Assembly (NCBI GenBank): GCA_964500655.1
Contig: CAZCPP010000001.1
Location: 1-48,999 of the forward strand
Length of the DNA stretch: 48,999 nucleotides
Direction: 5' to 3'
Source: an uncultured Anaerolineaceae bacterium
Lineage (GTDB): Bacteria > Chloroflexota > Anaerolineae > Anaerolineales > Villigracilaceae
Both the position numbers and the translations under genes were made by a program. A model generated the notes under the pieces. It did not search any database. It was not told where the DNA came from and was given only the letters and a program-made list of their open reading frames with translations. Below, piece by piece: positions 1 through 48,999 of the stretch (positions are counted from its first letter, which is position 1; every line of letters starts with the position of its first letter).

Positions 1-1335
1 CTCACCCCAACAAGGTTTTTGACCTGATTTTGCTACTTTAAGAAAGCCCTGATACATATGCATACCCATAGGAGAAGATTCCACAACGTTCCGAAACTTG
101 ACTTCGCTCTCTTGCAGCGTCTGCTCTGCTTGCATCCGCTCGGTGATGTCCCTTACAAAAGTGGCCACAATCACATCTTCTGGTTTTTCAGGTTCGTTTA
201 AAAGATATGACTGCAGTTCCACTGGGAAAATTGTTCCATCTTTACGGATATATTCTTTCTCATACAGGTCGGTGAAACCTCGTTCAAGCAATTGAACCCC
301 GAATTTTTCCACTTCCCAATCAATCCATTTTTCTGGAGTAATGTCTCTCCATGATTTCTTTGATAGTTCATCTATCGTATATCCGAGCATTTCCAGGTAA
401 GCTGGGTTTGGACTTGTTATTTCACCGGATCCTTTATTGATAGCATATCCGTCCCTATTTAAGTTAAACAATTTGCTGAAATTTTCTTCACTTTCTTCCG
501 CTTTTTGTATGGCTTCTAGCAGCTTTTTGTTTGTTGCTTTTATTTCTAATTCTGCTTGCTGGCGCTCGGTAATATCGCGAAGCGTGCCGATCATTCCAAT
601 TGGATTGCCTGTCTCATTTCGAAGGATCGAATTGTGCATCAGGGTGGGAAAGACGGTGCCGTCGCGCCGGACGTGCCTTATTTCACCACTAAATCCCCCT
701 GTTTCTTGAATCTGCCGGTTAGCTGCCTCGACCGCTGGTATTTGTTCGGGCGTATGAAAAATGGAGAGATGCTCACCAGCAAGTTCCCTCATAGTATAAC
801 CGTGCATAGCCGCAAAGGCCTCGTTCACAAATAGCAAATTACCTTGCAGATCAGCTATTGCCATACCTTCGGAGCTTTGTTCTACGGCGGATGAAAGAAG
901 CCGCAGCGTCTCCTCCGCTCCCTGTCGCTCGGTGATATCTTCTCCAGAGCTCAGAATACCTATCAGGTTACCTTTCTCGTCTTCTAACACAGCATTGTGC
1001 CAAGCGATTAACCTTTGTTCGCCATTAAGTCCGATGATTGGATTTTCATAATATTCAACGGGTTCAATTTTGCCCGCCAAGATTTGATTGAAAATAGTTT
1101 TTACATCTTGAATTTGATCCTGGGGAATAAAATTATCGAACCAGTTTAATCCTAACAACTCATCTTCACTGCCCCCCAAAATCGCACATCCCTTTTTATT
1201 GATCAGTGTTATATTTTGGTCATTATCAAGTACAAGAATAATAACTCCAGCTATATCCAAATAATGTTGGGCTTTATTTTTTTCTGCAGTCAATTCTTCA
1301 ATTAGCTGGGCTTTGGTTTTCTTTCGGTCTACCAT
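1..1335 (-). CDS. multi-PAS-domain sensory protein, N-terminal 445 aa (3' end runs off the left edge)
   Basis: The minus-strand frame is open from the ATG at 1335..1333 (GGAGAGAGA 4 nt upstream) to position 1. My translation starts MVDRKKTKAQLIEELTAEKNKAQHYLDIAGVIILVLDNDQ. It contains three complete PAS-like units, each ending in a DITER motif (GEDITERQ, LRDITERQ, VRDITERM), plus the start of a fourth. It is absent from the ORF track because no stop lies in the window. Confidence 0.85.
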   Translation of the reverse strand, partial: MVDRKKTKAQLIEELTAEKNKAQHYLDIAGVIILVLDNDQNITLINKKGCAILGGSEDELLGLNWFDNFIPQDQIQDVKTIFNQILAGKIEPVEYYENPIIGLNGEQRLIAWHNAVLEDEKGNLIGILSSGEDITERQGAEETLRLLSSAVEQSSEGMAIADLQGNLLFVNEAFAAMHGYTMRELAGEHLSIFHTPEQIPAVEAANRQIQETGGFSGEIRHVRRDGTVFPTLMHNSILRNETGNPIGMIGTLRDITERQQAELEIKATNKKLLEAIQKAEESEENFSKLFNLNRDGYAINKGSGEITSPNPAYLEMLGYTIDELSKKSWRDITPEKWIDWEVEKFGVQLLERGFTDLYEKEYIRKDGTIFPVELQSYLLNEPEKPEDVIVATFVRDITERMQAEQTLQESEVKFRNVVESSPMGMHMYQGFLKVAKSGQKPCWGE

Positions 1336-1416
1336 ATTGTCTCTCTCCAATGCCAGACTAACAGATCAAAAAACGATAATAGCATTCGCAATTGCCGAAT
1401 ATTACGATTTCACTAT

Positions 1417-1445
1417 ATCATAAATGAGTCAGGAAAGTATTTCAA
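1417..1445 (-). promoter_or_regulatory. candidate sigma70-type promoter of the PAS sensor gene
   Basis: Minus strand reads TTGAAA (1445..1440), 17-nt spacer, TATGAT (1422..1417), about 80 nt upstream of the ATG at 1335. Confidence 0.35.
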
Positions 1446-1619
1446 TTTTGTGTTGGCGGAATCTTCACCAAGTGTTGCTCGAATCATATTTAGTTAGGTG
1501 AATTGGTTTTCCCTTGAATGAAAGCAGGCTACAATTACGCTTCTTTTAAGTATGTGGCGCAATTTTGCACTTGTAACCTTAAAGTTTTTGTCAAATTGGT
1601 CAAAAATCACACATTCTTC

Positions 1620-1648
1620 TTGACTAGACAATCTCTCAGATGTACAAT
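1620..1648 (+). promoter_or_regulatory. candidate sigma70-type promoter of the purine operon
   Basis: TTGACT (1620..1625), 17-nt spacer, TACAAT (1643..1648). This leaves a 5' UTR of only about 23 nt before the ATG at 1678. Confidence 0.55.
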
Positions 1649-1677
1649 CGGCGAAGATTTTCCGATAAGGTTACATA

Positions 1678-4518
1678 ATGCATATATACCGATTTGTTGT
1701 GAAGTTCAAAGGTTCCGATCCGCGCTCTGCAAGTTATCTCAAGGACGTACTCGCCCTGGGATTTAATGACATTGACCGAATCGAATGCCAGGACCTGTAC
1801 TTTATTGAGGGCCAATTGTCGCAAAAAGACCTAAGACAATTGGCTCTCAAACTATTTACCGACCCGATAACTCAAACGGCTACTTGGGAACAACTCCCCG
1901 CTTCCCTTTTGGACCTGGAGCCTGCCACCGTTATGGTTGAAGTTGCACTGCGCCCAGGCGTCACCGATCCTGTCGCCGAGCAAATCGTACGTGCTGCCCA
2001 CGAACTTGGCTTTGAGGGAGTCAGGCGCGCCGCCACTGGCTTACGCTTTTTGATCCAAGGGCTGACAAAAATGCGAGTAAACAACCTGGCAAAACGTCTG
2101 CTCGCAAATGCCATCATCCAGCACTGGACATTAGGGGAAATCACACCTTCCTTCCCTGAAGAAGCGGCCTCCAGTGGAGAGGTGGAGATTATCCCCATCC
2201 GCGACCTGACCGAGGATCAACTCCTTGAAACCTCGAAGGGTCACCGCGCCGCGCTTGATCTTACAGAAATGAAAGCCATCCAGGATTATTACTTCGAGGC
2301 GCAACGCGATCCCACTGATGTGGAATTCGAAACCCTCGCCCAAACATGGAGTGAGCACTGTGTACATAAAACTTTCAAGGCCAAGGTTTCATTAGGTGAT
2401 GGGAGAGAGATCGATTCCATCATAAGCACTTACCTCAAAGCCGCTACTGATCATATCAATGCTCCATGGGTGCGATCCGCCTTCGTGGATAACGCTGGTA
2501 TCCTCGAATTCGATGATGAGTTCGAAATATCATTCAAAGTCGAAACCCATAACCACCCCTCCGCAATTGAGCCCTTCGGTGGCGCGAACACTGGCGTCGG
2601 TGGCGTTATTCGCGACGTGCTAGGCGTCAGTGCCAAGCCGATTGCCAATACCGATATCCTTTGTTTTGGTCCTCAAAACGTAGCACCCGATTCTCTCTCA
2701 GAAGGCGTACTCCATCCACGCCGAATCCAATCTGGTGTTATAGCAGGCGTGCAAGATTATGGCAACAAGATTGGCATCCCAACCGTTAATGGCGCCATCC
2801 TTTACGATGAGGGGTACATCGCCAATCCGCTCGTCTTTTGTGGATGTGTGGGCATCGCCCCCAAAGGTTTGCATCACAAAGATCCCCAGCCCGGTGACCG
2901 CGTCATCGTGCTGGGCGGGCGCACCGGGCGTGACGGTTTGCGCGGCGCAACTTTTTCATCGATGACGATGGATGCCCAGACGGGCGAAGTCTCAGGGGCA
3001 TCTGTGCAAATCGGTGATCCCATCACGGAGAAGGGCTTGATAGATGTCATCGTCCGCGCCCGCGACCTCAAACTGTACAATGACATCACCGATTGCGGCG
3101 CCGGTGGGTTGTCCTCTGCGGTTGGTGAAATGGCTGCTACCATTGGTGCAGAGGTTGAGCTTCAGGCTGTCCGCCTTAAATATCCTGGGCTGGCTCCGTG
3201 GGAAATCTGGCTTTCCGAAGCCCAAGAACGCATGGTACTGGCGGTCTCACCCGCGAATATTCCAGTACTACAAGAACTATGTGATACATTCGACACAGAC
3301 TTGACCGATATCGGGGAATATACTGGCTCAGGTCAATTGGTTGTCCGTTACGGTGGTAAGGTAGTACTCGATCTCGCCAATGCCTTTTTACACGAGGGCA
3401 TTCCACAAAGAGAATTGTCAGCAAAAATTATTAGGCAAGATATTGATTCCAATAAAACCATTAACGGACACTTTCAAAATGTAAACTTGAAAGACTCACT
3501 TCTCAAGCTGCTCGCCCACCCCAACATTGCCTCCAAGGCCGCTACCGTCCGCATCTACGATCACGAAATCCAAGGTGGAACGGTGGTCAAACCGCTGACA
3601 GGGATCCAAAATGACGGACCGTCAGACGCCACGGTGCTCAAACCGATTGGCACAAATGGTACCAAAGGCATCGTGCTCTCAAATGGCATCAACGCCGAAT
3701 ATGGGCAGCATGATGCCTATAGCATGGCCTGGGGGGTGTTGGACGAAGCTGTTCGCAACGCCGTTGCCGTCGGTGCAGATCCCAGACAAATTGCTGTGTT
3801 AGATAACTTTTGCTGGGGCGACCCAAAGTGCCCCGAAACACTGGGAACATTGGTCGAAGCTGCCCGCGGTTGCCATGACGCTGCCGTCCACTATGGTACG
3901 CCTTTTATCTCTGGAAAAGACTCACTAAATAACGAATACTTTGGTGCCGACGGCCAACGACACGCCATCCCCCCCACGTTACTTATTTCCGCGCTCGGTA
4001 TGATCGAAGATATTTCCCAGGCAGTTAGTATGGACTTGAAAACGGCGGGCAATCTCATTTTCCTGGTAGGCGATCTCCAGCCGACTTTAGGCGGTTCTCA
4101 TTATTCACTTGTTTCCGGTTACACGCCAGCCGACACTGTCCCAGTTCCTTCTGATGTTGCCCCAACTGTATACCGAGCCTTTCATAGAGCTATCCAAACT
4201 GGATTGGTCAAATCAGCCCATGATTTGTCAGAAGGAGGCTTGGCAGTTTGTGCAGCCGAAATGTGCATTGGCGGACGCCTGGGCATGCACCTAACCCTCG
4301 AAACCAGTTCCCAGCAATCCAGCCGCAACTTGTTCGGCGAGACAAACGGTTGTTTACTGGTTGAAATCGCTCCTACCGATGTTCAAGCCTTTAATGATAT
4401 TTTCGCTGAGTTACCTGTCAAAAAAGTTGGTCAGGTAACAACAGACTCATTGTTGAAATTCAATCAGCTCACCATCCCGGTCGCGGATCTTGTTGTCGCT
4501 TGGAACACTGTGCCCTAA
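1678..4518 (+). CDS. purL: FGAM synthase subunit PurL with two N-terminal PurS-like modules (PurS-PurS-PurL fusion)
   Basis: 946-aa ORF. The core carries PurL motifs (HNHPSAIEPFGGANTGVGGVIRD, GKDSLNNE). The first ~160 aa form two PurS-like repeats; the second ends RLLANAIIQHW, comparable to the PurS KLLANxVIE motif. Confidence 0.93.
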   Translation: MHIYRFVVKFKGSDPRSASYLKDVLALGFNDIDRIECQDLYFIEGQLSQKDLRQLALKLFTDPITQTATWEQLPASLLDLEPATVMVEVALRPGVTDPVAEQIVRAAHELGFEGVRRAATGLRFLIQGLTKMRVNNLAKRLLANAIIQHWTLGEITPSFPEEAASSGEVEIIPIRDLTEDQLLETSKGHRAALDLTEMKAIQDYYFEAQRDPTDVEFETLAQTWSEHCVHKTFKAKVSLGDGREIDSIISTYLKAATDHINAPWVRSAFVDNAGILEFDDEFEISFKVETHNHPSAIEPFGGANTGVGGVIRDVLGVSAKPIANTDILCFGPQNVAPDSLSEGVLHPRRIQSGVIAGVQDYGNKIGIPTVNGAILYDEGYIANPLVFCGCVGIAPKGLHHKDPQPGDRVIVLGGRTGRDGLRGATFSSMTMDAQTGEVSGASVQIGDPITEKGLIDVIVRARDLKLYNDITDCGAGGLSSAVGEMAATIGAEVELQAVRLKYPGLAPWEIWLSEAQERMVLAVSPANIPVLQELCDTFDTDLTDIGEYTGSGQLVVRYGGKVVLDLANAFLHEGIPQRELSAKIIRQDIDSNKTINGHFQNVNLKDSLLKLLAHPNIASKAATVRIYDHEIQGGTVVKPLTGIQNDGPSDATVLKPIGTNGTKGIVLSNGINAEYGQHDAYSMAWGVLDEAVRNAVAVGADPRQIAVLDNFCWGDPKCPETLGTLVEAARGCHDAAVHYGTPFISGKDSLNNEYFGADGQRHAIPPTLLISALGMIEDISQAVSMDLKTAGNLIFLVGDLQPTLGGSHYSLVSGYTPADTVPVPSDVAPTVYRAFHRAIQTGLVKSAHDLSEGGLAVCAAEMCIGGRLGMHLTLETSSQQSSRNLFGETNGCLLVEIAPTDVQAFNDIFAELPVKKVGQVTTDSLLKFNQLTIPVADLVVAWNTVP

Positions 4519-4543
4519 CCTTGAATTATTTTTGTAAACTGTT

Positions 4544-5335
4544 ATGAAACCCAAAGTCCTCATTCTGCAAGCCCGTGGAACCAATCGTGATTACGATGTT
4601 GCCGAGGCACTCGCCCTCGCTGGTGCAAATCCGATAGGTTTGCCGTTCAACGATTTGCAGGCTCGCAAAGCCAATTGGGATGACTTTCAGATGCTTATCA
4701 TCCCAGGTGGATTCTCCTACGCTGATGCGCTTGGCGCGGGGAGACTGCTTGCCTTAGACCTGGAATCCTATTTCGCAGATGAGATCGCTGCATTTGTAGC
4801 CTCTGGAAAACCAGTGATTGGCATATGCAACGGCTTTCAAGCCCTGGTAAAAGCAGGGGTTTTACCGGGGAATGCTTCCGCGCAAAGGAAGAGTAAGAGT
4901 GATGGCACCACCCTGACCTTCAATGCCCGTGGATGCTTTGAATGCCGTTGGGTAAATTTGATGCCGATTTCACAAACCTGCATCTGGACACAGGCTTTGA
5001 ATGAACGCATCACGTGCCCTATAGCACATGGCGAAGGAAATTTTCAAGCCAGTCATCAATCCCTGCTCGACAATCTATCTACGAACGATCAAATTGCCCT
5101 GACTTATATTAATTCTGATGGCACGCCACCTAAAGGTGAATACCCCGCTAACCCAAATGGTTCAGAATTGGATATAGCCGGGATTTGCAACCCAGCAGGC
5201 AATGTGCTGGGATTGATGCCGCACCCGGAAAATCACATCCATTCGTACCAGCACCCACGCTGGACACGTGGCGAATCGGCGGGGAGCGGGTTAGTATTAT
5301 TTGAGAGTGGTGTAAAGTATGCAGCCAATTTATAA
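4544..5335 (+). CDS. purQ: FGAM synthase glutamine amidotransferase subunit PurQ
   Basis: 263-aa ORF with the class I amidotransferase nucleophile elbow GICNGFQ and the MPHPE histidine motif. It lies directly after purL. Confidence 0.93.
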
Positions 5336-5372
5336 ACAATTCTTGGCGGATTCTTAAATTCACTACAACGAG

Positions 5373-6350
5373 GTGAAAATGATTTCACATGAAAGACTGA
5401 TCGAATTGTTACCCGATGCCTTTGGTGAATCCGATCTGCCACTAGATGGGAAAGCAAATGGAAAAGTACGGGAGTGGTACTCGTTGCCGGAGGGTAGACG
5501 GTTGATCGTTACAACCGATCGACTTTCTGCTTTTGACCGTATTCTGGCTCGCGTACCATATAAGGGGCAGGTGTTGAACCAGCTCTCAGCATGGTGGTTT
5601 GAGCAAATGCAAGATATCATCCCAAATCATTTGGTTTCCATCCCTGATCCAAACGCTGCGGTGGTGACGGAAGTTGAGCCATTGCTGGTGGAGGTGATTG
5701 TAAGAGGCTATATCTCCGGAGTGACCTCTACAGCCTTATGGTATCGCTATTCCCTTGGCGAGCGTGAAATTTATGGTTATCAATTCCCTGATGGGCTGCG
5801 TAAAAATCAAGGCCTGCCTGAACCGATCATCACACCAACGACAAAAGGCGTTGCAGGGGCACATGATGAACGCCTGACTTGCGCCGAAGTAGTTTCGAAG
5901 GACATCCTTGATGAGAAGACCTGGGAACAAGTACAGTCCGCGGCACTGGCTGTGTTCAAACGGGGGCAGCAGGTTGCACAGCAGGCCGGGCTCATATTGG
6001 TGGATACAAAATATGAATTTGGGCGCGCACCAGATGGGAGCGTGCTGCTGATTGATGAAGTTCATACACCTGACTCTTCTCGATTTTGGAAAGCTGACAC
6101 ATACGAAAGTCGTTTTGCCAGCGGTCAAGAGCCGGAGAATTTTGATAAGGAATTTGTACGCATGGCCTATGCCAAGCAAGGTTATCGTGGGGATGGTGAT
6201 ATACCCACGGTACCAGATTCTCTTTGGGTTAGCGCAAGCGAAAGATATATCACCATTTATGAAATGTTGACAGGCGAAACATTTGTGCCTGGGAATTATC
6301 CGGTTGAAACACGCTTTACTGAGAATTTGCGCAAAGCAGCGATCATATAG
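5373..6350 (+). CDS. purC: SAICAR synthetase (long form)
   Basis: 325-aa ORF with the TTDRLSAFD motif and a VDTKYEFG motif typical of PurC. SD GAGGTGA lies upstream. Confidence 0.92.
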   Translation: MKMISHERLIELLPDAFGESDLPLDGKANGKVREWYSLPEGRRLIVTTDRLSAFDRILARVPYKGQVLNQLSAWWFEQMQDIIPNHLVSIPDPNAAVVTEVEPLLVEVIVRGYISGVTSTALWYRYSLGEREIYGYQFPDGLRKNQGLPEPIITPTTKGVAGAHDERLTCAEVVSKDILDEKTWEQVQSAALAVFKRGQQVAQQAGLILVDTKYEFGRAPDGSVLLIDEVHTPDSSRFWKADTYESRFASGQEPENFDKEFVRMAYAKQGYRGDGDIPTVPDSLWVSASERYITIYEMLTGETFVPGNYPVETRFTENLRKAAII

Positions 6351-6360
6351 GTACGAAATT

Positions 6361-6837
6361 ATGAAACCCCTCATTATCATTCTCATGGGCTCCAAGGCAG
6401 ATATTGAACATTGCCAGAAAATCGCTGAATCATGCAAGGGATTCGGTATCGAAACTGTGATGCGCATCGGCTCTGCTCACAAGACGGCTGAACATGCATT
6501 GGAGATCTTAAATCAATACGAAGCCGATCCTCGTCCGAAGGTCTACATCACCGTGGCAGGGCGCAGCAATGCCTTGAGTGGTTTCACGGATGGTGCCGTC
6601 AATTCGCCGGTGATAGCCTGTCCGCCTCCTTCAATTGCTTTTGGCGGGGGGGATATCTATTCCTCACTACGAATGCCCTCGGGAGTTGCCCCGGCCCTGG
6701 TGCTGGAACCATCCAATGCCGCGCTGTTAGCGGCAAAAATTCTCGGCTTGGCAGATGATGATGTACGTGAGGCAGTTGCCAAGTCCAAGGAACGAACCGG
6801 AGAAAAAATCATTCAGGACGATCAGTCTATCCAATGA
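6361..6837 (+). CDS. purE: AIR carboxylase, class II PurE type
   Basis: Start taken at the internal ATG 6361 (MKPLIIILMGSKAD). Motifs LMGSxxDxxHCxKI, SAHK, VAGRSNALSG, PVIACPP and SSLRMPSG match the animal PAICS-type class II enzyme rather than the class I AGGAAHLPG pattern. Confidence 0.88.
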   Translation: MKPLIIILMGSKADIEHCQKIAESCKGFGIETVMRIGSAHKTAEHALEILNQYEADPRPKVYITVAGRSNALSGFTDGAVNSPVIACPPPSIAFGGGDIYSSLRMPSGVAPALVLEPSNAALLAAKILGLADDDVREAVAKSKERTGEKIIQDDQSIQ

Positions 6838-8252
6838 GCTTCTCGTACGATGATCATCCTCGCGAAGAATGCGGCATCATTGGTGTTTTCGCCCCCAATG
6901 AAGATGTTGCCCGCATGGCATTCTTTGGGCTGTTTGCGCTCCAACATCGTGGACAGGAAGCAGCCGGTATCGCAGTTGCCGATGGACAGGTAATGTCCAT
7001 ACACAAAGAGGTCGGCTTGATCTCGCAAATCTTTCGGCCACAAACACTTGACCGGCTTCAGGGGCACTATGCCATTGGGCATACGCGATATTCAACGACT
7101 GGTTCGTCCCTGGCTCGCAATGCTCAACCGTTCATGATCGAGACCATGCACGGGCCTCTAGCTTTAGCGCACAATGGTAATTTGGTTAATTCGGCTGAAC
7201 TACGCCAAAAATTACTTGAAGAGGGTGTGGGGCTTTCGTCATCTTCAGATACCGAAGTTATGACCATGATGCTAGCCCGCTCTAAGGGGAAAAACTGGAA
7301 CGAGCGCATTCAGAACTGTATGAAAGAATGGTGCGGCGCGTATTCGTTTGTTGTTTTAACCCAGAACTGTGTCTTTGTAGGGAGAGATGCTTGGGGCTTC
7401 CGTCCATTAAACATTGGGCTACTCCCACACGGTGGTTTTGCTGCCGCATCTGAAACTGGTGCGCTCCAGACCTTAGGGTGCGAGGCAGTTAGAGAAGTAA
7501 AACATGGCGAAATCGTGGTTCTATCCGAGAACGCATTGGTTGTGCATCAGGCACTAGAACCGGTTAAACCAGCCGCACGCTGTGTTTTTGAGTTCATCTA
7601 CTTCGCGCGCCCTGACCATGTCTGGGACGGGCAATCCGTACATCATGTACGTCAGCGACTCGGCGAAGAACTTGCCAAGGAGACAGATGCGGAAGCTGAT
7701 GTCATTGTTCCTGTACCAGATTCATCCATTCCTGCCGCAATCGGCTTCTCTCGCTCGACGGGCATCCCCTTCAATGATGGCTTTATAAAAAACCGCTATA
7801 TTGGTCGCACATTCATTGAGCCAACCGATTCGCTCCGCAGACAAGGGATTGCCTTGAAATTCAACGTCATCAATGAAAATGTGTTGAACAAAAGGGTCGT
7901 TATGATTGATGATAGTATCGTACGCGGCAACACCATGGGACCAATGATCAAGTTGCTACGTAACGCTGGAGCTCGAGAAGTGCACGTTGCAATTACTTGT
8001 CCACCAATCGCCCATCCCTGTTTCATGGGGGTGGATATGGGATTTTGCGATGATCTGATTGCCTACAATCGAAGTATCGACGAAATCAGGGCCCATATCC
8101 AAGCGGATTCATTATCATATCTCTCTCTCGATAGGATGATGCGGGCAGTAGGTCGTTCGGAGGGTTATTGTCAGGCCTGCTTTACGGGCAACTACCCAAT
8201 CAGCGTAGATGAGATGTGCGTGAAAACTGGTTTTGAGCGATGCACTAAATAA
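6834..8252 (+). CDS. purF: amidophosphoribosyltransferase
   Basis: 472-aa ORF with a short propeptide followed by the Ntn nucleophile CGIIGVF, a PRPP-binding loop VVMIDDSIVRGNT and a C-terminal Cys cluster (CQACFTGNYP). Its ATGA overlaps the purE stop. Confidence 0.94.
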   Translation: MSFSYDDHPREECGIIGVFAPNEDVARMAFFGLFALQHRGQEAAGIAVADGQVMSIHKEVGLISQIFRPQTLDRLQGHYAIGHTRYSTTGSSLARNAQPFMIETMHGPLALAHNGNLVNSAELRQKLLEEGVGLSSSSDTEVMTMMLARSKGKNWNERIQNCMKEWCGAYSFVVLTQNCVFVGRDAWGFRPLNIGLLPHGGFAAASETGALQTLGCEAVREVKHGEIVVLSENALVVHQALEPVKPAARCVFEFIYFARPDHVWDGQSVHHVRQRLGEELAKETDAEADVIVPVPDSSIPAAIGFSRSTGIPFNDGFIKNRYIGRTFIEPTDSLRRQGIALKFNVINENVLNKRVVMIDDSIVRGNTMGPMIKLLRNAGAREVHVAITCPPIAHPCFMGVDMGFCDDLIAYNRSIDEIRAHIQADSLSYLSLDRMMRAVGRSEGYCQACFTGNYPISVDEMCVKTGFERCTK

Positions 8253-8278
8253 TTATTCACGAGGGATAAGGGACAGCT

Positions 8279-10546
8279 ATGAAAATTCTTATCATTGGCT
8301 CTGGTGGGCGAGAACATGCGATCGCATGGAAAGTGGCACAGTCCCCAAAATTAACCCAGCTTTATGCCTTGCCGGGTAACCCAGGCATTGCGCAACTGGG
8401 GGAGAACGTCGAAGATATTTATGTAGAGAATCACGACGCAATTATCCAATTTTGCAAGGGTAAACAAATCTCCTTGGTTATCGTCGGCCCTGAAGTACCG
8501 TTAGCTAATGGGATTACTGATGCGCTCAGTAATGCCGACATCCGTTGTTTTGGGCCTAGTAAAGCAGCGGCACAGATTGAAGCCTCAAAAGTGTTTTCTA
8601 AGAATTTCATGGCGCGGCATGGCATTCCTACAGCCCGTTATGCCACCTTCACCAAACTATCTGACGGGCTGAAGCATCTAGACAAACTGGATTATCCGGT
8701 TGTGATCAAAGCCTCCGGGTTGGCAGCCGGGAAAGGGGTTATTTTGCCGGAAACAACAGAAGAAGCAAAATCTGTCTTGACAGATATCATGGTAAATGGG
8801 GCCTTCGGTGAAGCCGGAAGTGAAGTAGTTATCGAAGAACGCATAAGCGGCCCAGAAGTTACTTTGATGGCCTTTACAGATGGGGAATTAATTGTTCCGA
8901 TGGTCTCCTCGCAGGATCACAAACGCCTACTGGACGGTGACCAAGGACCTAACACCGGTGGGATGGGCACATATGCGCCTGCGCCGATTTTCACCACAGA
9001 CTTGCTCGAAGAAGCGCTCACTACCGTTTTAGAACCAGCAGTGAGTGGATTGCGCCAGGAAGGCTCTCCGTTTGTCGGCGTTCTCTACGCTGGGTTGATG
9101 CTCACTCCAGATGGAATCCGAGCACTGGAGTTCAACTGTCGCTTTGGTGACCCGGAAACGCAGGTAGTGCTTCCGCTCCTTGAAACGGATCTGGTCGAGA
9201 TTGCCGAAGCCTGCGTAAATGGCCGCCTCGCAAATGTGGATATCCATTGGAAGAATGAGGCCTCCGTTTGTGTTGTGCTGGCAAGCAAAGGCTACCCAGA
9301 TAAACCTGAAAAAGGTAAATCGGTTTCCTTTGGTGAGTTGCCAAATAACATGATCTGCTTCCATGCTGGAACGAAAGCCAATGGGAAACAAATCATCACA
9401 TCTGGCGGGCGAGTTTTCGGTTTGACTGCCTGGGCTGGGGATGTCGAGGCTGCCGTCAATCAAGTTTATGCCAATGTGGGCAAAATCACCTTCGAAGGGG
9501 TGCAATACCGCAAAGATATTGCCCATCGCGCTCTAAAACGTTCATCCTATGCCAACTCGGGAGTATCCATCGATGCCGGTAATCGGGCTGTGGAGTTAAT
9601 GAAGACTGCCGTACAGACTACGCATAACGATTCTGTACTTGCGGGAATTGGTTCATTTGGCGGATTATTTGATGCCTCAGTTCTGAAACAGATGGATAAT
9701 CCTGTGCTGGTTGCCTCTACCGACGGCGTCGGGACGAAGGTCAAACTTGCTGCCGCTTGTGGGCGCTATCGCGGCATCGGGCATGACATTGTTAACCATT
9801 GCATCAATGATATCCTCGTACAGGGTGCGCGTCCTTTATTTTTCTTGGACTATTTCGCCACTTCGATACTGGATCCGGAACAAACCGCCGAGGTGGTGAC
9901 TGGAATCGCTGAAGCTTGCCAGGATGCCGGAATGGCATTACTCGGTGGGGAAACAGCAGAAATGCCAGGGGTATATGTACCAAATGAATTCGATGTTGCC
10001 GGCACAATAATTGGTGCACTGGAGCGAGAGCAAATCCTACCACGAATCTCTGAACTCAAAGCTGGAGACTTGCTTATCGGGTTTCAATCATCTGGTCCGC
10101 ACACCAATGGTTATTCGCTCATCCGCAAAGTCTTTGCTGATATTCCGCTCGAAACAGAATTTCCGGAATTGGGCCTCCCGCTTGCGGATGTAGTACTGGC
10201 CCCACATCGCTCCTATCTCAAATTGATTTCTCCTAATTTGTTTCAAATCAAAGCACTGGCTCACTTGACTGGAGGGGGGTTTATCGAAAATATTCCTCGT
10301 ATCCTTCCAGATGATCTAGGTGCAGTCGTAAATTTGGGATCCTGGAATATCCCCCCATTCTGGAGATTATTGCAGGATAAAGGCAACATCGCAACTGAAG
10401 AAATGTATCGGGTCTTCAATATGGGAATCGGAATGGTTGCCATTGTGGATAAAGACATTGTTGCCAAATTACAAGAAAAAATTTCCGAAGAAACCTTTGT
10501 TATTGGCAAATTGGTAAAAGGTGAGCGTAAGATCACATTGAACTAA
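8279..10546 (+). CDS. purD/purM: bifunctional GAR synthetase / AIR synthetase (PurD-PurM fusion)
   Basis: 755-aa ORF. The N-terminal half is PurD-like (MKILIIGSGGREHAIAWK, ATP-grasp). From about aa 425 it is PurM-like (YANSGVSIDAGN, TDGVGTKVK, GGETAEMPG). Confidence 0.92.
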   Translation: MKILIIGSGGREHAIAWKVAQSPKLTQLYALPGNPGIAQLGENVEDIYVENHDAIIQFCKGKQISLVIVGPEVPLANGITDALSNADIRCFGPSKAAAQIEASKVFSKNFMARHGIPTARYATFTKLSDGLKHLDKLDYPVVIKASGLAAGKGVILPETTEEAKSVLTDIMVNGAFGEAGSEVVIEERISGPEVTLMAFTDGELIVPMVSSQDHKRLLDGDQGPNTGGMGTYAPAPIFTTDLLEEALTTVLEPAVSGLRQEGSPFVGVLYAGLMLTPDGIRALEFNCRFGDPETQVVLPLLETDLVEIAEACVNGRLANVDIHWKNEASVCVVLASKGYPDKPEKGKSVSFGELPNNMICFHAGTKANGKQIITSGGRVFGLTAWAGDVEAAVNQVYANVGKITFEGVQYRKDIAHRALKRSSYANSGVSIDAGNRAVELMKTAVQTTHNDSVLAGIGSFGGLFDASVLKQMDNPVLVASTDGVGTKVKLAAACGRYRGIGHDIVNHCINDILVQGARPLFFLDYFATSILDPEQTAEVVTGIAEACQDAGMALLGGETAEMPGVYVPNEFDVAGTIIGALEREQILPRISELKAGDLLIGFQSSGPHTNGYSLIRKVFADIPLETEFPELGLPLADVVLAPHRSYLKLISPNLFQIKALAHLTGGGFIENIPRILPDDLGAVVNLGSWNIPPFWRLLQDKGNIATEEMYRVFNMGIGMVAIVDKDIVAKLQEKISEETFVIGKLVKGERKITLN

Positions 10547-10607
10547 TGTTGTAAGTTATTCTTGCGTTATATAAATTATCTGAGTAATCGAAGGAAAGGA
10601 ATTCCCC

Positions 10608-11783
10608 TTGTCATCATCTCTCTCACTCCGGTATGGAACAAATCCTCAACAATCTCCTGCTCAGGTTTTCATGAAAAATGGCACTGATCTACCAATCACT
10701 GTGTTAGGTGGTGCACCAGGGTATATCAACCTGCTCGATGCGATGAACGCCTGGCAACTTGTCCGCGAGTTGAAGCAGGCTACTGAGCTCCCTGCAGCGA
10801 CCTCTTTTAAACACGTCAGCCCATCCGGTGCAGCGGTAGCTACCCCGCTCACAGATGTCCTCAAGAAAATCTACTTTGTTGAAGACCTCGAGCTTTCACC
10901 TCTCGCTGAAGCCTACGCACGCGCCCGTGGTGTCGATCGCATGTCTTCTTTTGGTGACTTCATTGCGCTATCCGATCCTGTTGATATCCCAACTGCCAGG
11001 GTGATTGTACGTGAAGTATCCGATGGCGTCATTGCACCCGCTTATAAGCCCGACGTACTTGAAATCCTAAAAGCCAAAAAAGGTGGCAAGTATACTGTTA
11101 TCCAAGTTGATCCGGATTTCGAGCCTGAGTTGGCTGAAACCCGTGAGGTCTTCGGGCTTTCTTTTGAGCAACGACGCCATGATCGTTCCATAACACCGGA
11201 TGATTTTGCCAACCTAGTCACTGAGAATAAAGATTTACCGCCCGAAGCTATCCGTGATATGACTGTCGCCTGGATTACGCTCAAGTACACGCAGTCCAAT
11301 TCGGTCTGCTACGTCAAAGACGGGCAAACCATCGGTGTGGGCGCTGGGCAACAATCACGTGTCCATTGCGCACGCCTGGCTGGAGGAAAGGCAGACCTTT
11401 GGTATCTTCGTCAGCATCCTCGTGTGCTCGATTTGCCTTTCGTGCCCGGAATTAAACGCCTTGATCGCGACAATGCCATCGATCAGTTTTTACAACCTGG
11501 CGTTACCGAGGCTGAAAAAGCCAACTGGAAAAACATTTTCACCGGCCCACCAACACAACTGAGCAGTCAGGAACGCAGAACTTGGCTCGATAGTCTCAGC
11601 GGTGTCACGCTCGGCTCTGATGCTTTCTTCCCCTTTCGTGATAGCATCGACCGCGCCGCTCAAACCGGCGTGCGCTATGTACTGCAACCCGGTGGCTCTA
11701 CCCGTGACGAAGATGTGATCGCAGCCTGCAACGAATACGGCATGACGATGGTCTTTTCAGGTGTGCGCCTGTTTCATCATTAA
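10608..11783 (+). CDS. purH: AICAR transformylase domain protein (C-terminal half of canonical PurH, stand-alone)
   Basis: 391-aa ORF with a TTG start and GAAGGAAAGGA upstream. It begins at the LRYGTNPQQ motif that opens the AICARFT domain and has KHVSPSG and a C-terminal GSTRDEDVI motif. It has no MGS-like IMP cyclohydrolase domain. Confidence 0.88.
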   Translation: MSSSLSLRYGTNPQQSPAQVFMKNGTDLPITVLGGAPGYINLLDAMNAWQLVRELKQATELPAATSFKHVSPSGAAVATPLTDVLKKIYFVEDLELSPLAEAYARARGVDRMSSFGDFIALSDPVDIPTARVIVREVSDGVIAPAYKPDVLEILKAKKGGKYTVIQVDPDFEPELAETREVFGLSFEQRRHDRSITPDDFANLVTENKDLPPEAIRDMTVAWITLKYTQSNSVCYVKDGQTIGVGAGQQSRVHCARLAGGKADLWYLRQHPRVLDLPFVPGIKRLDRDNAIDQFLQPGVTEAEKANWKNIFTGPPTQLSSQERRTWLDSLSGVTLGSDAFFPFRDSIDRAAQTGVRYVLQPGGSTRDEDVIAACNEYGMTMVFSGVRLFHH

Positions 11784-11791
11784 TTGCAGCT

Positions 11792-11870
11792 GTCATTGCA
11801 TGTCGCGATGCAGCGAAGCAATCTTCGTTTTTAATGGAAATCGTCAAGATGCTACGATGCTCGCGATGAT
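11792..11870. repeat. short structured intergenic repeat (family B, GTCATTGC...GCGAAGCAATCT type)
   Basis: It starts GTCATTGCATGTCGCGATGCAGCGAAGCAATCT and ends with the inverted terminus GCTCGCGATGAT. Related units lie at 36624..36664 and 46279..46446. Confidence 0.5.
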
Positions 11871-11885
11871 ATAAAGGATTGAATT

Positions 11886-12479
11886 ATGGTTGCAAAAATC
11901 GTTGTCCTCATCTCTGGAACTGGCACAAATTTACAAGCCATCCTGAATGCCTGCAAAGTGAATGAACTACCCGCTTCTGTTGTAGCCGTAATCTCAAACA
12001 AATCCGCAGCCTATGGGCTGACCCGTGCCAAAAGCGCGGGAGTACCTGCTACCTACTATCCCAAATCAGCTAACGAGACTCGCCGTGAATATGATTCGCG
12101 CCTGGCTGACGAAGTTGCCAGCTATCAACCGGATATCGTGGTTCTGGCTGGCTGGATGCGCCTGCTCACCACCGCCTTCCTCGATCGCTTCTCCAATCGG
12201 GTCATCAACCTGCACCCTGCTTTACCCGGCATGTTCCCTGGCACGCACGCGATCGAGCGCGCATACGAAGCCTGGCAGCAAGGCCAGATTGACCGCACTG
12301 GGATCATGGTTCACCTGGTCCCAGATGAAGGCGTGGATGATGGTCCAGTACTTGCTACACGGGAAATTATTTTCCAACCCGATGAACCCTTCGATAAATT
12401 CGAATCGCGTGTCCATATTCTTGAACACCAGCTACTCGTGGAAACGTTAAAATCTTTTATCAACACTCAATATTTTTAA
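11886..12479 (+). CDS. purN: GAR formyltransferase
   Basis: 197-aa ORF with [21 protein letters not shown] and a conserved Asp region. SD AAAGGA lies upstream. Confidence 0.93.
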
Positions 12480-12492
12480 CTTAGGAGTATTC

Positions 12493-13068
12493 ATGCCTAC
12501 TGCAATCCTTTCTGTGTATGACAAATCCGGCTTGGTGGAATTTGCCCAAGGTCTTGCCGATCTCGGCTGGACACTGCTTGCATCCGGCGGGACGGCAAAG
12601 CTGTTGCGCGAAAACGGATTATCTGTCACTGAAGTGGCAGATTACACTCAGTCGCCAGAGATTCTCGGGGGGCGGGTTAAGACTTTGCACCCGGCCATCC
12701 ACGGCGGGCTGCTTGCTCGTGCTACAGGTGCCGATCACCAACAATTATTAGATCTGGGTTGGGATTATATTGATATTGTTGCCGTCAATCTCTATCCGTT
12801 CGAAGAGACCATCGCAAAACCAAATGTCAGCTACACCAAAGTGATCGAAAACATTGATATTGGTGGTGTGGCCCTCATTCGCGCCGCGGCAAAAAACCAC
12901 GAACGTGTGTCCCTGGTTTGTGATCCAGCTGATTACGAAGCGGTCTTAGACGAACTCCGGGGAGGCGGCATCTCCCCTGAAACTCGGGCCAAACTTTCAG
13001 TTAAGGGCTTTGCCCACACCATGCAATATGATACGACCATTCACGCTTATTTGAGCAAACAGATCTGA
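12493..13068 (+). CDS. purH: IMP cyclohydrolase domain protein (MGS-like N-terminal half of canonical PurH, stand-alone)
   Basis: 191-aa ORF with [41 protein letters not shown] and [22 protein letters not shown] lies upstream. Confidence 0.9.
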
Positions 13069-13082
13069 GATAGGAGCTATAA

Positions 13083-14564
13083 ATGAACGAAGATCTTTTC
13101 GAAGCAAATGACGCACTGACGTTCGATGATGTGCTGATTGTGCCCGGCTATACCGAAGTGTTACCAAATGAAACGGATGTGAGCGTTCAGTTGACTCCGG
13201 AAATTCGCCTGAATATTCCGCTGCTATCTGCGGCAATGGATACTGTTACGGAGGCAAGGTTGGCAATTGCATTGGCACGTGAGGGTGGCATGGGGATTAT
13301 CCACCGCAATCTGTCACCGGAAGACCAGGCCGCTGAAGTGGAAAAGGTCAAACGCTCGCAATCAGGCATGATCGTAGAACCGATCAGCTTGCCACCCGAC
13401 TCACCGCTTAGTAAAGCCGAAAAGATCATGTCCACCTATCATATTAGTGGTGTGCCGGTAACAAATCCAGATGGGAAATTGGTTGGTATCCTGACCAACC
13501 GCGATATCCGCTTTGTAGAGGCAGGTGATTATGACCTCCCTGTCAGCCAGTTCATGACCACTGAACAGTTAATCACTGCCCCGGTGGGTATTGATCCAAC
13601 CGAAGCCAAAGACATCTTGCAAGAACACCGCATCGAGAAATTACCGTTGGTAGATGAAGATGGCATGTTAAAGGGCTTGATTACCGTCAAAGATATTCAA
13701 AAAGCACGTGACTTCCCTCTTGCAGCCACCGATTCCCAAAGACGCTTACTGGTTGGGGCTGCTGTAGGTGTAGGAGCTGATCTGGAAATCCGTGTTGAGT
13801 TAATGAGTAAAGTCGGGGTAGATGTTGTTGCCATTGATACTGCACACGGTCATTCCAAAGGGGTTATCGAAGCCATTCGTCGTATCAAGAGCGCCTGGCC
13901 CGATTTACCGATCATCGCCGGGAATGTGGTCACTGCTGAGGGCACAGAAGCACTTATCAAGGCCGGGGTGGATGCGGTAAAAGTCGGAGTTGGAGCCGGA
14001 TCCATTTGTACAACCCGTGTCATTTCCGGGGCTGGAATGCCACAGGTCACAGCCATTCACGATTGTGCCCTCTCAGCAAGGAAACATGGCATCCCCATGA
14101 TCGCCGATGGCGGAATCAAATTCAGCGGAGATATCGTCAAAGCCATTGTTGCAGGCGCCGATGCGGTCATGTTGGGCAGTCTGCTGGCCGGCTTGGAAGA
14201 ATCCCCGGGTGAAGTAGTACTTTACGAGGGACGCCACTTCAAAGAGTATCGTGGTATGGGAAGCCTGGACGCCATGAAAGGTTACGGCAAGGATCGTTAT
14301 GGCTCAGGACAAGGTAAAAGTGGAAAACTTGTCCCCGAAGGTATCGAAGGGCGGATACCATACAAAGGGCATCTCAACGAATATGTCTATCAATTGGTTG
14401 GTGGCCTGCGCTCAGGTATGGGTTACGCTGGAGCAGCCTCGCTTGAAGATTTGCGAACAAAAACCAGGATGGCGCGAATTACGAATGCCGGATTGATCGA
14501 AAGCCATCCCCACGATGTTATTATTACCAAGGAAGCGCCGAACTATCAACTCGGCCAGAATTAA
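13083..14564 (+). CDS. guaB: IMP dehydrogenase
   Basis: 493-aa ORF with a tandem CBS insert, the catalytic loop [11 protein letters not shown], and [12 protein letters not shown]. Confidence 0.95.
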
Positions 14565-14567
14565 TAG

Positions 14568-15947
14568 ATGTCTGCGGAGATTCCATACATAATGACTGAC
14601 AATCGCCTTCATGCTCTCTCATCAGTAGATGGGCGTTATCTGAATGCAACTTCACCCCTGCGGGATTATTTCTCCGAATTTGCATTTTTACGCGATCGGG
14701 TGCGCATCGAACTGGACTATCTGTCTGCACTTTCCAAAACCGATTTGATTCCGTCTTTGAGCAAATCCGATACTCGCTTGCTTGATGAAATCTCTGCCAA
14801 CTTCAGCGAAGCGGACGCCGAAACCATCCAGGCCTTCGAGCGCGAGACCCGTCATGATGTCAAGGCCATTGAATACTTTTTGCGTGAGAAACTCCCTGCC
14901 GAATTAGTGCCCTGGCTGCACTTTGGCCTGACGTCGGAGGATGTCAATAACATTGCCCAGGTGCTAGCCTTGCGTGATTCGCGTGATGCGGTCTTGCTGT
15001 CTGCATTAAATAAGCTGCTCAATGAAATGAGGGAATTTGCCATCCGCTACCGATCCCAGCCTATGCTGGCCCGCACCCACGGGCAACCCGCCGTCCCAAC
15101 TACGCTGGGGAAGGAATTTGCCATCTATTTGGCGCGTTTAATAGAAGCCCATAAACAGATCAGCTCTCACCGTTTCGAAGCCAAGCTGACAGGTGCAGTC
15201 GGTAACTTAAACGCACTACAAGCCGCTGCCCCTCAGGTTGATTGGCTTTCATTCAGCCAGGAATTTCTCCAGGGTTATGATCTTGAACCGAACCTGGTTA
15301 CCAACCAGATCCTGCCCTACGACAACTGGGTGCGTTATTTCGATGCGCTCCGATTGGCAAATTCCATCTTGATTGATTTCGCTCAGGATGTGTGGCGATA
15401 TATTAGCGACGGTTACCTTAAACAGGCTGTGCTCGAAGGTGAGGTTGGTTCTTCGACCATGCCGCAAAAGGTAAATCCAATTGACTTTGAAAATGCTGAA
15501 GGGAATCTTGGTATCGCGAATGCCTTATTTGCTCATTACGCTCAAAAATTAACTGTCTCGCGTTTGCAACGGGACCTGTCTGATTCAACCGTGCGGCGCA
15601 CATTTGGAATGGCTTTAGGCCATACACTATTGGCATGGAACAACCTTCTCCGCGGTATGGGCCGCATCGCCGCAAATGAAGAAAAACTTAGTGCAGATTT
15701 GGAAGCTCACTGGGAGGTCATCAGCGAAGGGGCGCAAACTATCTTGCGTGCTGCAGGTCGTAATGACGCCTACGAAGCACTTAAACAGGGGACCCGGGGT
15801 CAAATTCTAACGGAGGGGGATTACAAATCCTGGATTGAGGCGATTGAGATCAGCGAAAAGGTCCGTTCCCGCCTGATGGCTTTAACACCGAAAACATATA
15901 TCGGTTTGGCAATCCAATTGGTTGATCGTGTAACACAATCGAAATAG
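14568..15947 (+). CDS. purB: adenylosuccinate lyase
   Basis: 459-aa ORF with fumarate-lyase superfamily signatures (GSSTMPQKVNP, TSEDVNN). It is the last gene of the plus-strand block. Confidence 0.93.
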   Translation: MSAEIPYIMTDNRLHALSSVDGRYLNATSPLRDYFSEFAFLRDRVRIELDYLSALSKTDLIPSLSKSDTRLLDEISANFSEADAETIQAFERETRHDVKAIEYFLREKLPAELVPWLHFGLTSEDVNNIAQVLALRDSRDAVLLSALNKLLNEMREFAIRYRSQPMLARTHGQPAVPTTLGKEFAIYLARLIEAHKQISSHRFEAKLTGAVGNLNALQAAAPQVDWLSFSQEFLQGYDLEPNLVTNQILPYDNWVRYFDALRLANSILIDFAQDVWRYISDGYLKQAVLEGEVGSSTMPQKVNPIDFENAEGNLGIANALFAHYAQKLTVSRLQRDLSDSTVRRTFGMALGHTLLAWNNLLRGMGRIAANEEKLSADLEAHWEVISEGAQTILRAAGRNDAYEALKQGTRGQILTEGDYKSWIEAIEISEKVRSRLMALTPKTYIGLAIQLVDRVTQSK

Positions 15948-15969
15948 AGCCATTTTCCACCTTCGAGTA

Positions 15970-16401
15970 TTAAGGAAAAATATCAATTAGGGCTCGCAAG
16001 CCTAACATGTAAGACTGCCAGCCAAATCCAACAATTTTTCCTTTTGATACCCCCGATATCAGCGACTTATGCCGAAATTCCTCGCGGGCATAGACATTTG
16101 AAATATGCACTTCTACTACAGGTATGCCGATCGCAGACACAGCATCTCGTAACGCTACCGATGTGTGAGTGTAGCCTCCAGGATTGAAAATCACTCCCTT
16201 GGCCCATATGCCTGCGTCTTGCAAAGCATCTATTAACTCACCCTCATGGTTGGATTGTTGACAAGTCACTTCCGCGCCCAGTATACGACCCTGCTCGATC
16301 AAACGTGCATTGATTTCTTCAATTGTCATTGAACCATATATCTCCGGCTCACGCTCGCCTAACAAGTTCAGGTTGGGGCCATGCAAAACCAAGATTTTCA
16401 T
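15970..16401 (-). CDS. aroQ: type II 3-dehydroquinate dehydratase
   Basis: 143-aa ORF, MKILVLHGPNLNLLGEREPEIYG, with the HISN motif. It overlaps the upstream gene by 4 nt. Confidence 0.94.
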   Translation of the reverse strand: MKILVLHGPNLNLLGEREPEIYGSMTIEEINARLIEQGRILGAEVTCQQSNHEGELIDALQDAGIWAKGVIFNPGGYTHTSVALRDAVSAIGIPVVEVHISNVYAREEFRHKSLISGVSKGKIVGFGWQSYMLGLRALIDIFP

Positions 16402-17948
16402 TTCAATTCCTCGAAAACTGTCTTCAAATCTTTCACCTCAACTCCGACCTCAACCTCACCAATTTTCACCGGCAAAGTAAAGCGGACAACCCCATCTGCT
16501 TTCTTCTTATCCATTTTCATAGCCTGGATGAGTTCATCACGTGAAAATTCATCAGATATATCAACCGGTAAGCCCAGCCCCTTTAGTGTTTTTATCAACG
16601 CTTCGGATAAGCCAGATTTTGCCACTTTTAATCGTTCTGCCAGTTTAGCTTCGGCCGCCATCCCGATAGAAACGGCTTCTCCGTGTAACAAGGTAAACCC
16701 GCTGACAAGTTCCACCGCATGCCCAATGGTATGCCCGAAATTCAGCGCCGCCCGTTTGCCTTGCTCGTAGGGATCTTCTTCGATCACCCTCACTTTGACA
16801 GCCATACCTCGTCGCACTACCTCTGGTAAATGGGAGTTTAATTCATCCCAACCTTGAGCACAAAGATCAAACAAATCCCGATCTGCAATAACACCGTGCT
16901 TGACTACTTCTGCCAGTCCAGCCCGCAATTCCCGCTCTGGCAATGTTATTAGCGTTTCAGTGTCAGCCAGAACCAATCTTGGCGGATGGAACGCACCGAT
17001 CAAGTTTTTACCTTCTGGTAAATCGAATCCTGTTTTGCCACCCAGGCTGGCATCAACCATCGCTAATAGTGTGGTTGGTAGGGCAACCCATTGGCAACCA
17101 CGCATGAATGTAGAGGCTGCAAAACCGGTCAAATCACCTACCACGCCTCCACCCAATGCAATGATAGTACTGCTACGGTCAAGCCCCCCTTCAAGGCAAT
17201 TGTGCCAAATCATCGACACTGTCTCAAGTGTTTTATATTTTTCCCCAGCTTTGATAACCAGTTTGTTGGCTGTATATCCAGCTGATTTCAAGGAATCGAT
17301 CACTCGTTCTCCGTACAATGGAGCCACATTTGTGTCGCTCACCACCAATACGGGGCCATCCAATCTACGCGAACGGAGCATCTCACCAAATTGGTGCAAC
17401 CCGCCATCCTTGACAACTACATCATAGCCCCGACCCATGCCCCTTAGGTGATAGCGCCCCAACAGTCGTTGAATGTTGCTAACTACTAGGTGCGGCGGTT
17501 GGAAAGCATTAGAACACAGATCAAACGATTCGTAATGAGCTTGCCTATTTTCCAGCATTGTAGCCAGTTTAGTACTTAGGTCACCAGCTAACAAAGGTCT
17601 TTCATGCCTATCATGCGAGAGCCGCGTCTCAAGTGTGCGTAAATCCAATTTTAAGAATATTACTTTCCCCGACTTTTCAACAAGTTCACGGTTCTCATCG
17701 CGTAATAATGTGCCCCCTCCCAAAGCAACAACTTTTTCAACGCCATTTACCGTATTTTGCAATACATTGGCTTCCGCATCCCGAAATACATTTTCACCCT
17801 GGTTTGCCATAATCTCAATAATCGTTGTTCCAAGCTTTATTTCAATCTCAGAATCTAAATCCAAGAAAGGTAAGTTGAGGGTTTGGGCTAAATATTTCCC
17901 AACCGTAGATTTTCCACTACCTGAGGGACCATATAGAAAGATGGACAT
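16398..17948 (-). CDS. aroB: bifunctional shikimate kinase / 3-dehydroquinate synthase
   Basis: N-terminal P-loop GPSGSGKSTVG (AroK-like, ~170 aa), followed by AroB motifs (GGGVVGDLTGFAA, HTIGHAVE). Start taken at ATG 17948 (SD GGGAG) rather than the GTG at 17960 in the ORF track. Confidence 0.9.
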   Translation of the reverse strand: MSIFLYGPSGSGKSTVGKYLAQTLNLPFLDLDSEIEIKLGTTIIEIMANQGENVFRDAEANVLQNTVNGVEKVVALGGGTLLRDENRELVEKSGKVIFLKLDLRTLETRLSHDRHERPLLAGDLSTKLATMLENRQAHYESFDLCSNAFQPPHLVVSNIQRLLGRYHLRGMGRGYDVVVKDGGLHQFGEMLRSRRLDGPVLVVSDTNVAPLYGERVIDSLKSAGYTANKLVIKAGEKYKTLETVSMIWHNCLEGGLDRSSTIIALGGGVVGDLTGFAASTFMRGCQWVALPTTLLAMVDASLGGKTGFDLPEGKNLIGAFHPPRLVLADTETLITLPERELRAGLAEVVKHGVIADRDLFDLCAQGWDELNSHLPEVVRRGMAVKVRVIEEDPYEQGKRAALNFGHTIGHAVELVSGFTLLHGEAVSIGMAAEAKLAERLKVAKSGLSEALIKTLKGLGLPVDISDEFSRDELIQAMKMDKKKADGVVRFTLPVKIGEVEVGVEVKDLKTVFEELK

Positions 17949-17950
17949 CT

Positions 17951-19120
17951 TCACTCCCACCAGGCTTGTGATTGATTATTCATTCGCAAATCTTCGAGCC
18001 GCAATTGCCGCAACATTTCAAAGCGGGGTTTCATTTCAACCAGGGAGTCACCGCCCAATTTCTCAATCAGCGCATCTGCCAACACAAAGGCAGTCATGGC
18101 CTCGAGAATGGGTATTGCTCGGGGCACAGGGCAAAAATCAGAGCGCTCATATATGGTTGGAGTTTCTTTTCCGCTGGCAAGATCAACCGTTTGTTGGGGA
18201 GTGAGAGTAGTTGCGATTGGTTTCATGGCCACCCGAATAATGATCGGTTGCCCGTTAGAAATACCACCTTCGATGCCACCTGCACGATTTGTCGGCCGGG
18301 TTAACCTATCTCCATCAAGTTTGATAGCATCATGCGCCCGAGTTCCGGGTAAATTAGTATTCTCGAATGCGGTACCAATTTCAACACCCTTCATTGCCTG
18401 CACGCTCAATATAGCTTTCGCTAACCGTGCTTCGAGGCGACTGTCCCATTGCTGGAAAGAACCAAGCCCGACCGGCACATGCAGTGCGACAATTTCAATG
18501 ATGCCACCGAGTGTATCTTTCCCGTGGATGGTTTCCTCTATGTGTGCCCGCATCTTTTCAGTTGCAACTGGATCTGGGCAACGGACATCATTCTCCTCTG
18601 CCGCCTCGAATCGAGCCTGGTAACTGCTGCTCTCAAATTCAGATATCACCTCACCGACAACAAGTACATACCCGCCAATCATGATTCCGAACTGCGATAA
18701 AAAGTGCTTACAAACCGCGCCTATCGCCACGCGCATGGTAGTCTCACGTGCCGAAGCGCGCTCCAACGATGGACGCAGGTCGCTGTAACCATATTTGACA
18801 GCACCTGTTAAATCAGCATGCCCAGGACGTGGCGCTGTCATCGGATCAATGGCTTTGCCCTGCCATTTGGCGTGATCGGAATTTTCAACTAACATCGCGA
18901 TGGGTGCACCGGTCGTCGCGCCTGTCATTACGCCTCCCAAAATACGGACGACATCTTGCTCGATCTTCATTCGTCCGCCAGAACCATAACCCTTTTGACG
19001 GCGAGCAAGTTCGTGATCGATGATTGAGGTGCTTATGGGTAGACCTGCTGGTATGCCGTCAAGAATCGCTGTCAATGCGGGACCATGCGACTCACCAGCG
19101 GTTAAAAAACGTAAACTCAT
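17951..19120 (-). CDS. aroC: chorismate synthase
   Basis: 389-aa ORF, MSLRFLTAGESHGPAL, GRSSARETA-like ERASARETTMRV, and RSDFCPVPRA. Confidence 0.95.
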   Translation of the reverse strand: MSLRFLTAGESHGPALTAILDGIPAGLPISTSIIDHELARRQKGYGSGGRMKIEQDVVRILGGVMTGATTGAPIAMLVENSDHAKWQGKAIDPMTAPRPGHADLTGAVKYGYSDLRPSLERASARETTMRVAIGAVCKHFLSQFGIMIGGYVLVVGEVISEFESSSYQARFEAAEENDVRCPDPVATEKMRAHIEETIHGKDTLGGIIEIVALHVPVGLGSFQQWDSRLEARLAKAILSVQAMKGVEIGTAFENTNLPGTRAHDAIKLDGDRLTRPTNRAGGIEGGISNGQPIIIRVAMKPIATTLTPQQTVDLASGKETPTIYERSDFCPVPRAIPILEAMTAFVLADALIEKLGGDSLVEMKPRFEMLRQLRLEDLRMNNQSQAWWE

Positions 19121-19968
19121 GCAGCCTCCACTACAGAAAATAATGGTTCTCTAGGGACATTGCACCCTGTCCACAATTCAAATGACAACGCGGCTTGTTC
19201 GACCAGCATACCCAGCCCTGAAATCGCCTGCAACCCTGCTTCACGTGCATCCTGGACAAGTTTTGTCTCACGCGGATTGTAGACCAGATCATAAACTATT
19301 GCTCGCTTTGGGAAAGATAGCCCTGTAGGCCAGGGAGATTCATGAATATTTGGCGCCATACCCACTGGTGTTGTGTTTACAATGAGATGAAGGGAAGTAA
19401 GAAGTGATTGGATAGCCGAACGGTGAAAATCAATACGAGATAGTTGGGAACCAAAAATAGAAAGATGCTCAATTAACTCTAGTATCTGTTCAGGGCGTCG
19501 GGAAGCAATGGCAACGTTCCACCCGTCATTTACGAGTGCGTAGGCTATTGCCCGCGCCGATCCGCCGGCACCAAGTACCAATGCGTTTTTCGTCACTCCG
19601 TGTGTTGGTTGATTAGCTGCAAGAATTTTATGCAAATCAAAGAGAAACCCAGGAACATCGGTATTATCCCCAATCAATATCCCATTTTTCATAAAAATTG
19701 TATTCACTGCATCGATAGCCTGCACAGTTGGAGAAAGTTCATCAAGCAGTGGAATGACTTTTCGTTTGTAGGGAATAGTAACGTTTAGTCCAATGATTTC
19801 ACCTTTACAACCACGTGCAAGAAGAGCCTTCAAGGCTACTTGGTTATCAGGATTTATTGAAAATAATGAATAGTCACCTTCCAATTCACATAGGTATAAC
19901 GCGGCATTATGGATAATCGGTGAGAGGCTGTGACCAAGAGGATAGCCAATTAGGCCTAAGTGAATCAC
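19117..19968 (-). CDS. aroE: shikimate dehydrogenase
   Basis: 283-aa ORF with LIGYPLGHSLSP, NVTIPYK and the Rossmann motif LGAGGSARA. It has 4-nt overlaps on both sides. Confidence 0.93.
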   Translation of the reverse strand: MIHLGLIGYPLGHSLSPIIHNAALYLCELEGDYSLFSINPDNQVALKALLARGCKGEIIGLNVTIPYKRKVIPLLDELSPTVQAIDAVNTIFMKNGILIGDNTDVPGFLFDLHKILAANQPTHGVTKNALVLGAGGSARAIAYALVNDGWNVAIASRRPEQILELIEHLSIFGSQLSRIDFHRSAIQSLLTSLHLIVNTTPVGMAPNIHESPWPTGLSFPKRAIVYDLVYNPRETKLVQDAREAGLQAISGLGMLVEQAALSFELWTGCNVPREPLFSVVEAA

Positions 19969-21251
19969 TGTAAAGATTCCAATTCGTTGAAATAGCTCGG
20001 GAAGGTTTTAGCGACACAACTGGGATTTTCAATGGAAATCCTAGGTACCCGCAAGCCAATCAACGAAAAAGCCATCGCCATGCGGTGGTCATTGTAAGTT
20101 TTGATCGTTGTTGGTTGAATCTTGTCGCATGGGTATATAGTCATACCATCTTCATGTTCCTCTACATGCACTCCCAGACGAGATAGTTGATTACAGATAG
20201 CTGATACGCGATCTGTCTCTTTTACGCGAGAGGATGAAATTCCGCGAATTCGAGTCGGTGTGGAAGCGAAAGGTGCGATCACCCCCAAAGTTAAAGCCGT
20301 ATCTGAGATATCGCGCATATTTATATCTACACCGCGCAATTCATTGACTGCGATGACCTCAATCGAGTTGCCATTCTCGTTAACCACGCATCCCATTTTC
20401 GCCAGTACATCCAAAAAGGCGATATCTCCTTGCCATGAAGAACGGCTTATGTTTTCCACTTGCACCCTGCCACCACAAAGCGCAGGGGCGGCGAAAAAGT
20501 ATGAGGCTGCAGAAGCATCTGATTCAACTTGGAAATCAGAAACAGGAGAATAAGAACCTGGTGTGATATTAAAGCGCTTGTAGCCATCACGTATCACATT
20601 AATACCAAATTTTTTCATTATCGCTAGCGTCATATCCACATAGGGTTTGGAATTGAGTTCGGTGCTGACTTCAATTTCTACTGGAGATTGGGCAAATGGA
20701 GCAATCATCAGCACAGCCGATAAATATTGAGAAGAAACATTTCCAGTGATTTTTGCCTTACCTCCAGGGAGACCCGCAGCAATGATTTTGATAGGTGGAC
20801 AAACTGATGCCCCCTGATTATTTACTGCCGTTATCTTGGCTCCTAACTGTTTGAGCGCAGTCACCAAATCCCCAATTGGACGTTCTCGCATACGAGCATC
20901 ACCATCCAAATAAAAGTCTCCTTCACCAATGGTGAGGAAAGCCGAAAGGAAACGAGCTGCGGTGCCTGCATTACCGATGAAAAGTTCAGCAGCATGGGCG
21001 GGGATATGCCCACCAAGGCCGGTAACGACTATTTCACATATTTTCTCATCCATGGAAATATTGAAACCGAGAGTTTGCAAAGCATTGGAAAAGTAATAAG
21101 AATCGTCAGAAAAGAGCGCATTTTGTAGACGGGTTTTTCCATCTGCGAGTGCGGAAATTAGTATTGCCCGGTTAGTCAATGACTTGGAGCCAGGTACTCT
21201 AACCTTAGCATTGAGGGGTTGCTTGATAGGTTTAATAGGCTTAATCTGCAT
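19965..21251 (-). CDS. aroA: EPSP synthase
   Basis: 428-aa ORF with VPGSKSLTNRA, GNAGTAARF and DHRMAMAF. Confidence 0.95.
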   Translation of the reverse strand: MQIKPIKPIKQPLNAKVRVPGSKSLTNRAILISALADGKTRLQNALFSDDSYYFSNALQTLGFNISMDEKICEIVVTGLGGHIPAHAAELFIGNAGTAARFLSAFLTIGEGDFYLDGDARMRERPIGDLVTALKQLGAKITAVNNQGASVCPPIKIIAAGLPGGKAKITGNVSSQYLSAVLMIAPFAQSPVEIEVSTELNSKPYVDMTLAIMKKFGINVIRDGYKRFNITPGSYSPVSDFQVESDASAASYFFAAPALCGGRVQVENISRSSWQGDIAFLDVLAKMGCVVNENGNSIEVIAVNELRGVDINMRDISDTALTLGVIAPFASTPTRIRGISSSRVKETDRVSAICNQLSRLGVHVEEHEDGMTIYPCDKIQPTTIKTYNDHRMAMAFSLIGLRVPRISIENPSCVAKTFPSYFNELESLQ

Positions 21252-21259
21252 AAAAATAA

Positions 21260-22111
21260 TTAATTGATAATGGTGTGGTGCTGCGATTGAGCTAAAGTGA
21301 AAATCGATTCTAGAGTCGGATCGTCTTTGGATGCGAGCGCTGTTTCAATTTCCGCAAGTTGTTGTTGGTATGATTTTATAGCTTTCAAGATATATTCACG
21401 ATTTGACTGAATCACTCCCAACATCATGGATGAAGGCGTAGTAGCGAGTCGGCTGACAGATCGGAAGCCAGATCCAATTAAATCGACAGCTTCATTAGGG
21501 ACGGTCAGGACGAGCGCAGATGAGACGATGAATGGAAGGTGGCTTACAAAGGCCAAGGTGTTATCATGTTCAGGTGCATCCATAAACAACGCAACTGCTC
21601 CAATTGCACAAACAAGTTGTTCTGCGGCAGAAAGTGCACGTGAAGTGGTACGTGGCAGCAGAGAGAATACGAAAGGAGCATTTTTATATAATGTATTGTC
21701 GGCGTTTATTATTGATAGCTTTTCCTTGCCACAAATGGGGTGTCCTCCGAGAACTTCGAAGCGTTCGGGCAAGGCATCCATAGCAGATAAGATTTTTGAT
21801 TTTGTCGATCCAAGATCAAGCACAATGCAAGGGTTCTGCGTCAGCGAAGGCAAGCTATGGATATAGTGCAATATTGTTGAGACTGGTGTAGCCAAGATAA
21901 TGACATCAGCTTGAGGTAGGAGTTTAGCGGGGTTAGTATCGGCCTCGTCGACAAACTTTTTTTCGAGAGCAAGCTCAAGCGTGGCAGGATGCGAGTCGAT
22001 CCCGTACAGTGCAGCACATTTTCCTTTAAGTGCCAGTGCGAGCGATCCGCCCATCAAACCTAACCCTATGATTGCAATTCGCGCATCTTGTAATTTAAAA
22101 TCAGCCTCCAT
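21260..22111 (-). CDS. tyrA: prephenate (or arogenate) dehydrogenase
   Basis: Rossmann motif IAIIGLGLMGGSLALAL and GGHPICG. Start taken at ATG 22111, 4 nt after the DAHP synthase stop; the ORF track offers a TTG at 22132. Confidence 0.88.
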   Translation of the reverse strand: MEADFKLQDARIAIIGLGLMGGSLALALKGKCAALYGIDSHPATLELALEKKFVDEADTNPAKLLPQADVIILATPVSTILHYIHSLPSLTQNPCIVLDLGSTKSKILSAMDALPERFEVLGGHPICGKEKLSIINADNTLYKNAPFVFSLLPRTTSRALSAAEQLVCAIGAVALFMDAPEHDNTLAFVSHLPFIVSSALVLTVPNEAVDLIGSGFRSVSRLATTPSSMMLGVIQSNREYILKAIKSYQQQLAEIETALASKDDPTLESIFTLAQSQHHTIIN

Positions 22112-22115
22112 TTGG

Positions 22116-23162
22116 CTACCATCCAGCCACAACTGGGTTTTTGATGGGGGCGATGCGGCGTCCCATCGCTTCAGCTATGGCTTTCACATGCTTGACCATC
22201 TCTGCGAAATTTTCTGGTTTGAGAGATTGATCGCCATCAGAAACTGCATGCGCGGGATCAGGATGAACTTCAACGATAATCCCGTCCGCGCCCGCAGCGA
22301 TTGCTGCTCGGGCGATTGCAGTTACATAATCATCATGACCTGTAGAGTGTGATGGATCCAAAATAACCGGAAGGTGTGAGAGTTTTTTGAGAACAGGAAC
22401 TGCGTTTATATCAGTCGTGTTGCGAGTAGCTTTTTCAAAAGTGCGGATCCCACGCTCGCATAACATAACCTGCTTATTGCCCCCCGCGAGAATGTATTCG
22501 GCAGACATGAGCAATTCTTCAATAGTTGCAGATAAACCGCGTTTAAGCAAAACGCTTTTGCGCGTTTCGCCAATTGCACGCAAGAGGTTAAAGTTCTGCA
22601 TGTTTCGGGCTCCTACTTGAAGAACGTCCACGTAACCAAGTATCAAATCCAGTTGAGTTTGTGACATGATCTCAACGACAATTGGCATGCCTGTTTGTTC
22701 ACGCGCTTCAGCAAGATATTCAAGACCTTTCTCACCAAGTCCTTGAAACGAATATGGTGATGTGCGCGGTTTGAACACGCCACCTCTTAAGGCATTGGCT
22801 CCCGCTTCACGGACAGCATGCGCTGTTTCTAGAATCTGAGAACGTGACTCGACTGAACAAGGTCCTGCAATTACAACAATGTCATTGCCGCCAACTTGAA
22901 AACCATCGATCGGAAAGATGGAGTTTTCAGATTGTACCTGGCGCGAGCCCAGCTTGAACGGCTGAGAAATGTGTTCAACACTCTCAACTCCATCCATATC
23001 TACGAACAAATCTACCGCCTGAGACTTTACATCACCTACCACAACGATGATAGTGGTCTCAACTTCTTGAGTGATGTGCGGTGTTAGTCCATGATCTTTT
23101 ACTGTAATGACGACTCTCTCGACCTGTTGAGGGGTGGAATCGGGTTTCATCATAATTAGCAT
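22116..23162 (-). CDS. aroF: DAHP synthase, type I-beta with N-terminal regulatory (ferredoxin/ACT-like) domain
   Basis: 348-aa ORF. The N terminus [18 protein letters not shown] resembles the Thermotoga-type regulatory domain. The catalytic barrel carries GPCSVES, LKRG and DPSHSTG. Confidence 0.92.
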
Positions 23163-23626
23163 TATATTTTCCTCCTGTGTGTGTTCAGTGACCAGGTGAC
23201 TCCAGGGGTATTTTGAGAGTTTGCCGAGATTATATTTTCCTGAATAAGATGACGATTCATGTTCGTAGTCAAGTCAGGTCGAAGATTTATAGCGTTGCGT
23301 AAATAGATATGATTAATTTCAAATTGTGTTTTATCCGTATTCCAGAGTAGCAGCACACGAATTGCGTGCGGCAGGCTGATAGGTACAGGAATCTCTTGCA
23401 TACAAATCATTGGGACAAGATGCCATCCCATCTGTCGAACTGCTTGCGGCGGGAAAGTTGAAACAAGATCATCTGTCATAGTAAACGTCACACTTGCAAT
23501 ATCTTCGGGATATAAACCAGTGTTCTCATCAATAATTACCTCAAATAGCTCACACGTGGCTTGCAGGATAAGGTCAGGTTCGTCTGCAGTAACTGTTGTC
23601 GCTCCACGAATTCCACGAATTGGCAT
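23162..23626 (-). CDS. aroH: AroH-type chorismate mutase
   Basis: Starts at the ATG at 23626 with AAGGAG 6 nt upstream. [12 protein letters not shown]...[10 protein letters not shown]...CMQE...LRPDL is colinear with Bacillus AroH. The 5' part of track ORF 23162..23785 is leader region, not coding. Confidence 0.9.
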
Positions 23627-23650
23627 CGGTTGCTCCTTGGTTGAGATAAC

Positions 23651-23683
23651 AAAAAAGAGCGAGACCGTGTGGTCTCGCTCTTT
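23651..23683 (-). terminator. intrinsic terminator / attenuator hairpin in the aroH leader
   Basis: Minus-strand RNA reads AAAGAGCGAGACC-ACAC-GGUCUCGCUCUUUUUUG: a perfect 10-bp GC-rich stem (up to 13 bp if the flanking AAA pairs with the first three U) plus U-run. It ends 24 nt before the aroH ATG. Confidence 0.85.
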
Positions 23684-23711
23684 ACGTTTACAGAAAACTC
23701 GCTCTATCTGC

Positions 23712-23789
23712 TTAAGCGTCACCAACGGCAACCGGTTTGTGGAGGCCGTAAAAATAAAACGCAAAGTAAAAGCGGAAGGAAGCAATCAT
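23712..23789 (-). CDS. Phe/Tyr-rich leader peptide (25 aa) of the aro operon attenuator
   Basis: ATG at 23789, TAA at 23714..23712. Translation MIASFRFYFAFYFYGLHKPVAVGDA, with 8 of the 10 codons 5-14 being Phe or Tyr. It lies between a promoter and the terminator at 23651..23683. Confidence 0.75.
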   Translation of the reverse strand: MIASFRFYFAFYFYGLHKPVAVGDA

Positions 23790-23799
23790 GTTGGCCGCT

Positions 23800-23828
23800 A
23801 TTCTATGCCAGACGAACACATTCGTCAA
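23800..23828 (-). promoter_or_regulatory. candidate sigma70-type promoter of the aro leader/operon
   Basis: Minus strand reads TTGACG (23828..23823), 17-nt spacer, TAGAAT (23805..23800). Only 10 nt separate the -10 element from the leader-peptide ATG. Confidence 0.6.
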
Positions 23829-23869
23829 GGGTGACGTATGTATTCATTGATACAGCCTACTATGGAAAA

Positions 23870-24637
23870 TCAGTTCAATGCGCTTCGAAACCCAGCTGCG
23901 AATTGTTTCGCCGCATCAACCGGATTATCGTTACCTCCAATTGTTTTCACACACGCAGAGCCAACAATGACTCCATCTGCCATCTCACCGACCTCTTTCG
24001 CTTGCTCCGGCGTGCTTATCCCGAATCCGACACACACCGGCACCGACGTGTGTTCTCGCACACGTGCAATCAATTCATACAGTCCTTCAGCTAATCGTTT
24101 GCGGGTACCAGTTATACCCGTTACACTCACAAGGTATATAAATCCTTTCGCTTCGCTCACAATTACTTTCATACGGCTAGCGGGGGTAGTAGGAGCCAAT
24201 ATTCGTATCAATGGCAGATCTACCGAAAGCGATTCAAATTCCTCTGCTTCTTCGGGAGGCAAATCTGGAATAATAAATCCATCTACCCCTGCATCTCGCG
24301 ATTCTTTGACAAATTCATCTAATCCATAAGATAACATCGGGTTGTAATATCCCATCAACACCAGTGGAATAGATACCTCTCGTTTACGTAATTCTGCGAT
24401 AGCCTGCAAAGATTTCTTTATCGTTACACCTTTTTCCAAAGCCACTTGCGTAGCCTGCTGGATTACAGGTCCATCTGCCAAAGGGTCGGAAAAAGACAAT
24501 CCCACCTCTATCAGATCAGCGCCATTTTCAGTCATCGCTTTGATGACATCGACTGAAGTTTCCAGGTCGGGATATCCTAATGGGTAATATGGCATAAATA
24601 TTGGTTTGTTTTTGAATGCGTTATCAATACTTTCCAT
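23870..24637 (-). CDS. trpA: tryptophan synthase alpha chain
   Basis: TrpA motifs are present (YYPLGYPD, ADLIEVGLSFSDPLADGPVIQ, GFGIS). The start is uncertain. ATG 24637 (GGAG upstream) gives 255 aa, while the track ORF extends to a TTG at 24721. Confidence 0.9.
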   Translation of the reverse strand: MESIDNAFKNKPIFMPYYPLGYPDLETSVDVIKAMTENGADLIEVGLSFSDPLADGPVIQQATQVALEKGVTIKKSLQAIAELRKREVSIPLVLMGYYNPMLSYGLDEFVKESRDAGVDGFIIPDLPPEEAEEFESLSVDLPLIRILAPTTPASRMKVIVSEAKGFIYLVSVTGITGTRKRLAEGLYELIARVREHTSVPVCVGFGISTPEQAKEVGEMADGVIVGSACVKTIGGNDNPVDAAKQFAAGFRSALN

Positions 24638-24727
24638 AAGACTCCAATTTGTCATAAAAATCAAATAAACGGAAATAAAATCTACTGATTTCAAAGGCAC
24701 CACCTTTTCGGAAGACAACAAAATCCT

Positions 24728-25930
24728 TCACAAGACAATCTCTCCCGACTCTTTAATCACAGTGCTTAAGTCCTTATCACCACGACCTGACAAATTTACC
24801 AATATCACATGATTTTTTTTCATTTTTGGTGCGCGTTTCACTGCTTCTGCTACTGCATGCGAAGATTCCAGTGCCGGGATAATTCCTTCAGTGTTACACA
24901 ACAATTTAAAAGCATCCAATGCCTCCTCATCCGTCGCCGAAGTATAGTAAGCACGTTCCAAATCACGTAATTGAGCATGCTCGGGACCGACAGCTGCATA
25001 ATCAAGCCCCGCTGAAACGGAATGTGTATCGGCAATTTGACCATCCTCATCTTGCAAGACAAACGTTCTTGTGCCGTGTATCACACCAATTCGCCCCTTT
25101 AACGGGTCGCCAAATCGAGCTGCATGTTTGCCCGAAGCAATACCGTTGCCTCCAGCTTCAACACCTATTAATTCAATATCATCATCATTTACAAACCCAT
25201 TGAAGATCCCAATTGCGTTGGAACCACCACCGATACAGGCGATCACAGTATCGGGCACACAGCCTACATCTGCCTGCATTTGGGTACGGGCTTCCCGTCC
25301 AATAACAGATTGAAATGCTCGCACCATGGTTGGGTACGGGTGCGGCCCTAATGCCGAACCCAGTAAATAATGTGTATCAGCCACATTTGTTACCCAATCG
25401 CGGATAGCCTCATTGATTGCGTCTTTCAAAGTTTGGGTACCCGAAATCACAGGCTTCACTTCTGTCCCAAGCAGCTTCATACGAAAGACATTCGATTCTT
25501 GGCGTGCAATATCTACCGTCCCCATGTAAACTACACACTCAAAACCAAACAAAGCAGCAACAGTTGCAGAAGCAACACCATGCTGTCCCGCTCCAGTCTC
25601 TGCTACCATCCTATTTTTCCCCATGCGCTTCATCAATAAGGCCTGTCCAAGAGCATTATTGATTTTATGAGCACCCGTATGAGCAAGATCTTCTCGCTTC
25701 AAGTAAATCTGTGCACCACCTAAATGCTCAGAAAGTCGCCGCGCATACGTCAACGGCGTTGGTCGTCCAACGAAGGAGGTCATCAACCCATCAAACTCTG
25801 CTTGAAACTCTACATCTTCTTGTGCTTGAACAAAGGCCTGTTCTAACTCGATCAGCGCCGGCATCAACGTCTCTGGCACAAACTGCCCCCCGTATGGCCC
25901 AAATTTATGTGGTAACAAGGTCGTTGCCAT
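24728..25930 (-). CDS. trpB: tryptophan synthase beta chain
   Basis: Start at ATG 25930 with AAGGAG upstream ([20 protein letters not shown]). PLP lysine motif HTGAHKINN and GGGSNAIG are present. It overlaps the trpF 3' end by 26 nt. Confidence 0.94.
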
Positions 25931-26591
25931 AATTCTCCTTGACTGAAGCCTGATTCTTGCCATAATCAATATCTGATGCTGAACGAACCGCTAGCACGAA
26001 CGCTTTCATCTTGCTCGCATCTTTCTCACCCGCACCGGTCTCAACTCCCGAAGCCACATCCACGCCCCAGGGTTGAACATTCCGAGTCGCAGCTGCGACG
26101 TTCTTCGGATTCAATCCGCCTGCTAAAAAAAGTTGAAAACGCTTGGCTAATTCCGCCGCCGTTGACCAGTCTGCGGTTTTGCCAGAGCCACCGTATAATC
26201 CTTTCACTGCTGCGTCCAACAAGAATGCTGGTGCATCGATGCGGCCATAACTACCAATTTCTGACGGGATTCCTCGAAAGGCCTTAAAAGCTCGTGGCGA
26301 AAGTTGTGCGAATAACTCAGGCGATTCGTCTCCATGCAGTTGTGCTAAGTCTAGAGAGCAGGTATCCATAATATTATTGACTTCATTAGCTGACGAGTTC
26401 ACAAACACACCCACCAACTTTACAGTTAGATGTTCCTTCTTCAATGCAGTGGTTATTTGCATGCAAGTTATTTTATCGACAAAACGTACACTCTTTGGAT
26501 AGAAGTTAAACCCTAAATAATCCGCTCCGGCATCAATGGCTTCGAGGGCAGCATGGATTGTCTTGATTCCGCAAACTTTGATCTTCGTCAT
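25905..26591 (-). CDS. trpF: phosphoribosylanthranilate isomerase
   Basis: 228-aa [23 protein letters not shown], and [10 protein letters not shown]. Its ATGA overlaps trpC. Confidence 0.92.
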
Positions 26592-27391
26592 AACGTTTTT
26601 AAATGCAAACCAGATAATTCGCGAACTTTTTCACCAATATCTTCTGCCATTACCAATGCTTCACCGACCAGAATCGCATCTACATGCGCGGATGCTAATC
26701 GTTCCACGTCGCTTGCAGTGAAAATTCCGCTTTCTGCAACGACGGCGATGTAATTGGGGATCAACGGTCGCAATTGCTCGGTTGTCTTTAGCAACACTTC
26801 AAAATTGGTAAGATTGCGATTGTTTATCCCAATCAAAGTAACATCATTCAGCTTTAATGTTCGCTCTGTTTCGAATTCGTTATGAACTTCGACCAGGGCT
26901 GTCAGTCCAAGGCCTATTGCACAGGCATGTAACTCCGCAAAGTGAACATCATCGGGTAACGCGCCAGCGATCAATAGAACGGCATCTGCTCCGTTAACTC
27001 TCGATTCATAAAGTTGCGCTTCATCAATGATGAAATCTTTCCTGAGCAAGGGTAGCTTTGACTTGCGTGAAAAGCGCAACTCGTGCAATGTTTCGAGCTT
27101 ACCCATAAAGTATTTTTCATCAGTCAAGACGCTAATCGCACTAGCGCCATTTTCAGCATAGATGTCCATCACCTGGAGCAGGTCGAGGTGCGGAGCCAGA
27201 ATCCCTTTGGAGGGAGATGCGCGCTTGAGTTCAGCAATCAGGCCTGGGTACCCATCGACGCGGCGTTGCTGTATTGCGGAAAGAAAATCTCTTGGCTTAG
27301 GACTGTGTTCCGCAGCGCGGCGCACAGCCTGGGCATCCAGCAGCGCAATTTCTGTCTTTTTATGGGCGATGATCTCAGCAAGAATGCTCAT
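26588..27391 (-). CDS. trpC: indole-3-glycerol phosphate synthase
   Basis: 267-aa ORF with AELKRASPSKG, LRKDFIID, GINNRNL and VAESGI. Confidence 0.94.
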   Translation of the reverse strand: MSILAEIIAHKKTEIALLDAQAVRRAAEHSPKPRDFLSAIQQRRVDGYPGLIAELKRASPSKGILAPHLDLLQVMDIYAENGASAISVLTDEKYFMGKLETLHELRFSRKSKLPLLRKDFIIDEAQLYESRVNGADAVLLIAGALPDDVHFAELHACAIGLGLTALVEVHNEFETERTLKLNDVTLIGINNRNLTNFEVLLKTTEQLRPLIPNYIAVVAESGIFTASDVERLASAHVDAILVGEALVMAEDIGEKVRELSGLHLKTL

Positions 27392-28407
27392 TATATGGAC
27401 TTCGAATATTCAACCAGTGCATCTAGTTTGGCGAGAGCCTGACCGTTATCGAGGGAAGCACTGGCTTCAGCGAGCGCGGATTTGAAATCACCTGTCTCAG
27501 CAGCCAGGGCGCCTGCAGCATTCAACAAAATGGCATCTCGCCGGGCGCCATTGCTCTTGCAACCAAGCAGATCGCGCATCATTGTGGCTGATTCATCCGG
27601 GTTTCCGCCACGCAAATCAGCAACAGTAGCACTTGAAAGACCGAGGTCGGCAGGATTAAGATCATATGTCTTGACCGCACCGTCTCTGAGATGGCTAACC
27701 CGATTGGTGCCGCAAGTATTTAGTTCATCGGTTCCGCCCGCTCCGTAAATAACCAGCGCAGCATGTGAGCCCAACTCATTGAGCACATTGGCAAGTGGCT
27801 CCGTCAGTTCAGGCGCAAATACACCCGTAAGCTGTACGTTTGCGCCAGCGGGATTGGTAAGTGGGCCAAGGATGTTGAAAATAGTTCGCTGACCAATTTC
27901 CTTGCGAGGGCCAATAGCATGCTTCATGGCTGGGTGGAATTTTGGCGCAAACATGAATCCAATTCCAACCTGATCAATTGCCTTGCCGACCTGTTCTGGT
28001 GTGAGATCGAGATTAACACCCAGGGCATCAAGTACATCTGCAGAACCACACTGTGAGGATGCTGCACGGTTGCCATGTTTTGCAACCTTTCGACCAGTAC
28101 CCGCCAACACGAAGGCTGCCGCAGTTGAGATGTTGAAGGTGTGCGCGTCATCTCCGCCTGTGCCAACAATGTCATAGACATGTTCAGATAATCCTGAGAG
28201 TTCAACTTTTACGGCATTGGAACGCATGGCTCGTACTGAACCAGTTATTTCTGGGATGGTCTCCCCTTTCATGCGCAAAGCGACAAGATACGCGCCAATC
28301 TGGGCGGGCGTAGCCTGGCCTGTCATAATGATATTCATCGCATCCTGTGCTTCGTCAGTTGTAAGGTCCTTTTTTTCGATGGTCTTTGCGATATATTGTT
28401 TTAACAT
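27391..28407 (-). CDS. trpD: anthranilate phosphoribosyltransferase
   Basis: 338-aa ORF with DIVGTGGD, KHGNRA and NILGPLTNPA. SD AAAGGAG lies upstream. Confidence 0.94.
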   Translation of the reverse strand: MLKQYIAKTIEKKDLTTDEAQDAMNIIMTGQATPAQIGAYLVALRMKGETIPEITGSVRAMRSNAVKVELSGLSEHVYDIVGTGGDDAHTFNISTAAAFVLAGTGRKVAKHGNRAASSQCGSADVLDALGVNLDLTPEQVGKAIDQVGIGFMFAPKFHPAMKHAIGPRKEIGQRTIFNILGPLTNPAGANVQLTGVFAPELTEPLANVLNELGSHAALVIYGAGGTDELNTCGTNRVSHLRDGAVKTYDLNPADLGLSSATVADLRGGNPDESATMMRDLLGCKSNGARRDAILLNAAGALAAETGDFKSALAEASASLDNGQALAKLDALVEYSKSI

Positions 28408-28446
28408 TGTGGTCTCCTTTTGGTTTACCGTAATTGCTCGGGAAAA

Positions 28447-29025
28447 TTACAGTTCAAGAAAATTCTTCAGCAGTTGTTTTCCATGTTGTGTGAGAATGGA
28501 TTCTGGGTGGAATTGCACTCCGAATATCGGGTGGTCGCGGTATTTTATTCCCATGATCTCTTCCTCCTCAGTACGAGCTATCACCTCAAGCTTTCCTGGG
28601 ACCGGATCGTAGACAATCAGCGAGTGATAGCGCATGGCTTCAAAGGGTGTCGGAATATCTTTGAAAATCCCCTGTCCATCGTGTTTCACCCAGGATGATT
28701 TGCCGTGCATAAGCCGTTGGGCTCGATCTACTTTGCCACCGTATATTGCACTTAAGCACTGATGCCCGAGACAAACACCCAGTACAGGCACTTTTCCGGA
28801 AAAATGGCGAATAACATCTGCTGATATGCCATCATCCTTGATGGGTTCTCCTGGCCCCGGGGATATAACGAGATGGTCTGGGTCGAGCACAATCAATTCA
28901 TCTAATGTTATTTTGTCATTGCGAAAAACTTTGACTTCCGCTCCAAGTTCGCCAAAATATTGAACCAAGTTGTAAGTAAATGAGTCGTAATTGTCGATTA
29001 TGGCTAGCACGGTTTTTCCCTTCAC
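28447..29025 (-). CDS. trpG: anthranilate synthase component II (glutamine amidotransferase)
   Basis: IDNYDSFTYNL, GVCLGHQ and FHPES are present. The track start at 29025 is a GTG. An alternative GTG at 29010 has a better SD (AAGGGA). Confidence 0.92.
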   Translation of the reverse strand: MKGKTVLAIIDNYDSFTYNLVQYFGELGAEVKVFRNDKITLDELIVLDPDHLVISPGPGEPIKDDGISADVIRHFSGKVPVLGVCLGHQCLSAIYGGKVDRAQRLMHGKSSWVKHDGQGIFKDIPTPFEAMRYHSLIVYDPVPGKLEVIARTEEEEIMGIKYRDHPIFGVQFHPESILTQHGKQLLKNFLEL

Positions 29026-29049
29026 TTTACAGATGTGGTTGCGATGAAA

Positions 29050-30492
29050 TTAACTTTTCGTCTCTGCTAATTCGATCGCGCGCAGCATTGCGCTGGCTTT
29101 ATTGACGGTCTCGTTATATTCATTCGTGGGATCAGAATCAGCAACAATGCCTGCACCCGCCTGAATACTGAAAGTATTTCCATGCCCGATCATCGTTCGG
29201 ATGGCCAGGCAAGTATCCATCGCACCATCGAAACCGAAATAACCAACCATACCTGCGTATGCTCCACGCGCATCAGGTTCTAATTCGGCAATGATTTCCA
29301 AGGCTCGAACTTTTGGCGCGCCACTCACTGTCCCAGCCGGGAAAGCCGCACGCACCAGATCGAACGCACTGAGTTCAGGCTTCAAATTTCCTTCAACGTG
29401 CGAAACGATATGCATCACATGAGAGTATTTTTCAACCGTGAAAAACTCAGAGACGTTTACCGTTCCATATTCACACACGCGCCCAAGGTCGTTCCGCCCG
29501 AGGTCCACGAGCATCACATGCTCGGCACGTTCCTTTGGATCAGCAAGCAACTCTTTTGCCAGCGCGGTATCAGCATTTGAGTCAGCTCCTCGAGGTCGCG
29601 TGCCGGCAATCGGACGGAGCGATGCGGTTTGTTCCTCTAAGCGGACGAACATCTCAGGCGAAGCCCCAACGATATAAAACGGTTCACCATCCAGATCACC
29701 GAAATCAAAGAAATACATGTAAGGCGAAGGGTTGATACGTCGCACTGCTCGGTAAACATCGAAGGGGTCAGCGGAAGTATCGCGGCTGAAACGTTGTGAG
29801 AGCACAACCTGAAACACGTCACCGGCCGCAATGTGTTCTTTGGCGTCCGATACCATCGATTTAAATTTTTCCCGCGACATGTTCGTGCGTGTGTCTGCTG
29901 TGAGGGGCTTACGCTCTTTCGTTGGCGGAAGCGGCTGTTGAATAAGGGCCTGGATTTCATCGAGCTTACGATTGGCAGTCTCGACATCCCCACCGAGTAC
30001 ATTTGCGATCAAAGACAGGCTGCGGCGGGCGTGATCGAAGGCAACAACTGTATCGGCGAGCAAATACATGCCATCTGGCACCGAAGCCGTATGCATCTGG
30101 GAAATGAGCGTTGGCTCGAAGTAACGCACACTTTCAAAGGCCAAGTATCCCACCAAACCACCGATAAATCTTGGTAGGCCAGATTGAGGTTCGGAAGTGA
30201 AGCGACTCATTTCGTCTTTCAGGAAATCGGTTACATCTCGGTTTTCGTCAAGCGTGATAACGCGTGTGGAATCGGATTCGACTATTTGAACTTCGTTTTC
30301 ACGTAAAATGTAGCGTGCTTTGGGTTTGGATCCGATAAAGGAATAACGCGCTATTCTTTCGCCTCCTTCAACTGATTCCAATAAGAAAGATGGGCCTTGC
30401 CCACTCAGTTTTAGATAGATACTAGTAGGTGTCTCGAGATCTGCCGGGATCTCGCGCACAATAGTAGGAATTGTGTTGATGTCAAGTAGCAT
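29050..30492 (-). CDS. trpE: anthranilate synthase component I
   Basis: 480-aa ORF with LLESVEGGE, GAYAGMVGYFGFDG and GAGIVADSDP. SD AAAGGAG lies upstream. Confidence 0.95.
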   Translation of the reverse strand: MLLDINTIPTIVREIPADLETPTSIYLKLSGQGPSFLLESVEGGERIARYSFIGSKPKARYILRENEVQIVESDSTRVITLDENRDVTDFLKDEMSRFTSEPQSGLPRFIGGLVGYLAFESVRYFEPTLISQMHTASVPDGMYLLADTVVAFDHARRSLSLIANVLGGDVETANRKLDEIQALIQQPLPPTKERKPLTADTRTNMSREKFKSMVSDAKEHIAAGDVFQVVLSQRFSRDTSADPFDVYRAVRRINPSPYMYFFDFGDLDGEPFYIVGASPEMFVRLEEQTASLRPIAGTRPRGADSNADTALAKELLADPKERAEHVMLVDLGRNDLGRVCEYGTVNVSEFFTVEKYSHVMHIVSHVEGNLKPELSAFDLVRAAFPAGTVSGAPKVRALEIIAELEPDARGAYAGMVGYFGFDGAMDTCLAIRTMIGHGNTFSIQAGAGIVADSDPTNEYNETVNKASAMLRAIELAETKS

Positions 30493-30533
30493 AACTGCTC
30501 CTTTGCTATTGTTTGGGCATTACAATAGCGGTG

Positions 30534-30572
30534 AATAAAATAAATCCCCTCCGTCCGTTGGGACGAGAGGGG
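30534..30572 (-). terminator. T-box terminator hairpin
   Basis: Minus-strand RNA reads CCCCUCUCGUCC-CAAC-GGACGGAGGGG followed by AUUUAUUUUAUU. Its 5' arm lies immediately 3' of the T-box sequence and can pair alternatively with it. Confidence 0.85.
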
Positions 30573-30857
30573 ACTCCCGTGGTGCCACCCAAGTTTAGGC
30601 TGCTTTCCCGCTACACGGGTCTTATAAAAAAATCCCTGTTGTGATGCAACAGGGATAAAAAGCCAGCTTCACTCTTTTCAGGTACGTCACATTTTTGTGG
30701 TTATACCCTTGCTCTGTAACGGGAGCACCCGTATTGGGCTAATCGTTGCCTTTCGCCCGCTCAACTCGGAGGTCCATTCGGCTTCTGCGCTTTTGCCTGG
30801 CTCACACCATTTTTGCCTGGCTCTCTGAAAATCGCTTTGAAGCCTACTCGTCCGCGT
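30541..30857 (-). promoter_or_regulatory. T-box riboswitch leader specific for tRNA-Trp, controlling trpEGDCFBA
   Basis: Stem I (30857..30764) has paired segments ACGCGGA/UCCGAGU, GGCUUC/GAAGCC and GCGAUUUU/AAAAGCGC. It also has an AGAGA bulge and a distal loop AAAAAUGGUGUGA. The Specifier loop GAA-UGG-A places the Trp codon UGG at 30776..30774. The F-box CCGUUA lies near 30720. The T-box sequence is AACUUGGGUGGCACCACGG (about 30577..30595). Confidence 0.88.
30626..30656 (-). other. Stem III-position hairpin followed by U7 inside the T-box leader (terminator-shaped)
   Basis: Minus-strand RNA reads AUCCCUGUUG-CAUCA-CAACAGGGAU then UUUUUU: a 10-bp perfect stem about 35 nt 5' of the T-box sequence. 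Confidence 0.6.
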
Positions 30858-30885
30858 CTACGTTTTTGGTAAGTTATTAGCCGCT

Positions 30886-30914
30886 ATTCTATGACAGATA
30901 AGAAAATGTGTCAA
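30886..30914 (-). promoter_or_regulatory. candidate sigma70-type promoter of the trp leader
   Basis: Minus strand reads TTGACA (30914..30909), 17-nt spacer, TAGAAT (30891..30886). The -35 hexamer contains the pheA TGA stop codon. Confidence 0.65.
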
Positions 30915-31723
30915 GCCTTAAATCGCAAATACGACCCAAGCACACGTAGCATGAGTGCATATTCGCCCAGTTGATCAAGTGCAATTTTTTCAGTTCCATC
31001 TTCCATAGCCCCGATGAAATCAATATAAAACAGGTATTCCCAGGGTTTCCCCACCAGCGGGCGCGACTCGATCTTGGTCAGGTCGATATCATGCAGGGCA
31101 AAGGCACTCAAAGCTTTATTGAGCGCTCCGGGTTGGTTTTTGAGAGTAACTACTATTGAGGTTTTGGCTTCACCTTCGGGTACCACTGGCTGCGAAGCGA
31201 TTTCCAGAAAGCGCGTGTAATTCTCCGGGTTATCCTCGATGCCCGTTTGAATTACTTGCATAGCGTATTTCTCAGCTGCCTGTTTCGAAGCAATGGCCGC
31301 TGTTATTCGTTCACCACTTGTTTTGAGCAGCCCGACGCTCCCGGCTGTATCGAAAACCGGTTCAGTTTTTACCCCCAACTTACGCAGAAATCTCGTGCAT
31401 TGACCCAGTGCCTGTGGGTGGCTGATAACGCGTGTGATCTCGGATCGTTCGATGCCTGGAAACCCGATCAGGCAGTGGCGCACGCGTAGAATATATTCGC
31501 CCACAATATGCATATTATGGTACAGCAATAAATCATAATTTTGATGGATGCTACCCGCGAGGGAATTTTCAATCGGGATCAATCCAGACTGACACTCCCC
31601 TGAAGCAACCGCATCAAAAACATCATCAAATGATTCCTTTGGTACCATCTCGACTACACCGAAATACGCGTAACCTGCTTCCTCGCTATAAGCGCCCGGT
31701 TCACCCTGGAAGGCGACTTTCAT
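30911..31723 (-). CDS. pheA: prephenate dehydratase with C-terminal ACT domain
   Basis: 270-aa ORF, MKVAFQGEPGAYSEEA, with TRFL and the ESRP motif (IESRPLVGKPWEYLFYIDF). Confidence 0.93.
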   Translation of the reverse strand: MKVAFQGEPGAYSEEAGYAYFGVVEMVPKESFDDVFDAVASGECQSGLIPIENSLAGSIHQNYDLLLYHNMHIVGEYILRVRHCLIGFPGIERSEITRVISHPQALGQCTRFLRKLGVKTEPVFDTAGSVGLLKTSGERITAAIASKQAAEKYAMQVIQTGIEDNPENYTRFLEIASQPVVPEGEAKTSIVVTLKNQPGALNKALSAFALHDIDLTKIESRPLVGKPWEYLFYIDFIGAMEDGTEKIALDQLGEYALMLRVLGSYLRFKA

Positions 31724-31725
31724 CT

Positions 31726-32940
31726 TTAGTTCCCAACCTGATTATTTGCCCAATCTAAAATCGCACGCATTCCCGCTTCCACATCCGCGTCGGAGGCAGC
31801 GATCGTCAAACGGACAAAACCTTCTCCCTGCGTTCCGAATGCCGACCCGGGGACAAGCCCTACACTTGCCTCATCCAATATTCGCTTGCAGATCTCTATA
31901 GAAGGTAAATCAAATGAGCGGAAATCGAGAAAGAAATAAAAAGCGCCTTGCGGCGATGTCACATGAATGGGTACATTTTCGTATTCACCAACAACACTCA
32001 TTACGATCTCACGGCGGCGGGCGTAAGCAGCGCGCATCTCCGCTGCGGTGGCCTGCACATTTTCATCACTCAAGGCAAAGGCGGCCGCTTTTTGTATGAA
32101 AGGGGCCACACAAGTGATGGAATTTTGCCCGGCCTTCAAGGCATTTTTGATCACCGGCTTTGGTGCAGCCAGGTAGCCAACTCGCCAACCCGTCATTGCA
32201 TAGGTTTTGGACAAGCTGTTGACTAGAATCGTTCTGTCTTTTGCGCCAAGCAATTCGCCAGCCGAAGTTGGTTTTTCACCATAAAACAAATTCCCATAAA
32301 CCTCATCACTGATCACCCACAGGTTATGTTCAGCTGCAAAATCTTGCAACTGCTGGAAGTATTCTCTTGAGGGGTACGCGCCGGTAGGGTTGGAGGGGTA
32401 ATTGAGCACGATGGCGCGGGTTTTGGGTGTCAGCGCGTCATCCCAGGCTTCTACCGGTGGAATGAAGCCATTTTCTGGGGCTGCAGGTATGCGATTCACG
32501 TTGCCCCGTAACATAACAACTATATTAGCATGCGTCGCCCAGGATGGGTAAGGGATGAGTACTTCGTCTCCGGGACTCAAAATGGACTGCATGGCAAGAT
32601 AATAAGCATGCACACCGCCATGTGTCACCAAAATCTCGGATTCAGGATCGTAACTCAAATCATTATCGCACTTCAGTCTAGTGGCGGCAGCAGATCGAAG
32701 GTCCAATAAGCCGCGGCTGGGGCCATAATGAGTTAATCCATCTTGCATGGCTTTGAAAGCCGCCTCGAGCACGGGCGGCGGAGTCGCAAAGTCTGGGTCC
32801 CCCACATGCAATGGAATGATTTGGCGTCCGTTGGTTTTAAGCGCCAGAACACGATCCGCCATTGCAACTGTGGGCGATTGACGGATTTGATCAAATTGCT
32901 GGTTCAGTTCCATTGCGTCCGCGAGGATACCATGAAACAA
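31726..32940 (-). CDS. class I pyridoxal-phosphate aminotransferase (aspartate/aromatic/prephenate type)
   Basis: 404-aa ORF with GDPDF, NYPSNPTG and the PLP-lysine motif SLSKTYAMTGWRVGY. The start is uncertain, either TTG 32940 or ATG 32913. Confidence 0.88.
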   Translation of the reverse strand: MFHGILADAMELNQQFDQIRQSPTVAMADRVLALKTNGRQIIPLHVGDPDFATPPPVLEAAFKAMQDGLTHYGPSRGLLDLRSAAATRLKCDNDLSYDPESEILVTHGGVHAYYLAMQSILSPGDEVLIPYPSWATHANIVVMLRGNVNRIPAAPENGFIPPVEAWDDALTPKTRAIVLNYPSNPTGAYPSREYFQQLQDFAAEHNLWVISDEVYGNLFYGEKPTSAGELLGAKDRTILVNSLSKTYAMTGWRVGYLAAPKPVIKNALKAGQNSITCVAPFIQKAAAFALSDENVQATAAEMRAAYARRREIVMSVVGEYENVPIHVTSPQGAFYFFLDFRSFDLPSIEICKRILDEASVGLVPGSAFGTQGEGFVRLTIAASDADVEAGMRAILDWANNQVGN

Positions 32941-32975
32941 ATAGCCCTATTTCTTGCCAAGCTCGAAACGTATTT

Positions 32976-33947
32976 TTAATTCACAGAACCGGATATAGGT
33001 TGGGACAAATCGACCGACATCTGTGTGATGTTTACATAATCCAACCAACTTTCGTACTGTGGGTATTTACCATGGATGACAGCATCGAAAGCTTCTTGTA
33101 GCGAGAGAGAGATAGGCCCGGTCTTGCCAGAACTAATCTTGCGAAAGTCTATTTCACTCAACGCAATAATTTCCGCAGCGGTACCACACACAAAAACTTC
33201 ATCGGAGGTATAGAGCATATCTCTAGTTATTGGTTGTTCGAGAACGTCATACCCACGGTCACGAGCAAGTGTGATCAAGGAATTGCGGGTAATGCCCTCC
33301 AAAATAGTGGCAACTGGCGGTGTGTAAATTTTTCCACCCCTTACCAAGAATATATTTTCGCCGGTACATTCTGCTACGTATCCTTGCGGGTCAAGCATGA
33401 TCGCTTCTTCGAAACCTAGCTTAGTTGATTCGGTCTTAGCCAGAGTACTATTAACATAATTTCCGGCGGCTTTTGATTTAGTCATCATAACGTTTACGTG
33501 ATGGCGAGTAAATGAAGATACGTTGGCACGAATACCGTTGCGTCTAGCTTCCTCGCCCAGATAATTCCCCCATTCCCAAACCGCAATACCCAACCCCGAT
33601 TTTGCGCCGATGAAATTCAACCCCATACCTCCTTCAGTCAGATAAACCAAAGGACGGATGTAACATTCAGAAAAACCATTGGCTTTCACAGTCTGCCGGA
33701 TAGCATCAATTACCTGCTCCAGTGTGTAAGGGAGTTCCGGCATATCCAATACACGCGTCGATTCTAACAAGCGTTGGGCATGTTCTTTCAATCGAAAGAC
33801 AGCCGGACCCTTGGGTGTGTCATAACAACGTATTCCCTCAAACACACCCAGGCCATAATGCATAGTGGAAGTCAAAAAATGCACAGTAGCCTTTTCAAAT
33901 TCCACCAGTTCACCATTCATCCAAATATATTTTGATTCCAATGTCAT
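32976..33947 (-). CDS. ilvE: branched-chain amino acid aminotransferase
   Basis: 323-aa ORF of fold-type IV (HYGLGVFEGIRCY, EGITR, GTAAEI). Confidence 0.92.
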   Translation of the reverse strand: MTLESKYIWMNGELVEFEKATVHFLTSTMHYGLGVFEGIRCYDTPKGPAVFRLKEHAQRLLESTRVLDMPELPYTLEQVIDAIRQTVKANGFSECYIRPLVYLTEGGMGLNFIGAKSGLGIAVWEWGNYLGEEARRNGIRANVSSFTRHHVNVMMTKSKAAGNYVNSTLAKTESTKLGFEEAIMLDPQGYVAECTGENIFLVRGGKIYTPPVATILEGITRNSLITLARDRGYDVLEQPITRDMLYTSDEVFVCGTAAEIIALSEIDFRKISSGKTGPISLSLQEAFDAVIHGKYPQYESWLDYVNITQMSVDLSQPISGSVN

Positions 33948-33968
33948 GATAATTTCTCCTTTTCAAAA

Positions 33969-35027
33969 TTACAGAAGCGCGATGATTTCATCTGCCATCT
34001 GTTTAGCACTTAATTTTCCGCCTACATCGACTGTGCGGGCACCATTTGTGATGGCCTCGTCGACAGCTTTTTCAATTGACACTGCTTCAGCTTCCAATTC
34101 CAGCGAGTGTCGCAATAACAATGCAACTGAAAGGATCGTACCAACCGGATTTGCAATCCCCAGACCGGCTATATCCGGGGCGGAACCATGGATCGGTTCA
34201 TACAACCCCAGACTTGATTCCCCTAAACTGGCCGAGGGCAACATCCCCATCGATCCCGCCAACACCGATGCTTCGTCGGTCAGGATATCACCGAACATAT
34301 TTTCGGTGACGACTACATCCATCCATGCCGGACTGGTGATCAGTCGCATCGAAGCCGTGTCCACCAACATATGTTCCAACTCTACATCTGGGTTCTCAGT
34401 GCCAACTTCATTTGCGATCTGTCTCCAAAGGCGAGAGGATTCGAGCACATTGGCTTTATCTACTGAAGTGACTTTGCCTTTGCGCCCCTTTGCCAATTTG
34501 AATGCCAATTCCAACACCCGCCTGACTTCGTAATCGTAATATTCGAGCGTGTCTACCACACGTTCGCGACCATCTTTCACATCGCGGCCTTTAGGCCAGC
34601 CAAAGTACAGGCCGCCCGTCAGTTCGCGGACAACCATAATGTCTACGTCTTCGAGCTTCTCCGCCTTGAGCGGTGACCACTCAATTAGAGCCGGATGCAC
34701 TTTGATCGGGCGTAAATTGGCAAACACGCCCAATCCCTTACGGAGGGCTAACAACCCGCGCTCAGGACGATCTTGGGCGTTGGGATCGTCCCACTTCGGA
34801 CCACCTACCGCGCCCAGCAATATTGCATCTGCAGCCTGACAATCAGCCAAGGTTTCATCAGTCAGCGAGGAGCCGTGTTCATCAATTGAGCGACCGCCCA
34901 TCAGTCGCTCAGTAAAGTTAAAGGAATGTCCGTGTTTGCTAGCAACAGTTTCCAAGACTCGGACAGCTTCGGTCACGATTTCGGGGCCGATGCCGTCACC
35001 AGAGAGTAAAACGATGTTTGCTTTCAT
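33969..35027 (-). CDS. leuB: 3-isopropylmalate dehydrogenase
   Basis: 352-aa ORF with [20 protein letters not shown] and HGSAPDIAG. Confidence 0.94.
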
Positions 35028-35049
35028 AAAATCTCCGCTTGCCCCTCTC

Positions 35050-36609
35050 CTAATGAGCTACGATCAACCCGTATTCAACTGAATCGGCTAAAGCCTGCCA
35101 ACTAGCTTCAATGATATTGGCACTGGCACCAACGGTACTCCAGCGCTTGCTGCCGTTGTGCGTATCGATCAATACGCGCGTGGTAGAGCGAGTACCGTTT
35201 TCACCATCCAAAATTCGAACTTTATAATCCGCCAAATGAAAGGAAGCCAGCTCGGGGAAAATGGGTTGAAGCGCTTTCCGTAAAGCAAGGTCCAAGGCGT
35301 TGACCGGGCCATTTCCTTCTGCAGCTGTGTGCAAGATCTCCCCATTCACTCGAATCTTGACCATGGCCTCTGCGAAAGTACCGCGCCCATCACGATGTTC
35401 TACATTGACAAAAAAATCCACTAACTCAAACGGGGGATTATATTCAGCCTGTTGGCGTTTGAGCATCATCGCCACTGAAGCCTCTGCGGCTTCAAAGGCA
35501 AAACCCTGTGCTTCAAGCTCTTTCACCTCGCCTAGTACTTCAACGACATCCGCCGTATTTTCAACTTCTACGCCGTGCTCTTCAGCCTTGCTCAGTATGT
35601 TGCCACGCCCCGAAAGATCGGAAACGACCACACGCATCTTGTTACCAACCTGTTCCGGCTCGATGTGCTGATAAGACTGGACCGAGCGCCGCATGGCCGC
35701 CACATGCACACCTCCTTTATGCGCAAAAGCAGACTTGCCAACGAAGGGCAAATGCTCGTCAGGCGTGAGGTTGGCAACCTCGGCCACAAAATGTGACAGG
35801 TCGAACAGGCGCGTAAGGTTGCCTTTAGGTAAGCAACTTTTAGCCATTTTTAGTTCGAGATCGGGAATGATCGAGCACAAATTGACGTTGCCACAGCGTT
35901 CGCCAATGCCATTGATTGTGCCCTGCACCTGAAGCGCTCCTTCGCGAACTGCGACTAAGGAGTTGGCGACAGCGCATCCGGAGTCGTTATGGGTGTGGAT
36001 TCCGAAGGGCTGTGCGATAGCAGGCTTGATATCCCGGAGGATGCCTTCCAGCTCCCAGGGCATGGTTCCGCCATTAGTATCGCATAACACAACCGTTTCA
36101 GCGCCTCCACGGATTGCAGCTTGGAGCGTTTCCAGTGCATAGGACGGGTCGGCTTTGTATCCATCGAAGAAATGTTCAGCATCGTAAATCACACGACGCC
36201 CCTGTTCGCGTAGATAAGCGACCGATTGCTCAATAATGCGTAAATTGTCTTCAAGCGTGGTCTGCAACACATCGGTGACATGCAAAATCCAGGTTTTGCC
36301 AAAGACCGTGCAAACAGGTGTGTGTGAATCAATCAGCGCCCTGATGTTGGCGTCGTCTTCAGGGATACCCTTGACCCGGCAAGTAGAGCCAAATGCCGTC
36401 ACAAGCGAGTGCTGCCAATCCATATCGCGGGCGCGCTCGAAGAACTCAACATCCTTGGGGTTCGAGCCAGGCCAGCCGCCTTCGATGAAGGCCACGCCGA
36501 TCCTATCCAGCTGCTTGGCAATGCGTAGTTTATCGTCTCCCGAAAGCGTAAAGCCTTCGGATTGTGTACCGTCTCGCAAGGTGGTGTCATAGATTTGGAT
36601 ACGGGTCAT
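35050..36609 (-). CDS. cimA: (R)-citramalate synthase (LeuA-related, CimA type)
   Basis: 519-aa [17 protein letters not shown] and [16 protein letters not shown] are typical of the citramalate synthase clade as I remember it. It is distinct from the canonical leuA in the same operon. Confidence 0.8.
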
Positions 36610-36623
36610 AAAAATTTCCTTAT

Positions 36624-36664
36624 GTCATTGTGAGGCGGTGTTCTTTCGCCATGGCAATCTCATG
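36624..36664. repeat. short structured intergenic repeat (family B unit)
   Basis: GTCATTGTGAGGCGGTGTTCTTTCGCCATGGCAATCTCATG, with an internal GGCG/CGCC and ATTG/CAAT hairpin. It lies between leuD and cimA. Confidence 0.45.
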
Positions 36665-36685
36665 AAATTTGAGAACTTATTGTTC

Positions 36686-37273
36686 TTAGCCAATTTTGGC
36701 CTCATACTCTGCAATTTCTTTCTCAAAACCCAGAATGTACCCAAGTTCATCTACGCCATATAATAGGCAGGACTTGGAAAAAGGATCAATCGGGAAGGAA
36801 ACCGAGCTTTCGTCTGGCAGCACCACGGACTGCTTTTCCAGGTCAATCTTTATCTTGGCTGTATGAGTTTCTTCGACCAAATCGAAAAGCGACTGGTGCG
36901 TCTCAGCATCCACAATGATTGGCAACAGGCCATTCTTGAGCGCATTGTTGCGGAAGATATCTGCAAAGGAGGTGCTGATGACAGCACGAAAGCCGTAGCC
37001 GGTCAGCGCCCAGGGGGCATGCTCGCGGCTCGAACCACACCCGAAGTTGTCTCCAGCTAACAGGATTTGGGTGCCCTGATATTTTGGATCGTTAACCACG
37101 AAGTCGGGCTTGGGTGTGCCATCCGGTGTATAGCGCCAATCGGCGAACAAGGCATCGCCCATTCCTTGTTTGTCGGTGGCTTTCAAATATCGCGCTGGGA
37201 TGATTTGATCCGTGTCCACATTTTCAACAGGCAGGGGCAACATACGGGAGGTCAGTGTTGTAAATTCAGCCAT
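36686..37273 (-). CDS. leuD: 3-isopropylmalate dehydratase small subunit
   Basis: 195-aa ORF with NVDTDQIIPARYL and GDNFGCGSSREHAPWAL. Confidence 0.94.
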   Translation of the reverse strand: MAEFTTLTSRMLPLPVENVDTDQIIPARYLKATDKQGMGDALFADWRYTPDGTPKPDFVVNDPKYQGTQILLAGDNFGCGSSREHAPWALTGYGFRAVISTSFADIFRNNALKNGLLPIIVDAETHQSLFDLVEETHTAKIKIDLEKQSVVLPDESSVSFPIDPFSKSCLLYGVDELGYILGFEKEIAEYEAKIG

Positions 37274-37287
37274 AAGTTATTCTCAAA

Positions 37288-38686
37288 TTAAAGTAATATA
37301 CGCGGGTCTGATACAGAACCGGTGACGGCGGTTGCCGCTGCTGTAAGAGGGGAGGCTAGAAATGTACGCCCTCCCTTACCCTGACGGCCTTCGAAATTGC
37401 GGTTGCTGGTGCTGAGGGCATATTGCCCGGGCTCGAGTTGGTCACCGTTCATCGCTAGGCACATCGAGCAGCCTGCTTCACGCCAGTCAGCGCCCGCTTC
37501 TTTGAAGACCTTATCAAGGCCTTCGGCTTCGGCTTGCTCCTTGATCTGTTGTGATCCAGGTACCACCATGACTCGCAAGTTATTAGCAACTTTGCGCCCC
37601 TTGAGTAGCGAAGCAGCCTGACGCAAATCCGAAATGCGCGAGTTAGTGCAACTACCGATGAAAACCACGTCTACTTTTTTACCTAGCAACTGTTGCCCGG
37701 GTTGCAAGTCCATGTAAGCCAGTGATTTCTCAAACGCAGCTTTTTGCGATGGGTCTCCATACGAAGTGGGATCAGGAATGCGACTGGTAATTTTCATTCC
37801 CATGCCAGGATTGGTGCCATAGGTGATCATCGGCTCCAACACCGAGGCATCCAGCGTGACGGATTTATCATAAGTCGCACCCTCATCGCCAGGCAGGGAT
37901 TCCCAGAACGCGTGAGATTTATCCCAATCGGCTTCTCGGGGTGCAAACTCACGCCCAGCAAGATATTCGAAGGTGGTTTCATCAGGAGCGATCATGCCTG
38001 CCCTCGCGCCTCCTTCAATGGACATGTTGCAAACCGTCATGCGCTCTTCCATCGAGAGTGAAAGGATCGCTTCGCCAGTGTATTCGAAGACGTGCTCAGT
38101 TCCGCCGCCAACACCAATCTTGGCGATCAATGCCAGGATGACGTCTTTGGCAGTAACGCCTTCCCCAAGTTGCCCGTCCACACGAACTTCATAAGTTTTG
38201 GGCTTATGCTGTAGCAGGCATTGCGTTGCTAGCACATGTTCAACTTCTGATGTGCCAATGCCAAAGGCCAATGCTCCAAACGCGCCATGGGTGGCGGTGT
38301 GGCTATCGCCGCAAACGATGGTCATGCCGGGCTGAGTCAGTCCCAACTCTGGGCCTATGACGTGAACTATGCCACGCTTGGGACTATCGAGCCCAAAGAG
38401 CGAGACATCAAACTCAGTAGCATTGACTTCCATCTGATGGATTTGGGCTGCAGCGACAGGGTCCGCAATCGGTAAGGAGGGGTCATGTGTGGGCGTAGAA
38501 TGGTCCATGGTGGCAAATGTCTTTTCGGGGCGACGAACTTTCAGCCCGCGCTGACGCAGGCCTGTGAAAGCTTGTGGCGATGTCCTCATGGATGAGGTGC
38601 AGGTCAATGTAGAGGACGGCCGGGGAATCAGATTGTTGTGCCACAACGTGTGAGTCCCAGGCTTTTTCGAAGAGCGTCTTTGGCAT
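37288..38686 (-). pseudogene. leuC: 3-isopropylmalate dehydratase large subunit, reading frame broken near 38582..38584
   Basis: The N terminus [15 protein letters not shown]...[10 protein letters not shown] is in one frame (track ORF 38483..38767). The continuation [28 protein letters not shown] is in another frame (track ORF 37288..38646). The total span of 1399 nt is not divisible by 3. Confidence 0.85.
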
Positions 38687-38729
38687 AATGTTTTTCGAAT
38701 TGCGAAGAAAACCTTTTTCCTTGCGTTCT

Positions 38730-38921
38730 TTACGGTAGGAAATTTGTGTAGAAAGCTGTACCGGCATATTCGTCAGTTATTGATGCGGCAGCCCTCTCAG
38801 GTTCAGGCTCCGTATTGAGTCCGCTGAGATCCCAACCAGAGGGCATAGTAACAGGTTCGGGAAATGGATCGAAGATCGGAGTTCGAGCAGCGTCTTTATT
38901 ATCATCTGGGGTTGTAAACAT
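38730..38921 (-). CDS. hypothetical acidic proline-rich 63-aa protein
   Basis: The ATG at 38921 is preceded by the strongest SD I noticed in the operon (AAAGGAGAAATCACC-ATG), 26 nt after the leuA stop. Translation: [64 protein letters not shown] do not recognise a family. Confidence 0.5.
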
Positions 38922-38947
38922 GGTGATTTCTCCTTTTGGGGAATTAA

Positions 38948-40612
38948 TTATCCAACCAGCATGACACCGTAATCAGTCTGGACGGTTTGCGCGCCTTCAG
39001 TTTGCGAGATTATGAGTTTGTTAAGGGCGTTGATATAGGCTTTGGCGCTGGCAACGATAATGTCTGTATCAGCACCATGACCGCCGTAAATTCGATTGAC
39101 AGGCATCTCTTTCTGAGCATCCATAGTTTGGTGACCATTGTCGCCCTGTACGCGCACGGTTACTTCACCTAATGCATCAATGCCTTCAGTGATGGCGTGA
39201 ATATTGAATTCAAGTAGTGTATTGGGAGTGTTGACAATAGTATTGATGGCTTTGTAGGTGGCATCCACAGGGCCGGTGCCGATGGCGGCCTCGGTATGGA
39301 TTTCCCTATCCGGGCCCTTCAAGCGCACTGTGGCGGTGGGCATGCCCATCGTCCCGCAAGCGACCTGCAAACCATCCAGCGAGTAGACCGAGAGCGGTTG
39401 GTAAAACTCGTCGGCGATCAGAGCTTCGAGATCCGCGTTGGTGATGACCTTTTTGCGATCGGCCAATTCCTTGAAGCGGGTAAATGCCTGGTCGAGTTCG
39501 GCCTCGTCCAGTGCATGGCCCAATTCTGCCAAGCGGGCGCGTAAGGCGTGACGGCCTGAATGCTTACCTAGCACCAGCCTGGTCTCATTAACGCCAACGT
39601 CTTCGGGGCGCATAATCTCGTAGGTGGACTGATTTTTAAGCATACCGTCCTGATGGATACCAGCCTCGTGCGCAAATGCATTAGCCCCCACAATGGCTTT
39701 ATTTGGTTGCACGTTGATACCGGTGTAATTGCTGACCAATTTGCTGACGCGTGAAAGCTGGGTGCTATCGATGCCCGTCTCCAGTTTGTACACCGGGTGG
39801 CGGGTTTTGAGCGCCATGACAACTTCCTCCAGTGAAGTGTTACCCGCCCGTTCGCCAATCCCGTTGATGGTCACTTCGGCCTGACGCGCGCCCGCTCGGA
39901 TGCCCGTCATGGCATTGGCAGTAGCCATTCCCAGGTCATCATGGGTGTGCACAGAAATGGTGATCTCTTCGCTCATACCAGGTGTATTCGCTAGGATTCC
40001 CGATATCAGTGCTCCGAATTCTTCCGGCATTGTGTAACCCACCGTGTCGGGGATGTTGAGCGTGGTCCCGCCAGCTTCGATAGCAACCCCCAGCACTTGG
40101 TACAGGAATTCCGGGTCAGAGCGACCGGCATCTTCCGGACTGAACTCCACATCAGCGCACAGCGCTCGCGCATAGGCCACCATCTCACGAACCTTTTCCA
40201 GCACCTGTTCGCGCGTCATCTTGAGCTTGTGCTGCATGTGAATCTCAGAGGTAGCCAAAAAGGTGTGAATGCGGGGCTTCTGCGCTCCTTTTACTGCTTC
40301 CCAGGCCTTATCGATATCGCCCCGAGTAGCGCGTGCCAGCCCGCATATGACCGGGACATTAACTTGCTCCTCACCCTTCGACGTGCTCAGGACGACGCCC
40401 TCTGGCGGATTCCCAACCTCGTCCGCGATGCGGCGCACGGCTTCCAGGTCATCGGGCGAGGCAGCCGGAAAACCCGCTTCGATAATATCCACACCCAGGC
40501 GAGCCAGGTTGCGCGCAACTTCCAATTTCTCAGTGGAAGTCATTGTTGCGCCAGGGGATTGTTCGCCGTCTCTTAATGTGGTGTCGAATATTTTGACGTA
40601 GTTACTAATCAT
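38948..40612 (-). CDS. leuA: 2-isopropylmalate synthase (long form with C-terminal regulatory domain)
   Basis: [26 protein letters not shown] and a LeuA dimerisation/regulatory tail are present. Start taken at ATG 40612 (GGAG 6 nt upstream) rather than the TTG at 40624. Confidence 0.93.
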
Positions 40613-40629
40613 AGAATGCTCCAATTCCC

Positions 40630-41691
40630 TTATTTACCGTTACTCTTCCAGTTCTCAGGTCGCAACGAGCGCACAGCCGCGCCCGCTTGCCACATCTCGG
40701 AATCGCGCATAATTTTCAGTTCTGCGGCCAAGTTTTCTCGGTAGTTCGGATCGCTGTTTTTCTCGAGCACTACACGGGTCTCTTTACCCTCCACCACGCT
40801 CTTGTACAGTTCATCAAACAGGGGCATGACAGCATCTCGGAAACGCGGATGCCAATCCAACGCACCGCGCTGGGCAGTGGTGGAGCAGTTGGCATACATC
40901 CAGTCCATGCCGTTCTCGGCAACCAGGCGGATGAGCGACTGCGTCAGCTCTTCAACGGTCTCATTGAAGGCTTCGCTGGGGCTGTGACCGTATTTCCGCA
41001 GCGTGTTGTATTGCGCTTCCATCACGCCAGAAAGTGCGCCAATCAGGATGCCGCGTTCGCCGGTCAGGTCGCTATAGACTTCGTTCTTAAATGTGGTGGG
41101 AAACAGATAACCTGCCCCAATCGCAATACCGAGCGCCAGCGTGCGCTCTTCGGCGCGACCTGTTTTATCTTGATGAACGGCATAACTGGCGTTGATGCCA
41201 GAGCCATCTAGGAAATTGCGGCGTACGCTGGTGCCAGAGCCTTTGGGCGCGACCAAAGCCACGTCCACGTGCGGGGGCGGGATCACGCCAGTCTGCTCGG
41301 TATAGGTGATCGAAAAACCATGCGAGAAATACAGCATGTCGCCTTCGTTCAAGGTTTCAACGATCTTCGGCCATTGCGAGCGTTGACCCGCATCCGATAA
41401 CAGATACTGGATAACCGTGCCGCGTTCGGCGGCTTCTTCGACCGTGAAGAGAGTTTCACCGGGAACCCAGCTATCTGATACAGCTTTATCCCAGTTCGAG
41501 GTACCCTGGCGCTGCCCCACAATAACATTGACGCCGTTATCACGCATGTTCAGCGCCTGGGCTGGGCCCTGCAGGCCGTAACCGAGCACGGCTACGACTT
41601 CATCTTTGAGTACTTCGCGCGCTTTTTCAAGCGGGAACTCTTCGCGGGTGACGACCGTTTCGACCACACCGCCAAAATTGATTTCAGCCAT
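40630..41691 (-). CDS. ilvC: ketol-acid reductoisomerase (class I)
   Basis: 353-aa ORF with [19 protein letters not shown] and a C-terminal knotted-domain motif. Confidence 0.94.
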
Positions 41692-41712
41692 AAGATAATT
41701 TCTCCTTTTGCC

Positions 41713-42270
41713 TTAGTCCGCGACCATAACGGCGACTTCTTCCGGATGCCAGCCATTACCATTAGCACCCGCTGTACGGCGGATTCCGCAATGCTCACCG
41801 CGGGTCATGGCTACCTGGCCAGTACGCACCATCTCGACGATGCCGATCGGGCGAAGCAATTCAATCATGCCCTCAATTTTGTCTTCGGTGCCGGTGGCTT
41901 CCACGATAACGGAATCAGGCGCAACGTCCACGATGCGGGCGCGGAAGATGGTCGCCAGATCTTTTACATTGCTGCGTTGATCCGGCGTGGCTTTGACTTT
42001 GATCAGCGCCAAGTCGCGGGTCACAGATGGTTGGCGCGTGACGTCCTGTACGTCCAGCACATTTACCAGTTTGTACAGGTTGGCCTCGATTTTGTGCGCA
42101 TCCGTATCATTTTCGCATTCGGTCACAATCGTCATGCGCGAAACTTGCAGATCTTCTGTTTTCCCGACCGCTAACGAATCGATGTTGAATTTCCGGCGGC
42201 GGAACAACGAAGCCACCCGGTTGAGCACACCGGGTTTATTTTCAACTAAGGCGATAAATGTATATTGCAT
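41713..42270 (-). CDS. ilvN: acetolactate synthase small (regulatory) subunit
   Basis: 185-aa ORF with the ACT domain LVENKPGVLNRVASLFRRRKFNIDSL. Confidence 0.92.
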   Translation of the reverse strand: MQYTFIALVENKPGVLNRVASLFRRRKFNIDSLAVGKTEDLQVSRMTIVTECENDTDAHKIEANLYKLVNVLDVQDVTRQPSVTRDLALIKVKATPDQRSNVKDLATIFRARIVDVAPDSVIVEATGTEDKIEGMIELLRPIGIVEMVRTGQVAMTRGEHCGIRRTAGANGNGWHPEEVAVMVAD

Positions 42271-42296
42271 ATGATTTCTCCATATCTCCTATTATT

Positions 42297-43988
42297 TCAG
42301 GCGGGATCCTTTTCTGGTCTGCGCAGCATCTGATCCAGTGCCGCTCCGGCCGGCACCATCGGATAGACAGCTTCCTCTTTCTCCACGCGGAATTCCAGTA
42401 AAACCGGGCCGGGCGTGCACCGTGCGAATCGGATCGCATCCTGAACCTGGTCGGGGCTGGTCACCCGCCGGGCAGGGACACCGTGCGCTTCGGCGATCTT
42501 GACGAAATCAGGACCTGTGATGTTGACTGCCGAATAACGTTTTTCGAAGAAGAATTCCTGCCACTGGCGCACCATGCCCAAAAAGTTGTTATTCATAATG
42601 GCGATCTTGACGTTTGCGCCTTCCTGAATCACGGTGGTGAGTTCCGCCTGGGTCATCTGGAAGCCGCCATCACCGACAACCGTCCAGATCTCCTCATCCG
42701 GGCGCGCAAACCAGGCACCGATAGCGGCCGGCAGACCAAAACCCATCGTCCCCGCACCACCGGAGGTAAGCCAGCGCTTGGGTTTATCCATGAAATAATA
42801 TTGCGCCGTCCACATCTGATGCTGACCGACGTCGGTAGTCACGATCGCGCCGCCCTCGGTTGCGCGCCATAGCTCGTGTACCAGGTGCGAGACGTGCAAC
42901 TTGCCGTCATCCGGCCAACTCAGGATGTCCCGGGTTTCCACATCGGCTTTCCATTCTCCGATTTGCTCTAACCAATCTTCATGTTCGTATTCATCCACCA
43001 GCGGGACCAACTCGGTCAATACCGTTTTCAAATCACCTACCAGGGGGACATCGACCTGCACAATTTTGTGAATTTCCGAGGGGTCAATGTCGATGTGAAT
43101 TTTCTTTGCACCACGCGCATAGGTGTTGAGCGTACCCGTGACACGATCATCAAAGCGCATACCAAAGGCCAGCAGCAGGTCGGCGTTCTGGATGGCCTGG
43201 TTGCAGTGCGCTTCACCGTGCATCCCCATCATGCCCAGGCTGAGTTCGTGCGAGGCCGGGAAGGCCCCTAAACCAAGCAAGGTCATCGCGACCGGGGTTT
43301 GGGTTTTGATCGCAAAATGCGCTAAAGCTTCCTCGCCTCCCGATATCAAGATCCCATGTCCGCACAAAATAACCGGACGCTGGGCCTGGGAAATCAGGTC
43401 AGCGGCTTTCTCCAGGCCAGCTTTGGGCGCATGGGTAGGGGGTTTGTATCCCGGCAACTTCACTTCTCCGGGGTAGGCAAACTCTGCCCACTCGATCTGG
43501 GCGCTCTTGCAGATGTCGATCAGGACCGGGCCTGGGCGTCCACTACGGGCGATGTAAAAGGCCTCGGTGATAACTTCAGCGATTTCATCGGCGCTGGTCA
43601 CCAGGTAGTTATGCTTGGTGATCGGCAACGTGATGCCGGTCACGTCTGTTTCCTGAAAGGCGTCTCCCCCCAGCAGGCTGGAGGCCACCTGCCCGGTGAT
43701 GCATACGATCGGGGAGGAGTCCATCATGGCTGTGATGATCCCGGTCACCAGATTGGTCGCGCCTGGGCCGGAAGTAGCCATGACCACACCCACTTTGCCA
43801 GAAGCACGCGCATAACCATCCGCCATATGAGACGCGCCCTGCTCATGCCGCACCAGTACGTGATGTACCGGGTAATTGAGCATGGCATCATAGATCGGCA
43901 TGTTGGCCCCGCCTGGGTAGCCAAAGACAACTTCCACGCCCTCGCGCGTCAGACATTCCCACAAAATCTCTGCTCCTGTCTTTTTCAT
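42297..43988 (-). CDS. ilvB: acetolactate synthase large subunit
   Basis: 563-aa ORF with ThDP enzyme motifs (GYPGGANMPIYDA, GGAGTMGFGLPAAIGA, GDGGFQM). Confidence 0.95.
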   Translation of the reverse strand: MKKTGAEILWECLTREGVEVVFGYPGGANMPIYDAMLNYPVHHVLVRHEQGASHMADGYARASGKVGVVMATSGPGATNLVTGIITAMMDSSPIVCITGQVASSLLGGDAFQETDVTGITLPITKHNYLVTSADEIAEVITEAFYIARSGRPGPVLIDICKSAQIEWAEFAYPGEVKLPGYKPPTHAPKAGLEKAADLISQAQRPVILCGHGILISGGEEALAHFAIKTQTPVAMTLLGLGAFPASHELSLGMMGMHGEAHCNQAIQNADLLLAFGMRFDDRVTGTLNTYARGAKKIHIDIDPSEIHKIVQVDVPLVGDLKTVLTELVPLVDEYEHEDWLEQIGEWKADVETRDILSWPDDGKLHVSHLVHELWRATEGGAIVTTDVGQHQMWTAQYYFMDKPKRWLTSGGAGTMGFGLPAAIGAWFARPDEEIWTVVGDGGFQMTQAELTTVIQEGANVKIAIMNNNFLGMVRQWQEFFFEKRYSAVNITGPDFVKIAEAHGVPARRVTSPDQVQDAIRFARCTPGPVLLEFRVEKEEAVYPMVPAGAALDQMLRRPEKDPA

Positions 43989-44004
43989 TCTCTTCTCCTT
44001 ATTT

Positions 44005-44067
44005 CACCCCTCGCCCTTCCTGTCCCCTGCGGGAATGCTTCGCAAGGAGAGGGGTCGGGGGTGAGGG
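44005..44067. repeat. GC-rich palindromic repeat (family A, CCCTCACCC / GGGAGAGGGG / GGGGTGAGGG type)
   Basis: CACCCCTCGCCCTTCCT...AGGAGAGGGGTCGGGGGTGAGGG forms a long imperfect hairpin and fills the ilvD-ilvB gap. It has no U-tract, so it is not a terminator. Confidence 0.65.
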
Positions 44068-45741
44068 TTAATATTCAGTTGATAACACTGCACCTGTATC
44101 TGCAGAGGTCACAAAATATGAATATCGTTTGAGCCACTTGCTTTTGATCGTAGACTGGAAGGGAGGCAACTCGCTCAATCGTTGACTTAATTCCGCCTCG
44201 CTCAAGCGCACCTCGAGCCTGCGGGCCGTTAAATCGATATCGATCATGTCTCCAGCCTGGAGGGCGCCAACCGAGCCGCCAGCAGCCGCTTCCGGTGAGA
44301 CATGACCGATGCAGGCACCGCGCGTCCCGCCGCTAAAACGGCCGTCGGTGATCAGGGCCACCTTGTCGCCCAGTCCCTGCCCCATGATGGCAGAAGTCGG
44401 CGAAAGCATTTCCTGCATTCCAGGCCCACCTTTGGGCCCCTCATAGCGGATGACGACCACTTCCCCGGCCTGGACATCACCGGCTAGGATGCCGGCTAAG
44501 GCCTCATCTTGCGATTCGTAGATACGCGCCGGGCCGCTGAACTTCATCATCTCTGGACCCACGCCACCCACCTTGACGACTGCACCATCCGGCGCCAGGT
44601 TTCCAAATAAAATCGCCAGGCCACCGTGTTTCGAATGTGCGTTTTCATACCGTTGAATAACGTCTTTAGCTTGAATTTCCCGCCCTTGAATGGATTCCCC
44701 TAGCGTGCTGCCGCTGACCGTTGGACGCTCGAAGTGCAGCATGCCGCCCCCGCGTTGGATCTCGTTCAGAATGGCCGGGACACCACCCGCGCGGTGCACA
44801 TCTTCCATGTGCCATTTCCCCGCCGGCGAGACCTTGCAAATGTGCGCGACTTTATCGGCCACGGCATTGATGCGCGCGAGTGGATAATCCACCTGCGCTT
44901 CGTTAGCTAGCGCCAGCGTGTGCAGCACGGTGTTGGTCGAGCCACCCATGGCCATATCCAGCGCGAAGGCATCGTCTATCGCTTCAGCGGTGACGATGTC
45001 ACGCGGTTTGAGGTCGCGTTCCAGCAGGGTCATGATCTGCCCGGCGGCCTGCAATGCCAATGTTTCCCGTTCTTCCGTCTCCGCCAGGGCGGTGCCGTTG
45101 AAAGGCAACGCCAGGCCTAGGGCTTCCATCAGGCAGTTCATCGAATTTGCGGTGAACATACCCGAGCACGATCCGCAAGAAGGGCAGGCGAATTTCTCTA
45201 AAACGGATAGGCGTTCTGCGTCGATTTTCCCGGCTGAATAGGCGCCCACACCCTCGAAAACCGAGATCAGGTCGATGGTTTCTCCCTCGGGGGTGCGCCC
45301 GGCCGGCATCGGTCCGCCGGAGACGAAAATCGTGGGGATGTTAACTCGCATGGCGGCCAGCAACATGCCCGGGACGATCTTGTCGCAGTTGGGGATGCAA
45401 AGCATGGCGTCAAACCTGTGAGCCTCGAGCATGGTTTCCACGCAGTCAGCAATCAGTTCGCGGGAAGGAAGCGAGTACTTCATCCCCCTATGTCCCATGG
45501 CGATACCGTCATCCACGCCGATGGTGTTGAATTCGAAGGGTACCCCGCCCGCAGCGCGTACCGCGTCTTTGATCAGTTTTCCGAATTCCTGCAGGTGCAC
45601 GTGCCCGGGGACAACATCTACATACGAGTTGACGATTGCCACGAAGGGCTTGTTGAAATCTTCGTCCTGCAAGCCGGTAGCACGCAGCAAGGCACGTTGG
45701 GGGGCTTTCTCGAAACCTTTCTTGACAGTATCAGATCGCAT
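44068..45741 (-). CDS. ilvD: dihydroxy-acid dehydratase
   Basis: Start taken at ATG 45741 ([19 protein letters not shown]), giving 557 aa. It has the CDK(I/N)xPG-type motif [11 protein letters not shown] and a Cys cluster. The upstream 23 codons of the track ORF translate a repeat element. Confidence 0.94.
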
Positions 45742-45756
45742 AATTCCTATCTTCTT

Positions 45757-45796
45757 CTCCCTCTCCCTCTGGGAGAGGGAAGGGGTGAGGGTGGGG
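45757..45796. repeat. partial family A GC-rich repeat in the ilvD 5' UTR
   Basis: It contains CCCTCTCCC-TCT-GGGAGAGGG followed by AAGGGGTGAGGGTGGGG. The same core is found at 44005..44067 and 47133..47199. Confidence 0.6.
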
Positions 45797-45830
45797 TAAA
45801 AAAGAGCCACCCTTTGCCTGGGTGGCTCTC
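45797..45830 (-). terminator. intrinsic terminator of the proximal ilv attenuator
   Basis: Minus-strand RNA reads AGAGCCACCC-AGGCAAA-GGGUGGCUCU then UUUUU (10-bp stem). It begins about 23 nt after the stop of the proximal leader ORF. Confidence 0.85.
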
Positions 45831-45852
45831 ATCTTTTTGGGTATGTGCCTTT

Positions 45853-45960
45853 TTATGTGTCACTATCCCGGATTAGTGCAACCTCAAGCGCGCTCTCCTG
45901 TGTAAGCAGGAGGACGATAATCAGGATAATGACGATGTTTATGCTGTGGTACAGATGCAT
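45853..45960 (-). CDS. Ile/Leu/Val-rich leader peptide, proximal (35 aa)
   Basis: ATG at 45960 with AAGGAA 8 nt upstream. Translation MHLYHSINIVIILIIVLLLTQESALEVALIRDSDT, with 12 of the 13 codons 7-19 being Ile, Leu or Val. It is followed by the terminator at 45797..45830. Confidence 0.7.
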   Translation of the reverse strand: MHLYHSINIVIILIIVLLLTQESALEVALIRDSDT

Positions 45961-45978
45961 ATCGGGCTTCCTTGAGTA

Positions 45979-46009
45979 ACAAAAAAGCCGCCCGTGGTTG
46001 GGCGGCTTT
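45979..46009 (-). terminator. intrinsic terminator of the distal ilv attenuator
   Basis: Minus-strand RNA reads AAGCCGCCC-AACCAC-GGGCGGCUU then UUUUUG, about 25 nt after the stop of the distal leader ORF. Confidence 0.85.
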
Positions 46010-46033
46010 ACCTTTTTGCGCAGATGTGTGCGA

Positions 46034-46135
46034 TTATTTCACGCTCACCTTTGCCATCCCAACCACAAACTGGTCCTTAATAATAAGGACCAAAATAATA
46101 ATGCTAAGAACCAGGGTTGAGAAAGCTGTCTGCAT
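46034..46135 (-). CDS. Ile/Leu/Val-rich leader peptide, distal (33 aa)
   Basis: ATG at 46135, TAA at 46036..46034. Translation MQTAFSTLVLSIIILVLIIKDQFVVGMAKVSVK, with 11 of the 12 codons 8-19 being Ile, Leu or Val. It lies about 19 nt downstream of the predicted transcription start. Confidence 0.72.
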   Translation of the reverse strand: MQTAFSTLVLSIIILVLIIKDQFVVGMAKVSVK

Positions 46136-46160
46136 GACTCAGTTGTACCTATTTCGCCCG

Positions 46161-46188
46161 ATTATAGGCCCTTTTGAGATTATGTCAA
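46161..46188 (-). promoter_or_regulatory. consensus sigma70-type promoter of the ilv-leu leader
   Basis: Minus strand reads TTGACA (46188..46183), 16-nt spacer, TATAAT (46166..46161). Both hexamers are perfect consensus. Confidence 0.7.
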
Positions 46189-46278
46189 GGGTAAATTGGA
46201 AATTGGTATAAAAATATGTCAGATATCATCCCTGATAACTTCGTTGGGAGTGCCTAATTCCGATGACAAAAGATATAT

Positions 46279-46446
46279 GTCACCTTGAGAGAAGCGAAGG
46301 GTCTCCCGCGCTTCGCGCGGAGATTCTCACCTGCACTTGCAGCGCAGGCGCAAGTGTCACTCCCCCGTTTCGGGCCGACGCCCTCTCGGGGCGGACGGCC
46401 TGCGGTCATTCACCTGTGCCTGCGGCACTGGCGCGGGCAGAATGAC
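46279..46446. repeat. composite GC-rich structured repeat cluster (family B-like termini GTCACCTTGAGAGAAGCGAAGGGTCTC ... GCAGAATGAC)
   Basis: It contains several hairpins (TCTCCCGCGC/GCGCGGAGA, CACTTGC/GCAAGTG, GCCGACGCCC/GGGGCGGACGGC). It also has a ~28-nt imperfect direct repeat TCACCTGnnCnTGCnGCnCnGGCGC. It lies in the divergent intergenic region. Confidence 0.5.
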
Positions 46447-46495
46447 AAAATGTTTTCTAGTTTAGGCACTCCCACATCGTGTCCCGCAACTTCAG

Positions 46496-46504
46496 TGCTA
46501 AAAT
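46496..46504 (+). promoter_or_regulatory. candidate extended -10 promoter giving a leaderless DUF1638 mRNA
   Basis: TGCTAAAAT (TGn + TAAAAT) ends 6 nt before the ATG at 46511. There is no SD and no good -35. Confidence 0.3.
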
Positions 46505-46510
46505 ACGGAC

Positions 46511-47269
46511 ATGGATTCCCCCCCATCCCTGCCCGTCGTGGTTATGGCCTGCCGCGTATTTCAAAACTGGCTCGAGCACATGATCCCCTCTGAATTGACC
46601 GAGGACATCACCTTCTTCGATTATGCTCTGCACGAAGTGCCCAACAAGTTGCGAGAGACCGTACAAGCCACGCTGGACAGTATCGAAGAGCCCAGCCTGA
46701 TCGTGCTGGGCTATGGACTGTGTGGCAACGGTTTACATGAGATTCAAGCTGGAAAGCATACCCTGCTGATCCCGCGCACGGACGATTGCATCGCCATCAT
46801 CCTGGGCTCGTATGCGGCTTACCGGCGTGAGTTCGATAAAGAGCCGGCCACTTATTATCTCTCCAAAGGCTGGCTGGAAGGCGGTAGCACACCGCTGGCT
46901 GAATATAAAAAATATATCGATAAATACGGGCAGAAAAAGGGCGAGTGGCTTATGGATTACCAGTACCGCAATTATAAACGCCTGGCGCTGATCGTGCAAA
47001 ACCAGGCCGATCTGGAGAAATATCGCCCGGCCGCCAAAGAGGTGGCGCGCTATTGCGAACGTTGGGGCTTTAGATATGAGGAGTTGATCGGTTCGGATAC
47101 CCTGCTGCGGCGTTTAGTCGAAATTGCTGCATCCCCTCACCCGTCTTCCGCTTTGCTACAGACCCCCTCTCCCAGTGGGAGAGGGGCTGGGGGTGAGGGA
47201 GAAAATGATACTGATTTTATTATTATTCCTCCAGGCGGACAGTTGACCCAGGATTTGTTTTTACGCTGA
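46511..47269 (+). CDS. DUF1638-like protein with a repeat-derived low-complexity insert
   Basis: 252-aa ORF. ACRVF, LGYGLCGNG, LLIPRTDDCIAIILGS and YYLSKGW resemble the DUF1638 family as I recall it. The C-terminal part holds SPHPSSALLQTPSPSGRGAGGEGE, encoded by a family A repeat. Confidence 0.75.
   Translation: MDSPPSLPVVVMACRVFQNWLEHMIPSELTEDITFFDYALHEVPNKLRETVQATLDSIEEPSLIVLGYGLCGNGLHEIQAGKHTLLIPRTDDCIAIILGSYAAYRREFDKEPATYYLSKGWLEGGSTPLAEYKKYIDKYGQKKGEWLMDYQYRNYKRLALIVQNQADLEKYRPAAKEVARYCERWGFRYEELIGSDTLLRRLVEIAASPHPSSALLQTPSPSGRGAGGEGENDTDFIIIPPGGQLTQDLFLR
47133..47199. repeat. family A GC-rich palindromic repeat located inside the DUF1638 coding sequence
   Basis: CCCCTCACCC...CCCCCTCTCCC-AGT-GGGAGAGGGG-CTG-GGGGTGAGGG has nested inverted repeats identical in core to those at 44005..44067 and 45757..45796. 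Confidence 0.7.
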
Positions 47270-47300
47270 GTGCAAAGAAACAACCCCAGTGGTGAAACTC

Positions 47301-47329
47301 TTGAATATTATCCAATTTTCATCTATACT
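47301..47329 (+). promoter_or_regulatory. candidate sigma70-type promoter of an orphan ~290-nt transcription unit
   Basis: TTGAAT (47301..47306), 17-nt spacer, TATACT (47324..47329). Confidence 0.45.
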
Positions 47330-47593
47330 GAATTCGGATAATCTCCACCACTTTGGAGACATATCGGTAGAAACATGACTTCAAAAAAAACACCTCCACC
47401 TGCCGCACTGCTTGTTGTTGGAAATTCGGCCGTATTTTCCTTCAATCAGGCAGTTGTTCCGGGTGACCGCAAATTGAGCTACGGTGCAGCGATTCAAGCG
47501 ATGGCGCTGAAGCGGCGCAGTTCATGCAAGCGTTGGCAATGTATTCGGAAGAGCCGATGAGATTGATGATATAAAGCACTTCAAAAGAACAGT

Positions 47594-47626
47594 AATGCGG
47601 GCAACTGATTAGTTGCCCGCATTTTT
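47594..47626. terminator. bidirectional intrinsic terminator
   Basis: AATGCGGGCAACT-GATT-AGTTGCCCGCATT (13-bp stem) is followed by TTTCC on the plus strand and CUGUUCUUUU on the minus strand. It lies 12 nt downstream of the stop of the minus-strand gene at 47638. Confidence 0.8.
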
Positions 47627-47637
47627 CCAAGAGTTAA

Positions 47638-48999
47638 TTATCTTTGCTTGTAATACTCGACTAACAGGCGAGGGCGCTCTCTCAATTGGCTGTGGTCACC
47701 GCTGAAGAAGCGTAAGTAATCGTTGCCATTATCATCGTTATCATCCACCTGAAATCTCAGACGAATTTGTGTGCTCCCATATAGGTTGATGTGCTCAAAA
47801 GCGGAGCCATCTAAATATGACCAGTACCAACCATTGTAGGGATTGTTTTCCATTATGCCCACTACGTCCCTGCTTGATGGGCTCTCGAAATCAGAATTTT
47901 GCAACCTCCTGAATTGAAATGGGCCAATGAAGCCAAATGCCCCAGAGTGAATATCCACCATGATATTCTGGTGGGTTTCAAATGGATCAGTTCCAACCAA
48001 CGTTTCCCTTTTGATCATCAATAAAACCCGTGTGATGACTGCATTATTGGGTAGGTAGTGTGTAGGGAAGTGCAGGATGGAGCGAAACTGTGCGTTACGG
48101 GAATCGTCGCCCAGGACAAAGGTGGCAGAACGGGGATCCTTGTACCCACCCTGAGCGCTATTATCACTCGATTCAAGTACCCAGCCATCATTTCTCCCAT
48201 TGGATCTAAAGGTTTCGATAAATGTTTTCCTGGGAGTTTTATTGATCGTATATTCCTCACCGGTGGTGAAGTTGCCGTTGCCGAAACCCACACCGCCCAG
48301 AGGATAGCCGGAGGCATCCGTGATACTGTCGTCATCCAGGATTTCGAGGCGTAGAGTTCCGTCCCCGTTGCCAGTGTTAGCAGTGACGGTATACATATTC
48401 CCAGACCCGCTAAGGCTGGTCACAGACGCGCCGGAGATATTACCGCCTGTCATCAGGAGGAAGTCGTATACATCTACACCGCTCACGGCTTCCGAGAAGA
48501 CTACGTGGAAGTTGACGCTATCGGTAGCAGTCGGATTGCTGTCGCTGCGCAAACTGCCGGTCACGATGGGTATGGTCTTGTCTATAGTGTAAGCCTCACC
48601 GGATGTGAAGTTTCCGTTTCCTACCCCCGGCTCACCCAACGGATAACCGTAAGCATTCTGGATGCTGTCGTCATCGATGAGGTCTAGGCGCAATTCGCCA
48701 TCGCCACTTCCTGTGTTGACCGTGACAGTATAGGCATTACCGGAACCGCTCACATTTTCCACAGAAGCGCCGCTGATGCTACCAGTAGTAGTCAGGATGA
48801 AATCGGATGGATCGACGCCGCTGACGGCATCGGAGAATGTCACGTTGAAGTCCAGGTACACAGCAACAGTTGGATGATCGTGAATGGTACGCAGGATGCC
48901 GGTCACGTTGGGAAAACTCGGTATGCTTTTGTCGATGGTGTATACCTCGCCCGTCGTGAAGTCCCCATTGCCTGCACCTTCTCCGCCCAGTGGATTTTC
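47638..48999 (-). CDS. secreted/surface repeat protein, C-terminal part (5' end runs off the right edge)
   Basis: The frame stays open to 48999; the M at 48906 in the track is an internal GTG. It has at least three ~100-aa tandem modules (FSEAVSGVDxxDFxL...ISGASV...SGSGNxYTVTxNTGxGDGxLRL...DDDSI...GYPLG...GNGxFTxGExYTIxKT) and a distinct ~190-aa C-terminal domain ending RPRLLVEYYKQR. Confidence 0.8.
   Translation of the reverse strand, partial: ENPLGGEGAGNGDFTTGEVYTIDKSIPSFPNVTGILRTIHDHPTVAVYLDFNVTFSDAVSGVDPSDFILTTTGSISGASVENVSGSGNAYTVTVNTGSGDGELRLDLIDDDSIQNAYGYPLGEPGVGNGNFTSGEAYTIDKTIPIVTGSLRSDSNPTATDSVNFHVVFSEAVSGVDVYDFLLMTGGNISGASVTSLSGSGNMYTVTANTGNGDGTLRLEILDDDSITDASGYPLGGVGFGNGNFTTGEEYTINKTPRKTFIETFRSNGRNDGWVLESSDNSAQGGYKDPRSATFVLGDDSRNAQFRSILHFPTHYLPNNAVITRVLLMIKRETLVGTDPFETHQNIMVDIHSGAFGFIGPFQFRRLQNSDFESPSSRDVVGIMENNPYNGWYWSYLDGSAFEHINLYGSTQIRLRFQVDDNDDNGNDYLRFFSGDHSQLRERPRLLVEYYKQR
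48223..48999 (-). repeat. tandem ~300-bp coding repeats (Ig-like/adhesin-type modules)
   Basis: Two full modules (about 48867..48553 and 48516..48223) and the tail of a third (48999..48910) are clearly alignable at the protein level. Confidence 0.7.

Follow-up and report, generated by a model that had tools for sequence, protein, structure and literature searches.

A probable Phe/Tyr leader-peptide attenuator with a predicted nearly leaderless start ahead of the aromatic-pathway operon in Anaerolineae

Attenuation by leader peptides is documented mainly in Proteobacteria and Actinobacteria. The pheL-type mechanism, summarised in PMC11802643 and PMC3082878, is represented in E. coli by pheL-pheA and pheM-pheST, in which a leader ORF with Phe codons, an intrinsic terminator and an alternative antiterminator are combined with ribosome stalling. 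In C. glutamicum, the aroR leader peptide (Phe-Tyr-Phe) attenuates the aroF (DAHP synthase) operon (Neshat et al. 2014, via PMC11802643), and aroR responded to limitation of Phe, not of Tyr. There are also small regulatory ORFs lying at or near the 5' end of the transcript and having no Shine-Dalgarno (SD) sequence: Deinococcus deserti has 14 predicted leaderless leader peptides (PMC4007540), and short ORFs of the leaderless, polycysteine kind were described in mycobacteria (bioRxiv 10.1101/834739). These control downstream amino-acid or tRNA-synthetase genes, and their transcription starts were mapped experimentally. In the T-boxes of aromatic operons, too, a terminator competes with an antiterminator ahead of the genes for aromatic biosynthesis; however, a T-box reads uncharged tRNA by means of a specifier codon and the T-box sequence, and does so without translation.

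Here we describe an element upstream of an aromatic operon in the window, that is, the whole stretch of 48,999 nt of Anaerolineae DNA under analysis. It has the leader ORF with Phe codons and the terminator of the E. coli systems, and an alternative antiterminator and ribosome stalling are predicted for it. The differences from pheL are several: the codons mix Phe with Tyr, plus Trp in most relatives, the target is DAHP synthase with shikimate genes, chorismate mutase and tyrA instead of pheA, the leader has no SD sequence and its ATG follows the -10 hexamer by 10 nt, and the host belongs to Chloroflexota, not to Gammaproteobacteria. The resemblance to the E. coli pheA leader pointed out in the initial annotation is a functional one and not one of homology, as the Rfam model Phe_leader (RF01859) scores 15.5 bits (E = 6.6) over 23651-23772 against a gathering threshold of 55. 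The closest functional analogue, compared by description, is aroR, which likewise places a Phe/Tyr leader peptide before a DAHP synthase operon; it has three regulatory codons, whereas eight codons in ten are aromatic here, and, coming from another phylum, it is presumably of independent origin. With the Deinococcus and mycobacterial leaders the element shares a small regulatory ORF, without an SD sequence, at or near the predicted 5' end, although its leaderless state is read from the 10-nt spacing and its amino acids and targets are different.

The layout on the minus strand is collected in Table 1. The upstream genes were confirmed as trpC, trpF, trpB and trpA; the trpA stop is at 23870, and no further terminator occurs between trpA and the element. 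The promoter, the ORF, the terminator and the distance to aroH are all present as the initial annotation had placed them, and 28 nt separate the leader stop codon from the terminator stem. The AroH start is backed by a match to TIGR01796 from residue 3 and by alignment A2, while the JGI annotation calls aroH as a 207-aa protein which spans the leader and the terminator.

Table 1. Features of the aro leader element and the operon downstream of it, in positions of the window
Feature	Position	Strand	Remarks
-35 hexamer TTGACG	23823..23828	-	consensus scan; TTGAC nearly invariant in alignment A3
-10 hexamer TAGAAT	23800..23805	-	17-nt spacer from -35
10-nt stretch AGCGGCCAAC, -10 to ATG	23790..23799	-	family consensus AGCGCCCAAY
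Leader ORF, 25 codons + TAA, MIASFRFYFAFYFYGLHKPVAVGDA	23712..23789	-	ATG at 23789, TAA 23714-23712
Regulatory codons 5-14 (F R F Y F A F Y F Y)	23748..23777	-	proposed ribosome stall site
P1 hairpin (regions 1:2a)	23725..23749	-	ACGGC (23749-23745) : GCCGT (23729-23725) + short inner stem
Region 2, GCCGTTGGTGACGCTT	23714..23729	-	predicted antiterminator upstream strand; last base = first of stop codon
P-mid hairpin	23684..23711	-	interval between stop codon and terminator; GCAGA...TCTGT or ATAGAG...TTCTGT; predicted apical part of antiterminator
Intrinsic terminator (regions 3:4), AAAGAGCGAGACC-ACAC-GGTCTCGCTCTTT	23651..23683	-	stem 23683-23654
Terminator parts	5' arm 23683-23671; loop ACAC 23670-23667; 3' arm 23666-23654; T-run 23656-23651	-	
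Predicted antiterminator downstream strand	23680-23664	-	within terminator
Spacer of 24 nt and aroH start	23624..23650	-	SD AAGGAG 23638-23633; ATG 23626-23624
Operon under proposed control	17951..23626	-	aroH 23162-23626; DAHP synthase 22116-23162; tyrA 21260-22132; NCBIfam
Operon under proposed control, continued		-	aroA 19965-21251; aroE 19117-19968; aroC 17951-19120; NCBIfam

We consider it quite probable that the element is a ribosome-mediated (leader-peptide) transcription attenuator, through which the expression of aroH-DAHP synthase-tyrA-aroA-aroE-aroC would be set by the supply of charged tRNA-Phe and tRNA-Tyr. In the proposed mechanism, a transcript from the strong sigma-70-type promoter would begin at the leader AUG or a few nt before it, and a ribosome would translate the 25-codon leader. 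With ample Phe and Tyr, it would reach the UAA and cover region 2 (GCCGUUGGUGACGCUU, ending in the stop codon) together with the start of the next hairpin; the terminator (13 bp + U6) would then form and RNA polymerase would halt 24 nt before aroH. Under a shortage of Phe or Tyr, the ribosome would stall in codons 5-14 and cover the 5' arm of P1, and the freed region 2 would form about 14 bp, stacked on the P-mid hairpin, with the 5' arm and loop of the terminator and the beginning of its 3' arm; the terminator would be blocked and transcription would proceed into the operon.

The comparison of regions upstream of aroH and DAHP synthase reveals that F/Y(W)-rich ORFs are conserved throughout Anaerolineae. 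In 45 genome loci of this class an F/Y/W-rich ORF of about 25 codons lies 64-167 nt upstream of aroH, and promoter, ORF and terminator together precede aroH-DAHP synthase; no such ORF was found in the loci from Trueperaceae, Planctomycetota, Bacillota and Ktedonobacterales among the genome loci compared. A Caldilineaceae locus (L077) gives a hint of a divergent member. In metagenomes, at least 84 aromatic leaders are present among the 120 listed matches to the region-2 pattern, and all listed aromatic-leader contigs with more than about 200 nt downstream have aroH within 76-258 nt. The order aroH-DAHPS(-tyrA-aroA) is retained downstream of the leader in the homologues. The best match to the window's AroH among the best 80 genome loci is 72%, and the stretch of RNA between codon 14 and the terminator is more conserved than AroH itself. 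The uORF, whose conservation was left open in the initial annotation, is found in 45 genome loci and at least 84 listed metagenome contigs; furthermore, the core reading given there, a Phe/Tyr attenuator that has a promoter of its own and a terminator within the aro 5' leader, is supported by the conservation, the codon-like substitutions and the covariation of the terminator.

The leader ORF itself appears to evolve like a translated sequence, to judge from its F/Y swaps, its synonymous changes and the retention of ATG and stop. In the window, codons 5-14 hold 5 Phe and 3 Tyr, that is, eight aromatic codons in ten. Nearly all homologues keep aromatic residues at codons 7-14, where Phe and Tyr interchange and TTT/TTC as well as TAT/TAC vary, and in most relatives Trp codons are also among the aromatic ones. 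Of 31 leaders that have the same length, 30 keep the ATG, and the stop codon is either kept or replaced 4 nt downstream. The leader of a related locus (L004), the AroH of which is 62% identical to that of the window, differs by three synonymous and two non-synonymous changes and by one compensatory pair in the terminator. The last five codons (21-25) have a different pattern, as their wobble positions are almost invariant across homologues, which argues for a constraint at the RNA level.

On the side of RNA structure, the consensus scan gave the terminator 13 pairs (7 of them G-C) followed by T6, the hairpin alone has a dG of -22.0 kcal/mol, and it is present in 45/45 homologues, with 8 of its 13 pairs changed on both sides and 95.9% of the cells paired. 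For P1 (alignment A3), two-sided changes occur in 6 of 9 pairs and 90.4% of the cells are paired; taken together, the two helices have such changes in 14 of 22 pairs, a number reached by none of 500 shuffles. Within the terminator loop, variation is confined to the one position that should bulge in the antiterminator, while A, A/G and C are kept at the others. Compared with shuffled sequence, the leader has a more stable fold (z = -4.3), and P1 pairs are retained in 43 of 45 sequences when whole leaders are folded unmasked. The role proposed for P1 is that of an anti-antiterminator (1:2-type) and/or a pause hairpin. P-mid reaches -3 kcal/mol or lower in 42 of 45 homologues with differing stem sequences (mean z -3.4), and is weak in the window (-4.1 kcal/mol, z = -0.74). 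Its loop in the window holds a second copy of AGAGCGAG at 23705-23698, which had been noticed as a duplicate of the terminator 5' arm; the copy is real, but it occurs in the window only among the 45 aligned homologues and is already altered in L004, so we rejected it as an alternative arm and, given this restriction, gave it no place in the mechanism.

The antiterminator was first drawn with 3 + 5 bp. The pairing of GGUGACGCUUAA with the terminator 5' arm was recovered by RNAalifold, but the predicted helix is longer and consists of GCCGUUGGU..CGCUU with GAGCG..ACCA.ACGGU, about 14 bp enclosing a conserved hairpin. With the alignment cut ahead of the 3' arm, RNAalifold predicts CGCUU:GAGCG, P-mid and P1, and the antiterminator cells are 92.6% paired against 40-46% with slid partners. 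When region 1 is masked, region 2 folds onto region 3 (terminator 5' arm and loop) in 45/45 sequences, with a mean of 13.5 pairs and -23.0 kcal/mol, compared to -21.2 for the terminator alone; shuffling region 2 leads to 7.8 pairs and -18.4 kcal/mol, and of the trials with a shuffled, G/C-rich region 2, 60% still reach 8 pairs or more. The whole unmasked leader folded from its AUG has no region 2:3 pairs in 44 of 45 sequences, and the terminator forms in the ten sequences that were folded with the stop codon masked as by a ribosome. In one homologue (L041), P1 (AUGGC), region 2 (GCCAU) and the loop (AUGGC) are altered together. Apart from this lineage, covariation in the antiterminator is no better than in shuffles, with just one pair changed on both sides, because the columns are nearly invariant; the modelled pairing appears conserved, while covariation barely supports it. 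As for how the two states would be chosen, RNA folded from P1 onward without a ribosome can hold P1 and a shorter, 9-bp antiterminator at once, so that P1 alone would be insufficient to explain termination by default. Thermodynamic folding at full length always favours the terminator, so that the switch would have to be kinetic.

Regarding the promoter, the consensus scan gives 10/12 matches, the best within 2.5 kb, and promoter-like matches alone are at chance level (5 found versus 4.3 expected); nevertheless, over 120 homologous sequences share the complete arrangement, which is not attributable to chance. TAGAAT is found in 92 of the 101 homologues with a recognisable promoter, and the spacing from -10 to ATG is exactly 10 nt in 94 of these 101 (range 7-12). 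No SD sequence fits between the -10 hexamer and the leader ATG. The conserved 10-nt stretch would hold the discriminator and the transcription start; with the start placed from this fixed spacing, there would be room for a 5' UTR of about 0-4 nt, a length of about 3-4 nt being more probable than 0 nt. The initial annotation called such a start unusual for classical attenuators; this holds for those of the E. coli type, but precedents exist in the leaderless leaders of PMC4007540 and bioRxiv 10.1101/834739. A candidate promoter motif shared with the trp T-box, TAGAATAGCG, was dropped: it has two exact copies in the window (aro leader and trp T-box), and with one mismatch allowed its four matches are at chance, since 15 of 100 shuffles reach four.

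It is a further, tentative idea that the element represents a phylum-specific, uncatalogued attenuator family in which (near-)leaderless initiation at a 5'-terminal AUG is part of the regulatory design; we regard this as possible, though rather less likely than otherwise. Conservation is as high for the promoter, the 10-nt spacing and the AUG as it is for the RNA switch. In the MLKS (main) subclade, the first ~15 nt of the predicted transcript, AUG included, are complementary to region 2 and the stop codon, with a pairing of 14 bp and -16 to -19 kcal/mol; if this pairing is true, an untranslated transcript would switch off its own antiterminator. Under the same idea, one element would signal the supply of Trp, Phe and Tyr alike to their common pathway, through a peptide that has codons for all three. 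The same anti-antiterminator was rejected for the window and its near relatives, where z is +1.2 in the window, -0.5 in L004 and -1.0 in another locus (L035).

Among the competing explanations, the one that survives best, though we hold it to be unlikely, is that the switch is worked by an RNA-binding protein (TRAP- or PyrR-like), by uncharged tRNA or by a small ligand, with the ORF irrelevant. It could draw on the extreme conservation of the RNA between codon 14 and the terminator, beyond that of AroH, on the T-box used by the neighbouring trp operon, and on the leader having no SD sequence, its translation being only predicted. However, mutually overlapping helices 1:2, 2:3 and 3:4 are expected to produce just such frozen RNA, and the 5' half of the ORF varies like codons, with base 1 fixed, T/A at base 2, T/C at base 3 and F/Y swaps. 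Moreover, the ATG is fixed relative to the -10 hexamer and the stop sits at the edge of region 2, both being conserved, and frameshifted variants regain a stop 4 nt later. Neither a T-box nor another Rfam family matches here even at E = 10: by covariance model (RF00230), T-box features are absent from 23651-23828, and a T-box controlling the adjacent trp operon is detected by this kind of search at 30556-30869 (88.4 bits).

Less probable still, in our estimate, is that the ORF encodes a functional hydrophobic micro-protein, membrane-associated or acting in trans in the manner of peTrpL, with the terminator ending its own short transcript. The peptide is indeed conserved in length and partly in sequence (MLKSxRWF...GFRxxVAVGGA), and leader peptides that act in trans are known (PMC7298713). 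What speaks against the micro-protein is that the C-terminus is fixed even at synonymous sites, which places the constraint on the RNA, and that three variants (L013, L030 and L044) shift frame and acquire a new peptide tail, with a stop 4 nt later, while the RNA sequence is kept. Likewise, the aromatic run keeps its composition and not its order, Pfam and NCBIfam scans of the leader peptide gave no matches, and the element is strictly tied to the aro operon. The peptide may have an added trans function beside attenuation.

The least tenable explanation, to which we give hardly any credence, takes the hairpin as a plain terminator of trpEGDCFBA, the F/Y ORF as having arisen by chance in a T-rich spacer and aroH as expressed otherwise, which would suit an element directly after trpA with no other terminator between and a promoter-like match that alone is not above chance, but ORF, promoter and terminator form one unit that always stands before aroH (45 loci, at least 84 listed contigs), the substitutions are codon-structured, the 24 nt between terminator and aroH leave no room for another promoter, and trpA is upstream in just 6 of the 44 homologous genome loci aligned, or in 7 of 45 with the window included, a count that also answers the initial annotation's own concern that the hairpin might only end trp transcripts. 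In the window, the terminator probably ends read-through transcripts of the trp operon as well, a role that is secondary because most homologues have no trpA upstream.

The proposed leader-peptide attenuator appears to be uncatalogued for Anaerolineae and Chloroflexota, its general mechanism being already known. A scan of the whole window at the Rfam gathering thresholds returned nothing, a permissive scan of 23500-23950 gave sub-threshold noise only, driven by the terminator hairpin, and in 12 related loci Rfam found one tRNA only and no leader family; the literature searched contained no description of leader-peptide attenuation for Chloroflexota. Being abundant (45 loci and at least 84 listed metagenome contigs) and clear in architecture, the element could seed a new RNA family, and its recognition would improve annotation at sites such as the 207-aa aroH call.

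In the same gene cluster, trp is served by a Trp T-box and ilv, apparently, by tandem I/L/V leader peptides, so that sensing by the ribosome and sensing by tRNA would stand side by side in one cluster. The fixed, nearly leaderless start makes the leader a natural test case for the coupling of leaderless initiation to transcription. If the proposed mechanism is true, the element would show how the whole of the common aromatic pathway is regulated in Anaerolineae, which are largely uncultured.

The best-supported reading of the element before aroH is a classical leader-peptide attenuator, and the proposal of the initial annotation that it is one of the Phe/Tyr type appears essentially right, as conservation, the codon pattern and covariation of the terminator and of the P1 hairpin (regions 1:2a) together argue. 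The promoter, small ORF, terminator and aroH spacing described there are each present on the minus strand where they had been placed. Codons 5-14 of the window's leader hold five Phe and three Tyr, and 28 nt separate the leader stop from the terminator stem. Consensus scans recovered the same promoter (10 of 12 matches, the top score within 2.5 kb) and the same terminator (13 pairs), and the predicted fold of the leader, at -57.6 kcal/mol, is more stable than those of shuffled counterparts (z = -4.3). By NCBIfam, the genes upstream are trpC, trpF, trpB and trpA and those downstream are aroH (TIGR01796), DAHP synthase, tyrA, aroA, aroE and aroC; precomputed Pfam results of JGI place a ferredoxin-like domain at the N-terminus of the DAHP synthase.

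Features of the aro leader and of neighbouring regions in the window
Feature	Position	Strand	Remarks
-35 element, TTGACG	23828-23823	minus	read from the sequence
-10 element, TAGAAT	23805-23800	minus	17-nt spacer from the -35; read from the sequence
AGCGGCCAAC		minus	ten nt separating the -10 from the leader ATG (23789); read from the sequence
Leader ORF, MIASFRFYFAFYFYGLHKPVAVGDA	ATG 23789; TAA 23714-23712	minus	25 codons; read from the sequence
Terminator hairpin, AAAGAGCGAGACC-ACAC-GGTCTCGCTCTTT	23683-23654	minus	T6 run reaching 23651
aroH start	ATG 23626	minus	24-nt spacer with SD AAGGAG between terminator and start
Predicted antiterminator strands	23729-23714 : 23680-23664		masked fold
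Second copy of AGAGCGAG	23705-23698		in P-mid loop
aroH as called by JGI (protein P0002)	23162-23785	minus	207 aa, TTG start 23785
C-terminal extension of AroH	23162-23260	minus	about 30 residues
Promoter stretch, aro leader	23790-23807	minus	shared with trp T-box promoter
Promoter stretch, trp T-box	30875-30892	minus	shared with aro leader promoter
T-box leader, RF00230	30556-30869	minus	upstream of trpE (ATG 30492)
Hairpin ATCCCTGTTG-CATCA-CAACAGGGAT	30632-30656	minus	perfect, 10 bp, with T7
cimA/leuA-like, leuB, ilvE, aminotransferase, pheA	30911-36609	minus	co-directional
ilv leader region	45797-46190	minus	TTGACA-17-TATAAT promoter
ilvD	44068-45810
ilvB	42297-43988
G/C-rich palindrome	about 45750-45795	minus	just past second ilv leader terminator

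Two calls exist for aroH itself. The JGI call spans the leader ORF and the terminator and is probably an annotation artefact; the NCBI/ENA call (154 aa, beginning at ATG 23626) agrees with the SD and with the family alignment. The C-terminal extension of AroH is poorly conserved and is found in the window and in L004 (153 aa; 1229-1690), while AroH of other Anaerolineae has 123 aa and lacks it.

The window is a metagenome-assembled contig with identical copies in three JGI metagenomes, and its AroH is closest, with 60-75% identity, to proteins encoded in MAGs of Anaerolineales and other Chloroflexota. Among single loci, the homologous L004 makes the best comparator: there trpA is followed by the same promoter and the leader MLASFRFYFAFYFYGLHKTVAVGDA; its ORF differs from that of the window by five nucleotides, three of them synonymous third-position changes, and its terminator by one compensatory A-U to G-C change. 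AroH of the two is only 62% identical, so conservation is higher in the intergenic leader than in the protein encoded after it. The comparison of related upstream regions suggested by the initial annotation bears out a conserved aromatic uORF: among 80 genome loci scanned over 400 nt upstream of aroH, 45, labelled Anaerolineales, Anaerolineae or Chloroflexota, have an ORF of about 25 codons with 4-8 aromatic residues in ten, ending 64-167 nt before aroH, with the consensus MLKSxRWFAFYFYYGFRxSVAVGGA and followed in 45/45 by a hairpin and T-run. Over the same 400 nt the Trueperaceae, Planctomycetota and Bacillota loci and the single Ktedonobacterales locus gave no such ORF, and one Caldilineaceae locus gave a candidate of more divergent sequence. 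Searching metagenome contigs with the 19-nt region-2 pattern (the upstream antiterminator strand) gave at least 120 matching stretches; among the 120 matches listed, 84 carry the aromatic leader, 3 are interrupted by contig ends and 33 are unrelated chance matches. Wherever a leader-bearing contig in this list extends more than about 200 nt downstream, aroH lies 76-258 nt past the leader stop, usually with DAHP synthase next. The initial annotation had also raised the alternative that the hairpin merely ends trp transcripts; of the 44 homologous genome loci, only 6 have trpA upstream (7 of 45 with the window), so the element belongs to the aro operon rather than closing the trp operon. Read-through transcripts from trpA in the window, with a leader ATG that has no SD, would probably terminate here too.

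Substitutions are distributed as one would expect if the ORF were a translated sensor with a 3' part that also serves as structural RNA. In the 31 leaders of exactly 25 codons, codons 7-14 are nearly always aromatic with free exchange of F and Y and with alternation of TTT/TTC and of TAT/TAC; base 1 is invariant T, base 2 is T or A and base 3 is T or C, and the ATG is kept in 30. Codons 21-25 (GCC GTT GGT GGC GCT) and the TAA are near-invariant even at wobble positions, which argues that the constraint is on the RNA and not on the peptide. Three loci (L013, L030 and L044) have a one-base frameshift that alters the peptide tail (…TAPNRLPLVALK) and keeps the RNA sequence; they stop at a TAG 4 nt past the usual TAA, in a TAAGTAG that offers stops in two frames.

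In the 45-sequence leader alignment, window included, P1 pairs ACGGY (codons 14-15) with GCCGU (codons 21-22) and has an inner stem. Terminator and P1 show strong covariation, with changes on both sides in 14 of 22 pairs and 93.6% of cells paired; none of these measures was equalled in any of 500 shuffles. P-mid, the hairpin between leader stop and terminator, forms in 42 of 45 sequences with differing stem sequences (mean z = -3.4) and is weak in the window. The duplicate of AGAGCGAG pointed out initially does exist; it occurs in the window only among the 45 aligned sequences and falls outside the general mechanism.

The 3 + 5 bp pairing of region 2 with the terminator 5' arm that had been proposed was recovered by RNAalifold when the alignment was truncated ahead of the terminator 3' arm: the prediction comprises CGCUU : GAGCG together with P-mid and P1, and GG:CC in addition when all rows are used. 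In folds of individual sequences where the P1 5' arm is masked to mimic a ribosome stalled on the F/Y codons, this pairing grows to GCCGUUGGU..CGCUU : GAGCG..ACCA.ACGGU, about 14 bp stacked on P-mid. Such an antiterminator forms in 45/45 sequences (mean 13.5 pairs, -23.0 kcal/mol, against an average of -21.2 kcal/mol for the terminator alone), including L041, L045, L050, L053 and L059, in which both strands are off-consensus. When the whole leader is folded unmasked from the AUG, antiterminator pairs are absent in 44 of 45, and a ribosome mask at the stop codon gives the terminator in all 10 sequences so folded. The terminator-loop positions with a partner in the antiterminator (A202, A/G205 and C206) are conserved, and variation occurs only at 203, the predicted bulge; in L041 the P1 arm (AUGGC), region 2 (GCCAU) and loop (AUGGC) have changed jointly. 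The antiterminator is 92.6% compatible on the alignment, against 40-46% with slid partners; as its columns hardly vary, it shows no more covariation than shuffles do, and a shuffled G/C-rich region 2 still averages 7.8 pairs.

On the attenuator reading, a ribosome reaching the UAA would cover region 2, letting the terminator form and transcription stop, while one stalled on the F/Y codons would cover region 1 and leave region 2 free to pair with the terminator 5' arm, so that transcription would continue into aroH-DAHPS-tyrA-aroA-aroE-aroC. Since the terminator is always present in the full-length minimum-energy fold, and P1 is compatible with a shorter, 9-bp antiterminator in unmasked folds from P1 onward, the switch must be kinetic; for P1, the candidate roles are those of a 1:2 helix and of a pause hairpin. 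Of the 45 homologues, 24 (L005-L034 and others, of the MLKS-type main subclade) have a transcript 5' end, UGCUUAAGUCCACC, that can pair with GGUGGCGCUUAAGUA at the leader end, the first ~15 nt of the ORF facing region 2 and the stop codon (14 bp, -16 to -19 kcal/mol, z about -3 to -4). Such a pairing, which would engage the start codon, may act as an anti-antiterminator; it is absent from the window's own subclade.

The promoter is near-invariant in TTGAC and TAGAAT with a variable spacer, in which no operator-like conserved element was evident on the alignment. Sigma-70 promoters typically place the transcription start some 7 nt past the -10, and the -10 lies exactly 10 nt from the ATG in 94 of 101 sequences (range 7-12), so the predicted 5' UTR of about 0-4 nt would be too short for an SD. 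The near-leaderless start suggested initially thus seems, from this spacing, to be a family-wide property. The trp T-box and aro leader promoters have CATAGAATAGCGGC(T/C)AA(T/C) in common after the -35 and 17-nt spacer, and the only exact copies of TAGAATAGCG in the 49 kb lie in these two; the stretch may represent either a -10/discriminator typical of the lineage or something common to the aromatic operons.

Regarding known systems, the predicted way of working is that of E. coli pheL-pheA and pheM-pheST, and the closest resemblance, by description, is to aroR-aroF of C. glutamicum, in which a Phe-Tyr-Phe leader peptide attenuates a DAHP synthase operon (PMC11802643). Leaderless leader peptides have precedents in Deinococcus deserti (PMC4007540) and mycobacteria (10.1101/834739), to which the start predicted here from spacing may be likened. 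No Rfam family covers the element in the window or 12 relatives: the aro leader scores 15.5 bits for Phe_leader against a threshold of 55 and gives no T-box match, and scans of the peptide against Pfam and NCBIfam gave no match. For Actinobacteria, an older survey reported no Phe/Tyr attenuators (PMC1262725), and a search on leader peptides or attenuation in Chloroflexi or Anaerolinea, of partial coverage and hence no proof of novelty, returned nothing relevant.

Other leaders lie nearby. The T-box before trpE (88.4 bits, E = 5e-20) was missed by the default scan because it falls just below the gathering score of 93; its specifier GAA-UGG-A reads Trp, so the trp operon is tRNA-sensed and the adjacent aro operon, by prediction, ribosome-sensed. 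A ~59-nt insertion ahead of the T-box sequence proper holds a hairpin that forms a second terminator-like site of this leader. Directly upstream of the T-box, pheA appears to stand at the tail of a string of branched-chain amino-acid genes, outside the F/Y-controlled operon. Before ilvD and ilvB lie two tandem I/L/V-rich small ORFs, MQTAFSTLVLSIIILVLIIKDQFVVGMAKVSVK and MHLYHSINIVIILIIVLLLTQESALEVALIRDSDT, with an intrinsic terminator after each; they resemble a tandem pair of branched-chain leader-peptide attenuators, here with a normal 5' UTR. In many of L005-L038 a G/C-rich palindrome, CTCACCCC..CCCCTCTCC-loop-GGAGAGGGG..GGGGTGAG, stretches the spacer between attenuator terminator and aroH to 100-170 nt; the window has none at aroH and a similar one at the ilv leader, a candidate REP-like or otherwise recurrent element.

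The element is thus a predicted, widespread new example of a well-known regulator class which appears undescribed in this phylum; its start is predicted to be near-leaderless throughout the family, and its predicted antiterminator nests three helices. The finding is of moderate value, for annotation, for an RNA family and for insight into regulation in uncultured Anaerolineae; the mechanism itself is unsurprising.

Follow-up and report, generated by a model that had tools for sequence, protein, structure and literature searches.

The 48,999-nucleotide stretch that we analysed (hereafter the window) comes from a member of the Anaerolineales (Chloroflexota), in agreement with the Chloroflexota-like genome suspected in the original prediction. 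On its minus strand lies a string of genes for branched-chain amino acid biosynthesis, identified by NCBIfam equivalog and Pfam matches and running from the ilvD ATG at 45741 down to 32976: ilvD, ilvB, ilvN, ilvC, leuA, a small ORF, leuC, leuD, cimA, leuB and ilvE. The gene order is the one proposed earlier for a 15-kb ilvDBNC-leuACD-cimA-leuB-ilvE operon, but the length is not: ilvD through ilvE spans 12.8 kb, and to arrive at 15 kb one must count in the two genes that follow on the same strand, for an aminotransferase of class I/II and for prephenate dehydratase, which extend down to 30911. No strong internal minus-strand terminator was found in the ilvD-ilvE gene string, and from this and the gene order we infer a single transcript.

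Upstream of ilvD, all of the leader elements lie on the minus strand where they had been placed before. A sigma-70-type promoter (TTGACA-16 nt-TATAAT, 46161..46188) matches the consensus at 12 of 12 positions, with its -35 element TTGACA at 46188..46183 and its -10 element TATAAT at 46166..46161, and it was the top promoter-like site in the 5 kb scanned. The end of the -10 element is 25 nt from the ATG of the first short ORF (uORF1), which leaves a 5' UTR of about 19 nt. The arrangement recurs in relatives: TTGACN-(16-17 nt)-TANAAT stands within 80 nt of the first uORF at 60 of 79 related loci, and the start region CGGGCGAAA is conserved. As predicted, two units, each a short ORF and a terminator, lie between this perfect-consensus promoter and ilvD. 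They are separated by 23 nt, and no second promoter was found between them, so that the ORF of the second unit (uORF2) would be reachable only by read-through of the first terminator. Each unit folds far better than its shuffled versions (z = -4.0 and -4.1; whole leader z = -6.3), and the two are paralogous by sequence, agreeing at 116 of 200 aligned positions. Five independently assembled metagenome contigs share the 510-nt leader region without any difference, and an assembly artefact can therefore be dismissed.

The two short ORFs are dominated by codons for isoleucine, leucine and valine. uORF1 (46034..46135) encodes the 33-aa peptide MQTAFSTLVLSIIILVLIIKDQFVVGMAKVSVK, and homologous uORFs of 32-35 aa are present in nearly all related loci. 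Its regulatory codon run, codons 8-19 (L V L S I I I L V L I I; 46079..46114), corresponds to the stretch LVLSIIILVLII and has I/L/V at 11 of 12 positions. No clear Shine-Dalgarno sequence is recognisable for uORF1 and, with this and the 5' UTR given above, its translation is assumed. uORF2 (45853..45960) encodes the 35-aa peptide MHLYHSINIVIILIIVLLLTQESALEVALIRDSDT, which is already in public data as an unnamed gene call and has orthologous second uORFs in relatives; it is preceded by a Shine-Dalgarno sequence, AAGGAAG (45967..45973), that is conserved in the second units of relatives (AAGGAA at the same place in six of them and AAGGTA in another). Its run, codons 7-19 (I N I V I I L I I V L L L; 45904..45942; stretch INIVIILIIVLLL), has I/L/V at 12 of 13 positions, and both of the originally predicted counts were thus reproduced. 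Among 425 short ATG-initiated ORFs of 15-60 aa on both strands of the window, uORF1 and uORF2 ranked as the top two, each with 11 of 12 I/L/V residues. Three ORFs reached at least 10 of 12, whereas 30 dinucleotide shuffles averaged 0.07, which places the runs beyond chance.

The composition of the runs and their pattern of conservation point to decoding by ribosomes. In the best 12-residue window of 85 leader peptides, L/I/V made up 86% of residues and F 0.7%, with M and W absent. Conservation of the run was highest at codon position 2 (0.92, versus 0.76 and 0.80 at the other positions), whereas conservation of the ORF tail was flat over codon positions. We considered whether the two units might be specialised for different amino acids and rejected this; their L/I/V fractions are 0.35/0.31/0.19 and 0.34/0.34/0.19, with no marked rare-codon bias. 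Given this same composition, both units most likely sense the same signal twice.

Each ORF is followed by a predicted intrinsic terminator, and in unit 1 the ORF tail is predicted to compete with it. Terminator 1 (segments 3 and 4; AAAGCCGCCC-AACCAC-GGGCGGCUUU and a U run; 45978..46009; -18.6 kcal/mol) has a stem of 10 bp, 7 of them GC, at 46009..45984, followed by U6. This helix is 97% paired in 54 relatives, with both sides changed at 5 pairs, and it is the only helix returned by an unbiased consensus fold (RNAalifold) of the unit 1 alignment. Segment 2, the candidate antiterminator 5' strand GUUUGUGGUUGGGAUGGC (sequence GUGGUUGGG; codons 22-28; 46053..46070), pairs with GCCGCCCAACCAC, that is, with the 5' arm and loop of terminator 1, through 13 bp with one bulge. 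The resulting duplex has an energy of -23.6 kcal/mol (z = -4.7), which none of 1000 shuffles equalled, and the alternative pairing also appears in the fold of the whole leader. The mutually exclusive structures expected of an attenuator are thus present in the predicted folds of unit 1.

Comparison among relatives supports this pairing. The antiterminator helix is 85% paired over 54 relatives, with compensatory changes, and the covariation score of the antiterminator together with a hairpin in the ORF, hairpin H, was reached by none of 500 shuffles. Column covariation of the antiterminator is partly blurred by MAFFT gaps (CCC-AAC versus CCCTAAC), whose placement makes a genuine A-U/G-C exchange at columns 123/210 count as mismatches. 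We therefore added an alignment-free test, in which each ORF tail was paired with its own terminator or with those of other loci. Tails paired with their own terminator arm at -19.1 kcal/mol and with the arms of other loci at -15.3 kcal/mol; none of 10,000 permutations was as good, and the advantage persisted with 58 distinct terminator cores. Furthermore, GUGG in the ORF and CCAC in the terminator loop are linked by compensatory changes. This coevolution of the ORF tail with the 5' arm and loop of the terminator argues that the tail acts as an antiterminator.

Two further elements of unit 1 lie upstream of, or next to, segment 2. Segment 1 (CUCAACCC; 46114..46121) is a candidate anti-antiterminator that pairs with GGUUGGG of segment 2, and the segment 1:2 structure (-22.2 kcal/mol) is found in minimum-energy folds. 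Column by column, relatives do not conserve this pairing, which is formed in 54.5% of cells, and in an alignment-free test segment 2 was paired upstream at 0.74 with the real upstream sequence versus 0.76 with shuffled sequence. Hairpin H (UUGGUCCUUAUUAUUAAGGACCAG; codons 15-22 of uORF1; 46070..46093; -13.7 kcal/mol) is conserved: 82% of its cells are paired, and 5 of its 9 pairs have changed on both sides. It may serve to pause RNA polymerase or as a spacer. The stop codon lies about 16 nt downstream of the end of segment 2, so that a ribosome halted there may mask the segment incompletely. Judged on its sequence features, unit 1 makes a strong case and is a convincing candidate for a classical attenuator.

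We modelled how the position of a translating ribosome would affect the terminators. With the A site at codons 6-13 of uORF1, the computed probability of the terminator falls from 0.94 to 0.001-0.3. Segment 2 begins four codons past the end of the I/L/V run, a spacing that is conserved, and in the footprint models this geometry fits antitermination by a stalled ribosome. In an equilibrium ribosome-mask model, most of the relatives computed keep the terminator at every ribosome position. We judged this model too strict and used a nascent-RNA model instead, because attenuation is decided co-transcriptionally; since the equilibrium model fails for many members, the case relies on kinetic (co-transcriptional) reasoning. 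In the nascent-RNA model the terminator arm is sequestered while the A site is in the I/L/V run and is freed over the next ~11 codons. This profile is common among leaders of the unit 1 type and is seen in 9 of 11 unit 2 leaders, including unit 2 of the window.

Sequence analysis brings out the elements and how they are conserved, a constraint on the runs at the level of codons, and the coevolution of ORF tail and terminator; the stalling, timing, amino-acid response and multiplicative effect described here are what we propose on that footing. RNA polymerase starting at the single promoter would transcribe, in each unit, a short ORF with a central run of 12-13 codons that is almost entirely Ile, Leu and Val. 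A shortage of charged Ile-, Leu- or Val-tRNA would stall the ribosome in the run and, because the run ends four codons earlier, the G-rich segment 2 in the ORF tail would be left unmasked. Free segment 2 could then pair with the emerging 5' arm and loop of the terminator, so that no terminator forms and RNA polymerase reads on. With all three amino acids in ample supply, the ribosome would cover segment 2 on reaching the stop codon or, alternatively, segment 2 would remain paired to upstream codons; occupied in either way, it would allow the terminator hairpin and U run to form and transcription to stop. As unit 2 is reached only past unit 1, the read-through probabilities of the two units would multiply, giving lower basal expression and a sharper response.

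We regard it as probable that this is the leader transcribed ahead of the ilv-leu genes and that it carries two homologous ribosome-mediated attenuators in series. Their presence in a Chloroflexota genome, as originally proposed, is supported by the leaders of relatives and by covariation. The claim of two attenuators nevertheless holds unevenly: the case for unit 1 is strong, and unit 2 has a conserved ORF, Shine-Dalgarno sequence and helices but a weak antiterminator. Terminator 2 (GAGAGCCACCC-AGGCAAA-GGGUGGCUCUU and a U run; 45796..45830; -20.5 kcal/mol) has an 11-bp stem at 45830..45802 followed by U6. Segment 1 of unit 2 lies in codons 10-15, where GUCAUUAUCCUGAUUA pairs with UAAUCCGGGAUAGUGAC (45875..45859); the whole segment 1:2 structure has an energy of -29.3 kcal/mol, and its helix is conserved in relatives. 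The candidate antiterminator 5' strand GCUUGAGGUUGCACUAAUC (45871..45889) pairs with GAUGAGAGCCACCCAGGC, interrupted by mismatches. With an energy of -14.6 to -16.6 kcal/mol, as good as which were 8-11% of shuffles (z = -1.3 to -1.5), the antiterminator of unit 2 in the window is weak and, alone, indistinguishable from chance.

This weakness is the main argument for a second reading, in which only unit 1 is regulated, while this genome carries unit 2 as a copy in decay that acts as a constitutive or weakly regulated partial terminator and damps expression. The equilibrium model, which gives a terminator probability of 0.92-0.97 for unit 2 of the window at every ribosome position, also favours it, and second units can degenerate, as illustrated by one related locus (L037) whose second unit is clearly decayed, with no start codon and a weak terminator. 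Set against this, uORF2 keeps its start codon, Shine-Dalgarno sequence and 12 of 13 I/L/V run in the clade of the window. In that clade segments 1 and 2 also still form a helix of ~15-16 bp, and a small hairpin is kept in which a compensatory change has occurred. The nascent-RNA model gives the expected on/off profile for unit 2 of the window. At the level of the family, moreover, antiterminator pairings of unit 2 with its own terminator are better than permuted ones (-16.3 versus -14.7 kcal/mol; 54 of 10,000 permutations as good), which lends moderate support to a unit 2 antiterminator. Classical antiterminators, finally, are usually weaker than their terminators. We thus consider the decay of unit 2 unlikely, while regarding its regulated behaviour as less certain than that of unit 1; with its weak antiterminator, unit 2 may work less efficiently in this genome.

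It is much less probable that the ORFs encode stable small hydrophobic peptides, membrane- or toxin-like, with a function of their own, beside hairpins that are either plain terminators or RNA structure with no part in amino-acid sensing. Each peptide does have a hydrophobic stretch of ~13-17 residues followed by a charged tail, peptide length is conserved at 32-35 aa, and Pfam returned a faint match to YpmT (E = 0.048). That match, the only one in Pfam, is below the cut-off; NCBIfam profiles gave none at E <= 10, so that no protein family is matched. The run is almost purely L/I/V and nearly excludes F, M, W and G, unlike membrane helices, and the leaders stand directly upstream of ilvD in about 150 loci, this being the one genomic location searched. 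In addition, the coevolution of the ORF tail with the terminator loop is at the RNA level, and a frame-changing 1-nt insertion in the tail of uORF2 alters the peptide while the RNA pairing is retained. Least probable of all is conditional termination with a trans-acting sensor, either uncharged tRNA in the manner of a T-box or an RNA-binding protein: uORF1 without a Shine-Dalgarno sequence and the T-box upstream of trpE in the same genome speak for it, but even at E <= 10 the ilv leader yields neither a T-box nor any other Rfam family (for the T-box, RF00230, across 45600..46600, by the same search mode that finds the trpE T-box and is hence effective on this genome). Moreover, the run, with its period-3 conservation and its I/L/V specificity, indicates decoding by ribosomes, and the distance of four codons that is kept between run and segment 2 matches the footprint of a ribosome.

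The reading as serial ribosome-mediated attenuators is strengthened by the spread of the leader among relatives. Of about 150 related ilvD loci for which sufficient upstream sequence was available, nearly all have it, recovered directly upstream of ilvD, as do most metagenome ilvD loci whose upstream sequence is long enough. Among the carriers is Bellilinea caldifistulae GOMI-1, with a leader of one unit. In the first 80 loci, 78 had a complete leader, one was truncated beyond the end of the ORF and its terminator, and one had none; the I/L/V-rich uORFs and terminators that the prediction expected upstream of ilvD in relatives are therefore present. The tandem layout is conserved in the closest clade of the window and, on sequence comparison, apparently arose a second time elsewhere, with orthologues of uORF2 in ten loci. 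The contigs with the exact uORF2 peptide are 100% identical to the window and add no variation; the closest metagenome relatives apart from these exact matches have at most 89% ilvD identity. Computationally, this putative tandem attenuator family is well supported.

Searches of known RNA families with the Rfam 15 covariance models gave no match in the window at the gathering score. In a permissive search, the best sub-threshold matches of the ilv leader were to Phe_leader (RF01859) at 27 bits (gathering score 55), His_leader (RF00514) at 17.8 (49) and Leu_leader (RF00512) at 16 (50, on the wrong strand), and these weak matches rest on the terminator; the models covered also included the Thr and Trp leaders. 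We therefore describe a previously uncatalogued sequence family of a well-known mechanism, in series. We found no description of it in Chloroflexota in the searchable literature, and an earlier one (Lopatovskaya et al. 2010, PMID 20198868) is possible.

The best-known leader-peptide attenuators are those of ilvGMEDA (ilvL), ilvBN (ivbL) and leu (leuL; Rfam Leu_leader RF00512) in E. coli and Salmonella. The present leader resembles these in its end-product-rich short ORF (mixed I/L/V, as in ilvL), its mutually exclusive antiterminator and terminator, its single promoter and its branched-chain biosynthetic genes. It differs in its occurrence in Chloroflexota, in having no sequence or covariance-model similarity to them, in the location of the antiterminator 5' strand wholly inside the coding region, and in its two serial units. 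The original prediction held such attenuation to be documented mainly in Proteobacteria, with some Actinobacteria. Actinobacterial ilvB/ilvBNC leaders are indeed described in Corynebacterium, Mycobacterium and Streptomyces (PMC1262725, PMC10272879, PMC11857589), but ilv-leu/leuA attenuator peptides are also reported in the Firmicutes S. aureus (PMC5794164), Listeria (PMC5864092) and Streptococcus (PMC5314783), so that an occurrence in another phylum is less surprising than was implied. These leaders likewise consist of an I/L/V- or Leu-rich uORF and a terminator, and share the principle with independently evolved sequence; they are single units, unrelated in sequence to the present family. According to PMC1262725, mutation of leader codons did not confirm classical attenuation for Streptomyces ilvB, which counsels caution in the present case.

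Serial arrangements have been reported in other leaders. As in the Salmonella mgtCBR leader, with its tandem attenuators mgtM and mgtP (PMC3641672), and in tandem riboswitches and T-boxes (PMC12452182), two cis-acting conditional regulators would act serially in one leader with combined outputs. The two short ORFs of mgtCBR are non-homologous and respond to different signals (PMC3641672), whereas those described here are paralogous and have the same I/L/V composition. More tentatively, and with slightly more doubt than confidence, we propose that a family specific to the Anaerolineae lineage and very widespread within it, with an ORF-encoded antiterminator strand, was duplicated in series at least twice independently and long kept. 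If so, there would be selection for two ribosome-stalling sensors of the same signal acting multiplicatively, with lower basal expression and a steeper response, a counterpart of tandem riboswitches for which we found no precedent among amino-acid leader peptides.

The Anaerolineae are a large group, most of whose members are uncultured, and their gene regulation has received hardly any study. Our findings leave current understanding of attenuation in place and would extend its classical ribosome-stalling form to this class of the Chloroflexota. About 150 aligned examples of a family that current annotation misses entirely are ready for RNA and leader-peptide catalogues, and a coding sequence that evolves jointly with a terminator loop offers a natural illustration of dual coding and RNA constraint. 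The paralogous series of the same specificity would provide a simple system for the dynamic range of serial attenuators and, if these multiply it, a design principle for synthetic biology. As a separate observation, the trpE gene of this genome, upstream of which we had considered a Trp leader peptide, is instead preceded by a Trp T-box (88.4 bits).

The leader and the operon behind it lie on the minus strand of the window and, as the original prediction had claimed, two units in series, each an I/L/V-rich upstream ORF (uORF) with a terminator, stand between a promoter and ilvD. The promoter (TTGACA-16-TATAAT, 46188..46161) agrees with the consensus at 12 of 12 positions. In unit 1, uORF1 (46135..46034; 33 amino acids) contains LVLSIIILVLII, in which 11 of 12 residues are I, L or V, and is followed by terminator 1 (stem 46009..45984 plus U6). 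Unit 2 starts after a gap of 23 nt and consists of a Shine-Dalgarno sequence (AAGGAAG), uORF2 (45960..45853; 35 amino acids; INIVIILIIVLLL, 12/13 I/L/V) and terminator 2 (stem 45830..45802 plus U6). Further down, ilvD begins with an ATG at 45741. Both uORFs top the I/L/V density ranking of the 425 short ORFs in the window, where three short ORFs with at least 10 of 12 I/L/V residues were observed versus 0.07 in shuffled windows. The third-ranked hydrophobic short ORF, which is Leu-dominated (25531..25581, minus strand), is nested in a long ORF (24728..25969) and is most likely an out-of-frame artefact. The two units (z = -4.0 and -4.1) and the whole leader (z = -6.3) have much more stable folds than their shuffles, and the leader sequence was the same in all five independent metagenome contigs (5/5).

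Downstream of the leader are ilvD, ilvB, ilvN, ilvC, leuA, leuC, leuD, cimA, leuB and ilvE, and we found no strong internal terminator in this operon. Directly after ilvE, and in the same orientation, come genes for a class I/II aminotransferase (404 aa) and an ACT-domain prephenate dehydratase (270 aa; together 30911..32940, minus strand); a phenylalanine-pathway gene may therefore be part of the attenuated transcript as well. The 300-nt leuA-leuC gap holds a 63-aa ORF (about 38729..38920, minus strand) with a good Shine-Dalgarno sequence (AAAGGAG), and leuC itself probably starts from the ATG at 38685, not from the listed TTG. Between terminator 2 and the ilvD Shine-Dalgarno sequence, just upstream of the latter, is a perfect GC-rich hairpin, UCCCUCUCCC-AGA-GGGAGAGGGA (45758..45780, minus strand). 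Hairpins of the CCCUCUCCC/GGGAGAGGG type occupy the equivalent position in five of the related ilvD loci that we compared (L082, L086, L042, L100 and L023). They may be members of a dispersed repeat family, or may serve to stabilise the mRNA or to modulate translation. The ilv promoter is directly preceded by ~200 nt of GC-rich sequence with several short inverted repeats (about 46250..46450), beyond which lies a divergent DUF1638 gene (46511..47269).

The expectation of a Chloroflexota-like genome was borne out: the organisms with the closest ilvD genes (73-89% identity) are without exception Anaerolineales or other Anaerolineae, among them Candidatus Villigracilis, Bellilinea, Leptolinea, Flexilinea and Brevefilum. 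A complete leader built in the same way, with I/L/V-rich uORF and terminator, precedes ilvD in 78 of the first 80 loci examined, and in most metagenome loci with enough upstream DNA. In L002 the leader is truncated after the ORF end and the terminator, and L061, on a contig labelled Terriglobia, has a closely related ilvD with no upstream leader ORF or terminator, which may reflect mis-binning or leader loss. At L080, a uORF is followed by a strong hairpin without a U run and then by ~150 nt with more inverted repeats. The family uORF is 32-35 aa long with the consensus M..SLSLIVVVLAVLIIKDQF.V(R/G)MA.V..K, the median distance from stop to terminator is 22 nt, the terminator has GCCGCCC(U)AACCAC as its 5' arm and loop, and the promoter is kept in 60 of 79 loci.

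Peptide composition and codon conservation indicate that the uORF is decoded and specific for branched-chain amino acids (BCAA). The codon run is not simply hydrophobic, since in the best 12-residue window of 85 distinct peptides L (35%), I (26%) and V (25%) predominate, whereas F is scarce (0.7%) and M and W are missing. Within the run, conservation is highest at codon position 2, the U of NUN (0.92), compared with 0.76 and 0.80 at positions 1 and 3. In the ORF tail it is flat (0.85, 0.79, 0.82), as expected if an RNA-level constraint acts there. In the window, uORF1 codons 24-28 (GUGGUUGGG-A-UGGC) are complementary to the 5' arm and loop of terminator 1 (GCCG-CCCAACCAC), and this antiterminator duplex has an energy of -23.6 kcal/mol, which 0 of 1000 shuffles equalled. 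Coordinated changes in the coding sequence and the terminator loop maintain the complementarity across the family: segment 2, the ORF tail that forms the antiterminator 5' strand, reads GGUUGGG opposite CCCAACC in the window and GGUUAGG opposite CCUAACC in the main clade, with GCGG/CCGA in L013, CAGG/CCUA in L050, GGGG/UCCC in L055 and CGGG/CCCA in L043. In distant groups the peptide (VVGMA, VWAV, AWAA) varies in step with the terminator arm. An alignment-free test gave -19.1 kcal/mol for ORF tails paired with their own terminator arms versus -15.3 kcal/mol with arms of other loci; none of 10,000 permutations was as good, and using 58 distinct terminator cores left the outcome unchanged. When pairs were counted on a sequence-only alignment, 85% of cells were paired in the antiterminator helix (4 pairs changed on both sides), 97% in the terminator helix (5 pairs) and 82% in hairpin H inside uORF1 (5 pairs). 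No shuffle out of 500 reached the observed covariation scores, and pairing fell to 25-56% when helix partners were slid. Codon-position conservation, own versus permuted pairing and covariation support the proposed ribosome-mediated attenuation, and unit 1 is probably a BCAA-responsive leader-peptide attenuator.

We modelled the switch at equilibrium by placing a 28-nt ribosome footprint at each codon of the full-length unit 1 RNA. Without a ribosome the terminator had a probability of 0.94. An A site within codons 6-13 lowered this to 0.001-0.3, whereas A-site positions from codon 15 up to the stop gave about 0.95. Switching in the window's unit 1 would work through segment 1 (CUCAACCC), which would otherwise hold segment 2; in the models, this anti-antiterminator step is shown in the window only. 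Many relatives, and unit 2 of the window, did not switch in the equilibrium model. In a nascent-RNA model, which asks if the terminator 5' arm is sequestered before the 3' arm exists, the common profile was sequestration with the A site in the I/L/V run and a free arm while the ribosome covers the ~11 codons after it. Four codons separate the run from segment 2 (KDQF in unit 1, TQES in unit 2), a spacing that fits the front edge of a stalled ribosome, and the conserved hairpin H (uORF1 codons 15-22) may be a pause or spacing element.

We consider the conserved serial duplication the most interesting feature of this leader. Two units are present in the window and in L023, L033, L054, L082, L083, L085, L086, L087, L095, L100 and L120, as well as in a distinct group (L065, L077, L124). 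In the window's clade, unit 1 is nearest to unit 1 and unit 2 to unit 2 (0.7-0.9 identity, versus about 0.6 between partner units), which points to one old duplication. In the L065 group, both units of a locus are nearest to each other, suggesting either that duplication happened a second time or that the units evolved in concert. Between unit 1 and ilvD, L037 (2746-3003) carries a decayed second unit, with an I/L/V-rich frame (..LISFAIILIAPLLLTQERILVVGMAG*) lacking a start codon and a weakened terminator, so tandem copies can degenerate.

The window's unit 2 could likewise be a damping remnant: the weak antiterminator that it forms by pairing GCUUGAGGUUGCACUAAUC with GAUGAGAGCCACCCAGGC has an energy of only -14.6 to -16.6 kcal/mol, and 8-11% of shuffles are as good. 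Strong unit 2 antiterminators occur in relatives, L120, L054 and L086 among them, and across the unit 2 family own pairings are better than permuted ones (54 of 10,000 permutations as good). Unit 2 has three conserved elements of its own: the Shine-Dalgarno sequence; a helix in which I/L/V codons (GUCAUUAUCCUGAUU) pair with GGUCAGGAUAGUGAC over about 15-16 bp; and a small hairpin in which CCUCCUUCUU/AAGGAGAG of the relatives is replaced by CCUCCUGCUU/CAGGAGAG in the window, a compensatory change. We lean slightly towards unit 2 of the window being regulated too. A stable micro-protein, the alternative named with the original prediction, is disfavoured by a 1-nt insertion in the window's uORF2, which alters the peptide tail (VRIVT to IRDSDT) and spares the RNA pairing, arguing against a conserved peptide function. 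Specialisation of the units for different amino acids was ruled out by their equal L/I/V proportions and 116 identical positions out of 200 aligned.

The mechanism is the classical one of the E. coli ilvGMEDA, ilvBN and leu operon attenuators. The suggestion of an undescribed occurrence held in part: a full-text search, with the 2010 survey of Lopatovskaya et al. beyond its reach, yielded no account of such attenuation by leader peptides in Chloroflexi or Anaerolineae, but similar leaders are known in Firmicutes as well as Actinobacteria (PMC1262725, PMC10272879, PMC11857589, PMC5794164, PMC5864092, PMC5314783). One study judged Chloroflexi genomes too few to assess (PMC4833913), and a broad survey was limited to Rfam families (PMC3766115). 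No Rfam model reached its threshold for the ilv leader, no NCBIfam or Pfam model matched the leader peptides, and uORF2 appears in public gene calls as an unnamed protein only. Judged by sequence, the leader is outside every catalogued family; the kind of regulator is well known, but both the sequence family and the phylum are new for it. The nearest analogues of the series arrangement are the Salmonella mgtCBR tandem attenuators (PMC3641672) and tandem riboswitches, and our literature search turned up no tandem leader peptides responding to the same signal.

The same window also contains a tryptophan T-box leader (30556..30869, minus strand) upstream of trpE (29050..30492), preceded by a promoter (TTGACA-17-TAGAAT, 30914..30886); this genome thus controls trp by a T-box and ilv-leu by leader peptides. 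The T-box matches RF00230 with 88.4 bits (E = 6e-20), and its specifier position aligns to GAA-UGG-A. A 59-nt insertion, which holds a terminator-like hairpin (30656..30632), keeps it slightly under the Rfam gathering score (93), and standard Rfam annotation would overlook this T-box.
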